Source of the DNA: a virus
DNA length: 40,597 nt
Strand: one strand, 5' to 3'
UHGV virus genome: UHGV-0183645
In this document: in pieces, positions 1 through 40,597 of the stretch
Layout of the letters: each line of letters starts with the position of its first letter
How positions within the stretch are numbered: position 1 is the first letter of the stretch
Notes under the pieces: generated by a model
What the model saw: only the letters and a program-made list of their open reading frames with translations
The model's database searches: none
What the model was told of the DNA's origin: nothing
Translations under genes and position numbers: made by a program

Positions 1-3
1 GTG

Positions 4-33
4 CAAGCACCTGGGGAAACCGGGTGCTTTTGT
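4..33 (+). terminator. Rho-independent terminator-like hairpin (GCACCTGG-gaaa-CCGGGTGC then TTTTGTT)
   Basis: 8-bp GC-rich stem (one G-U wobble) with a GAAA loop and a T-rich tail at the very start of the window. It would terminate the gene ending at 40597 if the contig is circular. Confidence 0.45.
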
Positions 34-57
34 TATGCCCGGAAGGAGGTGGTGCGT

Positions 58-288
58 ATGGTAAAAAAATTGAAATTTGAATGGAGGTTATTTAGACGGC
101 AGTTCCATCCATTGTGTGGTATCAATATTATCCACATGACTGATAGCAAAGGCAACTACGAAATGTCATATCTTACGTTCTTAAAAACTCCAATGGGAAC
201 AGAAAGTGTGTTTCGGATTGGTTTTGATAAGAATACGGTGAAAAAAGAGGCATTACCGAATTGGATAAAGCACATGTTGGAAGGGTAG
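58..288 (+). CDS. hypothetical small protein (76 aa)
   Basis: ATG at 58 preceded by a GGAAGGAGGTGGTG RBS. No recognisable motifs. Confidence 0.45.
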   Translation: MVKKLKFEWRLFRRQFHPLCGINIIHMTDSKGNYEMSYLTFLKTPMGTESVFRIGFDKNTVKKEALPNWIKHMLEG

Positions 289-317
289 GAGGTAAAATAG
301 AATGCCTCCCTACAATG

Positions 318-521
318 CTATAACGTTTCTGGTGCCTGCGCTATAATAGGACATTTGTTTGAATCACATTTGTCACCAAACATATTGTATCTGCATTCGG
401 CCATTCCTTTTTCATAACGGCGTCGTTGAGTGTCATTAAGTGATGTAACATCTATGTACTCAACTGTGATACTATAGTCTTTATTTTGCGCGGGGCAGAA
501 TCCAGAGAAGGTTTTACGCAT
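318..521 (-). CDS. hypothetical Cys-rich small protein (67 aa)
   Basis: Second in-frame ATG (521) has an AAGGGGGTGA RBS. Minus-strand -35 TTGATT / 16 nt / -10 TATACT lies just upstream. Orientation is opposite to the tail genes. Confidence 0.45.
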   Translation of the reverse strand: MRKTFSGFCPAQNKDYSITVEYIDVTSLNDTQRRRYEKGMAECRYNMFGDKCDSNKCPIIAQAPETL

Positions 522-589
522 TATATCACCCCCTTCCATGAATTAGTATATCATATGTACGTTTAAAATCAATAAGAGAGGTGGTGCTT

Positions 590-979
590 ATGTCTGCATA
601 CAAAGGCTGGCTATTAAAATTCGATGGACGAGAGCTTCCGATGGACTTCATAGCCCACGCTTCGTACAATGCAACCCCGGACCAGAGGCAGGATGAGGAT
701 TCCTACCAGGACGGATATGGGATATTACACCGAAATGTGTTGCCGCATACCAGAACAAAAATCGAGTGGTCTACTCCGTTTATGCATCTGGCTGATAAGA
801 TAAGGATGCAATCATATTTCCCGGACCGTGTGACCATGGAGGTAGAATACTGGAACGATGAGAGGAACGCATATGTTACGGGAACATTTTACGTACCAGA
901 TATTCAATTTCCATATTATGACACCAGTGAAAACGATATACGATATAATCCCATCCGTATTGCACTAATTGAGTATTAA
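590..979 (+). CDS. phage tail component, possibly a minimal distal tail protein (Dit-like)
   Basis: ATG 590 after an AGAGAGGTGGTG RBS. 130 aa. Lies immediately upstream of the Tal-like gene. Assignment is positional only. Confidence 0.35.
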   Translation: MSAYKGWLLKFDGRELPMDFIAHASYNATPDQRQDEDSYQDGYGILHRNVLPHTRTKIEWSTPFMHLADKIRMQSYFPDRVTMEVEYWNDERNAYVTGTFYVPDIQFPYYDTSENDIRYNPIRIALIEY

Positions 980-991
980 GGAGGTGGTAAG

Positions 992-3073
992 GTGCTGGAT
1001 GTACCAGAGTTTGTGAAACATAGATGCCGTGGAGACAATAACAGGATGGAGACAGTGAAACATCTGGAGCTGTCTTTTTTTAATGGCGGAGTTGATACAC
1101 TGTATCCAGCAAATGACCTGTACCCAGCCGATAACCTGTATCCATCCGACGCGGGGACGCCGTGGCTGACCATCCCAATGGAGCAGATATGCGCGGAGAC
1201 ATTGAGCCTTACCGAAAACTTGTCCTCCGGAAGTAATATCATCTGGGGAAGCTGCGAGGCGGCTAAGTTTGTGGTTACAGTAGCCGACGTAGAGGACGAG
1301 ATTGAGGGCCGGGAGTTTACTGCCACACTGAGTATAGGCGATTATAAGATGGCCTACGGTATCTATGTAGTTGATAGCGTAGTACGGCAGGCTGACCGCA
1401 GAAAGCATAAAATCACGGCCTATGACCGGATGATTAAGTTTGATGTGGATGTCTCAGACTGGTACCATTCAATGTACCCCACAGACGATACCACGCATAC
1501 CATCCAGGAGCTGCGGGACAGTCTTTGCGAGCACATAGGAGTACCACAGCAGCAGACAGTGCTAATCAATGACGAGATGGTGGTCGGCAAGACTATCAGC
1601 CCTGAATCATTGTGCGGCCGAGATGTGCTTAAGGCTATCTGTGAGATTAGTGGTGTGTTCGGCCACTTTGACCGCACTGGCATGTTGACGTATATCAGCC
1701 TGCAGGATACCGGCCTGTATCCGTCTGATACCCTGTATCCTGGAGACGACCTGTATCCGCAGTCCGGATGGGCTGCCGCAGAGGAACTGGAGTATTACAA
1801 AACCATCACTTACGAGGATTATCTGATAGATGGGATAGACCGGGTACAGGTGCGGCAGGAAGATGGAGACATCGGCGCCGTGGTCGGTTCTGGCAGCAAC
1901 GCTTATATAGTGGAGGGTAACTTTTTGGCCTATGGCCTGGGGAGCGCAGACCTTACCAAACTGGCTTGGTCCATTTATGATTCCATTGCTGGCAAAACAT
2001 ACCGGCCGGCTAAAATAGTATCCTATGCTATGCCCTGGATAGAGGTGGGAGACGGCCTGCGGGCAATCACTACGGACACGGAGATAGCTACATTTGTGCT
2101 TACCCGGACCATGAGCGGCATACAGGCCATGATGGATACCGTGGAGGCTAAGGGGACCAAGACGCAAGGACAGAGTTTTGGTGTTGAGAATGAAATCATC
2201 CAATTGAAAGGCAAGACAGCCGTTATAGTGCGTAACGTGGACGAGGTATCAGCCACGGTGACGGACCTGGAGAAGCATACCACGGCTCAATTAAAGGTAG
2301 TGTCTGACCAGATAACCGCAGAAGTTAAGCGGGCCACGGACCAGGAGGTGGAATTGGCCGGCAGCATAAGTGTTCTGGCCGGACAGATTGAAGCCAAAGT
2401 AAGCCGTGGGGATTTGGTAGCCGCCATCAATCTGGAGGTGAATAAGGCCGGATCATGTATCACTATGGAGGCCGGGCATTTTATTTTTAAAGGCAGCAAC
2501 TTTTATGTCAATGAAGATGGTTCCGGTGGTGCCGCTAACGGGAACCTTGCTTGGGATGCCTCCGGCGGGGTGGTTGCTAAGAATATAAAACTGATAATGG
2601 CAGACATCTCTGGTACAACCAACACAAGCACAATTGGCTGTAGTACACTCAGTGCCCAAAATGCTAATATTGACCGCCTGACCGTGAATGGTACAACAGA
2701 GATGGGGGACATCGTGTGTAGGGATGTGTATGGTGACGATATTGAATGTACACAGATATATAGCAGCAGGGCAGGGCAATGGTGGAGTGATAAGCGGCTG
2801 AAATATAATATAATGCCAATTGATACGGAGGAGGCTCTGAGAGTGGTGTTGGGGCTGCGCCCAGTAACCTTCTGCATTAAGGGGACGGATAAAGTGGATA
2901 TGGGTTTCATTGCGCAGGAAGTAATAGAATTAGAATCAACATTGCCCTTATATGGGGAAAAGGATGGATTCTATAGCCTTCCATACCCAAACTATACGTC
3001 ACCTTTGGCTGGCTCAGTACAAGCCCTGTATAACAGGATTATAAGATTGGAGGATGTGGTATATGCCAACTGA
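992..3073 (+). CDS. tail-associated protein (Tal-like N-terminal region) with C-terminal intramolecular-chaperone (peptidase S74-like) auto-processing domain; receptor-binding tail fibre/spike
   Basis: GTG start 5 nt after AAGGAGGTGG. 693 aa. The C-terminal ~130 aa (…MPIDTEEALRVVLGLRPVTF…GFIAQEV…) resembles the chaperone domain of endosialidase/tail-fibre proteins. Two sets of three tandem xDxLYP hexapeptide repeats are present. Confidence 0.65.
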   Translation: MLDVPEFVKHRCRGDNNRMETVKHLELSFFNGGVDTLYPANDLYPADNLYPSDAGTPWLTIPMEQICAETLSLTENLSSGSNIIWGSCEAAKFVVTVADVEDEIEGREFTATLSIGDYKMAYGIYVVDSVVRQADRRKHKITAYDRMIKFDVDVSDWYHSMYPTDDTTHTIQELRDSLCEHIGVPQQQTVLINDEMVVGKTISPESLCGRDVLKAICEISGVFGHFDRTGMLTYISLQDTGLYPSDTLYPGDDLYPQSGWAAAEELEYYKTITYEDYLIDGIDRVQVRQEDGDIGAVVGSGSNAYIVEGNFLAYGLGSADLTKLAWSIYDSIAGKTYRPAKIVSYAMPWIEVGDGLRAITTDTEIATFVLTRTMSGIQAMMDTVEAKGTKTQGQSFGVENEIIQLKGKTAVIVRNVDEVSATVTDLEKHTTAQLKVVSDQITAEVKRATDQEVELAGSISVLAGQIEAKVSRGDLVAAINLEVNKAGSCITMEAGHFIFKGSNFYVNEDGSGGAANGNLAWDASGGVVAKNIKLIMADISGTTNTSTIGCSTLSAQNANIDRLTVNGTTEMGDIVCRDVYGDDIECTQIYSSRAGQWWSDKRLKYNIMPIDTEEALRVVLGLRPVTFCIKGTDKVDMGFIAQEVIELESTLPLYGEKDGFYSLPYPNYTSPLAGSVQALYNRIIRLEDVVYAN

Positions 3074-3293
3074 TAAGGATAAAGATATGGTAGTGTATAG
3101 CCAGAAGGATATACTGGTGATTGGAAATCTAATAAATTCCCTGGAATTCAAAGGGGTGGAGTCGGCGCGGAAGATAGCAACAATAGGGACATTGCTGGAG
3201 ACAGGGAAGCCGCTGGAGAATTATCTTAAAGAGAGGAGTGATGAGGATGGGACTACTGAGCAGGATGAGCAGGGCAGCGACAGCGTTGACTAA
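3063..3293 (+). CDS. hypothetical small protein
   Basis: ORF overlapping the end of the Tal-like gene and the start of the fibre gene. No clear RBS. Confidence 0.3.
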   Translation: MPTDKDKDMVVYSQKDILVIGNLINSLEFKGVESARKIATIGTLLETGKPLENYLKERSDEDGTTEQDEQGSDSVD

Positions 3294-4470
3294 ATACTAT
3301 TTTCCGTTTACCTGGCGGAATAAGCCGAGTCTTGAATCACCAATCAACGAGGTACATCTGAACCACATGGAGGATGGAATAAATGAAATGGATAACCGTA
3401 TCCTCCTTCTGGCCCAGGACAAGGCGGACGCCGCGGATATGGCGAATGTAATCATTGATTTTACCATGGATGATACCACAGGCGTCATGACCTTCACACG
3501 CTTTGATGGTTCAACCTTTACGCATGACACGGCTGTTGAAAAGATTGCGCTTAATTGCTATCTGGAGGGTGACAATTTTGTGCTGGAGCTGGCCGATGGG
3601 ACCAAACAAAAGGTATCCCTAAGCAAGTTTATAGACACGTATACCTTCACAAGCACGGACCGGATACGATTCACAGTCAATGGCAAGAACATATCAGCGG
3701 ACATTCCTGACGGGAAAATCACCCTGGCGAAATTAGAGCCTACAGTCATGTCCACCATCCGCCAGTATACCCTGGATGCGCAGACGTCCAAAGGTGTGGC
3801 GGAACAGGCAGCCAGTACGGCGCAGGGCTGGGCCATCGGAGGCACCGGATTTGAAGGCAATAATGCAAAATATTATGCAAGCAAGTCACAGAGGTATGCG
3901 GTTGGAGGTGTGGAAGAAGGAGATGCAAAAGATAATGCAAAGGCATACTGCGAGGCAGCTAAAGGCTATGCAGAACAGTGTGCAGGGGTTACGGAATTTG
4001 ACGGTACGGCAACATCCGTTAAGGCAACAGATACACAGGGGCTTGTCGTAGCTGCCGGAGCGGACAGTAATGCCCAGGCCCTGCTGGATGCGCTGGCCCG
4101 TAAGGTTGCCCTGGAGCTGGTAAGCAATACAGCCCTTACCACGAAATTGGCGGATTATCTTAAAAAGACTGATATCGTGCAGACAGAGTCCACAGCTACA
4201 AATAAGGTCCCATCCAGCGCGTACCTTAAGCAGGTAAAAGATAGCATAGATAGCAATTTAGCAAAAACTAATGCAAAGGTGACTTTAAACGGCGTCAAGA
4301 ACATTAATGGTTTTACAGCCGTGTATTCTGACCGAACTGACCGGGCATTCCAGCTATATTATGATAACGGTGAGATTGCGTCAATCGCATTTAACAACAC
4401 CGGTATCTGGTATGATTTTTATGACGGACGAAACTGGAAGCAGGTTTGGAAATTTAATAAGCCATCATAA
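3241..4470 (+). CDS. tail fibre protein
   Basis: AGAGAGGAG RBS. Ala/Lys-rich repeats (NAKYYASKSQRYA…DAKDNAKAYCEAAKGYAE) are reminiscent of lambdoid side-tail-fibre repeats. Position is downstream of Tal. Confidence 0.5.
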   Translation: MRMGLLSRMSRAATALTKYYFPFTWRNKPSLESPINEVHLNHMEDGINEMDNRILLLAQDKADAADMANVIIDFTMDDTTGVMTFTRFDGSTFTHDTAVEKIALNCYLEGDNFVLELADGTKQKVSLSKFIDTYTFTSTDRIRFTVNGKNISADIPDGKITLAKLEPTVMSTIRQYTLDAQTSKGVAEQAASTAQGWAIGGTGFEGNNAKYYASKSQRYAVGGVEEGDAKDNAKAYCEAAKGYAEQCAGVTEFDGTATSVKATDTQGLVVAAGADSNAQALLDALARKVALELVSNTALTTKLADYLKKTDIVQTESTATNKVPSSAYLKQVKDSIDSNLAKTNAKVTLNGVKNINGFTAVYSDRTDRAFQLYYDNGEIASIAFNNTGIWYDFYDGRNWKQVWKFNKPS

Positions 4471-4826
4471 TAATCATTTTGTGCTGAAGGCATATAGGTT
4501 CGTAAGGTTTGGAACTTGACTGTTATAACCAATAAATCGTACGGTATCACCTTTACGCACAGAAAACCATATAGGCATTGACGAATTGACTGTGACATCA
4601 TTATTGACCCAAAAAATATTTATCCCATTTATAAGTACATTACAACCCTGAGCTGAGATGTTAAAACCAATGGAACCACAAACTATACAATCCTCTGTAG
4701 CTGCCCAACTTGTACCGTTAGCAAACCCATCTTTAATTTTTTTGCTGGTGTCTATGTATGGTAAATTGCTATTTTAAATAAGTTAACAGGCAGTTTGGGC
4801 GAATTAGAAGGGAAATTGGTTTAAAA

Positions 4827-5216
4827 CTATTCCTCGATATACCAATATTTACGGGTCCGATTATATGGTTCTATACCATGTTCCTGGCAATACATATTAT
4901 ACTTTATTTCCAGCTTTGTAGAAGATTTACATTCCTGTTTTAGACATTTTGAAATCGCCGCATTTGTTTCACGCCCGTCTATAAAATGATAGTGCAGATG
5001 TTTATCCAAAGTGTTTTCTTTATAGCCCAGAAGCCTGCTTGGATAAAAGGAGTAGCGATTTTTACTTTTATCGTAGATGCACAAGAAAACAAGTCCTCTT
5101 TTTATATATCCGAGTATTTCCTTATACTCAGGAGATGTTGTTTTTGAAAGATAGGACTCAAAAGTTGATATATTTTCCAATATATCATTGAGACTCGTAA
5201 CTAAAGTGGCATTCAT
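4827..5216 (-). CDS. hypothetical protein (129 aa), independently transcribed moron
   Basis: ATG with a perfect AAGGAGGT RBS. Own minus-strand promoter. Markedly AT-rich relative to flanking structural genes. No recognisable domain. Confidence 0.6.
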   Translation of the reverse strand: MNATLVTSLNDILENISTFESYLSKTTSPEYKEILGYIKRGLVFLCIYDKSKNRYSFYPSRLLGYKENTLDKHLHYHFIDGRETNAAISKCLKQECKSSTKLEIKYNMYCQEHGIEPYNRTRKYWYIEE

Positions 5217-5247
5217 ATGCTATACCTCCTTATATGGTTGTGGCTAA

Positions 5248-5276
5248 AATATAGCATATCCAAGGCTGGAAGTCAA
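5248..5276 (-). promoter_or_regulatory. sigma70-like promoter for 4827..5216 (-35 TTGACT, 17-nt spacer, -10 TATATT on minus strand)
   Basis: Read directly from the sequence. Spacing is consensus-like. Confidence 0.45.
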
Positions 5277-5378
5277 AAGTGTATATGTGATGAAAAAAAA
5301 ATGAATCGTAACCTGCAAATCAGGTCCCTAAACCAGGGGCTTATTTTATTGCCCGGAAGGGCAGAAAGGAATGAATCT

Positions 5379-5789
5379 ATGAATGAAAAGATTGTATTGA
5401 AAAACGGGAAGGAGTACCCGCTGGTCATCGGCGGCACATCCTCCACGCCCAGCACGCTGAGGCTTATCTTTCAGACAGCGGAGCCGCTGGAGGATATCGT
5501 GTCCTTGTTTGCGGATGCGGCAGCCACGGAGCAGATTAAGACCATTAATGAGGATGGCAGTACCCTGGCCGTATATGATGGCTATACGGTGCTGGATAAC
5601 CCAAAGAGTATTGATGACAACTACCTTATCACGCCAGAGCAGTACGGGGAGGACGGTGCCGTCACCGCCGAGGCCGTATATGGTCGTGTGGCGCTCCTGA
5701 CGCTCTCACAGCCGGGTGTAGGGGTGCAGGTGGATAAACTTAGGGCCGATGTCGATTACGTGGCTATTATGGCCGGTATTGATTTATAG
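5379..5789 (+). CDS. XkdW-like phage protein (tail-fibre-associated), tentative
   Basis: 136 aa from an ATG with an AAAGGAA RBS. Precedes an XkdX-family gene as in PBSX-like tail-fibre/lysis junctions. Confidence 0.35.
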   Translation: MNEKIVLKNGKEYPLVIGGTSSTPSTLRLIFQTAEPLEDIVSLFADAAATEQIKTINEDGSTLAVYDGYTVLDNPKSIDDNYLITPEQYGEDGAVTAEAVYGRVALLTLSQPGVGVQVDKLRADVDYVAIMAGIDL

Positions 5790-5803
5790 GAGGAGATGAG
5801 ACC

Positions 5804-5938
5804 ATGGATGTGAAAGCATTAGCGATAAAGTATTACCCAAAGCTGTGGGACATTGACCGGCTTAAGGCCCTGGTGGCCGCGGGTAAACTGTCCGAGGCGG
5901 ACTACAAGGAGATTACCGGAGAGGACTACACAAAATAA
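5804..5938 (+). CDS. xkdX: XkdX-family small phage protein
   Basis: 44 aa. The motif …KLWDIDRLKALVAAGKLSEADYKEITGEDY matches the XkdX signature (GKIT.EEYK.ITGE.Y). AGGAGG RBS. Missed by the ORF track because it is under 60 aa. Confidence 0.6.
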   Translation: MDVKALAIKYYPKLWDIDRLKALVAAGKLSEADYKEITGEDYTK

Positions 5939-5947
5939 GGAGACATC

Positions 5948-6289
5948 ATGGATGTGATAGCACAATACATAAGTGTTCATTGGGTGGAATGGTTGTTTGT
6001 AGCCATCTCCACCCTTTTAGGATTTGGGTATCGTCAGATACTCAAGAGGCAAAAGGAGGAATCCGTAAAGACAGCGGCCCTCCATGATGGTATGCAGGCA
6101 CTTTTGAGGGACCGTATCATACAGGCCTACAATCATTATCAGGATAAGACATTTTGCCCGATATATGGTAAAGAGAATGTTAAGCGGATGTATGACGCAT
6201 ACCATGTCCTGGGCGGTAATGATGTGGCAACAGAGCTTAAGGACAAACTTATGAAGATGCCGGAGGAGCCGGCAGAAAGAGAGGTATAG
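5948..6289 (+). CDS. lysis-cassette membrane protein with N-terminal TM helix (possible holin-like/XhlA-like)
   Basis: AAGGAG RBS. Hydrophobic N-terminus WVEWLFVAISTLLGFGY. Sits directly before the holin. Confidence 0.4.
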   Translation: MDVIAQYISVHWVEWLFVAISTLLGFGYRQILKRQKEESVKTAALHDGMQALLRDRIIQAYNHYQDKTFCPIYGKENVKRMYDAYHVLGGNDVATELKDKLMKMPEEPAEREV

Positions 6290-6292
6290 AGT

Positions 6293-6553
6293 ATGGATTT
6301 ATCGTTTTTTAGCAATTACACAGTGGTGGTTATCGTGGGTATTTGCCTGATTACAGGCTACATAGCCAAAAAGTGGGTGAAAGACCTGGATAACAAATAC
6401 ATCCCCACCATGGTGGCCCTGCTGGGTGCAGCTCTCAACATCTGGATTATGGGCGGGGTAAGCCCGGATATCATCCTGGCCGGGGCATTTAGCGGGCTGG
6501 CAAGTACGGGCCTGCACCAGGCGTTTAAACAGCTCATAGAGGGTAAACAGTAA
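6293..6553 (+). CDS. holin (phiLC3/LL-H-like, two TM segments)
   Basis: 86 aa with two hydrophobic helices and a charged C-terminus. AGAGAGG RBS. Immediately upstream of the endolysin. Confidence 0.6.
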   Translation: MDLSFFSNYTVVVIVGICLITGYIAKKWVKDLDNKYIPTMVALLGAALNIWIMGGVSPDIILAGAFSGLASTGLHQAFKQLIEGKQ

Positions 6554-6582
6554 TTGCGATATCGCAACTTGTGACGTTACAA
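6554..6582. promoter_or_regulatory. two adjacent TTG-N8-CAA palindromes (TTGCGATATCGCAA perfect; TTGTGACGTTACAA imperfect)
   Basis: Seen directly. Candidate protein-binding site between holin and endolysin. Confidence 0.3.
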
Positions 6583-6590
6583 CTTTTCAT

Positions 6591-6622
6591 GGCTCAGGGA
6601 TGCCCCTGGGCCTTATTTTTTT
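6591..6622 (+). terminator. hairpin GGCTCAGGG-atgc-CCCTGGGCC followed by TTATTTTTTT
   Basis: 9-bp stem with one mismatch and a T-run. Possible partial terminator between holin and endolysin. Confidence 0.4.
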
Positions 6623-6639
6623 GATTGGAGGAAAACACT

Positions 6640-7413
6640 ATGAGTAAAACAGCAACAGGATTAATTCAGCACTGCAAGGACAAACTGGTCACACCCTACG
6701 TTTACGGTGCCAAAGGCGAGGTCCTTACCCAAGCCATCCTTGACCGCCTCGCCCGGGAGAACCCAGGCACATACACATCCACCTACAAAGCCAAGGCGGC
6801 CAAGTACATAGGCCAGCGCTGCACGGACTGTTCCGGCCTCATCAGCTGGTATACGGGCATCCTACGCGGCAGCTACAACTACCACGACACAGCAGCGGAG
6901 CGCGTGAGTATCGGCCATCTGGACGAGTCCATGGTCGGCTGGGCGCTCTGGAAGCCGGGCCACATCGGGGTGTACATAGGTGATGGTTGGTGCATTGAGG
7001 CCAAGGGCATCAACTACGGGACTATCAAGTCCAGAGTGACCGCCACACCCTGGCAGAAGGTCCTCAAGCTCTGCGACATCGACTACACACCGGTCCCAGT
7101 GACATACACCCAGGGCTTCCAGCCGGCCGCAGACGGTAACCGTTGGTGGTATCAGTTTACAGACGGCAGCTATGCGGCCAATGGCTGGTACTGGCTCCGG
7201 GAGGCCACGGACGGCACCTGCGGCTGGTATCTGTTTGACAGCGAGGGCTACATGCTGACCGGCTACCAGGTGGACCCTGCCGGTGAAGCATTTTTACTCT
7301 GTCCAGTCAAGGGCAGCGACGAGGGCAAGTGCATGATTACGGATGCCAGGGGCGTGCTGCGGATTGCAGAAGAGTACGACATGGTAAATCGACGGTACGT
7401 GTTTACATGGTAA
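6640..7413 (+). CDS. endolysin: NlpC/P60-family peptidase domain plus C-terminal choline-binding-type cell-wall-binding repeats
   Basis: Catalytic Cys (DCSGLISW) and His (GHIGVYIG). Repeats GWYWL…GWYLFDSEGYMLTGYQ. GGAGGAA RBS before ATG 6640. Confidence 0.8.
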   Translation: MSKTATGLIQHCKDKLVTPYVYGAKGEVLTQAILDRLARENPGTYTSTYKAKAAKYIGQRCTDCSGLISWYTGILRGSYNYHDTAAERVSIGHLDESMVGWALWKPGHIGVYIGDGWCIEAKGINYGTIKSRVTATPWQKVLKLCDIDYTPVPVTYTQGFQPAADGNRWWYQFTDGSYAANGWYWLREATDGTCGWYLFDSEGYMLTGYQVDPAGEAFLLCPVKGSDEGKCMITDARGVLRIAEEYDMVNRRYVFTW

Positions 7414-7423
7414 GTCCATAAAA

Positions 7424-7447
7424 ACGGCGGGGGTTATTCCTCGCCGT
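7424..7447. terminator. bidirectional hairpin ACGGCG-N12-CGCCGT flanked by an A-run and a T-run
   Basis: Lies between the convergent endolysin (+) and the 7458..7964 (-) genes. Confidence 0.45.
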
Positions 7448-7457
7448 TGAAGTGTGG

Positions 7458-7964
7458 TTATTTTTTTATATCATGTTCTGTGGGTATGACTTTCCACCCC
7501 TTATATGTGCAGCACCCATAGTTTTTTCCGAGCATCGCCCGTTTTGCTCCTGACAGTCCAGTGCTTACATTTCTAAATTCTTTACTATCTGGCATACAGC
7601 CAAATAATTTAAGGCAGTTCTCCCGGAGCCAATAATTCAGACAATGAAATTTATATTCTTTTCCATCAGGACTAATTAAATGCCAGTCCTTTGCATTGAT
7701 ATTTGTCAAGAATTTACCGGATTTTGGACTTTTCTGTGCGGCAGGTGTTCCTAAGGCGAGATTAGCCGTTTTACCCTGCGCGGCTTTTCTGGTCCGGCTT
7801 TCTTCGCACCATTTGTTCGACAGGCCCATATGTATGCGTGAACGATGAATCTTGGAGCATTCCTTACCACAAGTAACGGTTTTATCGGACGGAAAACATG
7901 GGAAGGTTTTCCCACATACGACACAAATCTTGGTGCTTTTTGGCGGCCTTTTAGACAAAATCAC
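7458..7964 (-). CDS. zinc-ribbon protein of unknown function (168 aa)
   Basis: N-terminal CVVCG…CGKEC ribbon plus a further Cys/His-rich C-terminal region. Start overlaps the stop of the upstream HTH gene (translational coupling). Confidence 0.5.
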   Translation of the reverse strand: MILSKRPPKSTKICVVCGKTFPCFPSDKTVTCGKECSKIHRSRIHMGLSNKWCEESRTRKAAQGKTANLALGTPAAQKSPKSGKFLTNINAKDWHLISPDGKEYKFHCLNYWLRENCLKLFGCMPDSKEFRNVSTGLSGAKRAMLGKNYGCCTYKGWKVIPTEHDIKK

Positions 7965-8229
7965 TCACCTCGCAGCCAAGGGCCTTTGCCAATGACAAGG
8001 CATTGCGCAAAGTCATATTTCCAAGGTCCCTTTCTCCAGATTCAAATTTTTGTATCTGGCGGATATTCATTCCCGCAGAGTCGGCCACCTGCTGCTGGGT
8101 CATCCCGGATAGGGAACGTTGATACAGCAGTTTATTGATATTATTATTATGACAATCCCTGCCACGGCTGGAGGCAGAGCAGGCCCCGCATAATCCGTCT
8201 GTCCTGATACAATCTGGGTATCTTCTCAT
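7951..8229 (-). CDS. XRE-family HTH regulator with N-terminal Cys4 cluster
   Basis: AGGAGGTG RBS before ATG 8229. C-terminal LSGMTQQQVADSAGMNIRQIQKFESGER is a classic HTH_XRE. N-terminal CIRTDGLCGAC…CH cluster. Confidence 0.6.
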   Translation of the reverse strand: MRRYPDCIRTDGLCGACSASSRGRDCHNNNINKLLYQRSLSGMTQQQVADSAGMNIRQIQKFESGERDLGNMTLRNALSLAKALGCEVSDFV

Positions 8230-8241
8230 TTTTCGCACCTC

Positions 8242-8562
8242 CTACCAAACTAAATCAAATTCATAATATGCCGGATTACTGGTTTCTACATTATACCAAT
8301 CTCCATCATTGTAACGCTGTTCTAAAAGCGCCTCTCCTTTGAGGTCCTCTGAATCATTGGTGATATCAAATTCCACCGCAATTCCAAGCTCTCTGGCGGC
8401 TGCTAGTGTGTGGTGTTTATCATTCTGCATTGCGTATTCAGTTCCATCAATATAACCAACATAAGTGCAAGGGATGACGACCTTTGTGATACCTTTAATT
8501 TCTTCCATCTTTTTTTCTACGATTTCCCAATCTATGTGGTGCTGGCTGCTGATTATAGTCAT
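8242..8562 (-). CDS. hypothetical acidic protein (106 aa)
   Basis: ATG with a GGAAAGGGGA RBS. First gene of a three-gene minus-strand operon. No motif recognised. Confidence 0.5.
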   Translation of the reverse strand: MTIISSQHHIDWEIVEKKMEEIKGITKVVIPCTYVGYIDGTEYAMQNDKHHTLAAARELGIAVEFDITNDSEDLKGEALLEQRYNDGDWYNVETSNPAYYEFDLVW

Positions 8563-8663
8563 TGTTTTAATCCCCTTTCCTTATCTCTGATTATATTTTA
8601 CGCCCAAAAGGGCGCAAAGTCAAGAGAAATTGATAAAGATTTTTGAATTTTAGAAATTATAAA

Positions 8664-8699
8664 AGCGGGTACCGGATAAACCGGGCCCGCCCTATTTTT
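8664..8699. terminator. GC-rich hairpin (GCGGGTACCGG…CCGGGCCCGC) flanked by an A-run and a T-run
   Basis: Lies downstream of the ligase gene on the minus strand. Confidence 0.45.
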
Positions 8700-9639
8700 C
8701 AATGCATTCTGCTGCTGTTTTGTCAAACCTTAATCCTTTAAATACCGGCTGCCGCATCCCTCCAGATTTGGTATGATGCATAAACTTTACAATGCATACA
8801 AGGTCTGGAGAGAGCCATACGGCCCGGTCATTGCCGTGGCCTGCCGGATATGCGATAAATGGGGCAGATGGAAGCGTGGGATGTCTGGAGATGATATCAA
8901 ACGCCTGCCCACTGACACCCATGGTAACATGTCCTTTATAGATTAATGTATTACCCCGGTACTGTCCCAGGATAATGCTGGTCATGTGGTTACTTTTTAG
9001 GATATAGCCGCATATCACAAAATCATCATCTTGCATGACCTTCATTTTTATCCAATCAGAAGTGCTTTTATCTTGAATATAGATGCTATCTTTCTTTTTA
9101 GCCACAATTCCTTCTAACTTCCGCTTCAAAGCAAAATCAAAGAGGTTTGTCCCGCAACCTTCCGTATATCTGGATATGGCCATCCTTGGGCCATCCGAAA
9201 CGACCTTGGAAAGTAAATCCTTACGTTCTGTCAACGGCTGCAGCAATGTGTCTTTATAATCGCAATACAGAATGTCGAATGCCAGGAATGTAGCCGGGTT
9301 GCGTTTGGCGTCTAACTCAATTTTAAAACGGTCAGACATCAAGCTCCTTCTTTGGATTAACGAAAAATCGGGGCGCCCATCTTTCAGTATAAATAATTCC
9401 CCGTCCAGAATGCAGCGTTTTTTAACCTGCCTGCTGATTTCTTTCAGTTCGGGTACCTTATTCAGCATCCGCACGTTCCTTTTGTTTCTCAGTTCTGGCA
9501 GTTTTCCTGGTTCCAGATATGCCACACAGCGCTCTCCATCCCATTTCAGCTCATACATATACTTGGGGTCATCGAAAGGGGCCATTTCTTTGCCGATAAG
9601 CATAGGCTTGATATTCTTACTGTCAAAAAGGTCCATCAT
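8692..9639 (-). CDS. ATP-dependent DNA ligase (LigD-type ligase domain only)
   Basis: Motif I ELKWDGER. Motifs V/VI EGIVAKKKDS…DWIKMK. Start overlaps the ku stop (ATGA). Confidence 0.85.
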   Translation of the reverse strand: MMDLFDSKNIKPMLIGKEMAPFDDPKYMYELKWDGERCVAYLEPGKLPELRNKRNVRMLNKVPELKEISRQVKKRCILDGELFILKDGRPDFSLIQRRSLMSDRFKIELDAKRNPATFLAFDILYCDYKDTLLQPLTERKDLLSKVVSDGPRMAISRYTEGCGTNLFDFALKRKLEGIVAKKKDSIYIQDKSTSDWIKMKVMQDDDFVICGYILKSNHMTSIILGQYRGNTLIYKGHVTMGVSGQAFDIISRHPTLPSAPFIAYPAGHGNDRAVWLSPDLVCIVKFMHHTKSGGMRQPVFKGLRFDKTAAECIEK

Positions 9640-10445
9640 GCCGTTGCGGCCTTTTTCCGCGGCTTACGTTTGGTCGGTGGTTTATTGTCTGATACCTGTG
9701 CAAGACTACGTTGCAAAGCATCCATGATATCAATAACATTGTCCTGATGTTCTGCTGGCGCATTAACGATTTCCTGTCCGTTTATTTTAGCTTCTATAAT
9801 CTGTCTTAGCCTTATCTGGTATTCATCATGATACAATTCTGGCTCAAACTCTTTGTCCATGGAGTTAATAAGCATTTTTGCCATATCCAGTTCTTGCTGC
9901 TGCAATTCGGGGTGCGCCGGTTCCTTTGGGATTTCCTTCACCTCATCCGCGAAAAATAGGGTTTCCACAAGCATTCCCTTTGGCGTGGGAATTAGACACA
10001 GTAGCTTTTCGGATTGCCCCATGACTGTCTTTGCTATTGCCACCTTACCCTCATCAAACATGGCCTTACGGAGTAATTCATAGGCTTTGTCTCCGCCAGC
10101 CTCTACAACTGCATGATAAGTTTTGTCAAAATAAATAGGACGTATATTTTTAATGTCTGTAAAATGCAAAATCTGTATGGTTTTATCCTTCTCGGTTTTC
10201 GCCTTCTCAAAATCTGTGTCAGTCATCGTTACATACTGACCAGGTGCAAACTCAAAGCCTTTGACAATATCTTGAGTGCCTACTTCTTTCCCACAGTTGG
10301 CACAGACTTTTTTATACTTGACTCTTGACCCATCCTCCTTGCATAATTGGTTAAAATGGATGTCATTATCCTGCGTGGCCGTGTGTAGCGCCACCGGGAT
10401 GTGTACAAGGCCAAAACTGATTGCCCCTTTATGCGCTGCTGGCAT
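9636..10445 (-). CDS. ku: Ku protein (NHEJ DNA-end-binding)
   Basis: GAISFGLVHIPVALHTAT…VKYKKVCANCG…YHDEYQ are typical of bacterial Ku (YkoV/Mt-Ku). Internal ATG 10445 with an AGAGAGGTGA RBS is preferred over the track start. Confidence 0.9.
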   Translation of the reverse strand: MPAAHKGAISFGLVHIPVALHTATQDNDIHFNQLCKEDGSRVKYKKVCANCGKEVGTQDIVKGFEFAPGQYVTMTDTDFEKAKTEKDKTIQILHFTDIKNIRPIYFDKTYHAVVEAGGDKAYELLRKAMFDEGKVAIAKTVMGQSEKLLCLIPTPKGMLVETLFFADEVKEIPKEPAHPELQQQELDMAKMLINSMDKEFEPELYHDEYQIRLRQIIEAKINGQEIVNAPAEHQDNVIDIMDALQRSLAQVSDNKPPTKRKPRKKAATA

Positions 10446-10498
10446 ATAATCACCTCTCTCTTTTTTAGGTGTAGTATGTCCAGTTAAGTTAATATATA

Positions 10499-10768
10499 TC
10501 ACATAGCCATTGATGATGAGTTACTGACAGTCATAGTCCAAAATCCCAGTAGCGCATAATAATTTAGACCAATCTCATGGCGTTGATTTTTACATGATAC
10601 AGTACAACGGTATTGGGCATATTCGCGGTATTTGTCCGGTTTTTTCGTGCAGATATAGTTTTCGATTTTATAGCATGGCGCATCTTTATCGAGTGAGAGC
10701 TTAAGCCATAGGGGTTGAGTATCTCCGTCAGTATTAAAAGATGCGATAACATAGACACGTTTTGTCAT
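10499..10768 (-). CDS. hypothetical protein (89 aa), first gene of the ku-ligase operon
   Basis: ATG with an AAGGAGTGAG RBS. Immediately downstream of the LexA-box promoter. Confidence 0.5.
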   Translation of the reverse strand: MTKRVYVIASFNTDGDTQPLWLKLSLDKDAPCYKIENYICTKKPDKYREYAQYRCTVSCKNQRHEIGLNYYALLGFWTMTVSNSSSMAM

Positions 10769-10790
10769 TTACACTCACTCCTTTAGTTTC

Positions 10791-10820
10791 ATTATACGAA
10801 CATATGTTCTTTTTGTAAAG
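10791..10820 (-). promoter_or_regulatory. sigma70 promoter (-35 TTTACA / 17 nt / -10 TATAAT, minus strand) with LexA/Cheo box CGAACATATGTTCT (10797..10810) filling the spacer
   Basis: Seen directly. The box matches the Gram-positive SOS-box consensus CGAAC-N4-GTTCG at 13 of 14 positions. Confidence 0.6.
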
Positions 10821-10907
10821 GGGTGAAATCTTACCATTTTATCGACCTTACCAATTCAGATGTTGTGGGGTATAATATGGCTATCTATTAATTCTAGGAG
10901 GTATTCT

Positions 10908-11096
10908 ATGATTCAAGACACTTTCGTTATTTATAGTTCACGTAGAGCAGCAGCAGACATGTTTGAGGCCATTAATCTTATTCCAGAGCAAATGAATTTT
11001 CATGGCCTATATTATGTGGACGAAGAGACAGCGGCTGCCAACCTGGAGATGGCAGCCTTACACGCTATATTGATGACGGGGTATGAAATTATGTAG
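10908..11096 (+). CDS. hypothetical small protein (62 aa)
   Basis: ATG 10908 after a TAGGAGGT RBS. Upstream -35 TTACCA / 17 nt / -10 TATAAT. Confidence 0.4.
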   Translation: MIQDTFVIYSSRRAAADMFEAINLIPEQMNFHGLYYVDEETAAANLEMAALHAILMTGYEIM

Positions 11097-11265
11097 TGAT
11101 AATGCATTTCCCGCAGTCCTTCACAACGCCGCATATTAATGCATCTTCTTTTACATAACAGTATCCCCCACACTTACAGGTGCATTTCCAGATTCTTTGG
11201 TCTTTGCTTTTCCAGGACCATTTTGTCGTGAGACTTCCAAACGTCATTTCTGGTATTACTTTCAT
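11089..11265 (-). CDS. small zinc-ribbon protein (58 aa), truncated paralogue of the N-terminus of 15631..16287
   Basis: GGAAGGAG RBS before ATG 11265. FGSLT…RIWKCTCKCGG…CG.VKDCGKC parallels FGRLTV…RWVCKCSCGKE…SCGCL. Confidence 0.4.
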   Translation of the reverse strand: MKVIPEMTFGSLTTKWSWKSKDQRIWKCTCKCGGYCYVKEDALICGVVKDCGKCIITT

Positions 11266-11367
11266 ATGTATCAGCTCCTTCCAGTTTATTATATCATTGC
11301 GTTTATTTTCCACAACTGGTATATATTTCCAGTGGTATTTTGGGTCTAAAGTGGTATATTCGTATTT

Positions 11368-11652
11368 ATGAAGATACTGCTGAAAGAAATAAGAAAAGAA
11401 AGGAATTTATCCCTTCGGCAGATGGAAATAATAACTGGGGTATCGAAATCTGCACTAAGCCGAATTGAGAAAGGCGAGGTGGCATTGGATTTAGATGTCG
11501 CTGAAATGATTGCCGAAGGATTACATATAGGGATTGATGATTTGTACGAATCGGCAGTAAAACATAATAAGTGTCCCGATATCGGGACAAAACAGGGGAA
11601 TAATAAGAGAGGACCGTTATCCAAGTATAAGGAGGGTACGGGACATGGATGA
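11368..11652 (+). CDS. XRE-family HTH transcriptional regulator (94 aa), probably leaderless
   Basis: LSLRQMEIITGVSKSALSRIEKGE is an HTH_XRE. No RBS. Extended -10 TGgTATATT ends 7 nt before the ATG. Confidence 0.65.
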   Translation: MKILLKEIRKERNLSLRQMEIITGVSKSALSRIEKGEVALDLDVAEMIAEGLHIGIDDLYESAVKHNKCPDIGTKQGNNKRGPLSKYKEGTGHG

Positions 11653-11815
11653 TTGTACAAAAGAAAGATTTGCAACATTGATTATGGAAGTTATGGAGCT
11701 GGACGAAGAGGAATATGAATGTTACAAGCGCATAATGAAAATCAAGAATGACGTTCTTGTGCAGAATTTTTTTAACTACACAGACTATGTACGTATTCAA
11801 AAGAGGGGCCGCTGA
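11646..11815 (+). CDS. hypothetical small protein (56 aa)
   Basis: ATG after an AAGGAGGG RBS. Ends inside the terminator stem. Confidence 0.3.
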
Positions 11816-11829
11816 GCCCCTCTTTTTTG
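11802..11829 (+). terminator. Rho-independent terminator AGAGGGGC-cgctga-GCCCCTCT plus TTTTTTGC
   Basis: Perfect 8-bp GC stem followed by a T6 tract. Confidence 0.7.
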
Positions 11830-11867
11830 CAAATATAGACATGTTTTAACGCTAATATGTTTGTTGA

Positions 11868-12122
11868 AAACAGTAGTTAAATTGAGTTCGTTAGTAACAC
11901 ATTAATAACAAATCAATCATAGATTCCTTTATTTACTGGGTTTTTCGGCTGTGCTGGATTAAGAAAATCTTAAAATTGCGCCGAGAGTCAAAAACATTGA
12001 TAATTCGACATTTATCTTAGAACCCGCATAAAACAAGGAAATATTCAATATTGAGTAGTTATATTAAACAATGTGTTGTGTTGAGCAATTTCTTGCAGGT
12101 TAGTAACAAATTAATAACAGAT
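11868..12122. repeat. putative attP region: ~25-bp imperfect direct repeats GTTAGTAACA(c/a)ATTAATAACA(a/g)AT flanking a ~200-bp AT-rich segment at the 3' end of int
   Basis: Repeats seen at 11869..11893 and 12095..12119. Location is immediately downstream of the integrase gene. Confidence 0.35.
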
Positions 12123-13289
12123 TTTTATTTTGCAAATTTCGTTCATCAGGTCCTCGAGGTCTCTATGACCATATTTTTTATTTGTTATATCTTGTCCGAA
12201 GGAATGTCCAAGCATTCTTATTCGGTCATTCTCATTAACTTCATAGTGTTCGCACAATTTTGAAAATGTATGCCTGCAATCATGAGGAGTATGTTTGGTC
12301 ATTCCCAGTTCCTGTAACTTGGTATACATGCTAGCCCGGAACTTGTTTGCACTGTCCAATAAGTACCCATCTCTGTCTAATCGGCATTTCACTAGGGACA
12401 GTATACCGGGATGTATTGGGACAATACGATTTTTGCTTGTCCTTGTTTTTACACCACCCTGAAAATAGTTTTCATCAAGATTCACCGTTAGTGATTCATA
12501 GGCGACTATCCTAAATCCACTGTAGCACATAATCAGAATAAATTCTACTGTTGGGTCATCTTTATTATCCCATAGGATTTTTAAATCAGATTCTTCAAAA
12601 GGTACACCCTGCTCGTCATCATCTTCGATATTGATTTTTACTTTATCAGAATAATCTTTTTCACACAGACCCTGCATATCAGCATAAGCATACATTTGGT
12701 GATATAGATTTATAACATGCTCCAAACTGGCATATTTTAGTTCACAAGCATCTACGACAGCTTGCAAATCCTTGTGACGCAACTCCTTGAATATTTTATC
12801 ATGAAGAACGGAGCAATTCTTAAATGCTGCTTGGGAGGCATACATGGTACTCTTGGAGTATTTCTTTTTCTTTGTATTTCCGTCTTTGTCAGTATATTTC
12901 CAATCATAAAATTGTTCGTATACATCTTTGAAGGTCGGGTCAACATTGGGGGAGTTTGTTTCCTTACCAGACACAATATTACATACCTGGTTGTAATCAG
13001 CCAGGAGTTTCTTGACCAATTTGCCTAAATCCTTATCATCTTCACCGACCTCTGGTTTTGGCGGATACACACCCGGTACATATGTACCTGCCTTATATGC
13101 CGTTAAAATAGAAAAGCCATAATACCAGTCATCCACGTAGGCAAGTGCTGGTCTCGTGACAGCCTTACCATCTTCGTCAAATTCTTCTGCAGGTGGATAT
13201 ACGCCGAATGGATTGCTACGGTTGGCCCCCAAGAATCGTATGGAACCGTAACCATTGGGGAGCTTGGGATACTTCCTTCTTTTTGCCAT
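12111..13289 (-). CDS. int: tyrosine integrase
   Basis: C-terminal HDCRHTF and KKYGHRDLEDL supply the R-H-R-Y catalytic residues. N-terminal MAKRRKYPKLPNGYGSIRF is typical of Firmicutes phage integrases. AGGATGGTGA RBS. Confidence 0.9.
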   Translation of the reverse strand: MAKRRKYPKLPNGYGSIRFLGANRSNPFGVYPPAEEFDEDGKAVTRPALAYVDDWYYGFSILTAYKAGTYVPGVYPPKPEVGEDDKDLGKLVKKLLADYNQVCNIVSGKETNSPNVDPTFKDVYEQFYDWKYTDKDGNTKKKKYSKSTMYASQAAFKNCSVLHDKIFKELRHKDLQAVVDACELKYASLEHVINLYHQMYAYADMQGLCEKDYSDKVKINIEDDDEQGVPFEESDLKILWDNKDDPTVEFILIMCYSGFRIVAYESLTVNLDENYFQGGVKTRTSKNRIVPIHPGILSLVKCRLDRDGYLLDSANKFRASMYTKLQELGMTKHTPHDCRHTFSKLCEHYEVNENDRIRMLGHSFGQDITNKKYGHRDLEDLMNEICKIKICY

Positions 13290-13448
13290 TGAAAATCACC
13301 ATCCTATTTTTGAGTAAAATAAATACACCCATTGACCGGGGGTGCTTTTAAATGGTATAATATGGCTGATAAGGCGATATTATGGCCTGGAGCAATCCGG
13401 TCAATAGTATTATGTGAAAAGCTTCTGTGCTACCAACACAGGGGCTTT

Positions 13449-13613
13449 TTACTTTTGCTTATTTTCTTTATCGTATTCATCATAGATTTGCTTGACTCCC
13501 TCATAAAGGTCTTGCATTTTCTCATCTGGGACCTCATCTAAAAGCTCAATAATATGCTTTTTCATATCTTCTAATTTTAGGTTTGCAAACTCCTTTTCTG
13601 ATAAATGTTTCAT
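13449..13613 (-). CDS. hypothetical small acidic protein (54 aa)
   Basis: GGAGGAGG RBS 7 nt before the ATG. Missed by the ORF track (under 60 aa). Lies between the ImmA-like gene and int. Confidence 0.45.
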   Translation of the reverse strand: MKHLSEKEFANLKLEDMKKHIIELLDEVPDEKMQDLYEGVKQIYDEYDKENKQK

Positions 13614-13630
13614 ACTTATTCCTCCTCCAT

Positions 13631-14062
13631 TTATTGTAATTTTAAATTAAGTAACTCTATTGGATAACCCGTGCAATCGCAGAACTGTTCTTTTGTAAAC
13701 CCATCATACTCATGCAACAAATTGTCTGTAATAAGCAAACATGCAGCAAATAGATTGGCCTGCCGCTCTATCCTTGATGTAAGTAACAATGTATGTGCTC
13801 CCATAAAAGTACAGTTCTCCTTTGAATGGAACACAGCATGACCAAGTTCATGAGCAATTACAACGCGCAGGAAGGCATCATCATCAATACAAGAGTTTAC
13901 ATAAATGCAACGATTGTGTTTCATATATTTGTAAAATCCTGCAATTTTTCCAAGTGGGACAAAGAATACCTTTACTTTCAGACATTTAGCCAACTCTAAG
14001 GGGTCATTAGTTCCGAATTTTCTTGTTAGATATGTAATCTTCTTCCGTATTCTCTCGTTCAA
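13631..14062 (-). CDS. ImmA/IrrE-family metallopeptidase (anti-repressor protease)
   Basis: HEXXH motif IAHELGHAVFH. Downstream partner of the CI-like repressor. TTG start with a GAAGGTGA RBS. Confidence 0.8.
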   Translation of the reverse strand: MNERIRKKITYLTRKFGTNDPLELAKCLKVKVFFVPLGKIAGFYKYMKHNRCIYVNSCIDDDAFLRVVIAHELGHAVFHSKENCTFMGAHTLLLTSRIERQANLFAACLLITDNLLHEYDGFTKEQFCDCTGYPIELLNLKLQ

Positions 14063-14093
14063 TTAATCACCTTCTTTGAGACAGACAATACGG

Positions 14094-14522
14094 CTATTTT
14101 TTTTTGTTCTTGTTCGGATTGTATTTTACCTTATTCTCTCGTTTTAATTGTGTTAAACCAAGCTCCAATGCCTTGCGGAGCAGTTCCAAGGATTCATCAT
14201 CAATTGGCTCTCCGTTATAATAAAGAGGGCCGTCAACATTATTTTCAATCTCTCCCATAATTCTGTCAAGGTCGCGGCCTATTTCACGCTCATCCTTAGG
14301 TGTAAGGCTGGTTTCTTTTATTATTTCGTCATTTTCACCTGTTAATAGATAAGATAGAGGGACTCCAAAATAGTCAGCTATTTTTTGAAGTTTTTCTTGC
14401 TTGAAGTTCCACCTACCTTGTTTCCATCCAGAAAATGAAGCTGTGGAAATTCCTGTTGCTTTGGCTACTTGGTAAGTAGTCACGCCGTATTTTTGTAACA
14501 ATTTTTCAAAATACTCGTACAT
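14094..14522 (-). CDS. CI-like phage repressor, XRE-family HTH
   Basis: N-terminal YQVAKATGISTASFSGWKQGR is an HTH. AAAGGAAAA RBS. Classic ImmR/ImmA pair. Confidence 0.8.
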   Translation of the reverse strand: MYEYFEKLLQKYGVTTYQVAKATGISTASFSGWKQGRWNFKQEKLQKIADYFGVPLSYLLTGENDEIIKETSLTPKDEREIGRDLDRIMGEIENNVDGPLYYNGEPIDDESLELLRKALELGLTQLKRENKVKYNPNKNKKK

Positions 14523-14544
14523 GATAGTTTTCCTTTCTAAAAAT

Positions 14545-14700
14545 AACTATGAAAACTAAAACAAGTACTTGACAAGCTATGAAAACTAATATATACTAAA
14601 AACATCTTAGTAATCATAGCTAAGTAGAACTTGCCTATGTTTTGTTTGATAATTTAGCTCGCAACTTAATTATATAAGAAAACATAGCTAGTGTCAATAT
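14545..14700. promoter_or_regulatory. lysis-lysogeny switch region with two convergent promoters and repeated operator-like sites
   Basis: Rightward promoter: -35 TTGACA 14569..14574, -10 TATACT 14592..14597. Leftward consensus promoter on the minus strand: -10 TATAAT at 14669..14674, -35 TTGACA at 14693..14698. Operator-like repeats: CTATGAAAACTAA at 14547 and 14577; CATAGCTA at 14615 and 14683. Confidence 0.5.
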
Positions 14701-14727
14701 TAAATTTTATAGAAGGGGGGTGAAAAG

Positions 14728-14937
14728 GTGTATATAAAGTATGCAGCATTAAGAGACAAAAAGGGTATTACAGATTATAGGGTTTCTAAAGAGACTGGAA
14801 TATCTACATCCACTTTATCAAATTGGAAACAAGGGAATTATGAACCGAAGCTTGAAAAACTTTTAGTTTTGGCAAAGTATTTTGGAGTATCAGTTGAATA
14901 TTTTGCAAATGATGCATCCGATGGGAAAGGAGAGTGA
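14728..14937 (+). CDS. Cro-like XRE-family HTH regulator
   Basis: GTG start after GAAGGGGGGTGA. KKGITDYRVSKETGISTSTLSNWKQG is an HTH. Confidence 0.7.
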   Translation: MYIKYAALRDKKGITDYRVSKETGISTSTLSNWKQGNYEPKLEKLLVLAKYFGVSVEYFANDASDGKGE

Positions 14938-15190
14938 GGGTGTGAAAGAGATTTTTAATGCAAAGGAAGCAGCTTATTATATAGGTTGCAGCGCTCAGAA
15001 AGTCCGTGAGCGTATGAAGCGCAAGCTTTGGGACCTGGGTGAAGTAATTCCCAAGAGCAAGTTGGGGAACAAAGAGAAGTGTGAGTATAACATCTATCGG
15101 TACAAACTGGAAAAGCATATAGGACGGAAACTGGAGGAGGTGGATACCAATGAGCCTAGCAGACATCAGATACATGCCCCTAACTACTGA
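14921..15190 (+). CDS. putative DNA-binding early protein (HTH-like AAYYIGCSAQKVRERMKR)
   Basis: Alternative GTG start at 14939 with an AGGAG RBS. Follows cro. Confidence 0.4.
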   Translation: MGKESEGVKEIFNAKEAAYYIGCSAQKVRERMKRKLWDLGEVIPKSKLGNKEKCEYNIYRYKLEKHIGRKLEEVDTNEPSRHQIHAPNY

Positions 15191-15386
15191 CCCGTCCCGC
15201 CAGCGCCGTGACATTATACCGGAGCTTACCCAGGCCAGCATATGGCTGGAGGGTGGGTTACATGAGGCACGTAGGGGCCGAAAGGATGCGGAGCGGATGA
15301 TAGTGGCCCTAACGGTCATGCTTGCAGTGACAGTTACGCTCCTGGTCCTTACCTGGGCCGGGTACATACCTATAGGAAGGTGGTGA
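15150..15386 (+). CDS. small membrane protein (C-terminal TM helix)
   Basis: GGAGGAGGTGG RBS. C-terminal MIVALTVMLAVTVTLLVLTWAGYI. Confidence 0.45.
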   Translation: MSLADIRYMPLTTDPSRQRRDIIPELTQASIWLEGGLHEARRGRKDAERMIVALTVMLAVTVTLLVLTWAGYIPIGRW

Positions 15387-15391
15387 GCACA

Positions 15392-15604
15392 GTGAGGATA
15401 TTAATACCTGGAAGCAAGCTGAACTCCCAGGAACAGCTTGAGATGGCAAAATATCTGGTCAAGGCTGGATATGCTGTCAGTATCACCAAAGGAAAAAGCC
15501 AGAATGGTAAGGCTGTTTCCTATATTAATTATAACATAGTGGAGGTGCAGGATGAGCAGACGCAGAAACGGGACAAACCGTGCGGCAGCAGCCCTGGGGA
15601 TTAA
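15392..15604 (+). CDS. hypothetical protein
   Basis: GTG start after an AGGAAGGTGGTGA RBS. Confidence 0.4.
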   Translation: MRILIPGSKLNSQEQLEMAKYLVKAGYAVSITKGKSQNGKAVSYINYNIVEVQDEQTQKRDKPCGSSPGD

Positions 15605-15630
15605 CAAATACAAGATAGGAGTGAGTAAGA

Positions 15631-16287
15631 GTGGGGTTATCGTTAGCAGACCAAAGAATAATAGAATCTATGATTGGAAGTACGTTTGGGAGATTGACAG
15701 TGATAAAAAGGGCGCCAAATTATAAAGCTGGTGCAACCAGATGGGTATGTAAGTGCTCTTGTGGTAAGGAAATAATAACCTATGGGTCAAACTTACGGAC
15801 GGGCAAAACTAAAAGCTGTGGTTGTCTGGCCATAGATACCAGGAAGAAAACACCATACAAGCACGGAATGGCTAACAGTAGGCTATATAACATCTGGCAT
15901 GGAATAAAAAACAGGTGTGAACTTGAAAGTAGTACAGGATACAGGTTGTACGGTGCGAGAGGCATTCATATTTGCGAGGAATGGAAGTCTGAGTTTACAA
16001 ATTTTTATGATTGGGCAATTTCGCATGGATATACAGATTCCTTGGAGTTGGACAGGATTGACAATGATAAAGGATACTCGCCAGATAATTGTCGGTGGGT
16101 AACCCATAAGGAAAACTGTAACAACAGAAGAAATAGTAAAAATAGGCTTACTGGTAGAATGATGTCTGAAAGCAACGGAAAGGCAAGAAAAAGGCCGAGG
16201 GAGGTGCGAACTCCAGTCGGCCAGATAAAAAATAACTCTACGGATAATATAGCACAGGACCGGGAGGAAATGCAAGATGGAAGATAA
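15631..16287 (+). CDS. HNH endonuclease-family protein with N-terminal zinc ribbon
   Basis: FGRLTV…RWVCKCSCGKE…SCGCL then NIWHGIKNRC…LDRIDNDKGYSPDNCRWVTHKEN, the common phage HNH family. Confidence 0.65.
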   Translation: MGLSLADQRIIESMIGSTFGRLTVIKRAPNYKAGATRWVCKCSCGKEIITYGSNLRTGKTKSCGCLAIDTRKKTPYKHGMANSRLYNIWHGIKNRCELESSTGYRLYGARGIHICEEWKSEFTNFYDWAISHGYTDSLELDRIDNDKGYSPDNCRWVTHKENCNNRRNSKNRLTGRMMSESNGKARKRPREVRTPVGQIKNNSTDNIAQDREEMQDGR

Positions 16288-16432
16288 AAGTTATTTCGAA
16301 CTTTGGACTTTGTTTAAGGTACAGACGGCCAAGAAGGCAACAGAGGCCGCAAGTACGGAAATCCAGGAGCATTATAATCAGGTGCTACAGGATATGGCAA
16401 TTCTTGAAGGTGAGGTGCTATTGGAAAGATGA
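16277..16432 (+). CDS. hypothetical small protein (51 aa)
   Basis: GGGAGGAA RBS. Overlaps neighbours by ATGA-type junctions. Confidence 0.3.
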   Translation: MEDKSYFELWTLFKVQTAKKATEAASTEIQEHYNQVLQDMAILEGEVLLER

Positions 16433-16581
16433 AACGGGTAGTGATTGACCGAGCCGAATTAATGGGACGGATTGTTGGGATTGAATCTGGATGCCTTGAC
16501 AGCAAAGACCGTATGCTAATCAATGAAATCAAGAAAGTGATTCTATCACTCCCAGCAAAGGAGGTGCATGATGGAAAAGCT
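16429..16581 (+). CDS. hypothetical small protein (50 aa)
   Basis: ATG overlaps the previous stop. Typical packed early-gene arrangement. Confidence 0.3.
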
Positions 16582-17356
16582 TAATTTTCGCTTACTACGT
16601 GAGGATGAGATAGATTGCCGGATAGCAACGGTATCCCAGAAGGGATTAACCCTGCTGCTGTATAAGGATGCCAGAGTAGACCAAAACATACTTGATGAGA
16701 CAGTAGGCCCCATGGGGTGGCAGCGGAGACACTGCAGGGATAATGCAAACTGCATTGTATCCATATGGGATGCGGAGAAGGGACTGTGGATTGAGAAAGA
16801 GGATACCGGCACAGAAAGCAATACCGAAAAGGAGAAGGGCCTTGCCTCTGACAGTTTTAAGCGGGCCTGCTTTAACTGGGGGATTGGCAGAGAGTTATAT
16901 ACTGCTCCTTTTATCTGGATTAGCAAGGATAACTGTGAAATCTGCGAGAACGGTAAAGACCGCAACGGAAAGACGAAATATAGCAGCTACGACCGCTTTT
17001 ATGTATCACGTATCGGATATGATGATAACCGCAACATTAATGCGCTGGAAATCAAGAGGCGCAAGAGCAACAAAGTGGTATACAAGCTGGGACAGACTGA
17101 GAGTCAGCCGGAGGAACAGGAGTCTAACCTGATTACGGAGGCACATATTAACACACTGTTTTTTGAGTTGCAAAGGACAGGGGTTGGTAAGACCAGAATC
17201 CTAAAAAATTATCAGTTGAATGACATCCATGAAATGAATATAGAACAGTTCCGAGATGCAATGAATGTCCTGAAAAAAAAGCCGGATAAGCCTACCACCC
17301 CAGACCCTGAGACAATCCCGCCAGATGACCCTGAGTCAGGTCTACCATGGAATTAA
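16568..17356 (+). CDS. Rad52-family single-strand annealing protein (Sak-like recombinase)
   Basis: KGLASDSFKRACFNWGIGRELY matches the Rad52/Sak hallmark (…KRA..FGIGRYLY). Confidence 0.7.
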   Translation: MMEKLNFRLLREDEIDCRIATVSQKGLTLLLYKDARVDQNILDETVGPMGWQRRHCRDNANCIVSIWDAEKGLWIEKEDTGTESNTEKEKGLASDSFKRACFNWGIGRELYTAPFIWISKDNCEICENGKDRNGKTKYSSYDRFYVSRIGYDDNRNINALEIKRRKSNKVVYKLGQTESQPEEQESNLITEAHINTLFFELQRTGVGKTRILKNYQLNDIHEMNIEQFRDAMNVLKKKPDKPTTPDPETIPPDDPESGLPWN

Positions 17357-17368
17357 GAGGAACAACGT

Positions 17369-17950
17369 ATGGATTGTAAGGGGATGCTAAAAAGTGTCAC
17401 AAAGGATTGGATTACTGGACGGTTCCTGCTTACGTTTGAAGTTGATAGCGATGTAAGCAGCGACATCAACAAGCTGGCCGATAAGATGTTGACACTTGCC
17501 GTCAAAGTCTACAGGAAGAAACGCAGCCTGGACGCAAATGCATATTATTGGCAGCTTATCACAAAACTGGCTGAGGCATCCGGGATAAGCAAAAACCGGG
17601 CGCATAATCTCATGCTCCGCCGTTACGGAAAGTTGGAGGAAGTGGACGGCCATCTTATATATGTTGTTGTGCCAGATGATGATGAGGGAGAAAACAAGGC
17701 CCTGGAGGCAGAGACATACCACATCAAGCCAACCGGCGAGGTTAAGGTTGCCAGTGACGGAACCCCATTTCGCACATACATCATGTTGCGAGGGTCCAGT
17801 ACTTACGATACAGATGAGATGAGCTATCTTATTGATGGTCTGGTATCAGAGTGCCAGGAAATGGGGATAGAGACGCTTCCTCCACAGGAGCTGGAACGGA
17901 TGATGGATATATATGACCAGCATTATAAAAAGAGGGCGAGGGATGGCTAA
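17369..17950 (+). CDS. NinB/Orf-like recombination mediator, tentative
   Basis: KRSLDANAYYWQLI resembles the lambda NinB RSLDQNRKLWA motif. Follows the SSAP. Confidence 0.4.
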   Translation: MDCKGMLKSVTKDWITGRFLLTFEVDSDVSSDINKLADKMLTLAVKVYRKKRSLDANAYYWQLITKLAEASGISKNRAHNLMLRRYGKLEEVDGHLIYVVVPDDDEGENKALEAETYHIKPTGEVKVASDGTPFRTYIMLRGSSTYDTDEMSYLIDGLVSECQEMGIETLPPQELERMMDIYDQHYKKRARDG

Positions 17951-18248
17951 AAAGTTATGGAGTGTATTCACGTATGATATGGACCACTGTTATTTTACTG
18001 GCAGCCCCTATGTGGAGCGACACCATATATTTGAGGGCAGGCAGGGGTACAAGGAAAAGTCAGAGAATAGAGGATTTATCATGCCGTTGAGATATGACCT
18101 ACATCCCAACGGGGTTAGGTTTAAACGAACCCAGGAAAACAGCACAATTGACCTGCAGCTTAAAAAGATGGCCCAGGAATACTATGAGACACACTATGGG
18201 AGCAGGGAAGAATTCCGGCAGGAGTTTGGAAAAAGTTATTTAGATTAG
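17943..18248 (+). CDS. hypothetical protein (possible His-Me finger/HNH-like)
   Basis: CYFTGSPYVERHHIF…N…H pattern only. Weak. Confidence 0.35.
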   Translation: MAKKLWSVFTYDMDHCYFTGSPYVERHHIFEGRQGYKEKSENRGFIMPLRYDLHPNGVRFKRTQENSTIDLQLKKMAQEYYETHYGSREEFRQEFGKSYLD

Positions 18249-18256
18249 CATTTAAT

Positions 18257-18302
18257 GGCGGTGTGTGACACACAGGTCCAGGTTCGACTCCGGCCGCCGC
18301 CA
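18257..18302 (+). other. tRNA 3'-half-like element (acceptor-like GGCGGTG/CGCCGCC stem, short hairpin, GGTTCGACTCC T-loop-like motif)
   Basis: ~46 nt. Too short for a tRNA because it lacks the D-arm and anticodon arm. Confidence 0.3.
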
Positions 18303-18330
18303 ACTTTAAAATTTTCAGAAGGAGGTAAAA

Positions 18331-18552
18331 ATGGAACGATTAACGAAGGTTGATGACCAAGGCAGACTGTTGGCTTATTCCACAAGTGATACTGGATTGC
18401 CCGCAATTATCATGAAAGGTAATCCATACCACGAATTAATCGAGAGATTGAAGGCCTATGAGGATACCGGACTGGAGCCGGGAGAGATTATTGACATGGC
18501 TATTGGCTATCATGCTGTATGCAAAGCGCTTCATATTAATTTTCATTGTTAG
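18331..18552 (+). CDS. hypothetical protein (73 aa)
   Basis: AGAAGGAGGT RBS. Confidence 0.45.
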   Translation: MERLTKVDDQGRLLAYSTSDTGLPAIIMKGNPYHELIERLKAYEDTGLEPGEIIDMAIGYHAVCKALHINFHC

Positions 18553-18569
18553 GATTTGAGGAGAATTAG

Positions 18570-19055
18570 ATGGAAAAGTATTACATAGTAACGTCTGACA
18601 GTCCAATTTATAAAGAGTACATAGATTATAAGGCCATGTCAGAAAAGGTAAATACTGCGTTTGTGGAGTTCGCAAAGGAGCAAGGTTTTGAAACTCATGA
18701 ATATTATCAATCGGCAGAGAGGTTGTACATTTGTCCAACGGATGGTGATATTGATAAGTTTGGAAAGTATTTTAAGAAGGATATACCGGGCTTGTTTAAG
18801 AAAAATTCTTTACCTGCAAAAGCATGGATTAATAAATGCAAGGCGCTAGGTTTGAAATCACCGCACAAACCTATTTTGTCATTTGAATTTAGGGTATTTG
18901 GTCGGACAAGCAGCATACTGTTTATGATAAACAATGTATTGTATGCAAGTTTTAAAGCAGATTGTGATTTTGACAACCTTGCAGGATTTAAAGAGTTAAA
19001 GGCAAGCGAATTTTTTAAGGTCATCGAGGAATACGAAGAATCTTTGAAAAAGTAA
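18570..19055 (+). CDS. hypothetical protein (161 aa)
   Basis: GAGGAG RBS. No motif. Confidence 0.5.
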   Translation: MEKYYIVTSDSPIYKEYIDYKAMSEKVNTAFVEFAKEQGFETHEYYQSAERLYICPTDGDIDKFGKYFKKDIPGLFKKNSLPAKAWINKCKALGLKSPHKPILSFEFRVFGRTSSILFMINNVLYASFKADCDFDNLAGFKELKASEFFKVIEEYEESLKK

Positions 19056-19201
19056 ATTGAAATCAGTATCAATGCCTACGGGCTGATACATACAACGGAA
19101 ATTAGTACTGGTCAGATTGCTAATATGTCACGATATACTTTCTGACCCTGGGCCGGGACCTATCAAACCTCCTTTACCCGGCCCGAAAGGAGGGATTGAC
19201 A

Positions 19202-19570
19202 TTGAGATACACAAAAAATTCTGATGTTATCCAATGCGCTGTATACAATGCCCTGGGCGTAGGAAAACAGAATGCCATTAGCAGGGCGGAACTCAGCCGT
19301 ATAACTGGATATAAGGATAGACGTATCCGTGAGGCGATAGAGGCCATGCGATACAGTAAGGTTATCATTAACCTGGACAATGGTGACGGATATTACATAC
19401 CTGACTCAACGCTCCAGGGGCGCCATGAAGCCGCTGCCTGGATTGCAAGGCAGGACAGGAGGATACAGTCCATGAAGGCGGCTACAAAGGGCGCTAGGCG
19501 GTTCGTGAACGGGGTAAGGAGCAAGGGTATCCCAGGCCAGATAAGTATGTTCGGGACGGGAGGCATGTAG
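19202..19570 (+). CDS. winged-helix DNA-binding protein of the replication module
   Basis: TTG start after GAAAGGAGGG. ISRAELSRITGYKDRRIREAIEAM is wHTH-like. Confidence 0.4.
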   Translation: MRYTKNSDVIQCAVYNALGVGKQNAISRAELSRITGYKDRRIREAIEAMRYSKVIINLDNGDGYYIPDSTLQGRHEAAAWIARQDRRIQSMKAATKGARRFVNGVRSKGIPGQISMFGTGGM

Positions 19571-19933
19571 ATGGGGAAAGCACAGCGTGAAAAAGGAAAG
19601 CGTGGTGAACGGGAACTTGCCAATCTCCTTAAGGACCATGGATATAGCTGCCGTAGGGGGCAACAGTACTGTGGCTCCAACGGGGATGCGGATGTGGTGG
19701 GCCTTCCAGGCATACATATTGAGTGCAAAAGAGTTGAGCGCCTTAACATTGAGGATTCCATGAGGCAGGCTGTAGACGACACTGGGGCGGAGATATTACT
19801 GTTTGGTGAGGAAATATACCCAGCCGTGTTTCACCGCCGTAATCGTGGCACATGGCTGGTTACAATGCGCCTGGAGGATTGGATAGCATTGTATAAGGAG
19901 TGGGAAGCCGGTCGAGACATTGATAGCAGGTGA
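19571..19933 (+). CDS. Holliday-junction resolvase, archaeal Hjc-like PD-(D/E)XK nuclease
   Basis: KGKRGERELANLLKDHGYSCRRG…DADVVGLPGIHIECKR fits the Hjc/phage resolvase pattern. Confidence 0.55.
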   Translation: MGKAQREKGKRGERELANLLKDHGYSCRRGQQYCGSNGDADVVGLPGIHIECKRVERLNIEDSMRQAVDDTGAEILLFGEEIYPAVFHRRNRGTWLVTMRLEDWIALYKEWEAGRDIDSR

Positions 19934-19937
19934 TAGG

Positions 19938-20726
19938 ATGGATGGACATATTAAGCTTTACCGCAAGTTCCTGGACTGGGAATGGTATCAGGACATAAAC
20001 ACGAAGGTTTTATTCATCCATATGCTCTTGAAGGCCAACTGGAAGGATGGAAAATTTATGGGTACAACTATCCCGCGTGGCTCTTTTGTATCATCCATCA
20101 AAAACCTTGCATCCGAAACAGGGCTTACGGAAAGGGAGATTAGGACAGGAATTTCCCATCTAAAAACGACAGGCGAAGTGACAAGCAAGGCGACAAACAA
20201 ATATAGCGTATTTACAATAACAAACTATGACTTGTACCAGTCGGACGACAGGCAAGACGACACCCAGGCGACAGGCGAGCGACATTCTAACGACAAACGA
20301 ACGACAACAATAGAAGAAAGAAAGAAGGAAATAAAGAAAGAAGATAATATATATAGTGCATCCGGCGACAGGAAGCAGCAGGCATCTGCCTTGTTTGAAA
20401 CCTTGTGGAAGCTGTACCCACACAAGAAGGGGAAGGGACAGGTATCCGATACCCAGAAGCAGAAGCTCCTGAAAGTGGGTGAGGATGAGCTTAAGAGGTG
20501 TATTGAAAGATACAAGGATGACCTTAAGCGGGATGCATCCTGGAGGAAGCCGCAGAACGGAAGTACATTTTTTAACAGTGGATATGTGGATTATCTGGAT
20601 TCTAATTATACAGGAGGTGGAGGCAGTGGACCCGTTACAGGAGATGGTCAGCAGAATACAGGAGGAACGCAAACATATAGCGATGACTACCTCGAAGGAG
20701 CCGGAGAAGGATTTACCGGATTCTGA
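19938..20726 (+). CDS. phage replisome organiser / replication initiation protein
   Basis: N-terminal KLYRKFLDWEWYQD…FIHMLLKANW is typical of phage replisome-organiser N-domains. Low-complexity linker contains iterons. Precedes the DnaC-like gene. Confidence 0.55.
   Translation: MDGHIKLYRKFLDWEWYQDINTKVLFIHMLLKANWKDGKFMGTTIPRGSFVSSIKNLASETGLTEREIRTGISHLKTTGEVTSKATNKYSVFTITNYDLYQSDDRQDDTQATGERHSNDKRTTTIEERKKEIKKEDNIYSASGDRKQQASALFETLWKLYPHKKGKGQVSDTQKQKLLKVGEDELKRCIERYKDDLKRDASWRKPQNGSTFFNSGYVDYLDSNYTGGGGSGPVTGDGQQNTGGTQTYSDDYLEGAGEGFTGF
20245..20308 (+). repeat. six (A)CGACA iterons at ~11-bp spacing; putative phage ori inside the organiser gene
   Basis: ACGACAggcaagACGACAcccaggCGACAggcgagCGACAttctaACGACAaacgaACGACA. 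Confidence 0.45.
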
Positions 20727-21468
20727 TGTCTGCCCCATATGCCACGGTAAAGGGTGGGTGTACTGGTGGGACGAGGAAGGCCGGGAAAACGGATACAGAT
20801 GCGATTGCGGGCTGGTAGAACGGCAGATAGCGGACAGAAAGCTTGAATTTGCGAACATACCAGAAGCATTTAAAAACCTGGACATACGCTCATTCGATTT
20901 TGGGGTATACCGGAAGAATGAGAGCCAGAAGATAATCAGGAATACCGGTGCAGCCATTAAATATTATCTGGACAATCTGGAAGGAATGCGGAAGGACGGG
21001 ATGGGACTGTACTTGTATTCCGGGACCAAGGGGTCAGGCAAGACACGAATGGCCGCAAGCATAGCAAACGAGATGGTCAGTACATACAGGATGCAGGTTA
21101 AGTTTGCCGGCTCTATGCAGATTATCAACGAGATTAAGGCTACATGGGATGATAAGGACAGAAGCGAGAGTGACTTGCTAAGAGCGTTATCCACTGTCCA
21201 GGTATTAGTGATAGATGATTTCGGAACGGAGCTTCCAAAGGATTGGATAGGAGAACGGTTTTACAGCATCATCAATGGCCGGTACCAGGACAAGCTGATA
21301 ACAATGTACACCAGCAATTTAAGCCTGCAGGACTTGCGATATGATGACAGGATAACCAATAGAATCAAGGAACGTACCTTCCAACTGCCATTCCCGGAAG
21401 AATCCGTCAGGGAACTGATAGCAGAGCAGAACCGGAAAGCGCTCATAGAAGGAATAAGAGGGAGATGA
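20683..21468 (+). CDS. DnaC/IstB-like helicase-loader ATPase
   Basis: Walker A GTKGSGKT and Walker B VLVIDDFG. N-terminal zinc-finger-like CPICHGKGW…CDCG. Start ambiguous (20644 or 20683). Confidence 0.8.
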   Translation: MTTSKEPEKDLPDSDVCPICHGKGWVYWWDEEGRENGYRCDCGLVERQIADRKLEFANIPEAFKNLDIRSFDFGVYRKNESQKIIRNTGAAIKYYLDNLEGMRKDGMGLYLYSGTKGSGKTRMAASIANEMVSTYRMQVKFAGSMQIINEIKATWDDKDRSESDLLRALSTVQVLVIDDFGTELPKDWIGERFYSIINGRYQDKLITMYTSNLSLQDLRYDDRITNRIKERTFQLPFPEESVRELIAEQNRKALIEGIRGR

Positions 21469-21474
21469 TTGATT

Positions 21475-22257
21475 ATGGGAAAACCCAGTGCACTGTTTGT
21501 AGATAGAACATACGTGGAGCAGCAGTTAGCCACATTAAGGTCTGACATCATTACTGTACTGGAAGCAAAATTCCGAGTAGTACAGAACGACCAGGAGAGG
21601 ATTATACGGCTGCTGGAGGATGTAGGCGGTAAGCAGAATGCAGATGAGAAACCACAAGTGTCTGAGGCGTATGCCTGGAAGATTGAAATGCGCCGAAGGG
21701 TAGACAAGTTGGTAAAGAGCTACCCAGAACTTTATTCTGATTTTAACAATGTACTGACGCGCATTTACAGAAAGATGCGTGATGTATATGGTTTTGTATC
21801 TGAGCAGGCCATTAAGGATTATAAATACGCTACAGGGTCCGAACGGGCCTCCTGCCTGGAGGTTATATCAGAGGATGAAAAGCTGAGGTCTATATTTGAG
21901 CCTATACTTTTCAATTTGGAGGAGGACAGCCGTAAGGAGATGGAGCGGCGCCGGATGGCAGCCGAAGCAGAGCAGGGTAAGACACGGCAGGAAATCATTC
22001 AGCCGCTTATTGAAGCCAGAGGCGACACAACAAACTTTGGATGTGCTACATATAACGTTGTGAAATCCAGGATGAAGAAACATGGAGTAAAACTGGAGGA
22101 GTATGAGGCAGAGTTTAGGAAGCGAACCGGGATTAAGCGTAAAGTATCCAACGGCGAACTGATTGACAACATGCCTGTTCTTAAACGGGAGTTTGCAAAG
22201 GCTGTGGGAGAATTGTTGGTTGAACATCAAAGCATGGTTGCTAAGACACGTATTTAG
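21475..22257 (+). CDS. hypothetical protein (260 aa)
   Basis: ATG overlaps the previous stop. No motif. Confidence 0.5.
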   Translation: MGKPSALFVDRTYVEQQLATLRSDIITVLEAKFRVVQNDQERIIRLLEDVGGKQNADEKPQVSEAYAWKIEMRRRVDKLVKSYPELYSDFNNVLTRIYRKMRDVYGFVSEQAIKDYKYATGSERASCLEVISEDEKLRSIFEPILFNLEEDSRKEMERRRMAAEAEQGKTRQEIIQPLIEARGDTTNFGCATYNVVKSRMKKHGVKLEEYEAEFRKRTGIKRKVSNGELIDNMPVLKREFAKAVGELLVEHQSMVAKTRI

Positions 22258-22275
22258 CAGAGGAAGGAGCAGGTC

Positions 22276-22938
22276 ATGGTAAGACCGATATTATTTAACG
22301 GCGATATGGTTCAGGCAATCCTGGAGGGGCGTAAGACAGTTACCAGGAGAGTGATTAAGCCGCAATTTGAAATATCCTTAGAAGGAACAGATTGTGAATG
22401 TAGCCATGAAAAGGGATTCTGGGATATGGGAGGAAATGAGTGGGCTTGTCGTCAATGCGGCTATGGAGTAATACCGATGCGAGGAGGTTCATGGATACAC
22501 GCTCCATATAGCGCTGGTGACATTCTATATGTTCGGGAAACATGGCACAAGTATAAAAAGCGTGTAGGAAAAGGTGAGAAAATTCACATGGCTGAATTTT
22601 ACGGCTACAAAGCAAGCGTTGCCAATTCGGAAGATGCAAGCGAAAAGTGGCGCCCATCAATCCACATGCCGAAGGAAGCAGCTCGTATCTGGCTAAAAGT
22701 GACAGATGTGAGGGTGGAGAGGTTGCAGAAGATAACATCTGACCAGATAGAAAAGGAAGGGGTTAAAACAGAGCATCCTCATGTATTGAATGGGCAGGAA
22801 CAGCAATATGCATTTTCGCAATTATGGGATTCTACAGTTGATAAGTTAAATATTGACCGTTATGGATGGACCGCCAACCCCTGGGTATGGGTGATAGAAT
22901 TTGAACGGTGTGGAAAACCGGAGGAGGCAGAGGGATGA
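22276..22938 (+). CDS. ASCH-domain (PUA-like) protein
   Basis: N-terminal MVRPILFNGDMVQAILEGRKTVTRRV is the usual ASCH-family start. Confidence 0.5.
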   Translation: MVRPILFNGDMVQAILEGRKTVTRRVIKPQFEISLEGTDCECSHEKGFWDMGGNEWACRQCGYGVIPMRGGSWIHAPYSAGDILYVRETWHKYKKRVGKGEKIHMAEFYGYKASVANSEDASEKWRPSIHMPKEAARIWLKVTDVRVERLQKITSDQIEKEGVKTEHPHVLNGQEQQYAFSQLWDSTVDKLNIDRYGWTANPWVWVIEFERCGKPEEAEG

Positions 22939-23168
22939 AAGCAATGTTAGAAATAAAAAATATGCCAGATAGCTGCTATGATTGCCCATGCTGCTCCATT
23001 GATAAGCAGTGTAAGGCTAAAGAACACAAAGACATACCAGATGTGTTTCGTGGAAGGCCGGAATGGTGTCCGCTCATAGTGGTGGAGGGTGCGCAGTTGG
23101 CGGAGGCCCGGTGCTACCTGGACATGCCATGCCGGTTCCAGACACCGGTATCGAAAGGGAGCGCTTAA
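22935..23168 (+). CDS. small Cys-rich protein
   Basis: GGAGGAGG RBS. CYDCPCCS…C…C. Confidence 0.4.
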   Translation: MKAMLEIKNMPDSCYDCPCCSIDKQCKAKEHKDIPDVFRGRPEWCPLIVVEGAQLAEARCYLDMPCRFQTPVSKGSA

Positions 23169-23175
23169 GTTGTAT

Positions 23176-23322
23176 ATGATGCAAGATGGTGTAGAAGTAT
23201 ACTGCCTACCAGATACGGCGCATTGTAAGGCAGATGAACAAAAAAGAAATCCTTTGGACATAGACGAATGCCCGGAAGGGTGTGAGGAATGCACTGGGGA
23301 TGGCTATTACTATGCTGAATAG
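23176..23322 (+). CDS. small Cys-rich protein (48 aa)
   Basis: Weak RBS. CLPDTAHC…CPEGCEEC. Confidence 0.25.
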   Translation: MMQDGVEVYCLPDTAHCKADEQKRNPLDIDECPEGCEECTGDGYYYAE

Positions 23323-23356
23323 ACATTAGCAAAATCGTTATTTTGTGGAGGAAAGG

Positions 23357-23516
23357 TATGTTAGAAGAGGATTTAAAAATATTAGAAAAGGCATTGGAAG
23401 GAATAGAGCTGACGGAAGAGGAAAACAGACTGGTGGAATGGATTGCCGGATGGGATTTATGGACAGTACGGCAGTTTAGACAGATTATAAAAAAATGTCG
23501 TGAGTCAGACAATTAA
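23357..23516 (+). CDS. hypothetical small protein (53 aa)
   Basis: GGAGGAAAGGT RBS. Below the track threshold. Confidence 0.35.
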
Positions 23517-23536
23517 GATTTTGACGGAGATGAAAA

Positions 23537-23695
23537 ATGAGAAAAGTAAAATATAAAGCTAATTATGGATACGCTGGTACTGATGTAGAGGATGAGCTGG
23601 AATATCCGGACGGGGTGACAGACGAAGAAATAGAAGAGGATATTAAAGAAATTGTCATGCAACGGATTGACTGGTATTGGGAACCAGTAAATTAA
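23537..23695 (+). CDS. hypothetical small acidic protein (52 aa)
   Basis: GGAG RBS 8 nt upstream. Below the track threshold. Confidence 0.35.
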   Translation: MRKVKYKANYGYAGTDVEDELEYPDGVTDEEIEEDIKEIVMQRIDWYWEPVN

Positions 23696-23860
23696 ACATT
23701 TGAGAAAAGAAGGTGCCAGATGAGGAAAGTACAATGGTGTGTAAAATGTAAAAAGTATCATCGTTTTGATGATATAAACTGGAAATACAACTGGAAACAG
23801 AGAACATGGGAGTGTTTGAAAAATTAAGATTTTCCGGGAGAACCGGAGGAAGGAGCATAG

Positions 23861-24043
23861 ATGGAACGATTAGAGCCTTGTCCATTTTGTGGGAATGAAT
23901 TTCCGACAATAACGAAATGCTATGGGAACATATACAGAGTAGCTTGCCCGCAATGCCAGACATATTTTGGCTGTGACTGCACAGCAGGGCATGATGAAAG
24001 CAAAGAAGAAACAATGGCACGGTGGAATAGTCGTGTGAATTAG
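23861..24043 (+). CDS. lar: Lar-family restriction-alleviation protein
   Basis: LEPCPFCGNEF…ARWNSR matches the Lar signature (PCPFCG … WNxR). Confidence 0.6.
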   Translation: MERLEPCPFCGNEFPTITKCYGNIYRVACPQCQTYFGCDCTAGHDESKEETMARWNSRVN

Positions 24044-24073
24044 GATTTAAAGGTGAAGCCGGAAAGGATAAAG

Positions 24074-24292
24074 ATGAAAGATAGGAAACGCCCTCTGATT
24101 TTTAAAGTTAAATGGAAAGATTTTTATATTTTATGGGTTTGGAAGATTGCTTTAATATGGATAACTAAAGCTGAACACACAAATCCGAAAAAACATATCG
24201 AGATATGGAATGGAGAATTTGCAAGAGCGTTGGTATTTGGAAGCTATGGAATCGGTGTAGGCCATGCATTTAAGTTTGATTCACAAAACTGA
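24074..24292 (+). CDS. hypothetical protein with one TM-like segment
   Basis: AAAGGA RBS. FYILWVWKIALIWI. Confidence 0.4.
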   Translation: MKDRKRPLIFKVKWKDFYILWVWKIALIWITKAEHTNPKKHIEIWNGEFARALVFGSYGIGVGHAFKFDSQN

Positions 24293-24345
24293 AATTTGTG
24301 GTAGTTGTGAGAGAACAAATAGAACATAGAAAGGAGCGTGTACAT

Positions 24346-24531
24346 ATGAAGGTCGGAGAGTATTTAAAAGAGCAGCGTGAACAGCAGGGCCTATCCCATG
24401 CAAAGCTGGCGAAGGCCGCCGGAGTGTCTAAGCGCTCCCTTATCTATTGGGAGCAGGGTAGGGATATGAGTGTGGAGGTGGCCGATAAGGTGCTCAAAGC
24501 TCTGGGAGCAACCTATAAAATAGGTGCATGA
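24346..24531 (+). CDS. small XRE-family HTH regulator (61 aa)
   Basis: AAAGGAGCG RBS. LSHAKLAKAAGVSKRSLIYWEQG. Confidence 0.55.
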   Translation: MKVGEYLKEQREQQGLSHAKLAKAAGVSKRSLIYWEQGRDMSVEVADKVLKALGATYKIGA

Positions 24532-24575
24532 TTGTGCACCAAAACTGAAATTTTGATACGAAGGGAGTGATACGT

Positions 24576-24824
24576 ATGTCGGTCAAAGCGGAGGCATTGT
24601 ATGACCTGTATGACTGCGGGAGACTGGATGGCCGATACAGCACATCAGAATTAATGGTGATGTTAGGCATCCGGCATCGTACCATGATTCCGCACTATAG
24701 TGTTACAGGCGTGCTATACCGTAAACGTTATCTTTTTGAGCGAGTAGATGATGAGCCAATCAGTAAAACGTTGGCAGCGGAGTGGGACAAGACCAGGAAA
24801 CAGATTTTGAAACAATTTACATAA
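24576..24824 (+). CDS. hypothetical protein (82 aa)
   Basis: AAGGGAGTGA RBS. Confidence 0.45.
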   Translation: MSVKAEALYDLYDCGRLDGRYSTSELMVMLGIRHRTMIPHYSVTGVLYRKRYLFERVDDEPISKTLAAEWDKTRKQILKQFT

Positions 24825-24997
24825 GACAAGCCGGGGGAAACCCCGGCAAATAAAAACGAAAGCTGAGAACATATGTACGAAACAATGAAACAGCGGTGGA
24901 CACCCGCCAAGATGACTCCACCGCTCCCATAGTAACTACCTGAGTATATTATACCCTACTCAGGTGGATAAATCAATCAATATGAGGAGGATATGAT

Positions 24998-26053
24998 ATG
25001 AGTACACAGGCAGTTAAAGCGGAAATTATAAACAATGTCATGGTAGCAATGTCGTATTACATCCAGCAACAGACCATCCTGTCAATGCTGGAACAGGTAA
25101 TGCAGCAGGAACTGGTCCGGGTTAACATGGAGGAGATTACCACACTGCCGGCAGAGCGGCAGGATAGCATTGCGGAGCGTAATAAGTACCTCATCCAGCT
25201 CTTTATGATTAAAAAGCGAAACCTGAAACGCGGGACGCTAGAGGGATACCTTGGAGCAATCAAGCGACTGCTAACAGTTATAAACACTAAGTCCCTGGAC
25301 CAGGTGGACGAGACAGATATAGAGTGGTATCTGGCCCAATATGAGCGGCGTGAAGGGCTGCACGGTAAGCTGGAGACTACTACATACAATAATGAGCGCC
25401 GGTTTCTGTCAGCCTTTTATACCTGGATGCGGAAGTCAAAGTTTATCGCTGACAACCCAGTAGAATCCACGGAGCCCAAGAAGGTATTCTTAAAACCCAT
25501 TGATTACTATTCCCCGGAGGAAATCATACGAATCAGAGATGCTTGTCAGAATGAGCGTGAAAGAGCCATCATTGAGGTATTCCGCAGTACCGGCGCCCGG
25601 GTGGGAGAGATTGCAGAGATTACCATGGAGCAGGTCAACCTGGAAACAGGAGATATCTGGATTCAGGGCGAGAAGGGCGGGAAATACCGGACTCTGTATT
25701 TGGATGACGATGCCAAGCACTACTATAAGCTCTATTTGGAGACGAGGACAGATAGCTCTCCATACATGTTTCCGAGTTCCAGGCGTCCATATGGGAGAAT
25801 GTGTACCTGTAGCTTCCGAAACATTATGAAAACCATAGGAAGGAGGGCCGGACTCACCTGCAGGGTATACCCGCACAAGATGAGAAAGACCCTGGGAATG
25901 AATCTTAAAAACAAAGGGGTGGATATTGGGACCATACAGGAGGTCCTGGGACATGCCAGCCCGGCAGTCACATCACAGTATTATGCACAGTCTACACCAC
26001 ATACCCTGCGGAGTGTAAGGGAGCGTGTGTCGTATAGGAGGATAGTAAATTGA
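24998..26053 (+). CDS. second tyrosine site-specific recombinase (XerC/XerD-like)
   Basis: RSTGARVGEI … HKMRKTLGMNL … LGHASPAVTSQYY supply the R…H-x-x-R…Y catalytic set. GAGGAGG RBS. Confidence 0.85.
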   Translation: MSTQAVKAEIINNVMVAMSYYIQQQTILSMLEQVMQQELVRVNMEEITTLPAERQDSIAERNKYLIQLFMIKKRNLKRGTLEGYLGAIKRLLTVINTKSLDQVDETDIEWYLAQYERREGLHGKLETTTYNNERRFLSAFYTWMRKSKFIADNPVESTEPKKVFLKPIDYYSPEEIIRIRDACQNERERAIIEVFRSTGARVGEIAEITMEQVNLETGDIWIQGEKGGKYRTLYLDDDAKHYYKLYLETRTDSSPYMFPSSRRPYGRMCTCSFRNIMKTIGRRAGLTCRVYPHKMRKTLGMNLKNKGVDIGTIQEVLGHASPAVTSQYYAQSTPHTLRSVRERVSYRRIVN

Positions 26054-26463
26054 AAATAACAAGGGATATGCTTAACAACTATAGACGCTTAAAACGGGAG
26101 ATACCGATACTTGAGGCAGAGCTGGTGGAAATGAAAAAGGGGGATAACGGATTTAATAATAGCACGATTTTTGATTATAGAGATGGATACCCACGGCCTC
26201 AGAGTGTAGTGGGATTTGACTGGCCGCTATATGAGCACAGAAAGAAAGTGCTTAATAGCAAAAAGGAACGGGTAAAAGCCGTGGAAAGGTGGATTAATTC
26301 CATAGAGGACGGGCAGACCAGATGTGTATTTCGGATGTTCTACATGGATGGCATGAGTTGGTTAAAGATAGCCGAGAAACTTAAGTGTGCAGGTGACCAT
26401 ATGGAGGACTACCCCAGAATATGTATAAGGGATTATTACCTTAAAAAAATGAATATTGCATAA
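26050..26463 (+). CDS. ArpU-family late transcriptional regulator (sigma-70 region 4-like)
   Basis: LNNYRRLKREIPILEAEL and the C-terminal FRMFYMDGMSWLKIAEKL HTH. Position just upstream of the packaging genes. Confidence 0.55.
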   Translation: MKITRDMLNNYRRLKREIPILEAELVEMKKGDNGFNNSTIFDYRDGYPRPQSVVGFDWPLYEHRKKVLNSKKERVKAVERWINSIEDGQTRCVFRMFYMDGMSWLKIAEKLKCAGDHMEDYPRICIRDYYLKKMNIA

Positions 26464-26600
26464 CATTTTTCGTTCATTTCGGCCATTTCGGAATATAATA
26501 TAATTAGGCCAAAGGGCAAGCGCCTGCGGCCTTCCCCCCGCTTGAAAAAGCGGCGTACCTACTGCGATAAATAGGACCAATGCCGGGAAACCGGCACTGA

Positions 26601-26674
26601 TGCGAGGTGGAGCAGTCTGGCAGCTCAATGGCCTCATAAGCCATAGGTCGGCGGTTCAAATCCGTCCCTCGCTA
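26601..26674 (+). tRNA. tRNA-Met (anticodon CAT)
   Basis: Manual cloverleaf fold: acceptor TGCGAGG/CCTCGCT, U8, D-stem GAGC/GCTC, anticodon stem ATGGC/GCCAT with loop CTCATAA, T-arm GGCGG-TTCAAAT-CCGTC, discriminator A. The 1:72 pair is mismatched. Confidence 0.7.
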
Positions 26675-26682
26675 CTATCAAA

Positions 26683-26715
26683 GGTACCTGTCAAATGATG
26701 GGTACTTTTTATTTA
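26683..26715 (+). terminator. hairpin GGTACC-N12-GGTACT followed by TTTTTATTT
   Basis: Lies downstream of the tRNA. Confidence 0.45.
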
Positions 26716-26831
26716 CCCAATTCCCGGCACCTGAAACTCAGGGTGTCCGGGGCCTCCTTGATGGAATATATTACCAGATGCACAGCCAGGAGGATGTCAT
26801 ATAATTATGACTAAGATAGGGGGACATCCGT

Positions 26832-27110
26832 ATGAAGATGACAGAACGTGAGACACAGATATACCAGTACATTGTTGATTACATGCAGGAGCATATGTAT
26901 GCACCGACCATACGGGAGATATGCAAAGCGGTTGGACTGAGCTCCACTGCATCTGTTGCGTTTTACATGGAGCACCTGGCAGGAAAGGGATTGATAGAGA
27001 TAGGACAAGATGCGCCCAGGAAAATACGACTGGTCGGGTACAGTATCGTGCCTAATAGTATGATAGAGGAACTGAATAGATTAAGAGCGGAAAGAGAGGT
27101 ATCTGAGTAA
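26832..27110 (+). CDS. LexA N-terminal DNA-binding-domain homologue lacking the S24 peptidase/autocleavage domain
   Basis: MTERETQIYQYIVDYMQEHMYAPTIREICKAVGLSSTASVAFYMEHLAGKGLIEI…PRKIRL aligns with the LexA winged-helix domain (…GYPPSVREI..AVGL.S.S.V..HL..LE.KG.I…RAIEL). The protein ends at 92 aa. Confidence 0.65.
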   Translation: MKMTERETQIYQYIVDYMQEHMYAPTIREICKAVGLSSTASVAFYMEHLAGKGLIEIGQDAPRKIRLVGYSIVPNSMIEELNRLRAEREVSE

Positions 27111-27149
27111 TCAGGTGCCTTTTTATATATCATGAAGGAGGACAAGAAC

Positions 27150-27371
27150 ATGGGAGAGAAATGGGAGAAGCCATTATTAGGAGTTAAGCCGGCGCGGCTT
27201 GTTATTACTGACAGGAATCTGGACCTTGCTAAAGCAATATGGGAACGTACCATGCAGGAGAAGATAACTGCTGCGGATTACCGGTTAATGGCCTTATGGG
27301 CATCGGAAATAACACTGAACTGCAACATGATGCTGGCATTGGATAAAACAGTAAAGATGATGGGAGAGTAG
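27150..27371 (+). CDS. hypothetical protein (73 aa)
   Basis: AAGGAGG RBS 7 nt before ATG 27150. Confidence 0.4.
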   Translation: MGEKWEKPLLGVKPARLVITDRNLDLAKAIWERTMQEKITAADYRLMALWASEITLNCNMMLALDKTVKMMGE

Positions 27372-27411
27372 TAGTCTGATTTAGTAAATTGGAAAACGAA
27401 ACGATTGAGAG

Positions 27412-28197
27412 GTGGTGGTCGTGCCAAGAGGGCGGAGTCCCAACCGGGATAAAGCATTTGAGATATATAAGCAGCACGGGGGTAAAATTACAAATCGTGA
27501 AATTGCAGCCCAGCTGGATGAGGACGAGAAGGTTATAGCTGTCTGGAAGAGCCGGGATAAGTGGAATGTTGTACAACAAAAGAAAAAGGAACGTTGTACA
27601 ACAAAATCCAGAGGTGGGCAGCCAGGAAACAAGAATGCTGTAGGGCATGGAGGGACTGGGCCGCCTGGGAATAAGAATGCGGTTAAGACGGGGGAGTTTG
27701 AATCCCTCTTTTTTGATACCCTTACACCAGATGAGCAGGAACTTATTGCAGTCCTGCCGAGGGATAAGGGAGAGCTGCTGCTGCAGGAGATACAACTCTT
27801 GACCGTGAGGGAGCGTAGGATGTTACAGCGCGTCAATGACCTCAAACAGGCAGCAGAGGAGCAGACTAAGAAGAAGGCCGAAGGCATGACAAAGGTAAAG
27901 TGGAAAGATGGTTTTGGCGCCAACGGTCCCATTGAGGTTACAGAGTATGAGGGTGTCTTGGGGCAGATACAGTCCGTTGAGGATGCCCTTACCCGTGTCC
28001 AGGCCAGGAAGCAGAAAGCGATTGATTCCCTGCATCGGTTTGGCTTTGATGATGCCCGCCTGGAAATCGAGTTGATGAAGCTTGATATCGCAACCCTCAA
28101 GGTGGATAATCAGGACCAGGAAACGGAAGATGATGGATTCCTGGCGGCTATGGATGCTGAGGCATCAAGTCTGTGGGGGGATGTGGATGGGGATTAA
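27412..28197 (+). CDS. terS: terminase small subunit
   Basis: Repeated GGQPGNKNAVGHG / GPPGNKNAVKTG motifs typical of Gram-positive phage TerS. Immediately upstream of terL. Confidence 0.6.
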   Translation: MVVVPRGRSPNRDKAFEIYKQHGGKITNREIAAQLDEDEKVIAVWKSRDKWNVVQQKKKERCTTKSRGGQPGNKNAVGHGGTGPPGNKNAVKTGEFESLFFDTLTPDEQELIAVLPRDKGELLLQEIQLLTVRERRMLQRVNDLKQAAEEQTKKKAEGMTKVKWKDGFGANGPIEVTEYEGVLGQIQSVEDALTRVQARKQKAIDSLHRFGFDDARLEIELMKLDIATLKVDNQDQETEDDGFLAAMDAEASSLWGDVDGD

Positions 28198-29611
28198 CGA
28201 GCGCATTGCCCAAATGAAGGAACGGATACAGCGGATTAAGGAAAAGCGGAATATCATAACAAAGCTGCAGGTATTTAAGTTCAAGCCGTTTTCAAAAAAG
28301 CAGAAGCAGATACTTACATGGTGGATGCCGAGCAGCCCGGTAAAGGACTATGACGGTATCATTGCGGATGGTGCTATCCGTTCTGGTAAGACGGTCTGTA
28401 TGTCCTTATCTTTTGTGTTCTGGGCCATGAAAACCTTCGCTGGCCAGAATTTCGCCATGTGTGGAAAGACCATTGGCTCCTTCCGGCGCAATGTGTTGTT
28501 CTGGCTTAAAATCATGCTACGGAGCCGCGGATATAAGGTAATGGACCACCGGGCGGACAATCTGGTGGAGATATCACGTAATGGTGTAACCAATAATTTT
28601 TACATATTCGGAGGTAAGGATGAACGCAGCCAGGACCTGATACAGGGTATCACTTTGGCGGGCCTGTTTTGTGATGAGGTGGCCTTGATGCCGGAATCAT
28701 TTGTTAATCAGGCAACCGGCCGATGCTCCGTTGATGGAAGCAAATACTGGTTTAACTGCAACCCGGACGGCCCTTATCATTGGTTCAAAACGAACTGGAT
28801 TGACCGTTCAGTGGGATATCTGGGGAAATCAAATGTAGAACGGCAGCGTAAGGAAGCAGCAGAGAAGAAGCAGGAGATATCCTTTAAAAAGCTGTTGTAT
28901 GTCCATTTTACCATGGATGATAACCTGAGCCTGTCCGAAGAGATTAAAGCCAGGTATAGGGAAAGTTACAGCGGTGTTTTCTACAAGCGCTATATCCTGG
29001 GGCTGTGGGCAATGGCAGAAGGCATTATCTACGATATGTTTGACGTGGATAAGCATGTTAAAAAGGTGATTGCCAACTTATACAATTCTGGGAGATATGT
29101 AAGCATTGACTACGGTACCCAGAATGCAACAGTATTTCTTCTGTGGAACCGCGGTGTGGATGGGAAATGGTATTGCATCAGGGAGTATTACTATTCTGGC
29201 CGGGATAATGCAAAGCAGAGAACGGATGCAGAATATGTCAGTGATTTCAAAGCATTCCTTGGAGGGATAAAAGTTAAGGGTGTCATTGTTGACCCATCGG
29301 CCGCTTCCTTCATTGTGGCATTAAGGCAGGCTGGTTATCCGGTGCTCAAAGCAAAAAATGATGTGGAGGACGGGATACGTCTGGTAGGTACATTGTTAAA
29401 TCAGGAAAAGATTGCATTCAGCGCCTCATGTGTTAATACCATAAAAGAATTTGCATCATACATATGGGATGCGAAGGCCGTTGACCGGGGAGCGGATGCA
29501 CCGATAAAGCAGCATGACCACGCTATGGATGCGGTACGCTATTTCTGTTATATGGTCCTTAATAACAATAGGGCAAAAATCAAGAATAAATCCAGCTACG
29601 GATTTTATTAA
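28187..29611 (+). CDS. terL: terminase large subunit
   Basis: Walker A-like ADGAIRSGKT. Walker B LFCDEVALM. C-terminal nuclease region. Overlaps the terS end. Confidence 0.85.
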   Translation: MGINERIAQMKERIQRIKEKRNIITKLQVFKFKPFSKKQKQILTWWMPSSPVKDYDGIIADGAIRSGKTVCMSLSFVFWAMKTFAGQNFAMCGKTIGSFRRNVLFWLKIMLRSRGYKVMDHRADNLVEISRNGVTNNFYIFGGKDERSQDLIQGITLAGLFCDEVALMPESFVNQATGRCSVDGSKYWFNCNPDGPYHWFKTNWIDRSVGYLGKSNVERQRKEAAEKKQEISFKKLLYVHFTMDDNLSLSEEIKARYRESYSGVFYKRYILGLWAMAEGIIYDMFDVDKHVKKVIANLYNSGRYVSIDYGTQNATVFLLWNRGVDGKWYCIREYYYSGRDNAKQRTDAEYVSDFKAFLGGIKVKGVIVDPSAASFIVALRQAGYPVLKAKNDVEDGIRLVGTLLNQEKIAFSASCVNTIKEFASYIWDAKAVDRGADAPIKQHDHAMDAVRYFCYMVLNNNRAKIKNKSSYGFY

Positions 29612-29619
29612 AGGAGGTG

Positions 29620-31035
29620 ATGGCTATATACACATTTACATATCCAGGTGATAAATACGATGAGCTGAACCTGAACAAGCAGGATATCCTCCACCTCATT
29701 ATGAAACATCAGCAACTGGTCATAAGGATGCGGAAGAACTTGAAGTATTACGAGGGGCAGCACAAGATACTGGAAGGGGAAAAGAAGGATGGACCGGACA
29801 CCCGGCTGGTATGTAATCATGCTAAGGATATCAGCGATACAGCCAGCAGTTATTTTATCGGGAATCCAGTGACATACAATTCCGACAAGGATATAAAACC
29901 ACTCCTTGATGCCTTTGAAGATGCAGGTGTGGATGAGGTAGACGGAGACAACGGCCTTGACCTGTCAATCTATGGGCGGGCCTATGAGTATGTATACACG
30001 AAGGAAGGGGAGCCGGTTCCTACAATCAAGAACCTGTCACCACTTAATACATTTATGGTGCATGACGATACCATTGAGGAGAACGAGTTATTTGCTGTCT
30101 ATTATTATGCCAGGAAGGATGATACCGACCATAAGCCTACAGCGTATATGGCAACGGTGTGTACTCAGAATTATAAGTATGTAATGACCATACTTGATAG
30201 GGACGAGCCACAGGCCATAAACGAGGAACCAGAGCCACACTTTTATGGTGATGTACCCATTGTCGAGTACCAGAATAACAAGCTTGCTATGGGTGATTTC
30301 GAGTTGCAGATACCCCTGATTGATGCTTATAACACTATAATGTCAGACCGGGTGAATGACAAGGCACAGTTTATTGATGCGATACTGGCAGTTTATGGTA
30401 CGCTTCTTGGGGACGGTGAAGAAGATGAAAACGGGGAGACAGGGGCCGATAAGGCAATGGTGGAATTAAAGAAAAAAAAGATGGTAGAAATGCCAGACGG
30501 TGGAAAGATGGAGTATGTTACCCGTACATTTGATGAATCTGGAATTGAGATTCTCAGAAGAGCCATTGAGCAGGATATCCATAAGTTTTCCCATATTCCT
30601 TGCATGACGGACGAATCCTTTGCCGGGAATGTATCTGGTGTGGCAATGGAGTTCAAGCTGCTGGGGATGGAGAATATCACGAAAATCAAGACGAGATATT
30701 ATAAGAAGGGGCTCAGGAAGCGTATCCGGCTCTTTACAAATTTCCTTAAAACCAGAAGCATCAATGTGGATACAACCGGAATAAGCCCGGTATTCACAAG
30801 GGCAATGCCGAAGAACTTGCTTGAAATAAGCCAGATAACCGCAAATCTGTGGGGCAAGGTAAGCAAGAAAACCTTGCTATCACAAATACCATTCGTGACA
30901 GATGTGGACGGGGAGGTCAAGGCGGTTACGAAGGAGGCCGAGGAGGCCGTGAAACAACAACGAGCAATGTTTGGCCTTGGGAGTAACGAACCGCCGCCGG
31001 ATGATGGGAGTCCCCAAGGTGATGTAGATGAGTAG
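29620..31035 (+). CDS. portal protein (SPP1-type)
   Basis: 472 aa directly after terL. Typical portal size and acidic C-terminus. Confidence 0.75.
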   Translation: MAIYTFTYPGDKYDELNLNKQDILHLIMKHQQLVIRMRKNLKYYEGQHKILEGEKKDGPDTRLVCNHAKDISDTASSYFIGNPVTYNSDKDIKPLLDAFEDAGVDEVDGDNGLDLSIYGRAYEYVYTKEGEPVPTIKNLSPLNTFMVHDDTIEENELFAVYYYARKDDTDHKPTAYMATVCTQNYKYVMTILDRDEPQAINEEPEPHFYGDVPIVEYQNNKLAMGDFELQIPLIDAYNTIMSDRVNDKAQFIDAILAVYGTLLGDGEEDENGETGADKAMVELKKKKMVEMPDGGKMEYVTRTFDESGIEILRRAIEQDIHKFSHIPCMTDESFAGNVSGVAMEFKLLGMENITKIKTRYYKKGLRKRIRLFTNFLKTRSINVDTTGISPVFTRAMPKNLLEISQITANLWGKVSKKTLLSQIPFVTDVDGEVKAVTKEAEEAVKQQRAMFGLGSNEPPPDDGSPQGDVDE

Positions 31036-32119
31036 CAGTTTGTCTTATTGGGAGCGCCGTAAGGCCCGGCAGATGTTTGAGTATATGCAATCAGCCGAAG
31101 ATACCGCAGACGATATCGCAAAGTTGTATCAAAAAGCATCCGGGTATATCAGCCATGAGCTGGATAAAATATTTGAGCGGTACAAGCGTAAGCATCACTT
31201 GACAGACGCGGAGGCATATAGACTGCTAAATGACTTAAAGGACAAGACATCGTTGGATGAGCTGAAACAGGCATTAAGGGCGCCTGGAAGGGGGCAGACG
31301 GCAGCGGACATCCTTGCAGAACTGGAAAGCCCAGCATTCCAGGCACGGCTTGAACGACTCCAGCAGCTCCAGAACCAGATTGACATTACCATGCAGCAGA
31401 TTTATAAGCAGGAAAAGGTTAGGAGCACCAGCCATTATGTGGACCTTGCAAACGAGGCATATTATAAGAGCATTTTCGATATCCAGCAACGGACGGGGCT
31501 GGGTTTTTCTTTTGCCGCTATTAACCCAAAGGCTATTGATAAGGTGATAAACAGCAAATGGTCCGGTGCAAATTACTCAGACCGTATTTGGCATAATACC
31601 AGAGCGCTTGCACAGGACTTAAAACAGGAGCTACTCATCAATATGGTGACAGGTCGGACTGACAGCGAGGTGGCCGACACCATAGCCAATAAGTATGCCC
31701 AGGGGGCCAGCAATGCACGCAGACTGGTGCGGACTGAATCCTGTAATCTGGCAAACCAGATGGAGATGCAGTCATATGAGGAGTGCGGCATTGAGACATA
31801 TATTTATGTGGCAACACTGGACCTTAAGACGTCAACCGTGTGCCGGGGATTAGACGGTAAACGGTTTAATGTGTCTGAGCAGCAGCCAGGACTTAACTGC
31901 CCTCCCATGCATCCATGGTGCCGGTCCACAACTATCTGTGATATCTCAAATGCGGAATTATCCCAGATGCGGCGCAGGGCCAGAAATCCGGTTACTGGAA
32001 AGAATGAGGAAATACCGGCCAGTATGACTTATGAACAGTGGTATGCGAAATATGTAAAGAGAAGAAAAGAAGCAGAAGAGAAGGAGAAGCAGATGAAGCG
32101 AAGAAAAAAGAAAGGTTAG
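31028..32119 (+). CDS. head morphogenesis / minor capsid protein (Mu gpF / SPP1 gp7-like)
   Basis: The core …VRTESCNLANQMEMQSYEECGIETYIYVATLDLKTSTVCRGLDGKRF… resembles a Phage_Mu_F domain. Confidence 0.7.
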   Translation: MSSSLSYWERRKARQMFEYMQSAEDTADDIAKLYQKASGYISHELDKIFERYKRKHHLTDAEAYRLLNDLKDKTSLDELKQALRAPGRGQTAADILAELESPAFQARLERLQQLQNQIDITMQQIYKQEKVRSTSHYVDLANEAYYKSIFDIQQRTGLGFSFAAINPKAIDKVINSKWSGANYSDRIWHNTRALAQDLKQELLINMVTGRTDSEVADTIANKYAQGASNARRLVRTESCNLANQMEMQSYEECGIETYIYVATLDLKTSTVCRGLDGKRFNVSEQQPGLNCPPMHPWCRSTTICDISNAELSQMRRRARNPVTGKNEEIPASMTYEQWYAKYVKRRKEAEEKEKQMKRRKKKG

Positions 32120-32267
32120 GTGGTCCACATATCTCCCTCTGGGCAGCGGGGTGAAACTGCCTATGGAAACATATAGCTGAGATAGAAGCACGCAGGTGAC
32201 ACCTGGGTGTTATTTTTATGCAACGGCCTGGGCGCATGAACAGGCTGGGGCGGAAAGGATAGAGATT

Positions 32268-32876
32268 ATGAGAACAAGAGAACCAATGTATCAGAAAATG
32301 AACTTACAGCTTTTTGCAGAACCGGGACCAGACCCCGCACCAACGCCTGAGCCAGACCCCAAACCGGAGCCGGGACCAGACCCTTCTCCACAGAGTTTTG
32401 ATGATATCCTAAAAAACAAGGATTATCAGGCCGAGTTTGACCGCAGGGTGCAGAAGGGGATTGACACTGCCCTTGCAAAGGCGCAGGAGAAATGGCAGGC
32501 GCTTACTGATGATAAGCTGTCAGAGGCCGAGAAACTTGCAAAGATGACCAAGGAGGAGAAAGCACAATATCTTTCCCAGAAACAGGAGAGGGCATTGGCA
32601 GCCCGTGAGGCAGACATCACGCGCCGGGAACTGATGGCGGAAGCCAAGAATACCCTGGCTGAAAAGAAGCTTCCTGTGGGGCTTGCAGAAGTGCTTAATT
32701 ACACGAATGCGGAGTCATGCAACAAGTCAATTGACGCAGTAGAGAAAGCCTTCCAAGAGGCTGTACAGGCTGCTGTGGACGAGAAACTTAAAGGTGGACC
32801 CGCGCCGAAGAAAGCACCGTCAGGCGGGGGTGATGACCTTGCTAAACAGGTGGAATCACTGATGATGGGAATTTAA
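32268..32876 (+). CDS. scaffolding protein
   Basis: The MNLQLFAE N-terminal hallmark of DUF4355-type scaffolds. Coiled-coil, Glu/Lys-rich. Confidence 0.65.
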   Translation: MRTREPMYQKMNLQLFAEPGPDPAPTPEPDPKPEPGPDPSPQSFDDILKNKDYQAEFDRRVQKGIDTALAKAQEKWQALTDDKLSEAEKLAKMTKEEKAQYLSQKQERALAAREADITRRELMAEAKNTLAEKKLPVGLAEVLNYTNAESCNKSIDAVEKAFQEAVQAAVDEKLKGGPAPKKAPSGGGDDLAKQVESLMMGI

Positions 32877-32895
32877 GAAAGGATGGTAAAAGAAT

Positions 32896-33837
32896 ATGCC
32901 AATTAACACATTAGCAACTGCAACACTTTTTCAGAATACTTTGGATAAGGTGGCAATCCGGGAGGCTGTTACAGGCTGGATGGATGCAAATGCCGGACAG
33001 GTCATTTACAATGGAGGCGCTGAGGTGAAAATCCCGAAGATGTCCGTCCAGGGCCTGGGGGACTATGACCGGGACAACGGATACCAACAGGGCGGCGTTA
33101 CCCTGGAGTATGAAACCAGGAAGATGACACAGGACAGAGGCCGCAAGTTCCAGCTTGACCCAATCGACATTAATGAGAACAACTTTGTGACCACGGCAGC
33201 CGCAGTCATGGGCGAATTCCAGCGCGTGTATGTCGTACCTGAGATTGATGCATACCGTATCAGTAAGATTGCAACAGAGACAATCGCGGCGAAGAAGGAT
33301 GGCATGGTGTCCTATGGTTATACACCGGGAGCCACCGGGACTTCGGCCCTTCGGAAAATCAAGGAAGGAATCAAGGCAATCCGTGAACTGTACAACGGCC
33401 CGCTTGTAATCCATGCGACACCTGACATGATTATGGAGTTGGAAATGGAGTTGTCCGGTAAGATTACAAGTACCACGTTTTCAAAGGGAGGAATTGATAC
33501 TGCAGTTCCTTCAGTGGATGAGGTACCAATTGTGTCCACACCTTCCAACCGCATGTATACGGCAATCACTATCTACGATGGTAAGACCTCAGGACAGGAA
33601 CAGGGAGGCTATGTGAAGGGCACCACAGCGAAGGATATCAACTTCTTTATCTGCCCGCGCACAACACCCATTGCAGTCACTAAGCAGGATATCATGCGTA
33701 TCTTTGACCCGACAGTTAACCAGAAACTGAATGCGTGGCAGATGGATTATCGTAGGTTCCACGACATCTGGGTGCTGGACAATAAACTGGATAGCATCTA
33801 TCTGAGCATTAAGGATGCCGCTCCATCTGAAGGATAA
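32896..33837 (+). CDS. major capsid protein
   Basis: 313 aa directly after the scaffold. AGGATGG RBS. Confidence 0.65.
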   Translation: MPINTLATATLFQNTLDKVAIREAVTGWMDANAGQVIYNGGAEVKIPKMSVQGLGDYDRDNGYQQGGVTLEYETRKMTQDRGRKFQLDPIDINENNFVTTAAAVMGEFQRVYVVPEIDAYRISKIATETIAAKKDGMVSYGYTPGATGTSALRKIKEGIKAIRELYNGPLVIHATPDMIMELEMELSGKITSTTFSKGGIDTAVPSVDEVPIVSTPSNRMYTAITIYDGKTSGQEQGGYVKGTTAKDINFFICPRTTPIAVTKQDIMRIFDPTVNQKLNAWQMDYRRFHDIWVLDNKLDSIYLSIKDAAPSEG

Positions 33838-33848
33838 GGAGGTAGCTT

Positions 33849-34094
33849 ATGAGGCTGATTAAGGATAATGTGGAGCGGATTGCTGAGAGTGAGACCCGAA
33901 TCGCGAAGCTGAAAGCGGATGGGTTTAAGGAGCTGGGAACCTCAGTGAAAGAGCTGGAAAAGCGGAACCCCATCCATGAGATGAAATTGGATGAACTAAA
34001 AACCCTGGCGAAAGAAAAGGGTATTGAAGGCGCGGCTTCTCTTACAAAGGCGGAATTACTGGCCGTCCTTAAGGATGTGAGTTCCGGTGACTGA
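33849..34094 (+). CDS. small protein with Rho-N/SAP-like motif (KLDELKTLAKEKGIEGAASLTKAELLAVL)
   Basis: Common small ORF after the capsid gene. Confidence 0.4.
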   Translation: MRLIKDNVERIAESETRIAKLKADGFKELGTSVKELEKRNPIHEMKLDELKTLAKEKGIEGAASLTKAELLAVLKDVSSGD

Positions 34095-34437
34095 TATCGA
34101 AAAATTGAAAAAGCTGACAGGGGAGGGTGATGATATATTGCTCTCCCTTTTGCTGGAGGAGGCCACAGCCTTTGTGCTGTCCTATACAGGCCGTACAAAG
34201 ATTGTGGCAGGTCTGGAAAAGGCAGTACGTGACCTGGCCGTGATTGCCCTAAACCGTATGGGTACAGAGGGCGAGGCCAGCCGGAGCGGCGGCGGAGAAT
34301 CATATAGTTTTGATAATGCCCCAAAGCACATCTATGACACGCTGGACAGGTATAGGCTGGCAAGGATAGGAGGCAGGACGTATGAGGCTAAGACGGAGCA
34401 GGCTGGAAATGTACCATCACCGGGAGGCAATACCTAA
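34087..34437 (+). CDS. head-tail connector protein (gp6-like)
   Basis: LLEEATAFVLSYTGR…AVRDLAVIALNRMGTEG pattern. Confidence 0.5.
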   Translation: MTDIEKLKKLTGEGDDILLSLLLEEATAFVLSYTGRTKIVAGLEKAVRDLAVIALNRMGTEGEASRSGGGESYSFDNAPKHIYDTLDRYRLARIGGRTYEAKTEQAGNVPSPGGNT

Positions 34438-34753
34438 AAAGGATAGCGAGGGTAGCTCATATTTGGAATATGGCCCAGCAGTATCCTTTAAGGCCGAGGA
34501 GTGGCCGGCAGGCGGGAAGGTACAGGCAGAGATGTATGGGCAGCGGTTGCCAAATATCCGCAACCTGAGAATCCAGGGGACCTATAAGGAAGTACCGGGA
34601 ACAGGTAAGGTATGCTATGCAGTCAAGGACGGCCCAGTCATCACAGCCAATGATGGGATATGCTTATGTGTTGACGGCGCCGCGGCGCCGGATTACAAGG
34701 TGGTTGCTATATATCCATATCGTTTCCTGGTTCTGGAGGTGGAAAAACTGTGA
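34382..34753 (+). CDS. head-tail adaptor / head closure protein
   Basis: ATG after a GGAGG RBS. Position and size. Confidence 0.45.
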   Translation: MRLRRSRLEMYHHREAIPKKDSEGSSYLEYGPAVSFKAEEWPAGGKVQAEMYGQRLPNIRNLRIQGTYKEVPGTGKVCYAVKDGPVITANDGICLCVDGAAAPDYKVVAIYPYRFLVLEVEKL

Positions 34754-35271
34754 TTGATGGACAAAAGGAGCTGGAAAGGAAGTTTGCGGCCCTGGAAGAG
34801 GTCTGTGACCAGCAGATGGAGCGGTTGGTAGGACAGCAGGTTAAACGCATACAGGCAGAAGCAAAACTTCTGTGTCCTGTCCGGCAGGGTGAATTAAGAA
34901 ACAGTATCAAGTCCATGACTGAGCGTATGGATGACCGGGTTATTGGGAATGTGTATACCAACAAAGCATATGCCATGTATGTTGAGATGGGAACCGGGCC
35001 AAAGGGGGCCGCAAACCATGCCGGGATATCCCCTGTAGCCAGTCCGGCCTATACCATGTCTCCCTGGTGGATACATGAAAGCCAGGTTGACAAAGAAGCC
35101 GCAGAAGAATATCACTGGTTTTACCTGGATACACCAGATGGCCGGTTTTACCAGTGTACAGGGCAGCCGGCACAGCCTTTTATGTATCCTGCCTTGAAAA
35201 ACAATGAGGACAAGGTGGTTGAAAGGATGGAAAAGGCCCTGAAACGCGAATTAAGAAAGGTGTGTAAGTAA
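34750..35271 (+). CDS. HK97 gp10-family tail component
   Basis: GELRNSIK…GNVYTNKAYAMYVEMGTG…PFMYPA pattern. Confidence 0.55.
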   Translation: MIDGQKELERKFAALEEVCDQQMERLVGQQVKRIQAEAKLLCPVRQGELRNSIKSMTERMDDRVIGNVYTNKAYAMYVEMGTGPKGAANHAGISPVASPAYTMSPWWIHESQVDKEAAEEYHWFYLDTPDGRFYQCTGQPAQPFMYPALKNNEDKVVERMEKALKRELRKVCK

Positions 35272-35630
35272 TGATTAATGTTAAGGACGAGGTGTATGCA
35301 GCTCTCCTCGCTGTTACAGATAACGTAACTGACTGTTATCCTAAAGACTGGGAGAAGGATTTATCCATTCAGTACATGGAAGAAGATAACAAGGTTGTAG
35401 AGTATACAGATATGAGGGAGCAGAAGGCCTATATTAGATATCGGATAGATATATGGCACAGAAAAAGTACAACTGCTGCAGCCGTAGCTGTGGATGCTGC
35501 AATTGAAAAGCTGGGACTGTTGCGTACAGGATGCCAGGATGTGGATGACCCAAGTGGAAGAAAGCACAAACAGATGAGATATGAAATGGTGATTGATGTA
35601 GATACCAAAGAGGTCTATCACGACATATAA
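35271..35630 (+). CDS. tail completion / terminator-like protein
   Basis: Position only. Confidence 0.4.
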   Translation: MINVKDEVYAALLAVTDNVTDCYPKDWEKDLSIQYMEEDNKVVEYTDMREQKAYIRYRIDIWHRKSTTAAAVAVDAAIEKLGLLRTGCQDVDDPSGRKHKQMRYEMVIDVDTKEVYHDI

Positions 35631-35644
35631 GAAAGGAGAATTGG

Positions 35645-36055
35645 ATGTTAGCTAATGGCGCGAAATTGGGATATAAGAAGTCAGGAGGCTCTACATTTAC
35701 AGACCTTCCAGGGCTTAAAGAAATCCCGGAAATGGGTATTGAACCAGAAAAGGTAGAGAATACTTGTCTGACTGACAAAAATAAGCAATACGAGAATGGT
35801 ATTGGTGATGCCGGTGATATTACATACAAATTTAAGTATGATAATTCCAAAGCCGATTGCCCATATCGTATCATGAGGGCGGCACAGGATGCGGGAGAGG
35901 TATTGTCATTCCAGGAAACGCTGATTGATGGCACTAAAACAGAATTTGACGGACAGGTATCCGTAAAAAGAACTGGCGGCGGAGTAAATGGTGTGATTGA
36001 ATTTAACCTTGCTATATCATTACAGAGCGATTTGACCGTGACGGACCCTGAATAA
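35645..36055 (+). CDS. major tail protein (TP901-1-like)
   Basis: GGSTFTDLPGLKEIPEMGIEPEKVENTCLTDKNKQYENGIGDAGDITYKFKYD fits the TP901-1 major-tail-protein family pattern. Confidence 0.65.
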   Translation: MLANGAKLGYKKSGGSTFTDLPGLKEIPEMGIEPEKVENTCLTDKNKQYENGIGDAGDITYKFKYDNSKADCPYRIMRAAQDAGEVLSFQETLIDGTKTEFDGQVSVKRTGGGVNGVIEFNLAISLQSDLTVTDPE

Positions 36056-36073
36056 TAAGGAGGATAATGGAAT

Positions 36074-36514
36074 ATGGGACAGTTTGGAATGGACGAAGAG
36101 AACGAGGCCGAGAAAAAGGTTGAAACAGTTGAGGAACTTAAGAAAAGAAGAAAGGCTTTTGCATATTGGACTGTTGGTGGAGAAGATTACAAACTTAAGC
36201 TTACCACCCAGCAGATTTGTAAATTGGAAGAAAAATTCCGATGTAATCTGGTGACGTTGATTATGCAGAGTGGTGGCTTGCCACAGTTGGGAATCATGCT
36301 AACAGTGATTCAGGCAGCCATGACGCCCTGGAAACACGGCGTTAAATATAAGGATGTACAGGCCTTGTATGACCAATATGCAGATGAGGGCGGAACACAG
36401 ATGGACCTCATGGTTGATGTTATCATGGAGATTATGTTGGTGAGCGGTTTTTTTACGGAGAACCAGAGGGAGAGTGTGATGGACAAGAGGGAGGACCTCA
36501 AGGACGAGATGTAA
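36074..36514 (+). CDS. tail assembly chaperone (gpG-like)
   Basis: Lies between the major tail and tape-measure genes. Acidic. Confidence 0.6.
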   Translation: MGQFGMDEENEAEKKVETVEELKKRRKAFAYWTVGGEDYKLKLTTQQICKLEEKFRCNLVTLIMQSGGLPQLGIMLTVIQAAMTPWKHGVKYKDVQALYDQYADEGGTQMDLMVDVIMEIMLVSGFFTENQRESVMDKREDLKDEM

Positions 36515-36936
36515 CTATATCCGACCTCGTTTATGAGTTATACCCTCTTGCTTTGGATTGTGGCATAAGGCCGGATGAATTCTGGGGATATTCCTTGGGT
36601 GAAATCCGCGACCTTATGGGCTCATATGCGAGGATGGAGCAGAGGCGGGTTAAGGAGCAGATTACCTCCCGTTTCCAATTATCTGACCTTATAGGGCTAC
36701 ACATGCAGAAGCTTTTTGACAACAAGAATGAGATTAAGCTTCCAAATGTATGGGATATATACCCGGATTTGTTCACCGAAGAACAGGAAGCTTATGAGGA
36801 GCGACAGAGAGCCGAAGCATTGGAACAGGCAAAGATATCCAGGCGAGAATATGCCGCAAGGTACAACGAGATACGCAGGCAGCGCGGCCTAATTAAAAAT
36901 ATGGAACAGAAAGGCGGTGAGGATAACGGATGGTAG
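36074..36936 (+). CDS. tail assembly chaperone GT fusion made by a -1 programmed frameshift at G-GTTTTTTT-A (36448..36454)
   Basis: The downstream ORF (36553..36936) lies in the -1 frame. That frame stays open back to the T7 tract inside the G gene. Confidence 0.5.
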
Positions 36937-39900
36937 TGGAATTACCCTTGAAAAGCTTAAGGTCATCATTGAGGCATACACGAAGCCATACCAGGAACAG
37001 ATGGAAAAGGTGCAGGCTAAGACAGCCCAGGTGACAAACCGGATAGAGCGTCAGACCGCCAGGATTGCAAATTCATGGAAGCGTGTGGGTGCCATATTGG
37101 CATCGGTACTAAGTATTGCGGCCATAGTAGCATTCGGAAAATCGTGTATCGAACTGGGGAGTAACCTAACCGAGGTGCAGAACGTTGTGGATGTCACCTT
37201 CGGCTCCATGTCCGGCAGGGTGGATGCATTTGCTAAAGATGCAGCAAAAGCATTTGGCCTGTCGGAGACAATGGCAAAGAAATACATGGGTACATATGGG
37301 GCAATGGCAAAGTCATTCGGCATAACAGGAAAGGCCGGATACGACATGTCGGCAGCCATAACAGGCCTTACGGGTGATGTTGCATCATTCTATAACCTTT
37401 CGCAGGACGAAGCCTATACGAAACTAAAGAGCATCTTCACCGGGGAGACGGAATCACTTAAGGATTTGGGCGTGGTCATGACCCAGACGGCACTTGACCA
37501 GTACGCCATGAACAACGGTTTCGGTAAGACCACGGCGAAGATGACTGAGCAGGAAAAGGTCATGCTACGGTATCAGTTTGTCATGTCCCAGCTTTCCGAT
37601 GCCTCAGGAGACTTCGCAAGGACAAGCGGTTCCTGGGCCAACCAGGTAAGGATTCTATCCCTGCAGTTTGACGCACTGAGGGCAACAATCGGGCAGGGGC
37701 TGATTAATGCATTTACCCCAGTAATCCAGGTGATTAATACCATCCTGGAAAAGCTGCAGACCCTTGCGGCGTACTTTAAAGCCTTTACGGCAGCAATATT
37801 TGGGGATGCGTCTGGTGGCGGAGCAGGAAATATGGCGGATTCCATGGATTCTGCAGCCGGTTCTTCTGGGAACATTGCGGATAACATGGGAAGCGCTGCA
37901 AACTCGGCCAAAGAAATGAATCGTCAACTTGCCAAGTTTGACGAACTTAACAACCTAAGTTCCAACCGAAATTCAGGAGGAGGTTCTGGCGGAGGTGGCG
38001 GTGGTGGTATCCTGGGTGACCTGGACCTTGGAATGGATAATGTACAGGCACAGGCAGACTTGATATCAAGCAAGATAATTGATGCCTTTAAGGTAGGTGA
38101 TTATTATTCTGTTGGTGCTTACATAGGGGCAGCCATAACTGATTCCCTTAGGAAAATCAATTGGAATGAGGCTTATGAGTCAGCGCGTGGGTTTGGACGT
38201 GGATTTGCACAGTTCCTTAATGGACTTATATCCCCAGACCTGTTCTGGGAGGTGGGGCATTCCATTGGTGGGGCGCTCAATACGGCCCTATATGCGGCAT
38301 TAGAATTTGGCAAGGATTTTGATTGGTCCAACTTTGGATTATCCGTAGCATCAGGAATAAACGGATTTTTCTCGACCTTTGATTTTTCTGCACTTGGAAG
38401 TGCGGCATCAGTGTTCGTGATAGGATTGTTGGATACAATTGCGACAGCCCTGGAAAATACGGATTGGTTTATGGTGGGACAGAAAATAGGGGAGTTTTTG
38501 GCAGCCCTGGACTGGGATACAATCCTTGCAATGACAGGAAGGCTCATAATCGCAGCTATTAGTGCAGGAATTAAGTTTTTTGCGGGACTTATGGATGCAG
38601 CACCAATAGAAGCTGCCATTTTGGCAGCAATTGCTCTTTTCAAATTTGCTGGTGTCGGTAGTTTGATAGCCAAAGGCATCCTGAAATCAATTGGCACGTC
38701 TGGAATAACGCTCAGTGGGCTTAAGATAGCGCTCACTGGATTTACAGTAGGGTTTGTTGGTGGCCCAGCATTTGATGTTATTGGTAATGCTATCATTGCT
38801 GGAATTGACGAATTTATCAGAGAAAACTTTGGTGAAAGTGCCCTCAATGCAATGGGAGAGGGGCTTCTTATTTCTGTTAGTGCAGGTATAGGGGCTATGT
38901 TTGGAGGTCCAATAGGAGCTTTAGTGGGCGGAATAATTGGGCTTCTGCTTGATACAATCCGAGGCGGAGAATGGGCAACTAAATTCTGGAAAGGTTTTGG
39001 AGATACGCTATTTAACTGGAGCTTTTCAAAAACATTACTCGGAACTTCCAAGGAGTTTTTTGAAAAAGCTTTTTCATCTGATAATTTTATTGATTTTGGT
39101 GTCAATATTATTGCTGGAATTGCATCAGGACTGACAGCGGGGGTGTCATTTCTGGTAGAGCCTATTGCTGATTTGCTTACATGGATAGTAAATGGAATAT
39201 GCGATATATTCGGAATTCATTCTCCCGCAAAGGAAATGGAACCTTACGGGCAATATATTTTGGAAGGCATTATAGAAGGTTTTAGAGCAACCTTTGGAGA
39301 ATGGACTGCATCTCTAAATGAATGGTATAATCAGCATATTACCCCGTGGTTTACAGTACAGAAATGGAGTGACTTGTACAATACGATTAAATCCAGCTTA
39401 AAAACAAAATGGGACGAAACTGTATTGCAATGGAAAACAGATATCCAAAACTGGTGGGACAACCATGTAACAAAATGGTTCACAAAGGAGAAATGGACAT
39501 CTGGCCTGACCGGAATAAAGGAAGGGTTTAAGGCGGCGTTTGATGCAGCAGTAGATGCCGCAAAACAGATATGGAATGATTTTGCCAAATGGCTGAATGA
39601 AAAGCTTACATTTACGATTGACCCAATTACAGTCATGGGAAAGACGGTATATGAAGGTGGAGAAATCAGCCTTGGAAAAATACCTACATTTGCGAGTGGA
39701 GGATTCCCGGATAAAGGACAGCTTTTCCTTGCCAGTGAAGCAGGGCCAGAATTGGTTGGCCGGATGGGTGGCAGGACTGCCGTGGCTAATAAGGACCAGA
39801 TTACTGATGGTATAGCAACAGCAGTATATGCGGCCAATACAGAACAGAACCAGCTTTTACGGGAACAGAATGAACTTTTACGGATGATTCTTGCAAAACC

Positions 39901-39991
39901 TGGAGTAAATAAGGATGATGTGGTGGACCTCTGGAGAGCTGGAGCATCTGATTATAAAAAGCAGACGGGTAGACAATTAGGGCTGACATAA
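36917..39991 (+). CDS. tail tape measure protein
   Basis: 1024 aa. N-terminal coiled-coil. Gly-rich GGGSGGGGGG segment. Multiple hydrophobic helices. Position after G/GT. Confidence 0.9.
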   Translation: MRITDGSGITLEKLKVIIEAYTKPYQEQMEKVQAKTAQVTNRIERQTARIANSWKRVGAILASVLSIAAIVAFGKSCIELGSNLTEVQNVVDVTFGSMSGRVDAFAKDAAKAFGLSETMAKKYMGTYGAMAKSFGITGKAGYDMSAAITGLTGDVASFYNLSQDEAYTKLKSIFTGETESLKDLGVVMTQTALDQYAMNNGFGKTTAKMTEQEKVMLRYQFVMSQLSDASGDFARTSGSWANQVRILSLQFDALRATIGQGLINAFTPVIQVINTILEKLQTLAAYFKAFTAAIFGDASGGGAGNMADSMDSAAGSSGNIADNMGSAANSAKEMNRQLAKFDELNNLSSNRNSGGGSGGGGGGGILGDLDLGMDNVQAQADLISSKIIDAFKVGDYYSVGAYIGAAITDSLRKINWNEAYESARGFGRGFAQFLNGLISPDLFWEVGHSIGGALNTALYAALEFGKDFDWSNFGLSVASGINGFFSTFDFSALGSAASVFVIGLLDTIATALENTDWFMVGQKIGEFLAALDWDTILAMTGRLIIAAISAGIKFFAGLMDAAPIEAAILAAIALFKFAGVGSLIAKGILKSIGTSGITLSGLKIALTGFTVGFVGGPAFDVIGNAIIAGIDEFIRENFGESALNAMGEGLLISVSAGIGAMFGGPIGALVGGIIGLLLDTIRGGEWATKFWKGFGDTLFNWSFSKTLLGTSKEFFEKAFSSDNFIDFGVNIIAGIASGLTAGVSFLVEPIADLLTWIVNGICDIFGIHSPAKEMEPYGQYILEGIIEGFRATFGEWTASLNEWYNQHITPWFTVQKWSDLYNTIKSSLKTKWDETVLQWKTDIQNWWDNHVTKWFTKEKWTSGLTGIKEGFKAAFDAAVDAAKQIWNDFAKWLNEKLTFTIDPITVMGKTVYEGGEISLGKIPTFASGGFPDKGQLFLASEAGPELVGRMGGRTAVANKDQITDGIATAVYAANTEQNQLLREQNELLRMILAKPGVNKDDVVDLWRAGASDYKKQTGRQLGLT

Positions 39992-39994
39992 TGA

Positions 39995-40023
39995 TTTACA
40001 TCCCCCTTATCTTTTGCTATAAT
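39995..40023 (+). promoter_or_regulatory. consensus sigma70 promoter (-35 TTTACA, 17 nt, -10 TATAAT)
   Basis: Seen directly. Followed by a GGGGGAG RBS and ATG 40055. Confidence 0.5.
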
Positions 40024-40054
40024 ATGTTATTATAATGAAGGGGGAGAATAAATC

Positions 40055-40597
40055 ATGTCATTAATCAAATGTCCAGAATGTGGAAAAGAAATAAGTGACA
40101 AGGCTACATCATGTCCGAATTGTGGTTGTCCTGTATCCGTTCCCAAAGAAAGTGATGTATTTTTGGATGCTAAAAAATTTAATAAGGAAAGTAAGAAGAT
40201 TAAAAAGGATAGTGGTGGTAAAGGAGAATCGGGTACTGCCCGTATGACTTTTGGGATAATATTGATTGTTTTATCGTTTATCGTTGGCTTCCAGTCATGT
40301 GCAGCAGGAATGGTTAATGCCTTGGAATCTGGTAGTGGAAATGACGGAATGATAGGATTCTTTACATGGATAGTCATGATAGTATGCGGCATTGTGAGTA
40401 TTACAACCAGGCGAACAAGGAGTCCGAAAACTCCACTGATTATAGGCATCATACTTTTGGTATATGGTTACCTAATTGGATTTATGTATAACGGTATTTT
40501 CAAAGATTTACAAATATGGGGTTGGTTATTAATGGTAGGGTCCCTAATATACATAAAAAGCTATAAAGCAATTAAAGATAACAATAAACAGAACTAA
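40055..40597 (+). CDS. zinc-ribbon membrane protein (CPECG…CPNCG plus 3-4 TM helices), moron
   Basis: Own promoter and RBS. Lies between the tape measure and the tail-tip genes. Confidence 0.6.
   Translation: MSLIKCPECGKEISDKATSCPNCGCPVSVPKESDVFLDAKKFNKESKKIKKDSGGKGESGTARMTFGIILIVLSFIVGFQSCAAGMVNALESGSGNDGMIGFFTWIVMIVCGIVSITTRRTRSPKTPLIIGIILLVYGYLIGFMYNGIFKDLQIWGWLLMVGSLIYIKSYKAIKDNNKQN

Follow-up and report, generated by a model that had tools for sequence, protein, structure and literature searches.

A Ku and ATP-dependent ligase gene pair on a temperate phage genome, preceded by a LexA-box promoter and a forespore-type motif

Why would a temperate phage carry both a Ku protein and a ligase for end joining, and which signals would turn them on? 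Bacterial NHEJ is commonly viewed as chromosomally encoded and as serving stationary phase or spores, and phage Ku is mainly known from mycobacteriophages relying on a host ligase. We have analyzed a locus of this kind in UHGV virus genome UHGV-0183645; the stretch analyzed, called the window here, is 40,597 nucleotides long. A first-pass annotation, made from the sequence alone, had described a three-gene operon behind a single LexA-controlled promoter. The features of the module are as follows.

8655..8693, minus strand: intrinsic terminator at the end of the operon, a GC-rich hairpin with a U-run (dG -19.3 kcal/mol, z -2.8)
8692..9639, minus strand: ATP-dependent DNA ligase, 315 aa, LigD ligase-domain type (PF01068 and PF04679)
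9636..10445, minus strand: Ku, 269 aa (PF02735, TIGR02772, phrog_4873)
10460..10451, minus strand: ribosome-binding site of Ku, GAGAGAGGTG
10472..10481, minus strand: forespore-type (sigmaF/sigmaG-like) putative -10 element GGACATACTA, in the orf89-Ku spacer
10501..10497, minus strand: possible -35 (TGATA) of the ku leader motif, with a 15-nt gap to GGACATACTA
10499..10768, minus strand: orf89, the first gene behind the LexA-box promoter
10791..10819, minus strand: P_orf89, sigma-A-type promoter (-35 TTTACA, 17 nt, -10 TATAAT)
10797..10810: LexA (Cheo) box, CGAACATATGTTCT on the plus strand and AGAACATATGTTCG on the minus strand, filling the P_orf89 spacer

The three minus-strand genes that had been called (orf89, Ku and a ligase-domain-only ATP-dependent ligase) were all confirmed as ORFs at these positions. 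The start of the ligase overlaps the stop of Ku by 4 nt (ATGA), and the overlapping reading frames suggest translational coupling; no terminator was found in the interval between orf89 and Ku. As the annotation also had it, the NHEJ pair is carried by a temperate phage, with the lysis genes on one side and the integrase/attP on the other. In prophage copies the module lies at the end of the prophage and adjoins host genes.

Profile searches bore out the identity proposed for both end-joining proteins. Ku, through its beta-barrel core, matches PF02735 (5e-49, 167 bits, cut-off 25) and TIGR02772 (292 bits, cut-off 150) as well as phrog_4873, and it ends in a basic C-terminal tail of the kind that bacterial Ku proteins usually have (...SDNKPPTKRKPRKKAATA). 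The ligase matches PF01068 (2e-28) and PF04679 (1.5e-13) and consists of a nucleotidyltransferase domain and an OB fold, with motifs I (KWDG), III (FDIL), IV (EGIVAK) and V (WIKMK) all visible. Its best NCBIfam family by far is the 'NHEJ ligase' TIGR02779, at 213 bits, just below the cut-off of 227.75. Polymerase and phosphoesterase domains were sought in the ligase and are absent; a full-length multidomain LigD (TIGR02776) was rejected, since the protein has 315 aa and its ligase region alone aligns, at 169.6 bits against a cut-off of 373.

The product of orf89 is a small basic protein without a match in Pfam, NCBIfam or PADLOC, and its family has only 28 representatives among 1.84 billion proteins. 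Structure prediction with AF2 gave a six-stranded antiparallel beta-sheet (pLDDT 88), for which fold comparison returned no significant match, so that orf89 is at present an orphan beta protein. Most of its relatives lie directly upstream of ku, co-oriented with it and with no terminator between the two. Some members of the family occur without Ku (loci L035 and L116-L119); conversely, lineages L004 and L036 have lost orf89 yet keep the Ku-ligase pair with the leader motif described below.

The Ku-ligase pair is not confined to this phage. It was found in 21 IMG/VR loci, and in all 21 of these viral loci, as in 72 of 80 genome loci, the gene directly after Ku encodes a homologous ligase. No cultured phage in a collection of 50,697 records has both genes, and a search of the literature for SOS-regulated or phage-borne Ku plus ligase found no description of either. 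The absence from cultured phages accords with the annotation, but the 21 IMG/VR loci show that carriage of the pair by a phage is not unique. In isolate genomes of Hungatella, Blautia, C. leptum, Lachnotalea and Anaerolentibacter the pair has ordinary cellular genes on both sides, and of the pairs placed in this way that of Hungatella hathewayi is the nearest to the phage pair (Ku 84% identical). Across the chromosomal operons of Clostridia (Hungatella, Blautia, C. leptum, Ruminococcus and others) Ku is 55-84% and the ligase 45-60% identical to the phage proteins, with the same gene order and the same leader motif; they differ from the phage in their cellular flanks. Ku of the Enterocloster citroniae DSM 19261 locus (L036) is 98% identical to that of the phage, and this locus also shares tail/lysis-region genes with it; it is the only one of the genome loci, tested for prophage status by homology to phage proteins, that shares phage genes. 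Ku plus short ligase is the usual NHEJ operon of Clostridia, mostly chromosomal, and temperate phages have in all likelihood captured it.

The promoter in front of orf89 is as had been claimed, a strong sigma-A-type promoter (TTTACA-17-TATAAT) with a near-consensus Cheo box at 10797-10810 in its spacer. It scores 11/12 and is the best promoter-like site between 7400 and 12200, and its CGAACATATGTTCT is the only exact GAAC-N4-GTTC in the 40.6-kb genome; a second, weak box at 24866-24879 has two mismatches and is within chance expectation. A DNA search against cultured phages gave as its sole match the 38-nt promoter itself, in Mammaliicoccus phage phi31, where the same architecture stands upstream of a YolD-like gene. 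A near-identical arrangement, TTTACA-N5-GAAC-N4-GTTYG-TATAAT, precedes YolD-like or Y-family polymerase genes in 20 other phage contigs. SOS control of P_orf89 is supported by this sharing of one architecture with YolD-like and Y-family polymerase genes. The resemblance to such cassettes, of which yolD-uvrX of SPbeta is another, is one of promoter design; what lies behind the promoter here is the gene of an orphan beta protein and then the NHEJ pair, with no genes for translesion synthesis.

This promoter goes with orf89. All orf89 homologues traced, to a limit of 55% identity, have box and promoter in front of them, including two without a following Ku. They accompany orf89 into Ku-less contexts in L035 and L007 and, more loosely, in L116, and where a Ku-ligase pair has no orf89 there is no LexA-box promoter either. 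By this pattern the LexA-box promoter is best taken as a property of the orf89 cassette and not of the Ku-ligase pair. General LexA control of clostridial ku-lig was considered and rejected, as a LexA box occurs within 500 bp in only 1 of 80 genome loci, where it is owned by a divergent Y-family polymerase gene. The boxes at viral loci L019-L021 were likewise set aside as ku-lig control elements, for they belong to divergent genes. In L019 and L020 these genes encode Y-family polymerases (30-31% identical to the Pfam-confirmed IMS polymerase of L130); in L021 the product is a 95-aa protein that looks like the N-terminal domain of LexA. The proposal of an SOS-inducible Ku-ligase operon therefore stands in part: a LexA-box promoter is present and no terminator intervenes before Ku, but the box belongs to the orf89 cassette.

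The further claim that this is the only promoter of the operon did not survive comparison, as a conserved forespore-type motif, GGACATACTA, sits between orf89 and Ku. It is of the -10 type GGnnAYAMTW / CATnnTA and at promoter distance from ku, its first nucleotide being 36 nt before the ATG. Most Ku-ligase loci of Clostridia have a leader motif of this kind, GG-R-C-ATACTA-A, at 15-45 nt before ku. Within that interval an exact ATACTA is found in 50 of 89 non-redundant loci (0 and 2 of 89 in control windows) and GGnnAYAMTW in 44 of 89 (none in either control window); with one mismatch or fewer the leader motif is present in 86 of 94 loci. The flanking GG and A are conserved, and the motif is kept at the DNA level even where it falls inside the extended 3' end of an orf89 homologue (L031, L033 and L034). 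Since the conserved dinucleotide is GG and not TG, we rejected its reading as an extended -10 of a sigma-A promoter. We assigned the putative sigma factors by comparing the motif with consensus sequences and with promoters that had been mapped in C. difficile, not in the host; among the mapped sigmaF/sigmaG promoters, TTGGACATAAT (spoIIR) and GGATATACTAAT (CD1789) resemble the motif (PMC3789822 Table S6). The criterion for a forespore -35 was G(T/A/C)AT(A/G) at 15-18 nt. The putative -35 is weak in this phage lineage (TGATA or GATAT), as is the G-A-W-W-W signal across loci, and a G-H-W-T-D element at 16-19 nt is found in 19 of 52 loci. Overall, there seems to be a conserved sigmaF/sigmaG-like promoter directly before ku.

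The closest functional parallel is ykoV-ykoU (Ku-LigD) of B. subtilis, which belongs to the sigmaG/SpoVT forespore regulon (PMC3656841). There too ku is followed by the ligase gene in one operon, and here a forespore-type promoter-like motif precedes ku. The phage ligase differs from BsuLigD in being a ligase domain only (315 aa), without the polymerase domain, and the phage-borne operon has an extra upstream LexA-box promoter and an extra gene.

These comparisons lead us to favour, at a probability of roughly 55%, a captured clostridial NHEJ module for lysogenic conversion that would be expressed in forespores, with SOS read-through added by the orf89 cassette. The carrier would be a temperate headful-packaging siphovirus of Enterocloster-like Lachnospiraceae, and Ku-ligase an accessory (moron) module on it. 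One input would be the putative forespore promoter at GGACATACTA, common to the chromosomal ku-lig operons of Clostridia, through which Ku and ligase may be loaded into the spores of lysogens for double-strand-break repair at germination. The other would be an SOS cassette, that is, a sigma-A promoter with a LexA operator in its spacer together with orf89, placed upstream in this phage lineage. Upon DNA damage, RecA-stimulated cleavage of LexA would yield an orf89-ku-lig transcript, as expected from the lack of a terminator between orf89 and ku; Ku would then bind broken ends and the ligase seal them. Gene identities, motif positions and patterns of conservation come directly from the analyses; LexA binding, read-through, the sigma factor and the benefit to the lysogen we infer from sequence comparison. 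A bolder form of this account is possible, although we think it doubtful: phages may have rewired a sporulation-specific NHEJ operon with an SOS cassette so as to make Ku and ligase in vegetative cells upon DNA damage or prophage induction, with orf89 acting as a new SOS-induced end-joining partner or regulator, or as a factor diverting breaks from AddAB/RecA to NHEJ.

A different view is that the three genes form a purely SOS-controlled operon serving the induced phage, in which Ku caps linear ends in the manner of Gam, or Ku and ligase circularise the genome. The LexA-box promoter would read into all three genes with no terminator, many related phages have kept the module, and there are precedents for both roles. 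Mu Gam, an end-binding member of the Ku family, can shield DNA ends and, together with a ligase, favour their joining (PMC8136500); it is a shortened, divergent relative of Ku that works with the host NAD-dependent ligase, whereas the present phage has a full canonical bacterial Ku and a dedicated ATP-dependent ligase. Mycobacteriophages Corndog and Omega (clusters O and J) are likewise tailed phages encoding a bacterial-type Ku, and 87 mycobacteriophage records match the present Ku at 34-36% identity; no ligase of this type was found in Ku-bearing mycobacteriophages. In Corndog and Omega, Ku reportedly circularises the genome while host LigD joins the short cos ends. The phage studied here differs in its own ligase, its apparent headful packaging, and its LexA-type and sporulation-type signals. 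Its packaging genes are SPP1-like (small terminase and a gp7-like minor head protein), so packaging appears to be of the headful type, and it encodes the recombination proteins Erf and NinB/Orf. With headful-type genes and these recombination functions, circularisation by homologous recombination of redundant ends is to be expected. Transfer of the mycobacteriophage mechanism was rejected on these grounds, packaging mode being deduced from gene content, and the role in genome circularisation that the first-pass annotation had suggested is unlikely. In an undamaged cell that has just been infected, moreover, a promoter repressed by LexA would probably be silent. The box goes with orf89 rather than with ku-lig, and ku keeps a conserved promoter-like motif of its own. 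We therefore regard an operon in the service of the induced phage as improbable.

Somewhat less probable still is that orf89 encodes an SOS-controlled regulator apart from end joining, for example an antirepressor or an activator of the ImmA protease that would induce the prophage, while nearly all transcription of ku-lig would come from a promoter of its own. In favour of this, the repressor of the phage is of the ImmR-like type, is adjacent to an ImmA-like metalloprotease and lacks an S24 autocleavage domain, and the orf89 family has members without Ku. Other temperate phages are known to have small antirepressors under LexA control; Tum of phage 186 is said to be one. Further examples come from SPbeta-like phages (bioRxiv 10.1101/2025.11.27.690993). 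Against this, an orf89 homologue is present in phage L032, which should need no antirepressor because its repressor carries an S24 peptidase domain; most relatives place orf89 co-oriented and unterminated before ku; and the fold matches are not significant. As to the promoter itself, we consider it very improbable that the promoter is constitutive and its palindrome a product of chance or without function. About 0.27 occurrences of GAAC-N4-GTTC are expected per 40 kb, at least one was seen in 26 of 100 shuffles of the window, and in the close relative L001 the box is degraded (GTTTG) and the spacer 16 nt long. However, when orf89 relatives are compared, as far as 55% protein identity, the arms are retained, N4 changes (ATAT, GTAT, ATGC, ACAT, ATTT) and the flanks diverge, and the same architecture precedes classical SOS genes in the 20 other phage contigs. 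A GTTT right arm also fits the degenerate LexA-box consensus reportedly published for B. subtilis, CGAACRNRYGTTYC. The box is more than chance because it lies inside the spacer of the best promoter and is conserved in all orf89 relatives. The accessory genes were also checked for defence systems; only generic HTH matches were obtained, and a defence-system reading of these genes was dropped.

On the favoured reading, a captured module with forespore and SOS inputs, a complete Ku-ligase pair would be mobile on temperate phages of abundant gut Clostridia, and the module appears to join sporulation and SOS control signals. If this is true, prophages could alter how lysogens and their spores survive double-strand breaks, whether from antibiotics, radiation, restriction enzymes or CRISPR cutting, and phages could spread an error-prone repair pathway across the gut microbiota. 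The locus offers a clean test case for SOS-regulated NHEJ, and orf89 a small uncharacterised protein family linked to SOS. Against the favoured reading, SOS induces many prophages, and Ku and ligase made in a cell close to lysis would be of use to the phage and not to the lysogen.

A standard clostridial NHEJ operon, consisting of Ku and a short ATP-dependent ligase (ku-lig), is mobilised by temperate phages, and in one lineage it lies behind an SOS cassette made up of a LexA-box promoter (P_orf89) and an orphan gene, orf89. The window is a complete, circularly permuted temperate phage genome, with three genes in the same orientation on the minus strand of 8692-10820. Its main features are:

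1-7413: tail and lysis genes
7458-11850: accessory region
9639..8692 (-): ATP-dependent ligase; PF01068 (nucleotidyltransferase) and PF04679 (OB)
10445..9636 (-): Ku; PF02735, 5e-49; TIGR02772, 292 bits (cut-off 150); phrog_4873
10481..10472 (-): GGACATACTA, ku leader motif, after the orf89 stop codon and before the Ku ribosome-binding site
10768..10499 (-): orf89; no Pfam or NCBIfam match
12111..13289: tyrosine integrase
13631-14937: ImmA-like metalloprotease, ImmR-like repressor, Cro-like protein
Further genes: Erf-like and NinB/Orf recombination proteins; DnaD- and DnaC-like loaders; small and large terminase, portal, SPP1 gp7-like minor head protein

The 315-aa ligase has the NHEJ ligase domain TIGR02779 as its best NCBIfam family (213 bits, below the cut-off of 227.75); motifs I (KWDG), III, IV and V are all found, and polymerase and phosphoesterase domains are absent. 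Ku end and ligase start overlap in a shared ATGA, no terminator was found in the 53-nt orf89-Ku spacer, and a good terminator lies 3' of the ligase (dG -19.3 kcal/mol, z -2.8). The first-pass annotation had named Ku and the ligase from sequence alone, and both identities are borne out by the profile searches (PF02735 and TIGR02772; PF01068 and PF04679); the three genes behind a box-bearing promoter are likewise confirmed by gene coordinates, promoter score and box scan.

Ku relatives are found in 22 IMG/VR loci, and in each one that extends far enough to tell, a ligase comes after Ku. In the cultured phage collection, Ku is encoded in 87 mycobacteriophage records and one fecal fragment without ligase, and relatives of the ligase in SPbeta-like, Rhizobium and Sinorhizobium phages; Ku and ligase were not found together in any cultured record. 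The full pair is therefore unreported in isolates and present on at least 21 uncultured viral contigs. Relatives are encoded in more than 549 stretches of a species-level genome collection, nearly all from Clostridia. In the five isolate genomes with scanned flanks (Hungatella hathewayi, Blautia hominis, Clostridium leptum, Lachnotalea and Anaerolentibacter) Ku-ligase sits amid ordinary cellular genes, including a P-type ATPase, an ABC transporter and oxidoreductases. The closest genomic copy, in Enterocloster citroniae DSM 19261 (Ku 98% identical), is in a locus that has tail- and lysis-region genes in common with the window phage, and in metagenomic prophage copies the module is at the prophage end, adjoining host genes. 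Given the cellular flanks and the clostridial spread, the phage module looks like a captured copy of a normal clostridial Ku and short-ligase operon, including its leader. Among the closest relatives (L002-L007 and L017, compared with 8692-9639), Ku is 94-100% identical and the ligase just 84-87%, except in L001 (99%); this indicates probable recombination between ku and lig alleles, and so a mosaic module.

P_orf89 (TTTACA-17-TATAAT, score 11/12) is the top promoter-like site of the region, and its spacer holds CGAACATATGTTCT, the sole GAAC-N4-GTTC in the 40,597-bp window. With 0.27 expected by chance, finding one box in 40 kb is statistically unremarkable, and its weight comes from its position in the promoter spacer and its conservation, not from rarity. 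When orf89 and Ku were traced independently of each other, orf89 was found only in the closest subset, and the same promoter and box preceded every traced homologue (proteins 98%, 72%, 70%, 67% and, in L007, 55% identical), with constant arms and a variable N4 (AGAACGTATGTTCG, AGAACATGCGTTCG, CGAACATATGTTTG, CGAACACATGTTCT, CGAACATTTGTTTG). In L035 an HTH gene comes after the cassette and Ku is absent, and in L007 2.2 kb separate the ligase from the cassette downstream of it; L116, with a 34%-identical member, has TTTACA-17-TATAAT, then CGAACATACATTCG, and an unrelated next gene. No box was found before Ku in pairs without orf89 (L004, L008, L010, L012-L016, L018), and an exact box lies within 500 bp in only 1 of 80 genome loci, the C. 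leptum one, and there it is the box of a divergent Y-family polymerase gene. Since the box tracks orf89 and is missing from ku-lig without it, the operator goes with the orf89 cassette; judging from this distribution, the cassette is an addition put in front of ku-lig in the window's lineage.

An IMG/VR scan for TTTACA-N5-GAAC-N4-GTTYG-TATAAT found 20 other phage contigs, with a YolD-like (PF08863) or Y-family polymerase (PF00817/PF11799) gene recurrently first behind this architecture. Firmicutes mobile elements classically carry such genes as SOS cargo, and P_orf89 resembles their promoters. When the whole region was searched as DNA against 50,697 cultured phage records, the sole match was this promoter, upstream of a YolD-like gene in Mammaliicoccus phage phi31. 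LexA control of P_orf89 thus has good indirect support, and the near-perfect operator suggests that repression would be tight and derepression late.

Several related sites were seen. In the closest relative, L001 (Ku 100%), the operator is weakened (AGAACATATGTTTG) and the promoter spacer is 16 nt long (1820-1850); this natural variant could serve to probe operator strength. In L012-L014 (3910-4190) a 76-aa HTH gene upstream of Ku has a consensus TTGACA-17-TATAAT promoter without LexA box; differing phages seem to add differing vegetative promoters before the same ku-lig unit. A degenerate LexA-like box at 24866-24879 of the window (AGAACATATGTACG), which agrees with the core of the real box at 11/12 positions, is intergenic and comes after a terminator; downstream of it are a second integrase-family gene (24998-26053), a transcriptional regulator (26050-26463) and, just beyond these, the terminase genes. 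Its two mismatches put it within chance expectation.

Ku leaders were aligned from viral loci and then from 80 clostridial genome loci, and both sets share the motif GG-R-(C)-ATACTA-(A), in most cases 23-36 nt before the start codon of ku. Of 89 non-redundant loci, 50 have an exact ATACTA at -45..-15 (0 and 2 of 89 in two control windows further upstream) and 44 have GGnnAYAMTW (0 and 0 in the controls); the flanking GG and downstream A are conserved although they lie outside the alignment anchor. The forespore consensus sequences are CATnnTA for sigmaG and GGnRAYAMTW for sigmaF, and the motif fits them. It also matches experimentally mapped Clostridioides difficile promoters tabulated in PMC3789822, Table S6 (spoIIR TTGGACATAAT, CD1354 TTGGACATAATAA, CD1789 GGATATACTAAT, CD2465 GGGAATACTAAA), and contains both the G upstream of the -10 and the A downstream that this source gives as conserved for sigmaF and sigmaG, respectively. 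PMC3656841, with reference to Wang et al. 2006, places ykoV-ykoU (Ku-LigD) of Bacillus subtilis in the sigmaG/SpoVT forespore regulon. The alignments give good support to a conserved regulatory or promoter element. Its assignment as a sigmaF/sigmaG promoter is graded lower, as probable, because the -35 is weak in the window's lineage (TGATA, 15-nt gap) and recognisable in some loci only. The first-pass view that P_orf89 is the only promoter does not hold, given this promoter-like motif directly before ku; of its SOS-inducible Ku-ligase operon, the box promoter and the gene pair stand, but the single promoter does not, and the box follows orf89.

From the observed gene identities, the operon geometry, and the motifs of operator and promoter with the way they are conserved, two arms of expression can be proposed. 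In the forespore of a lysogen, the promoter directly before ku would drive ku-lig transcription, and spores would thereby be equipped for end joining. In vegetative cells, DNA damage would lead to LexA cleavage and derepression of P_orf89, with read-through giving an orf89-ku-lig mRNA. Genome circularisation, a role offered earlier, is argued against by packaging genes of headful type, by the phage's own single-strand annealing and mediator proteins, and by a LexA-repressed promoter that would be silent when an undamaged cell is infected. For the SOS arm, Gam-like end protection during induced replication is still a credible alternative. The individual parts are already known and the novelty is their combination: the literature searched yielded no description of phage-borne Ku and ligase that keep a sporulation-type promoter and have gained a LexA-controlled one.

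The orf89 family is very small: a set of 1.84 billion clustered proteins contains 28 representatives, each 84-108 aa long. The structure prediction proposed for the 89-aa protein was run with AlphaFold on the 28-sequence alignment and gave a confident model (pLDDT 88, pTM 0.75), a curved six-stranded antiparallel beta-sheet; the protein is basic, and its sequence has no hydrophobic segment. It is a candidate NHEJ accessory protein or regulator, or a candidate SOS-controlled regulator such as an antirepressor, but against the latter a homologue occurs in L032, a phage whose repressor carries an S24 self-cleavage domain. The window's immunity region (13631-14937) is of ImmR/ImmA type, with an HTH repressor without S24 domain, a metalloprotease with the HELGH motif and a Cro-like gene in divergent orientation; no LexA box was found in it.

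Other neighbours of the module deserve mention. Directly 3' of the ligase terminator, a promoter-like site (8623..8595) precedes three genes (7458-8562, -) for an uncharacterised 106-aa protein, a 95-aa HTH protein and a 168-aa Cys-rich/HNH-like protein. This trio accompanies Ku-ligase in L001 and L005, is similar in size to the unknown/HTH/unknown genes downstream of ligase in L031 and L034, and gave nothing beyond generic HTH matches in PADLOC. A 74-aa ORF (11089-11313) beside the module is like the N-terminal Cys-rich part of the phage's full-length HNH endonuclease (15631-16287, phrog_374) and is probably a homing endonuclease remnant. In two viral loci (L019:1-1300, L020:480-1790) and in C. 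leptum (L069:4448-5750) Ku-ligase adjoins a divergent LexA-box-controlled Y-family polymerase gene, which suggests that end-joining and translesion genes cluster recurrently. In L021 (5611-5905) a LexA box and TATAAT precede a divergent 95-aa gene starting about 100 nt from the Ku start; judged by eye from its sequence, its product resembles the LexA N-terminal winged-helix domain, with the protease domain absent, and could be a phage-encoded LexA-like repressor beside Ku-ligase.

Follow-up and report, generated by a model that had tools for sequence, protein, structure and literature searches.

Two hairpins precede a second tyrosine recombinase gene in the virus genome UHGV-0183645 and, judging from the comparison of related loci, appear to be an undescribed candidate RNA motif that combines an antisense small RNA with a leader switch. 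We propose that both hairpins would form a conserved control module for the recombinase, acting through the antisense RNA and the fold of the leader, and would not be crossover sites; we give this reading a probability of about 0.6. The window, by which we mean the whole analyzed stretch of 40,597 nucleotides (40.6 kb), looks like a permuted whole phage genome. The module, ~110 nt long, is common to more than 100 related loci in phages and prophages of Lachnospiraceae. The human gut is rich in temperate Lachnospiraceae phages, of which little is understood, and a second recombinase at the early/late junction, found on more than 100 contigs, would point to a life-cycle step outside the textbook lambda scheme.

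A Xer-like recombinase at the early/late junction

The ORF at 24998–26053 on the plus strand encodes a 351-aa product which, to judge from its residues and domain matches, is an active-looking Xer-like tyrosine recombinase with an intact catalytic set. It matches the Pfam family Phage_integrase (PF00589) with 112.9 bits (1.8e-32; cut-off 27.1), and the active-site residues R201, H293, R296, H319 and Y329 are all present, with K or R at the beta-hairpin position. At the N-terminus, the Pfam search returned a SAM-like core-binding domain only and no match to an arm-binding domain. The top structural relatives are XerC-like, XerA and XerD proteins, and the closest plasmid relatives are annotated as xerA-like. 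The scores against the equivalog HMMs lie below the cut-offs for XerA (161.4 versus 220), XerD (115.1 versus 329.6), XerC (108 versus 335) and XerS (60.7 versus 267), and NCBIfam models of tyrosine-type DNA invertases match weakly (2.4e-11, 43.6 bits versus a cut-off of 221). Compared with single-recombinase Xer enzymes, the protein has an additional ~65 aa at its N-terminus.

The preliminary description of this DNA had recognized a second full-length tyrosine recombinase besides a canonical integrase. Both stand: the structural relatives place the former among the Xer-type enzymes and not the ordinary arm-binding integrases, and the latter lies at 12111–13289 on the minus strand, adjoining an ImmA-like gene (13631–14062) and a CI-like gene (14094–14522). 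The recombinase gene had, however, been assigned to the late region, and its actual place is the early/late junction. Unlike a lambda-type integrase gene, which lies at the prophage end with attP, it sits mid-genome with phage genes on both sides; the setting is that of a phage, and no second Xer gene was found near it.

The next ORF (26050–26463, plus strand), which had been called ArpU, encodes a DUF1492/sigma-70-region-4-like candidate late regulator. The ORF starts at a TTG, shares 4 nt with the end of the recombinase gene and is presumably co-transcribed with it. The DUF1492 score is 21.3 bits against a cut-off of 21.5, phrog_36 ('transcriptional regulator') matches at 3.9e-16, and NCBIfam gave no match. 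A recombinase gene directly upstream of, and overlapping, a candidate late activator would suit a protein domesticated as a non-catalytic DNA-binding regulator of the late switch. We hold this to be very unlikely, given that the catalytic R, H, R, H and Y are kept in 66–68 of the 68 family members across 36–100% identity, and that other relatives have a different downstream gene, such as one for an HUH Rep or an HTH protein.

As to the DNA substrate, the enzyme might carry out site-specific recombination of phage DNA in lytic growth, for example the interconversion of monomers and multimers, a suggestion that we make tentatively and at rather low odds. The phage-plasmid lifestyle that had been suggested was rejected, as neither par nor plasmid-rep genes were seen and the replication genes are DnaD/DnaC-like. 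A protelomerase acting on a telomere site was rejected on account of the Xer-type character and size (351 aa) of the protein and of palindromes that are too short for it, and a role as substitute Holliday-junction resolvase because the phage carries its own RusA, Erf-like and NinB genes.

Hairpin 1 and a predicted antisense RNA

Two perfect 8-bp inverted repeats had been described upstream of the recombinase, and both are present: hairpin 1 with the arms GCGGTGGA/TCCACCGC at 24893–24900/24917–24924, and hairpin 2 with the arms CCTGAGTA/TACTCAGG at 24939–24946/24957–24964. The true extent of the hairpin 1 stem is 9 bp (24892–24900/24917–24925), with 16 nt between the arms. By our own arithmetic (~140 positions × 18 loop lengths × 4^-8), ~0.04 perfect 8-bp hairpins are expected by chance, and two would occur at ~1e-3. 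Conservation is the stronger argument, as both helices covary across the relatives.

Hairpin 1 (24892–24925, minus strand) is predicted, from its covariation and its minus-strand fold, to be the body and intrinsic terminator of an antisense RNA. A 2-nt bulge separates its outer 9-bp stem from the inner stem CAUC/GGUG, at the top of which is the apical loop 5'-UUGGCG-3' at 24905–24910 on the minus strand (CGCCAA on the plus strand). Compensatory changes were found in 10/10 pairs, a count which, like all counts across the relatives given here, is taken over sequences that share ancestry and are hence not independent. The covariation is 0.526 versus 0.232 in shuffles, none of 500 of which reached it, and slid controls gave at most 0.22. 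The strand is indicated by several measures. Internal mismatches, read on the plus strand, comprise 8 A.C versus 1 G.T; the minus-strand fold beats the plus-strand fold in 49/49 variants, by 5.0 kcal/mol on average; and at least five U within the next 9 nt follow the hairpin on the minus strand in 56 of 57 cases versus 3 of 57 on the plus side. The window's own U-tract, GUUUCAUUG, is weaker than that of most relatives. The covariance model R1 scores 52 bits on the window (E 2.7e-11, minus strand).

The putative antisense promoter has its -10 box TATAAT at 24948–24953 on the minus strand, inside the hairpin 2 loop, and its -35 box TTGATT at 24971–24976, also on the minus strand, with a 17-nt spacer and at 8 nt from the recombinase Shine-Dalgarno (SD) sequence. 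It matches the consensus at 10 of 12 positions in the window, and the pattern TTGNNN-17(18)-TAnnnT occurs at the equivalent minus-strand position in 59/59 unique sequences. The minus-strand promoter and hairpin 1 with its U-tract therefore predict a cis-antisense RNA of 51–62 nt (median 56 across the family). In the window it would be ~58 nt long (24884–24941, minus strand), with a 5' tail, hairpin 1 and the U-tract, its 5' end being placed from the -10 box and its 3' end from the U-tract; its predicted fold has an MFE of -20.9 kcal/mol (z -2.1). On our reading, the antisense RNA would actually be produced, and would probably repress and not activate.

Simple terminators with no partner site, together with a recombinase of ordinary-integrase kinship, had been considered as the alternative explanation of the locus. 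A terminator lacking a partner site is what we find in hairpin 1, predicted to be the terminator of a conserved antisense RNA and not a trivial one; the kinship with ordinary integrases is not borne out. The hairpin combines a recognition loop of the 5–8-nt YUNR type with an intrinsic terminator on the minus strand, as is characteristic of cis-antisense RNAs. UUGG reportedly represents the YUNR U-turn motif, which is said to speed RNA pairing.

Three relaxed scans against Rfam 15 (CopA, ctRNAs, C4, sar and others) gave nothing below E ~0.5, and include a non-significant ctRNA_pT181 match in one relative (L071, minus strand, E 3.3); at gathering scores, the scan of the window found the tRNA alone. 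A literature search showed no 'xerDC RNA motif', the one item recovered being the unrelated STAXI motif. Several other readings of the hairpin 1 loop were rejected. Rep genes downstream in two relatives (L071 and L077) prompted that of an HUH Rep nick site, which was discarded because the window has no HUH protein and because the promoter, the U-tract and the wobble pattern account for the hairpin better. The conservation required for an attP core, a mimic of the tRNA 3' end (NCCA) or a T-box-like sequence is absent. As the -35 box of an additional promoter, the loop lacks a consistent -10 box, and as the start of a small ORF (minus-strand TTG ORF, 24910–24728), it would encode a peptide that is not conserved. 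The genes upstream also differ among the relatives.

Hairpin 2 and the recombinase leader

Hairpin 2 extends to 14-nt arms with 86% complementarity (24933–24946/24957–24970) and is the predicted leader hairpin of the recombinase mRNA (24933–24970, plus strand), its loop carrying the antisense -10 box. Compensatory pairs number 9/13, and the covariation is 0.443 versus 0.277 (reached by 0 of 500), with slid controls at 0.16 or less. On the plus strand, its mismatches comprise 8 G.T versus 0 A.C; the fold energy prefers neither strand (20 versus 27). We assign the hairpin to the plus strand because of the wobble counts, which amount to ~4 independent events, and because of its complementarity to the SD.

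The MFE fold of the leader, in which 24934–24962 of the window pairs with 24983–25015 (z -3.4), has the SD sequence GAGGAGG (24984–24990, plus strand) paired to the 3' arm of hairpin 2. The loop and 3' arm of hairpin 2 are complementary to the stretch from the SD to the AUG in 19 of the 23 families, with a mean z of -2.4. When the part covered by the antisense RNA is blocked in a constrained fold, the predicted SD accessibility falls from 0.45 to 0.26 on average, the window clade itself giving 0.29 in both states. The antisense RNA would reach just the outer part of the hairpin 2 5' arm, which leaves it uncertain in which direction control would run. Pairing of this 5' arm with codons 2–6 was rejected as a general feature: it is seen in the window clade and is significant in 3/23 families. 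The antisense promoter and terminator, the strand-specific covariation and the alternative pairing, as predicted features, could be shown by comparing the related sequences.

Proposed mechanism

According to our model, a sigma-A-type minus-strand promoter, with its -10 box in the hairpin 2 loop and its -35 box just upstream of the recombinase SD, would read leftwards to yield a ~58-nt RNA ending at hairpin 1 and the U-tract. Early-gene transcription would read through into the recombinase, and the 5' leader of the resulting mRNA would match the antisense RNA with perfect complementarity. Contact would begin as a kissing interaction between the UUGGCG apical loop and the CGCCAA loop of the leader, as is the case in ColIb-P9/R1-type control. 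The leader could adopt either hairpin 2 or an alternative fold that joins the SD and the AUG to the loop and 3' arm of hairpin 2, and pairing of the antisense RNA to the 5' flank and the outer 5' arm of hairpin 2 would favor the SD-sequestered fold, with RNase III cleavage as a possible added effect. The recombinase, and perhaps also the co-transcribed late regulator, would be held low until early transcription outruns the antisense RNA.

RNA elements or recombination sites

The inverted repeats had been proposed to be the recombination sites of the enzyme, possibly as part of a DNA-inversion system. Our results speak against the former: the window holds no second copy, the loop of hairpin 2 varies in length among clades from 10 to 25 nt, and the wobbles are of the RNA type. 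They are strand-specific: hairpin 1 shows G.U when read on the minus strand, hairpin 2 when read on the plus strand. This argues for RNA and not for duplex DNA sites. Inversion fares no better, since neither repeat has a partner copy within the 40.6 kb. The second-copy search that the preliminary description had suggested found none, including in the tail-fibre region at 1–4.5 kb, and a wider search of the window for the hairpin 1 loop with up to 3 mismatches, the hairpin 2 arm with up to 2, and long direct or inverted repeats gave nothing meaningful.

The locus might also be a DNA-inversion switch or an integrative module that was captured, each repeat providing half of a site whose partner lies elsewhere. 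The weak matches to NCBIfam DNA-invertase models would be in keeping with this, as would a second recombinase gene in a genome that has a canonical integrase. Such an arrangement is hardly credible here: the window contains no partner for the repeats or the loop, the tail-fibre region included; flanking direct repeats were not found; R1 finds a single hairpin 1 in nearly all loci searched, the exception being L095; and in the Clostridium scindens phage phiCs5676-1, which is induced and packaged, the gene lies mid-genome.

A more serious alternative is that hairpin 2, alone or in addition to an RNA role, is the dif/lox-like core site of the recombinase, with a dimer binding the arms and exchange taking place at the AT-rich center. 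As this center is also the antisense -10 box, the enzyme would autoregulate, and the outcome would be the resolution or creation of phage multimers, or exchange between co-infecting phages. Hairpin 2 of the window can indeed be written as an 11-6-11 site, ACCTGAGTATA|TTATAC|CCTACTCAGGT, whose arms are symmetric at 9 of 11 positions; the arm-to-arm distance is constant within the clade of at least 61% aa identity; a site beside the gene is generally known from XerS, XerH and Cre; and the nearest plasmid relatives are annotated xerA-like. Moreover, two independent natural chimeras, L003 and L205/L145, have their crossover in the hairpin 2 center. These chimeras are rare, however, and the crossovers fall within the longest identical stretch, where short-homology recombination by the phage's Erf-like protein would place them too. 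Clades with loops of 19–25 nt cannot form a 6–8-bp spacer, yet keep the promoter geometry and the helix. In one pair of loci (L041 and L042), the recombinases are 98.3% identical while the hairpin 2 arms differ, with compensation, at five or more positions. Since the mismatches in hairpin 2 are G.T only and never A.C, and since the window lacks a second site, we regard a dif/lox-like site as unlikely.

Spread and mosaicism of the module

Relatives of the recombinase were found on 167 IMG/VR stretches and at 21 loci of GTDB genomes, their hosts being Enterocloster, Lacrimispora, Hungatella, Roseburia and others. One copy, L084, with 94% identity, is carried by E. citroniae DSM 19261, an Enterocloster strain. 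The module persists down to 36% aa identity of the recombinase. As far as these sequences indicate, temperate Lachnospiraceae phages conserve this gene as their second recombinase, at the early/late junction. Two integrases occur likewise in the cultured phage phiCs5676-1. BLAST of the window element against cultured phages gave no match, and a 16-nt exact match in D3112-like Pseudomonas phages is within chance expectation. Nothing pertinent turned up in literature searches on a second recombinase beside ArpU or on tyrosine recombinases under antisense control.

The two hairpins and the recombinase move as a unit, and the flanking genes are mosaic, the left edge of hairpin 1 often being a mosaic boundary (18/56 close pairs). 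Elsewhere, stem-loops of the hairpin 1 type precede unrelated genes that code for an anti-repressor, for another integrase and for functionally uncharacterized proteins, which suggests a portable element that is not recombinase-specific. The elements could accordingly be real without being a dedicated recombinase regulator: hairpin 1 would be a portable terminator or an insulator at the module boundary, hairpin 2 would serve mRNA stability only, and the promoter would act by transcriptional interference alone or make an RNA with a target elsewhere, in host or other phage genes. Stem-loops with the same loop before unrelated genes, in AT-rich and GC-rich phage contigs alike, are consistent with this, as are the two copies of hairpin 1 in L095, the mosaic boundary that hairpin 1 marks, and a loop conservation exceeding the need of cis-pairing alone. 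On the other side, 61 of the 117 exact-loop sites precede a detected recombinase homologue, and many of the remaining ones are chance 15-mer matches within coding sequence; no complementary loop target was found elsewhere in the window; hairpin 2 is complementary to the SD/AUG region in 19/23 families; and L097 carries the apical unit in flipped orientation, on the mRNA strand, which is tolerable for a cis kissing contact and not for a fixed trans target. We therefore think it improbable that the elements have no dedicated role in control of the recombinase.

The two roles of hairpin 2 could also coexist in a two-layer device, in which its palindrome would be both an RNA switch and a dif/lox-like site and the hairpin 1 stem-loop a portable antisense cassette; this is a speculative combination on which we place little weight. 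Were it true, the crossover region would be the antisense -10 box, and the enzyme would silence the antisense RNA that represses it; its site-specific crossovers would give rise to the mosaic junctions observed here in gut Lachnospiraceae phages; and a UUGGCG cassette would be shared by phages of distant hosts, placed before genes dangerous when untimely, that is, recombinases, integrases and anti-repressors.

The mid-genome position also bears on annotation, since a mid-prophage 'integrase' of this type is not to be taken as a prophage boundary. Many IMG/VR contigs are apparently cut at it.

Comparison with known systems

The UUGGCG/CGCCAA loop of ColIb-P9 is named in the title of Asano et al. 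(1998, JBC 273:11826), cited through PMC10724649 and PMC3753616. The hexanucleotide lies at the apex of the ColIb-P9 repZ leader structure as it does in hairpin 1. Like our predicted module, the ColIb-P9 Inc RNA/repZ and R1 CopA/CopT systems employ a short cis-antisense RNA whose promoter lies inside the leader of its target, a long stem broken by a bulge, a 6-nt recognition loop, and action on the leader ahead of the SD rather than on that sequence directly. The target differs, being a phage tyrosine recombinase in the module and a Rep protein in ColIb-P9/R1. In addition, UUGGCG is on the antisense RNA in the module (L097 excepted) and on the mRNA in ColIb-P9, and, unlike in ColIb-P9/R1, neither a leader peptide nor a pseudoknot partner was found. 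The model R1 gives no score on the ColIb-P9 rep leader, the shared part being the loop hexanucleotide only, and the Rfam CopA/ctRNA models do not link the module to ColIb-P9/R1. By analogy, then, the likeness is one of predicted mechanism and of loop, not of family membership. A loop known from enterobacterial plasmid copy-number control would thus reappear in Gram-positive phages before a recombinase gene.

In the IS10 RNA-OUT/RNA-IN and P22 sar/ant systems, an antisense RNA curbs the translation of an enzyme that rearranges DNA, or of a phage gene that is harmful when untimely, and its divergent promoter lies within the target's 5' end. RNA-OUT and sar cover the SD and the start codon directly, whereas the predicted RNA of the module stops ~45 nt upstream of the SD and would consequently have to work by refolding hairpin 2 or by way of cleavage. 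In Firmicutes, pMV158 RNAII, pT181 RNAI and pIP501 RNAIII are antisense RNAs of ~50–90 nt with a single hairpin doubling as terminator. No U-tract follows hairpin 2, and the plus strand would accordingly have no attenuator terminator, unlike such Gram-positive ctRNA systems.

With regard to the protein, archaeal XerA/dif, XerS/difSL, XerH/difH and P1 Cre/loxP resemble the recombinase in having two domains and no arm-binding domain. XerS, XerH and Cre typically have a palindromic site beside the gene. Hairpin 2, viewed as an adjacent palindrome with a fixed 6–11-bp spacer, fits as 11-6-11 in the window and not in the clades with 19–25-nt loops. The recombinase differs from the single-recombinase Xer enzymes in its mid-genome phage setting, in having a candidate site only, and in equivalog scores far below the cut-offs.

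Neighboring elements

The preliminary description had also noticed a single-mismatch relative of the Cheo box. This SOS-like box, AGAACATATGTACG at 24866–24879 with no strand assigned, is indeed present. It departs from the 12-nt core GAAC-N4-GTTC at one position and from the 14-nt CGAACATATGTTCG at two; 13 nt separate it from the hairpin 1 terminator. A box with exactly one core mismatch lies 19–31 nt upstream of hairpin 1 in 15/65 unique relatives versus 0/65 for a control stretch, and a perfect GAAC-N4-GTTC palindrome occurs at 10798–10809 of the window. The phage also encodes a LexA-DBD protein (26832–27110). The putative box near hairpin 1 may have a regulatory role.

Right after the stop of the upstream ORF lies a GC-rich hairpin, GCCGGGG-N4-CCCCGGC (24830–24847, no strand assigned), which is followed by an A-run on the plus strand and recurs in several relatives. 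It may be a back-up minus-strand terminator.

Predicted antisense promoter and hairpin 1

The two inverted repeats upstream of the second tyrosine recombinase gene had been proposed as recombination sites for that enzyme, a reading that in our analysis is largely replaced by that of a conserved antisense-RNA/leader-switch module. Both perfect 8-bp repeats of the preliminary description are present, and hairpin 1 (24892–24900/24917–24925) is in fact a perfect 9-bp repeat with 16 nt between its arms. The aligned upstream regions revealed that the two-hairpin architecture is common to all but a few loci, with variable stems and conserved loops. A minus-strand promoter, TTGNNN and TAnnnT spaced by 17 nt (18 in one sequence), occupies the same place in 59/59 unique sequences; its −10 box lies inside the loop of hairpin 2 and its −35 box 8 nt from the Shine-Dalgarno (SD) sequence of the recombinase. 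In the window it reads TTGATT (24976–24971), 17 nt, TATAAT (24953–24948) on the minus strand, scoring 10/12 in a consensus scan.

Hairpin 1 itself is a minus-strand element. Compensatory changes occur in 10/10 pairs, and its covariation is 0.526 as compared with 0.232 in shuffles (0/500 as high); sliding the partner lowers it to at most 0.22. Internal mismatches are biased towards plus-strand A.C, which is minus-strand G.U (8 versus 1). The minus-strand fold beats the plus-strand fold in all 49 unique variants, by a mean of 5.0 kcal/mol, and at least five T residues stand in the 9 nt after the hairpin on the minus side in 56/57 unique sequences, against 3/57 on the plus side. Since the promoter and hairpin 1 with its T-rich 3′ flank lie on the minus strand, an RNA of 51–62 nt (family median 56) is predicted, which in the window would run from 24941 to 24884 (−): AGGUAGUUACUAUGGGAGCGGUGGAGUCAUCUUGGCGGGUGUCCACCGCUGUUUCAUU.

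By folding, the "16-nt loop" resolves into a 2-nt bulge, an inner stem of 4–5 bp and an apical loop of 6–8 nt (UUGGCG/UUUGGUCG). The inner stem covaries too (CAUC/GGUG, AAC/GUU, ACC/GGU, GUC/GAC). According to its title, the report of Asano et al. 1998 (JBC 273:11826; cited in PMC10724649 and PMC3753616) concerns UUGGCG as the loop motif by which the ColIb-P9 Inc RNA binds its target. Our direct inspection of NC_002122.1 located the motif at the apex of a hairpin (292–348) upstream of repA/repZ. The ColIb-P9 hairpin received no score from model R1, the covariance model of hairpin 1 built here, and Rfam scans matched the hairpin element to no family; what the two systems have in common is the mechanism and the loop, not family membership. 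The loop of hairpin 1 is more conserved than its stem, which a part in antisense recognition would explain; Franch and colleagues are said to have described UUGG in 1999 as a U-turn motif of the YUNR type, by which an antisense RNA pairs faster with its target. In one related locus (L097, a Ruminococcus MAG, 9902–9939), the apical unit is the reverse complement of that of locus L098 (AACTTTGGCGAGTT versus AACTCGCCAAAGTT), while the orientation of the promoter, U-tract and hairpin 2 is unchanged. This flip may be tolerated because both RNAs stay complementary and one still carries UUGGCG.

Hairpin 2 and the proposed leader switch

Hairpin 2 (24939–24946/24957–24964), a perfect 8-bp repeat extending to 14-nt arms with 86% complementarity, behaves as a plus-strand RNA helix. 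With the sequences aligned without gaps and the promoter as anchor, compensatory changes are seen in 9/13 pairs; the covariation score is 0.443 versus 0.277 (0/500 as high) and at most 0.16 when slid, and the internal mismatches comprise eight G.T and no A.C. Even between two loci with 98.3% identical recombinases (L041 and L042), the arms differ at at least 5 positions, with compensation. The loop ranges from 10 to 25 nt, depending on the clade. The SD-to-AUG region is complementary to the loop and 3′ arm of hairpin 2 in 19/23 representative families (mean z −2.4), and the MFE fold of the window leader (−37.9 kcal/mol, z −3.4) pairs 24934–24962 with 24983–25015, burying the SD (24984–24990) and the AUG (24998).

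We propose that early transcription would continue through the recombinase gene and the regulator that overlaps it, and that the antisense promoter would constitutively make a small RNA that kisses the CGCCAA loop of the leader and then zips up with it over ~58 nt. This pairing would tie up the 5′ flank of hairpin 2 together with the outer part of its 5′ arm and shift the leader to the SD-sequestered fold; the duplex may also be an RNase III substrate. In a constrained-fold test, mean SD accessibility fell from 0.45 to 0.26, in line with repression in many clades, and was flat in the clade of the window (0.29 in both states). Comparative analysis bears out the conserved promoter, terminator, strand-specific covariation and alternative pairing, and we infer the expression of the antisense RNA and the sign of its effect.

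Suggested recombination sites and the conserved unit

Neither repeat has a second copy in the window, nor was an inversion partner found there for the suggested DNA-inversion system, and almost every locus searched with model R1 contained just one hairpin 1. We consider it unlikely that hairpin 2 doubles as an RNA element and the dif-like site of the recombinase. In the window, hairpin 2 can be read as a dif-like site of 11-6-11 layout, and two independent chimeras (loci L003 and L205/L145) cross over in its centre; however, short-homology recombination also accounts for these chimeras, a partner copy is absent from the window, the spacer varies in length and the arms do not track the protein.

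The antisense/leader module is accompanied by the recombinase in varied surroundings. The gene 3′ of the recombinase is DUF1492/sigma-r4 in some loci and HUH Rep or triple-HTH in others, and the left edge of hairpin 1 is an exact similarity break in 18/56 pairs with near-identical recombinases. Because the flanks are mosaic and similarity breaks at this edge, the conserved unit consists of both hairpins plus the recombinase. At L071 (2381–3481) and L077 (1615–2397), a HUH rolling-circle Rep/relaxase-like protein (PF23343) directly follows the recombinase in place of the late regulator. Decayed loci were also observed: L131 retains hairpin 1, has lost the centre of hairpin 2 and carries an HTH gene in place of the recombinase, and the recombinases of L145 and L205 are cut down to 60–74 aa.

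An exact IMG/VR scan with the 15-nt hairpin 1 loop yielded at least 120 stretches; a recombinase homologue was detected 3′ of the loop in 61 of the 117 analysed. Many of the remaining matches are chance occurrences inside coding DNA, and several form genuine hairpins whose stems are unrelated, on contigs that are AT-rich in some cases and GC-rich in others. Identical 15–17-nt loops with unrelated stems occur in quite different phage contigs (L109/L138/L196/L200, L176/L192/L198/L208, L203, L215), 5′ of genes for unknown proteins, a 370-aa integrase, a phrog_2480 protein and an Ant-type anti-repressor. The L095 prophage carries an extra hairpin 1-type stem-loop, TAGTCCCT[CCACCGACCAAAGTTA]AGGGACTA (2173–2209), 7.7 kb 5′ of its main copy, with a minus-strand extended −10 box and before a phrog_674 gene. 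Since true hairpins precede unrelated genes and L095 holds two copies, the stem-loop looks like a portable antisense cassette. Pseudomonas phage D3112 (L220, 1010–1040) has an exact 16-nt match, TCCACCCGCCAAGATG, forming a minus-strand UUCCAUC[UUGGCG]GGUGGAA hairpin just 5′ of a ner-like gene in 27 D3112-like phages; the match is within chance for a 16-mer in 2.3 Gb, and its location is suggestive.

The recombinase and its relatives

The preliminary description correctly recognized a full-length, XerD-like second tyrosine recombinase (24998–26053, +; 351 aa; Pfam Phage_integrase, 1.8e-32) besides the canonical integrase (12111–13289, −), which adjoins ImmA-like and CI-like genes. Profile searches identified an N-terminal SAM-like core-binding domain and PHROG integrase families. 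The closest solved structures are XerC-like 4a8e (3.6e-27), XerA (5hxy) and XerD (1a0p), and XerA, XerD and XerC top the NCBIfam ranking, each well under its equivalog cut-off. Plasmid relatives, annotated xerA-like, share 30% identity or less. R201, H293, R296, H319 and Y329 are kept in 66–68 of 68 family members (36–100% identity). The recombinase is therefore an active-looking, simple (non-arm-binding) enzyme, whose Xer-like identity is supported and which lies outside the named Xer families.

Relatives are encoded on 167 IMG/VR stretches, 80 of which were retained, and at 21 GTDB genome loci. Hosts include Enterocloster (94% identity in E. citroniae), C. asparagiforme, Lacrimispora, Hungatella, Roseburia, Robinsoniella and Bariatricus. 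In phiCs5676-1, a cultured phage of C. scindens, the arrangement is that of the window: one integrase lies by the repressor, and a second, 52% identical to the window recombinase, closes the early region. Many IMG/VR contigs start just 150–2500 nt 5′ of the recombinase, which may reflect provirus-boundary callers reading any "integrase" as a prophage end.

Genome layout and neighbouring genes

The window appears to represent an entire phage genome, circularly permuted, since tail fibres stand at its left end and the tape measure at its right. Tail-fibre and lysis genes (1–7.4 kb) are followed by Ku and ligase, int and CI, then by the early genes (HNH, Erf-like, NinB, RusA, DnaD/DnaC-like) and the recombinase; 3′ of it come a regulator, tRNA-Met, a LexA-DBD protein and TerS/TerL. 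The left end (1–7413) includes a Peptidase_S74 chaperone (992–3073) and an NlpC/P60 lysis-type gene. The gene content of the window holds no plasmid-maintenance genes, contrary to the suggested phage-plasmid lifestyle. A role for the recombinase as a stand-in for RusA was rejected, the phage having its own RusA gene. The "ArpU" gene placed downstream corresponds to a candidate regulator (26050–26463, +; DUF1492/phrog_36) overlapping the recombinase stop by 4 nt; family matches did not confirm the name.

The single-mismatch SOS-like box noted upstream is indeed there (AGAACATATGTACG, 24866–24879; one mismatch to GAAC-N4-GTTC). It is kept in 15/65 unique flanks, 19–31 nt from hairpin 1, always with exactly one core mismatch, and no promoter was found overlapping it. 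It may act as a roadblock or be bound by the phage LexA DNA-binding-domain-only protein (26832–27110, +; 92 aa; PF01726, 1.7e-16), which could bind GAAC boxes. Many relatives encode homologues of this protein close to the recombinase. Another box, GAACATATGTTC (10798–10809), is a perfect LexA/Cheo box and precedes the NHEJ operon (8692–10502, −) of Ku (9636–10502) and ATP-dependent DNA ligase (8692–9639). The phage-encoded tRNA-Met (CAT; 26601–26675, +) sits downstream of the late-regulator candidate and upstream of the LexA-DBD gene, itself followed by terS. Within terS, the 19-nt sequence GGAAYGTTGTACAACAAAA occurs twice as a direct repeat (27563–27606), with the copies 25 nt apart; each copy contains the palindrome TTGTACAA, and the pair is a candidate pac/TerS-binding site.

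Follow-up and report, generated by a model that had tools for sequence, protein, structure and literature searches.

The open reading frame at positions 26832..27110 (+) of UHGV virus genome UHGV-0183645, a stretch of 40,597 nucleotides referred to below as the window, is an intact gene whose product is a LexA-derived DNA-binding protein standing on its own, with no autocleavage domain. The phage is temperate, with a Lachnospiraceae host group, and the gene lies upstream of the packaging genes terS (27412..28197 (+)) and terL (28082..29611 (+)), the location first ascribed to it. The interpretation favored here, with confidence that is about evenly balanced, is that the product is a regulator with a family-specific tail, encoded together with a small partner on an optional moron-like insert, and that it is an accessory to the SOS circuit.

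The gene begins with an ATG and its product has 92 residues. The PF01726 LexA_DNA_bind profile of Pfam matches residues 2-63 over profile positions 3-64 of 65 (E=1.7e-16), the best PDB sequence matches are all LexA N-terminal domains, and Foldseek ranks LexA DNA-binding domains first for an AlphaFold model of the protein (pLDDT 87.5). The LexA equivalog model of NCBIfam (TIGR00498) is covered only at positions 3-70 of 203, with a score of 54.9 bits that falls below the curated cutoff of 110.95. Comparison with the LexA and S24 profiles of Pfam and NCBIfam thus confirms the DNA-binding-domain-only architecture that had been proposed from the sequence. The LexA-type winged helix occupies residues 2-68 (nt ~26835-27035 (+)). 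The original prediction had the protein aligning with LexA along its length; instead, residues ~69-92 (nt ~27036-27107 (+)) form a tail, RLVGYSIVPNSMIEELNRLR, that is not LexA-like, is almost invariant within the family, and contains a helix predicted at residues 75-91 in the AlphaFold model. Related LexA-DBD proteins, whether stand-alone or tandem, also keep a GY..VP motif. The protein ends at residue 92 with no S24 match in Pfam, and it lacks the linker, the Ala-Gly cleavage site, the Ser/Lys dyad and the S24 dimerization domain. Since the S24 domain, the cleavage site and the catalytic dyad are missing, the protein should be insensitive to RecA-stimulated cleavage, as had been supposed.

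That such an architecture might be an artifact or a decaying remnant, i.e. a lexA gene cut by a frameshift or an assembly error, or a pseudogene, is suggested by the truncation itself and nothing more, and the probability of this is negligible. The databases hold 42 homologues of 57-99% identity, mostly of 90-93 amino acids and all with PF01726 only; they come from many independent assemblies and from isolates, and their stop region is conserved. Truncation or assembly error is excluded because most of these close homologues have much the same length, and a tblastn search of all frames of the window with full-length Clostridial LexA found no trace of S24 (its top match, E=3.4, lies elsewhere), so that a frameshift out of a peptidase domain is likewise rejected. 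The C-terminal tail is invariant and the sequence 3' of the stop codon differs between lineages. In 7 of 7 close loci the gene is directly upstream of terS. A divergent member, P0041, has an unrecognizable recognition helix and adjoins genes for Ku, ligase and a Y-family polymerase.

The DNA-binding domain is 49% identical to that of a protein annotated as "transcriptional repressor LexA [Clostridia bacterium]" (P0174/P0191, 196 aa, LexA_DNA_bind + Peptidase_S24), which was used as a proxy for the Enterocloster host LexA in comparing recognition helices. This LexA and most family members share the start of helix 3, KSTSSV; the first turn of the recognition helix, STSSV, is accordingly kept in most of the family and is STASV in the window protein. 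The His-Gln that follows in Clostridial LexA is lost in all family members, where it is replaced by Ala and a variable residue, and this replacement, together with the new C-terminal helix, sets the window protein apart from the genuine repressor. E. coli LexA contacts bases at Ser39, Asn41, Ala42, Glu44 and Glu45 (PMC3091678). The residues at these five positions are S,S,S,H,Q in Clostridial LexA but S,A,S,A,F in the window protein, so that two match and three differ. Close family members themselves vary at the same positions (S,A,S,A,F; S,S,S,A,F; S,S,A,S,Y; S,S,S,A,T), which could mean either diversifying specificity or relaxed constraint. Because the first helix turn is kept but the following His-Gln is lost, the target would be expected to be a LexA-box-related dyad recognized with altered or relaxed specificity. 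No operator for the protein was found, the window lineage having no conserved dyad in the gene's own promoter.

SOS-type boxes are present in the window, and the original prediction saw in them the targets of a non-cleavable SOS repressor that would either govern an SOS sub-regulon private to the phage or act as a competitor of host LexA. The stronger box, GAACATATGTTC (10798-10809), is indeed a perfect Cheo box, the sole instance in the window of GAAC-N4-GTTC, the form that the SOS box takes in Firmicutes. It lies in the 17-nt spacer of the Ku-ligase operon promoter (TTTACA-N17-TATAAT, 10791..10819, minus strand), which is upstream of an 88-aa ORF and of the genes for Ku and an ATP-dependent ligase. 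The weaker one, AGAACATATGTACG at 24866..24879 (+), is also present as described, upstream of the leader of a XerC/D-like recombinase gene. The consensus form of the LexA box is CGAACATATGTTCG. Sites with at most one mismatch to the box number 8 in the window against 10.4 expected, which is not above chance. For the recombinase leader RNAalifold gave no structure from a gappy alignment, base pairs being assessed by explicit pair counting, and neither this leader nor the packaging-operon leader hairpin described below has a match in Rfam.

Both boxes are independent of the LexA-DBD gene. The Ku-promoter box is kept in four loci (L033, L034, L035 and L041) whose contigs are without the LexA-DBD family, and in IMG/VR the 22 LexA-DBD contigs and the 10 Ku contigs do not overlap at all; the Ku promoter of L010 has no box. 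Co-occurrence of the Ku-ligase operon with the gene was rejected on these grounds, and the Ku-ligase box is most simply read as an operator for host LexA. The near-box is conserved as AGAAC-RTAY-GTRC-G (in L097/L107 as GAACATACATTC), and travels with the recombinase module: at least 8 loci that lack the gene have it, and 2 that carry the gene do not; dissociating from the gene in both directions, it was discarded as a cognate operator. The private sub-regulon is therefore not supported, since the two boxes recur without the gene and the near-box is absent from gene-bearing loci. The broader idea of a non-cleavable repressor acting at Cheo boxes, privately or in competition with host LexA, is unlikely. 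Points in its favor are the LexA homology with its 49% identity, retention of the S-T-S-S-V turn by most of the family, the perfect box in the Ku-ligase spacer, and the P0041 neighborhood of Ku, ligase and Y-family polymerase. A portable cassette is also easier to explain if its target, like SOS boxes, is found in every host, and phages are known to manipulate LexA-controlled genes, as does gp7 of GIL01 (PMC9700832). Against these stand the independent distributions of the boxes and the gene, the replaced His-Gln with only two of the five contact positions matching, and the absence of the canonical dimerization domain; moreover, a protein that bound such boxes constitutively would permanently silence the phage's own Ku-ligase operon.

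The gene belongs to an optional accessory insert of ~620 bp (26760..27382 (+)) that consists of 5' non-coding sequence, the LexA-DBD gene, a hairpin over its stop codon and a 73-aa ORF. Window positions 26714-26759 and 27383 onward align with L147, a relative without the gene from which the stretch between is missing. Among 64 loci with related packaging-operon leaders the gene is found in 16 and is absent from the other 48, and unrelated small ORFs occupy the same leader/terS junction in other phages, marking it as a hotspot. The insertion point is marked by the conserved packaging-operon leader hairpin (CCGGCACCTGAAACTCAGGGTGTCCGG then GGCCTCCTT, 26724..26759 (+)), which lies outside the cassette, is present in 73 IMG/VR contigs, and has one pair that covaries A-T/G-C with a G.T intermediate. 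In phages that lack the gene the packaging genes directly follow this leader, with the terS start in many only 55-77 nt downstream, leaving no space for a promoter.

Morons are accessory genes of temperate phages that have their own signals and are inserted between conserved late genes. The insert resembles them in being optional at a fixed junction between conserved elements, in the terminator-like hairpin at its end, and in the unrelated small ORFs that other phages hold at the same junction; it differs in that its base composition is not atypical (GC 0.43-0.47 versus 0.41-0.53 in the flanks) and in that a clear promoter is seen only in the L005 and L029 lineages. In the window a putative weak promoter (26771..26805 (+)) is made up of TTACCA (26771-26776), GATGCA (26777-26782) and, 17 nt beyond the latter, TATAAT (26800-26805), a layout conserved across the window, L001, L025 and L030 lineages. 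A consensus promoter scan called no promoter ahead of the gene in the window, and the assignment depends on a -10 element, TATAAT, that is perfect and a -35 that is poor. No LexA box is found in the gene's own promoter in these four lineages. In contrast, the promoters of L005-L007 and L029 (L005-type sequence GTGACAAATGCAAACATTTGTTCTATAAT) are near-consensus, GTGACA-N17-TATAAT, and their spacer contains GCAAAC-N4-GTTC. A genuine Clostridial lexA gene has an operator of this same form, GAAC-N4-GTTTGC.

A 7-nt inverted repeat, GGATGTC/GACATCC, brackets the -10 region and had been singled out; both arms are present (26792-26798 and 26823-26829), but no function can be attached to them. Repeats of this kind occur in 6-9% of comparable 72-nt stretches, i.e. 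at chance level, and L011-L014 have lost the right arm although their protein is 98-99% identical, so that the repeat was ruled out as an operator.

The hairpin over the stop codon (27093..27124 (+)) is terminator-like, with the core GGTATCTGA-gtaa-TCAGGTGCC followed by TTTTT, and has an RNAfold energy of -18.3 kcal/mol. It was not flagged by a simple terminator scan; across lineages it is kept with compensatory and G.U changes despite differing C-terminal residues and stop positions. The two hairpins share a core, CTGA-N3-4-TCAGG, but integron-like cassette boundaries were rejected as an explanation because the second hairpin is restricted to LexA-DBD genes and does not follow the other ORFs inserted at the hotspot.

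The partner ORF (27150..27371 (+)) starts at an ATG at 27150 after a GGAGG ribosome binding site, and not at the mechanical ORF start of 27132; its homologues, of 72-73 aa, agree with 27150 as the true start. A two-helix hairpin is predicted for the 73-aa protein (AlphaFold pLDDT 85), for which searches of Pfam, PHROG, NCBIfam and PADLOC gave no match and structural comparison no informative fold, nor is it similar to gp7. The partner accompanies the LexA-DBD gene in 46 loci and is found alone in none. This strict linkage, in a small self-contained insert at a hotspot that holds unrelated small ORFs in other phages, raises the possibility that the LexA-DBD protein is a cassette-internal, Aca-like regulator and that the real effector is the partner, e.g. 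an anti-defense, exclusion or LexA/RecA-binding protein. The gene order also echoes ORF6-ORF7 of GIL01 (PMC4551915), where a LexA-like protein is followed by a small LexA-binding protein. Nonetheless this interpretation is rather improbable: the LexA-DBD gene occurs without the partner in L005-L007, L024/L125 and L010, the cassette promoter has no conserved operator, the partner resembles neither gp7, nor defense or anti-defense models, nor any solved fold, and the terminator-like hairpin stands between the two genes.

The lysogeny module of the phage is made up of an ImmR-like HTH repressor (14094-14522), an ImmA-like M78 protease (13631-14062) and an integrase (12111-13289), and because this separate module exists the LexA-DBD protein is ruled out as the main lysogeny repressor. 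Just upstream of the insert, 26050..26463 (+) encodes a DUF1492 / sigma-70 region-4-like protein, the presumptive late-gene activator; its DUF1492 Pfam match is weak (E=3e-4, with 21.3 bits falling slightly short of the cutoff of 21.5), the PHROG match is to phrog_36 "transcriptional regulator" (3.9e-16), and we take the product to belong to the late-activator superfamily. The terS product, the small terminase subunit and the first core packaging gene product, is matched by PF10668 (5.4e-12) and phrog_1889 (7e-74).

To our knowledge gp6 of GIL01 is the only characterized stand-alone LexA DNA-binding domain of a phage. This truncated LexA homologue of a Bacillus thuringiensis tectivirus activates the late promoter P3, at which its palindromic operator, GaCACAnnTGTGaC, overlaps the -35 element, and Lys38 is essential for binding (Fornelos et al. 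2018, PMC6182141). It is like the window protein in being a winged-helix domain without S24, and hence outside RecA control, and in being encoded at the early/late gene boundary with a small ORF after it; the two are 30% identical (pairwise E=5e-9). A corresponding role here, in which the protein would turn on the packaging and late operon from a private palindromic operator over a late promoter, might be suggested by this precedent of the sole characterized truncated homologue (PMC6182141) and by the leading position that the gene has in the packaging operon of all close relatives. The differences are such that this role is quite improbable. At 66 aa gp6 ends at the wing, whereas the window protein has 24 further conserved residues including the helix, and gp6 is a core early tectivirus gene and the sole late activator, whereas the window gene lies on an optional insert of a tailed phage in which a dedicated DUF1492-type activator is encoded just upstream. 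The essential Lys38 has Ala40 as its counterpart in the window protein and Ser in most of the family, and no match to the gp6 operator with two or fewer mismatches occurs anywhere in the window. In addition, the gap from the gene to the next ORF is too short to contain a promoter, and the product of an operon's first gene could not be what first activates that operon. The context, i.e. a gene present in only 16 of 64 loci with a DUF1492-type activator upstream of it, thus argues against an essential role in late transcription.

The interpretation favored above, that of an accessory regulator carried on a moron-like insert, would combine these features as follows. The 92-aa protein would regulate transcription from specific DNA sequences and escape inactivation by RecA-stimulated cleavage, with the amphipathic helix of the tail (residues 75-91) taking the place of the S24 dimerization and cleavage domain; the protein probably dimerizes through this C-terminal helix. 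The insert, with the LexA-DBD gene and its strictly linked, probably helical partner, sits between the leader hairpin and terS, and the protein would be plugged into the SOS circuit as an accessory and would not be the hub of a private phage regulon. A link to SOS is apparent in the host-type LexA operator of two lineages and in the identity to Clostridial LexA. In the L005 and L029 lineages this operator would close the gene's promoter, and its presence there implies that DNA damage probably turns the gene on; in the window lineage the operator appears to have been replaced.

A more specific role is conceivable but unlikely, namely that of a RecA-proof surrogate LexA in which the uncleavable protein re-closes operators of the GAAC-N4-GTTC type after damage has destroyed the host LexA. 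If so, the gene itself would in some lineages be released from a LexA operator once host LexA is gone, and the protein would act on the SOS regulon of the host, on the Ku-ligase operon of the prophage itself and on rival prophages under LexA control. The phage would thereby have an SOS brake during lytic growth, with the 73-aa partner as a co-factor, like gp7 for LexA in GIL01.

In kind the gene is ordinary, stand-alone LexA domains being common in phages. The LexA-DBD profile matches 13,487 representative clusters, and ~70 of the best 150 matches are of 110 aa or fewer; such domains are thus abundant in phage genomes, with thousands of clusters and several PHROG families. PHROG 362 and PHROG 3502 have the same single-domain architecture, as do a Bacillus phage 11143 protein (82 aa, "LexA DNA-binding domain protein") and gp13 of Mycobacterium phage Cosmo, but in none of these is there the RLVGYSIVPNSMIEELNRLR tail or the 73-aa partner. 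The helix of the 11143 protein, ASSSTVHGHL, is unlike that of the window protein and is, we presume, the helix of B. subtilis LexA, an agreement that makes the 11143 protein the better candidate for a true SOS-box mimic. A search of the literature on PF01726 or LexA-like proteins near terminase genes returned nothing relevant.

The family offers a compact test case in gut Lachnospiraceae of a LexA-derived protein that is predicted to be uncleavable and has acquired a new C-terminal helix, with a small partner linked to its gene and with genuine LexA operator wiring retained in some lineages. If the protein binds SOS boxes, temperate phages could re-impose SOS repression independently of RecA, with effects in the gut on competition between prophages and on mutagenesis induced by damage. 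Binding to other sites would instead make it a second case of re-purposed LexA domains.

The ORF at 26832..27110 encodes a 92-residue protein of which residues 2-63 match positions 3-64 of the 65-position Pfam LexA_DNA_bind profile (PF01726, E=1.7e-16), and all of its significant matches in a sequence search of the PDB are LexA N-terminal domains. Its AlphaFold model (pLDDT 87.5) shows three helices and a two-stranded wing, plus a further helix spanning residues 75-91; the structures that Foldseek ranks highest are DNA-binding domains of LexA, among them 3jso, 1jhh, 1lea and 3k2z. PF01726 is the only domain in each of 42 database homologues (57-99% identity), most of which are 90-93 residues long; named homologues come from Enterocloster citroniae, E. 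aldenensis, Clostridium porci and Clostridium sp. FS41. The original prediction of a LexA DNA-binding domain (DBD) with no autocleavage domain is thus confirmed. Profile comparison upholds the DBD-only architecture, the NCBIfam LexA equivalog model giving 54.9 bits against a cutoff of 110.95, and a tblastn search with full-length Clostridial LexA matches the window in the DBD alone (E=9e-14), with nothing S24-like in any window frame that could restore a peptidase domain. The proposed alignment with LexA along the whole product holds for the DBD; the last 24 residues are unlike LexA and carry a near-invariant family signature, RLVGYSIVPNSMIEELNRLR, that occupies exactly the position of the LexA linker and cleavage loop. 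The amphipathic tail helix seen in the model may supply the dimerisation that the S24 domain gives LexA. Among the proteins sampled the closest full-length relative is a 196-residue "transcriptional repressor LexA [Clostridia bacterium]", which contains the two LexA domains and shares 49% identity in the DBD. Many relatives (P0044 and other matches to the family profile) are tandem LexA-type domains of 140-230 residues with two matched stretches and a GY..VP motif kept behind each copy, which suggests a functional requirement for two domains, supplied either by dimerisation or by fusion.

Stand-alone domains of the LexA type occur commonly: the family profile matched 13,487 representative clusters, and of the top 150 about 70 have 110 residues or fewer, with tandem duplications among the others. 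The window protein has matches in PHROGs 3502, 24920 and 362 ("transcriptional repressor"), and GenBank phage annotations already include "LexA DNA-binding domain protein". The single characterised case is gp6 of the Bacillus thuringiensis tectivirus GIL01, a truncated LexA homologue of 66 residues that binds GaCACAnnTGTGaC across the -35 of the late promoter P3 and turns on the late genes, with Lys38 essential (PMC6182141). The window protein is 30% identical to gp6 and lacks this lysine, the motif GaCACAnnTGTGaC was not found in the window, and, unlike gp6, the protein is encoded by an optional gene alongside a presumptive late activator of DUF1492 type. It is thus a phage-encoded truncated LexA homologue that is neither a gp6 orthologue nor LexA.

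The window comprises most of the genome of a temperate tailed phage of a Lachnospiraceae host, with an integrase (12111-13289), an ImmA-like M78 protease (13631-14062), a CI/ImmR-like HTH repressor (14094-14522), replication genes, a second tyrosine recombinase, XerC/D-like and of 351 residues (24998-26053), and a DUF1492/sigma-r4-like protein that is the presumptive late activator (26050-26463). A tRNA-Met (anticodon CAT, 26601-26675), missing in the relatives L001-L004, lies between the latter and the packaging-operon leader, and terS, terL, portal and further late genes follow. The predicted position of the LexA-DBD gene ahead of the packaging genes is borne out, as it lies directly upstream of terS in all seven close loci, with a 73-residue ORF between in four, and the content further upstream varies. 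Alignment with the LexA-less relative L147 (terS 62% and terL 70% identical) shows 26760-27382 to be a clean insertion with CCTCCTT on one side and the conserved terS ribosome-binding region on the other.

The insert follows the leader hairpin of the packaging operon (CCGGYRYCTGAAAYNYAGGSNNNCCGG plus CCTCCTT, 26724-26759), which is GC-rich with the loop TGAAACTNAG, sits some 100 nt before the LexA-DBD gene and recurs as a pattern in at least 73 IMG/VR contigs. Among 64 of these contigs with sufficient downstream sequence the LexA-DBD gene is found in 16; in the other 48 packaging genes come after the hairpin, and in many the distance to the start of terS is 55-77 nt, too short for a promoter to fit between. 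A terminator-like hairpin (26683-26710) immediately precedes the leader hairpin in nearly all lineages, one pair of the leader hairpin covaries A-T/G-C with a G.T intermediate, and its 3' end CCUCCUU resembles an anti-Shine-Dalgarno sequence. Late transcription would then read through into the leader hairpin from upstream, and this candidate late-operon leader RNA possibly acts in antitermination, in anti-SD control of terS translation, or in both. Within the insert a perfect TATAAT (26800-26805) is accompanied by a poor -35, and a promoter scan made no call in this 5' region. A second hairpin spans the LexA-DBD stop codon and is followed by TTTTT (27093-27124, -18.3 kcal/mol); it is kept between lineages through compensatory and G.U changes despite differing C-terminal residues and stop position. 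This hairpin and the leader hairpin (26724-26750) have a common core, CAYCTGA-N3-4-TCAGG(G)TG, found on the plus strand of the window at these two sites only, which could be coincidence, shared recognition or the trace of a cassette insertion.

The remainder of the insert is the 73-residue partner ORF (27150-27371, with 27150 the true start), which among about 190 loci is found together with the LexA-DBD gene in 46 and alone in none; some loci have the LexA-DBD gene without it. Two helices forming a hairpin are predicted for the partner, which has no match to the families, defence systems or folds searched. The gene order recalls ORF6-ORF7 of GIL01, in which a LexA-like protein is followed by a LexA-binding protein; no sequence similarity was found between the partner and GIL01 gp7.

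The proposed phage-private SOS sub-regulon is not supported. The LexA box on the Ku-ligase promoter is real, a perfect Cheo box (GAACATATGTTC, 10798-10809) in the spacer of TTTACA-N17-TATAAT, the promoter of a minus-strand operon of an 88-residue ORF, Ku and an ATP-dependent DNA ligase (8692-10819). Promoter and box are conserved in other viral contigs, the box at the same promoter in L033, L034, L035 and L041, and the 22 IMG/VR contigs with the LexA-DBD family include none of the ten that bear Ku; host LexA is thus enough to account for the box. The operon has the look of an end-joining module that a gut phage carries and that SOS would induce. The distant homologue P0041 (115 residues) has Ku, ligase and Y-family polymerase genes next to it; its recognition helix cannot be made out, and the Ku promoter there has no box. 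The weaker near-box upstream of the second recombinase (24866-24879) is likewise present and conserved, as AGAAC-RTAY-GTRC-G, with no tie to the LexA-DBD gene: it occurs in at least eight loci without the family on the contig (L054, L056-L061 and L064), is missing from two with the gene (L045 and L048), and goes with the recombinase module. The window has 8 sites that match GAAC-N4-GTTC with one mismatch or none, below the 10.4 expected by chance. In the Clostridium sp. FS41-type prophage L026 two perfect boxes (positions 509 and 748) lie ~2.1-2.4 kb upstream of its LexA-DBD gene. The 7-nt inverted repeat noted around the -10 and RBS region of the LexA-DBD gene is rejected as an operator, since its right arm is gone in relatives at 98-99% protein identity and such a repeat is expected by chance in 6-9% of comparable stretches.

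Immediately downstream of the near-box is a two-hairpin leader (24891-24965; AGCGGTGGA-N16-TCCACCGCT, then CCTGAGTA-N10-TACTCAGG) of the recombinase gene, conserved down to 57% recombinase identity. It covaries strongly: among about 45 distinct sequences from 80 loci, both partners vary in 12 of 17 pairs; compensatory cells number 79 against 28.9 +/- 4.0 on shuffling (0 of 500 shuffles attain 79), and covariation scores 0.307, compared with 0.06-0.12 in slid controls. No Rfam 15 family matches this leader or the packaging leader hairpin, and the former may be a new cis-regulatory RNA or a recombination site. The recombinase gene overlaps the start of the DUF1492/sigma-r4-like gene (24998-26463); recombinase relatives are encoded in 167 IMG/VR stretches, and of the 80 loci examined only a part showed a DUF1492 homologue downstream.

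A different connection to the SOS circuit is found in sister lineages. In L005-L007 and L029 the LexA-DBD gene has a near-consensus promoter, GTGACA-N17-TATAAT, whose spacer contains GCAAAC-N4-GTTC, with half-sites conserved and N4 different. Read on the reverse strand, the operators of the two lineages (AGAAC-AAAT-GTTTGC-AT and AGAAC-AGTT-GTTTGC-TT) share the form of a genuine Clostridial lexA operator, CGAAC-AATT-GTTTGC-AT, just upstream of TATAAT. On this likeness host LexA probably represses the gene in these lineages and DNA damage would induce it, and the 5' part of a cellular lexA may have been captured along with its promoter. The operator could alternatively serve autoregulation by the phage protein, and the DNA contacts bear on this. 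Helix 3 of E. coli LexA touches DNA via Ser39, Asn41, Ala42, Glu44 and Glu45 (PMC3091678). The corresponding residues are S,S,S,H,Q in Clostridial LexA, S,A,S,A,F in the window protein, S,S,S,A,F in P0029, S,S,A,S,Y in P0027, S,S,S,A,T in P0017 and S,K,T,H,R in GIL01 gp6. In B. subtilis LexA they are presumably S,S,T,H,G. Most of the family retains the first turn of helix 3; the His is consistently lost and the following position is variable. The L005 and L029 proteins differ in contact residues despite identical operator half-sites, which favours host LexA over the phage protein as the binder. The 82-residue DBD-only protein of Bacillus phage 11143 (L008) has what we take to be the B. subtilis LexA helix, and by this comparison is a better candidate SOS-box mimic than the window protein; a serine recombinase lies directly upstream of its gene.

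Regulation of the LexA-DBD gene itself in some lineages, probably by host LexA, would be the link to the SOS circuit. The likeliest of the mechanisms considered is that the window protein acts as a RecA-insensitive, LexA-derived accessory transcription factor, probably dimeric, encoded on a two-gene moron-like insert. That it acts as an uncleavable brake, re-closing GAAC-N4-GTTC-type operators after DNA damage destroys host LexA, appears unlikely, and would be notable if true.
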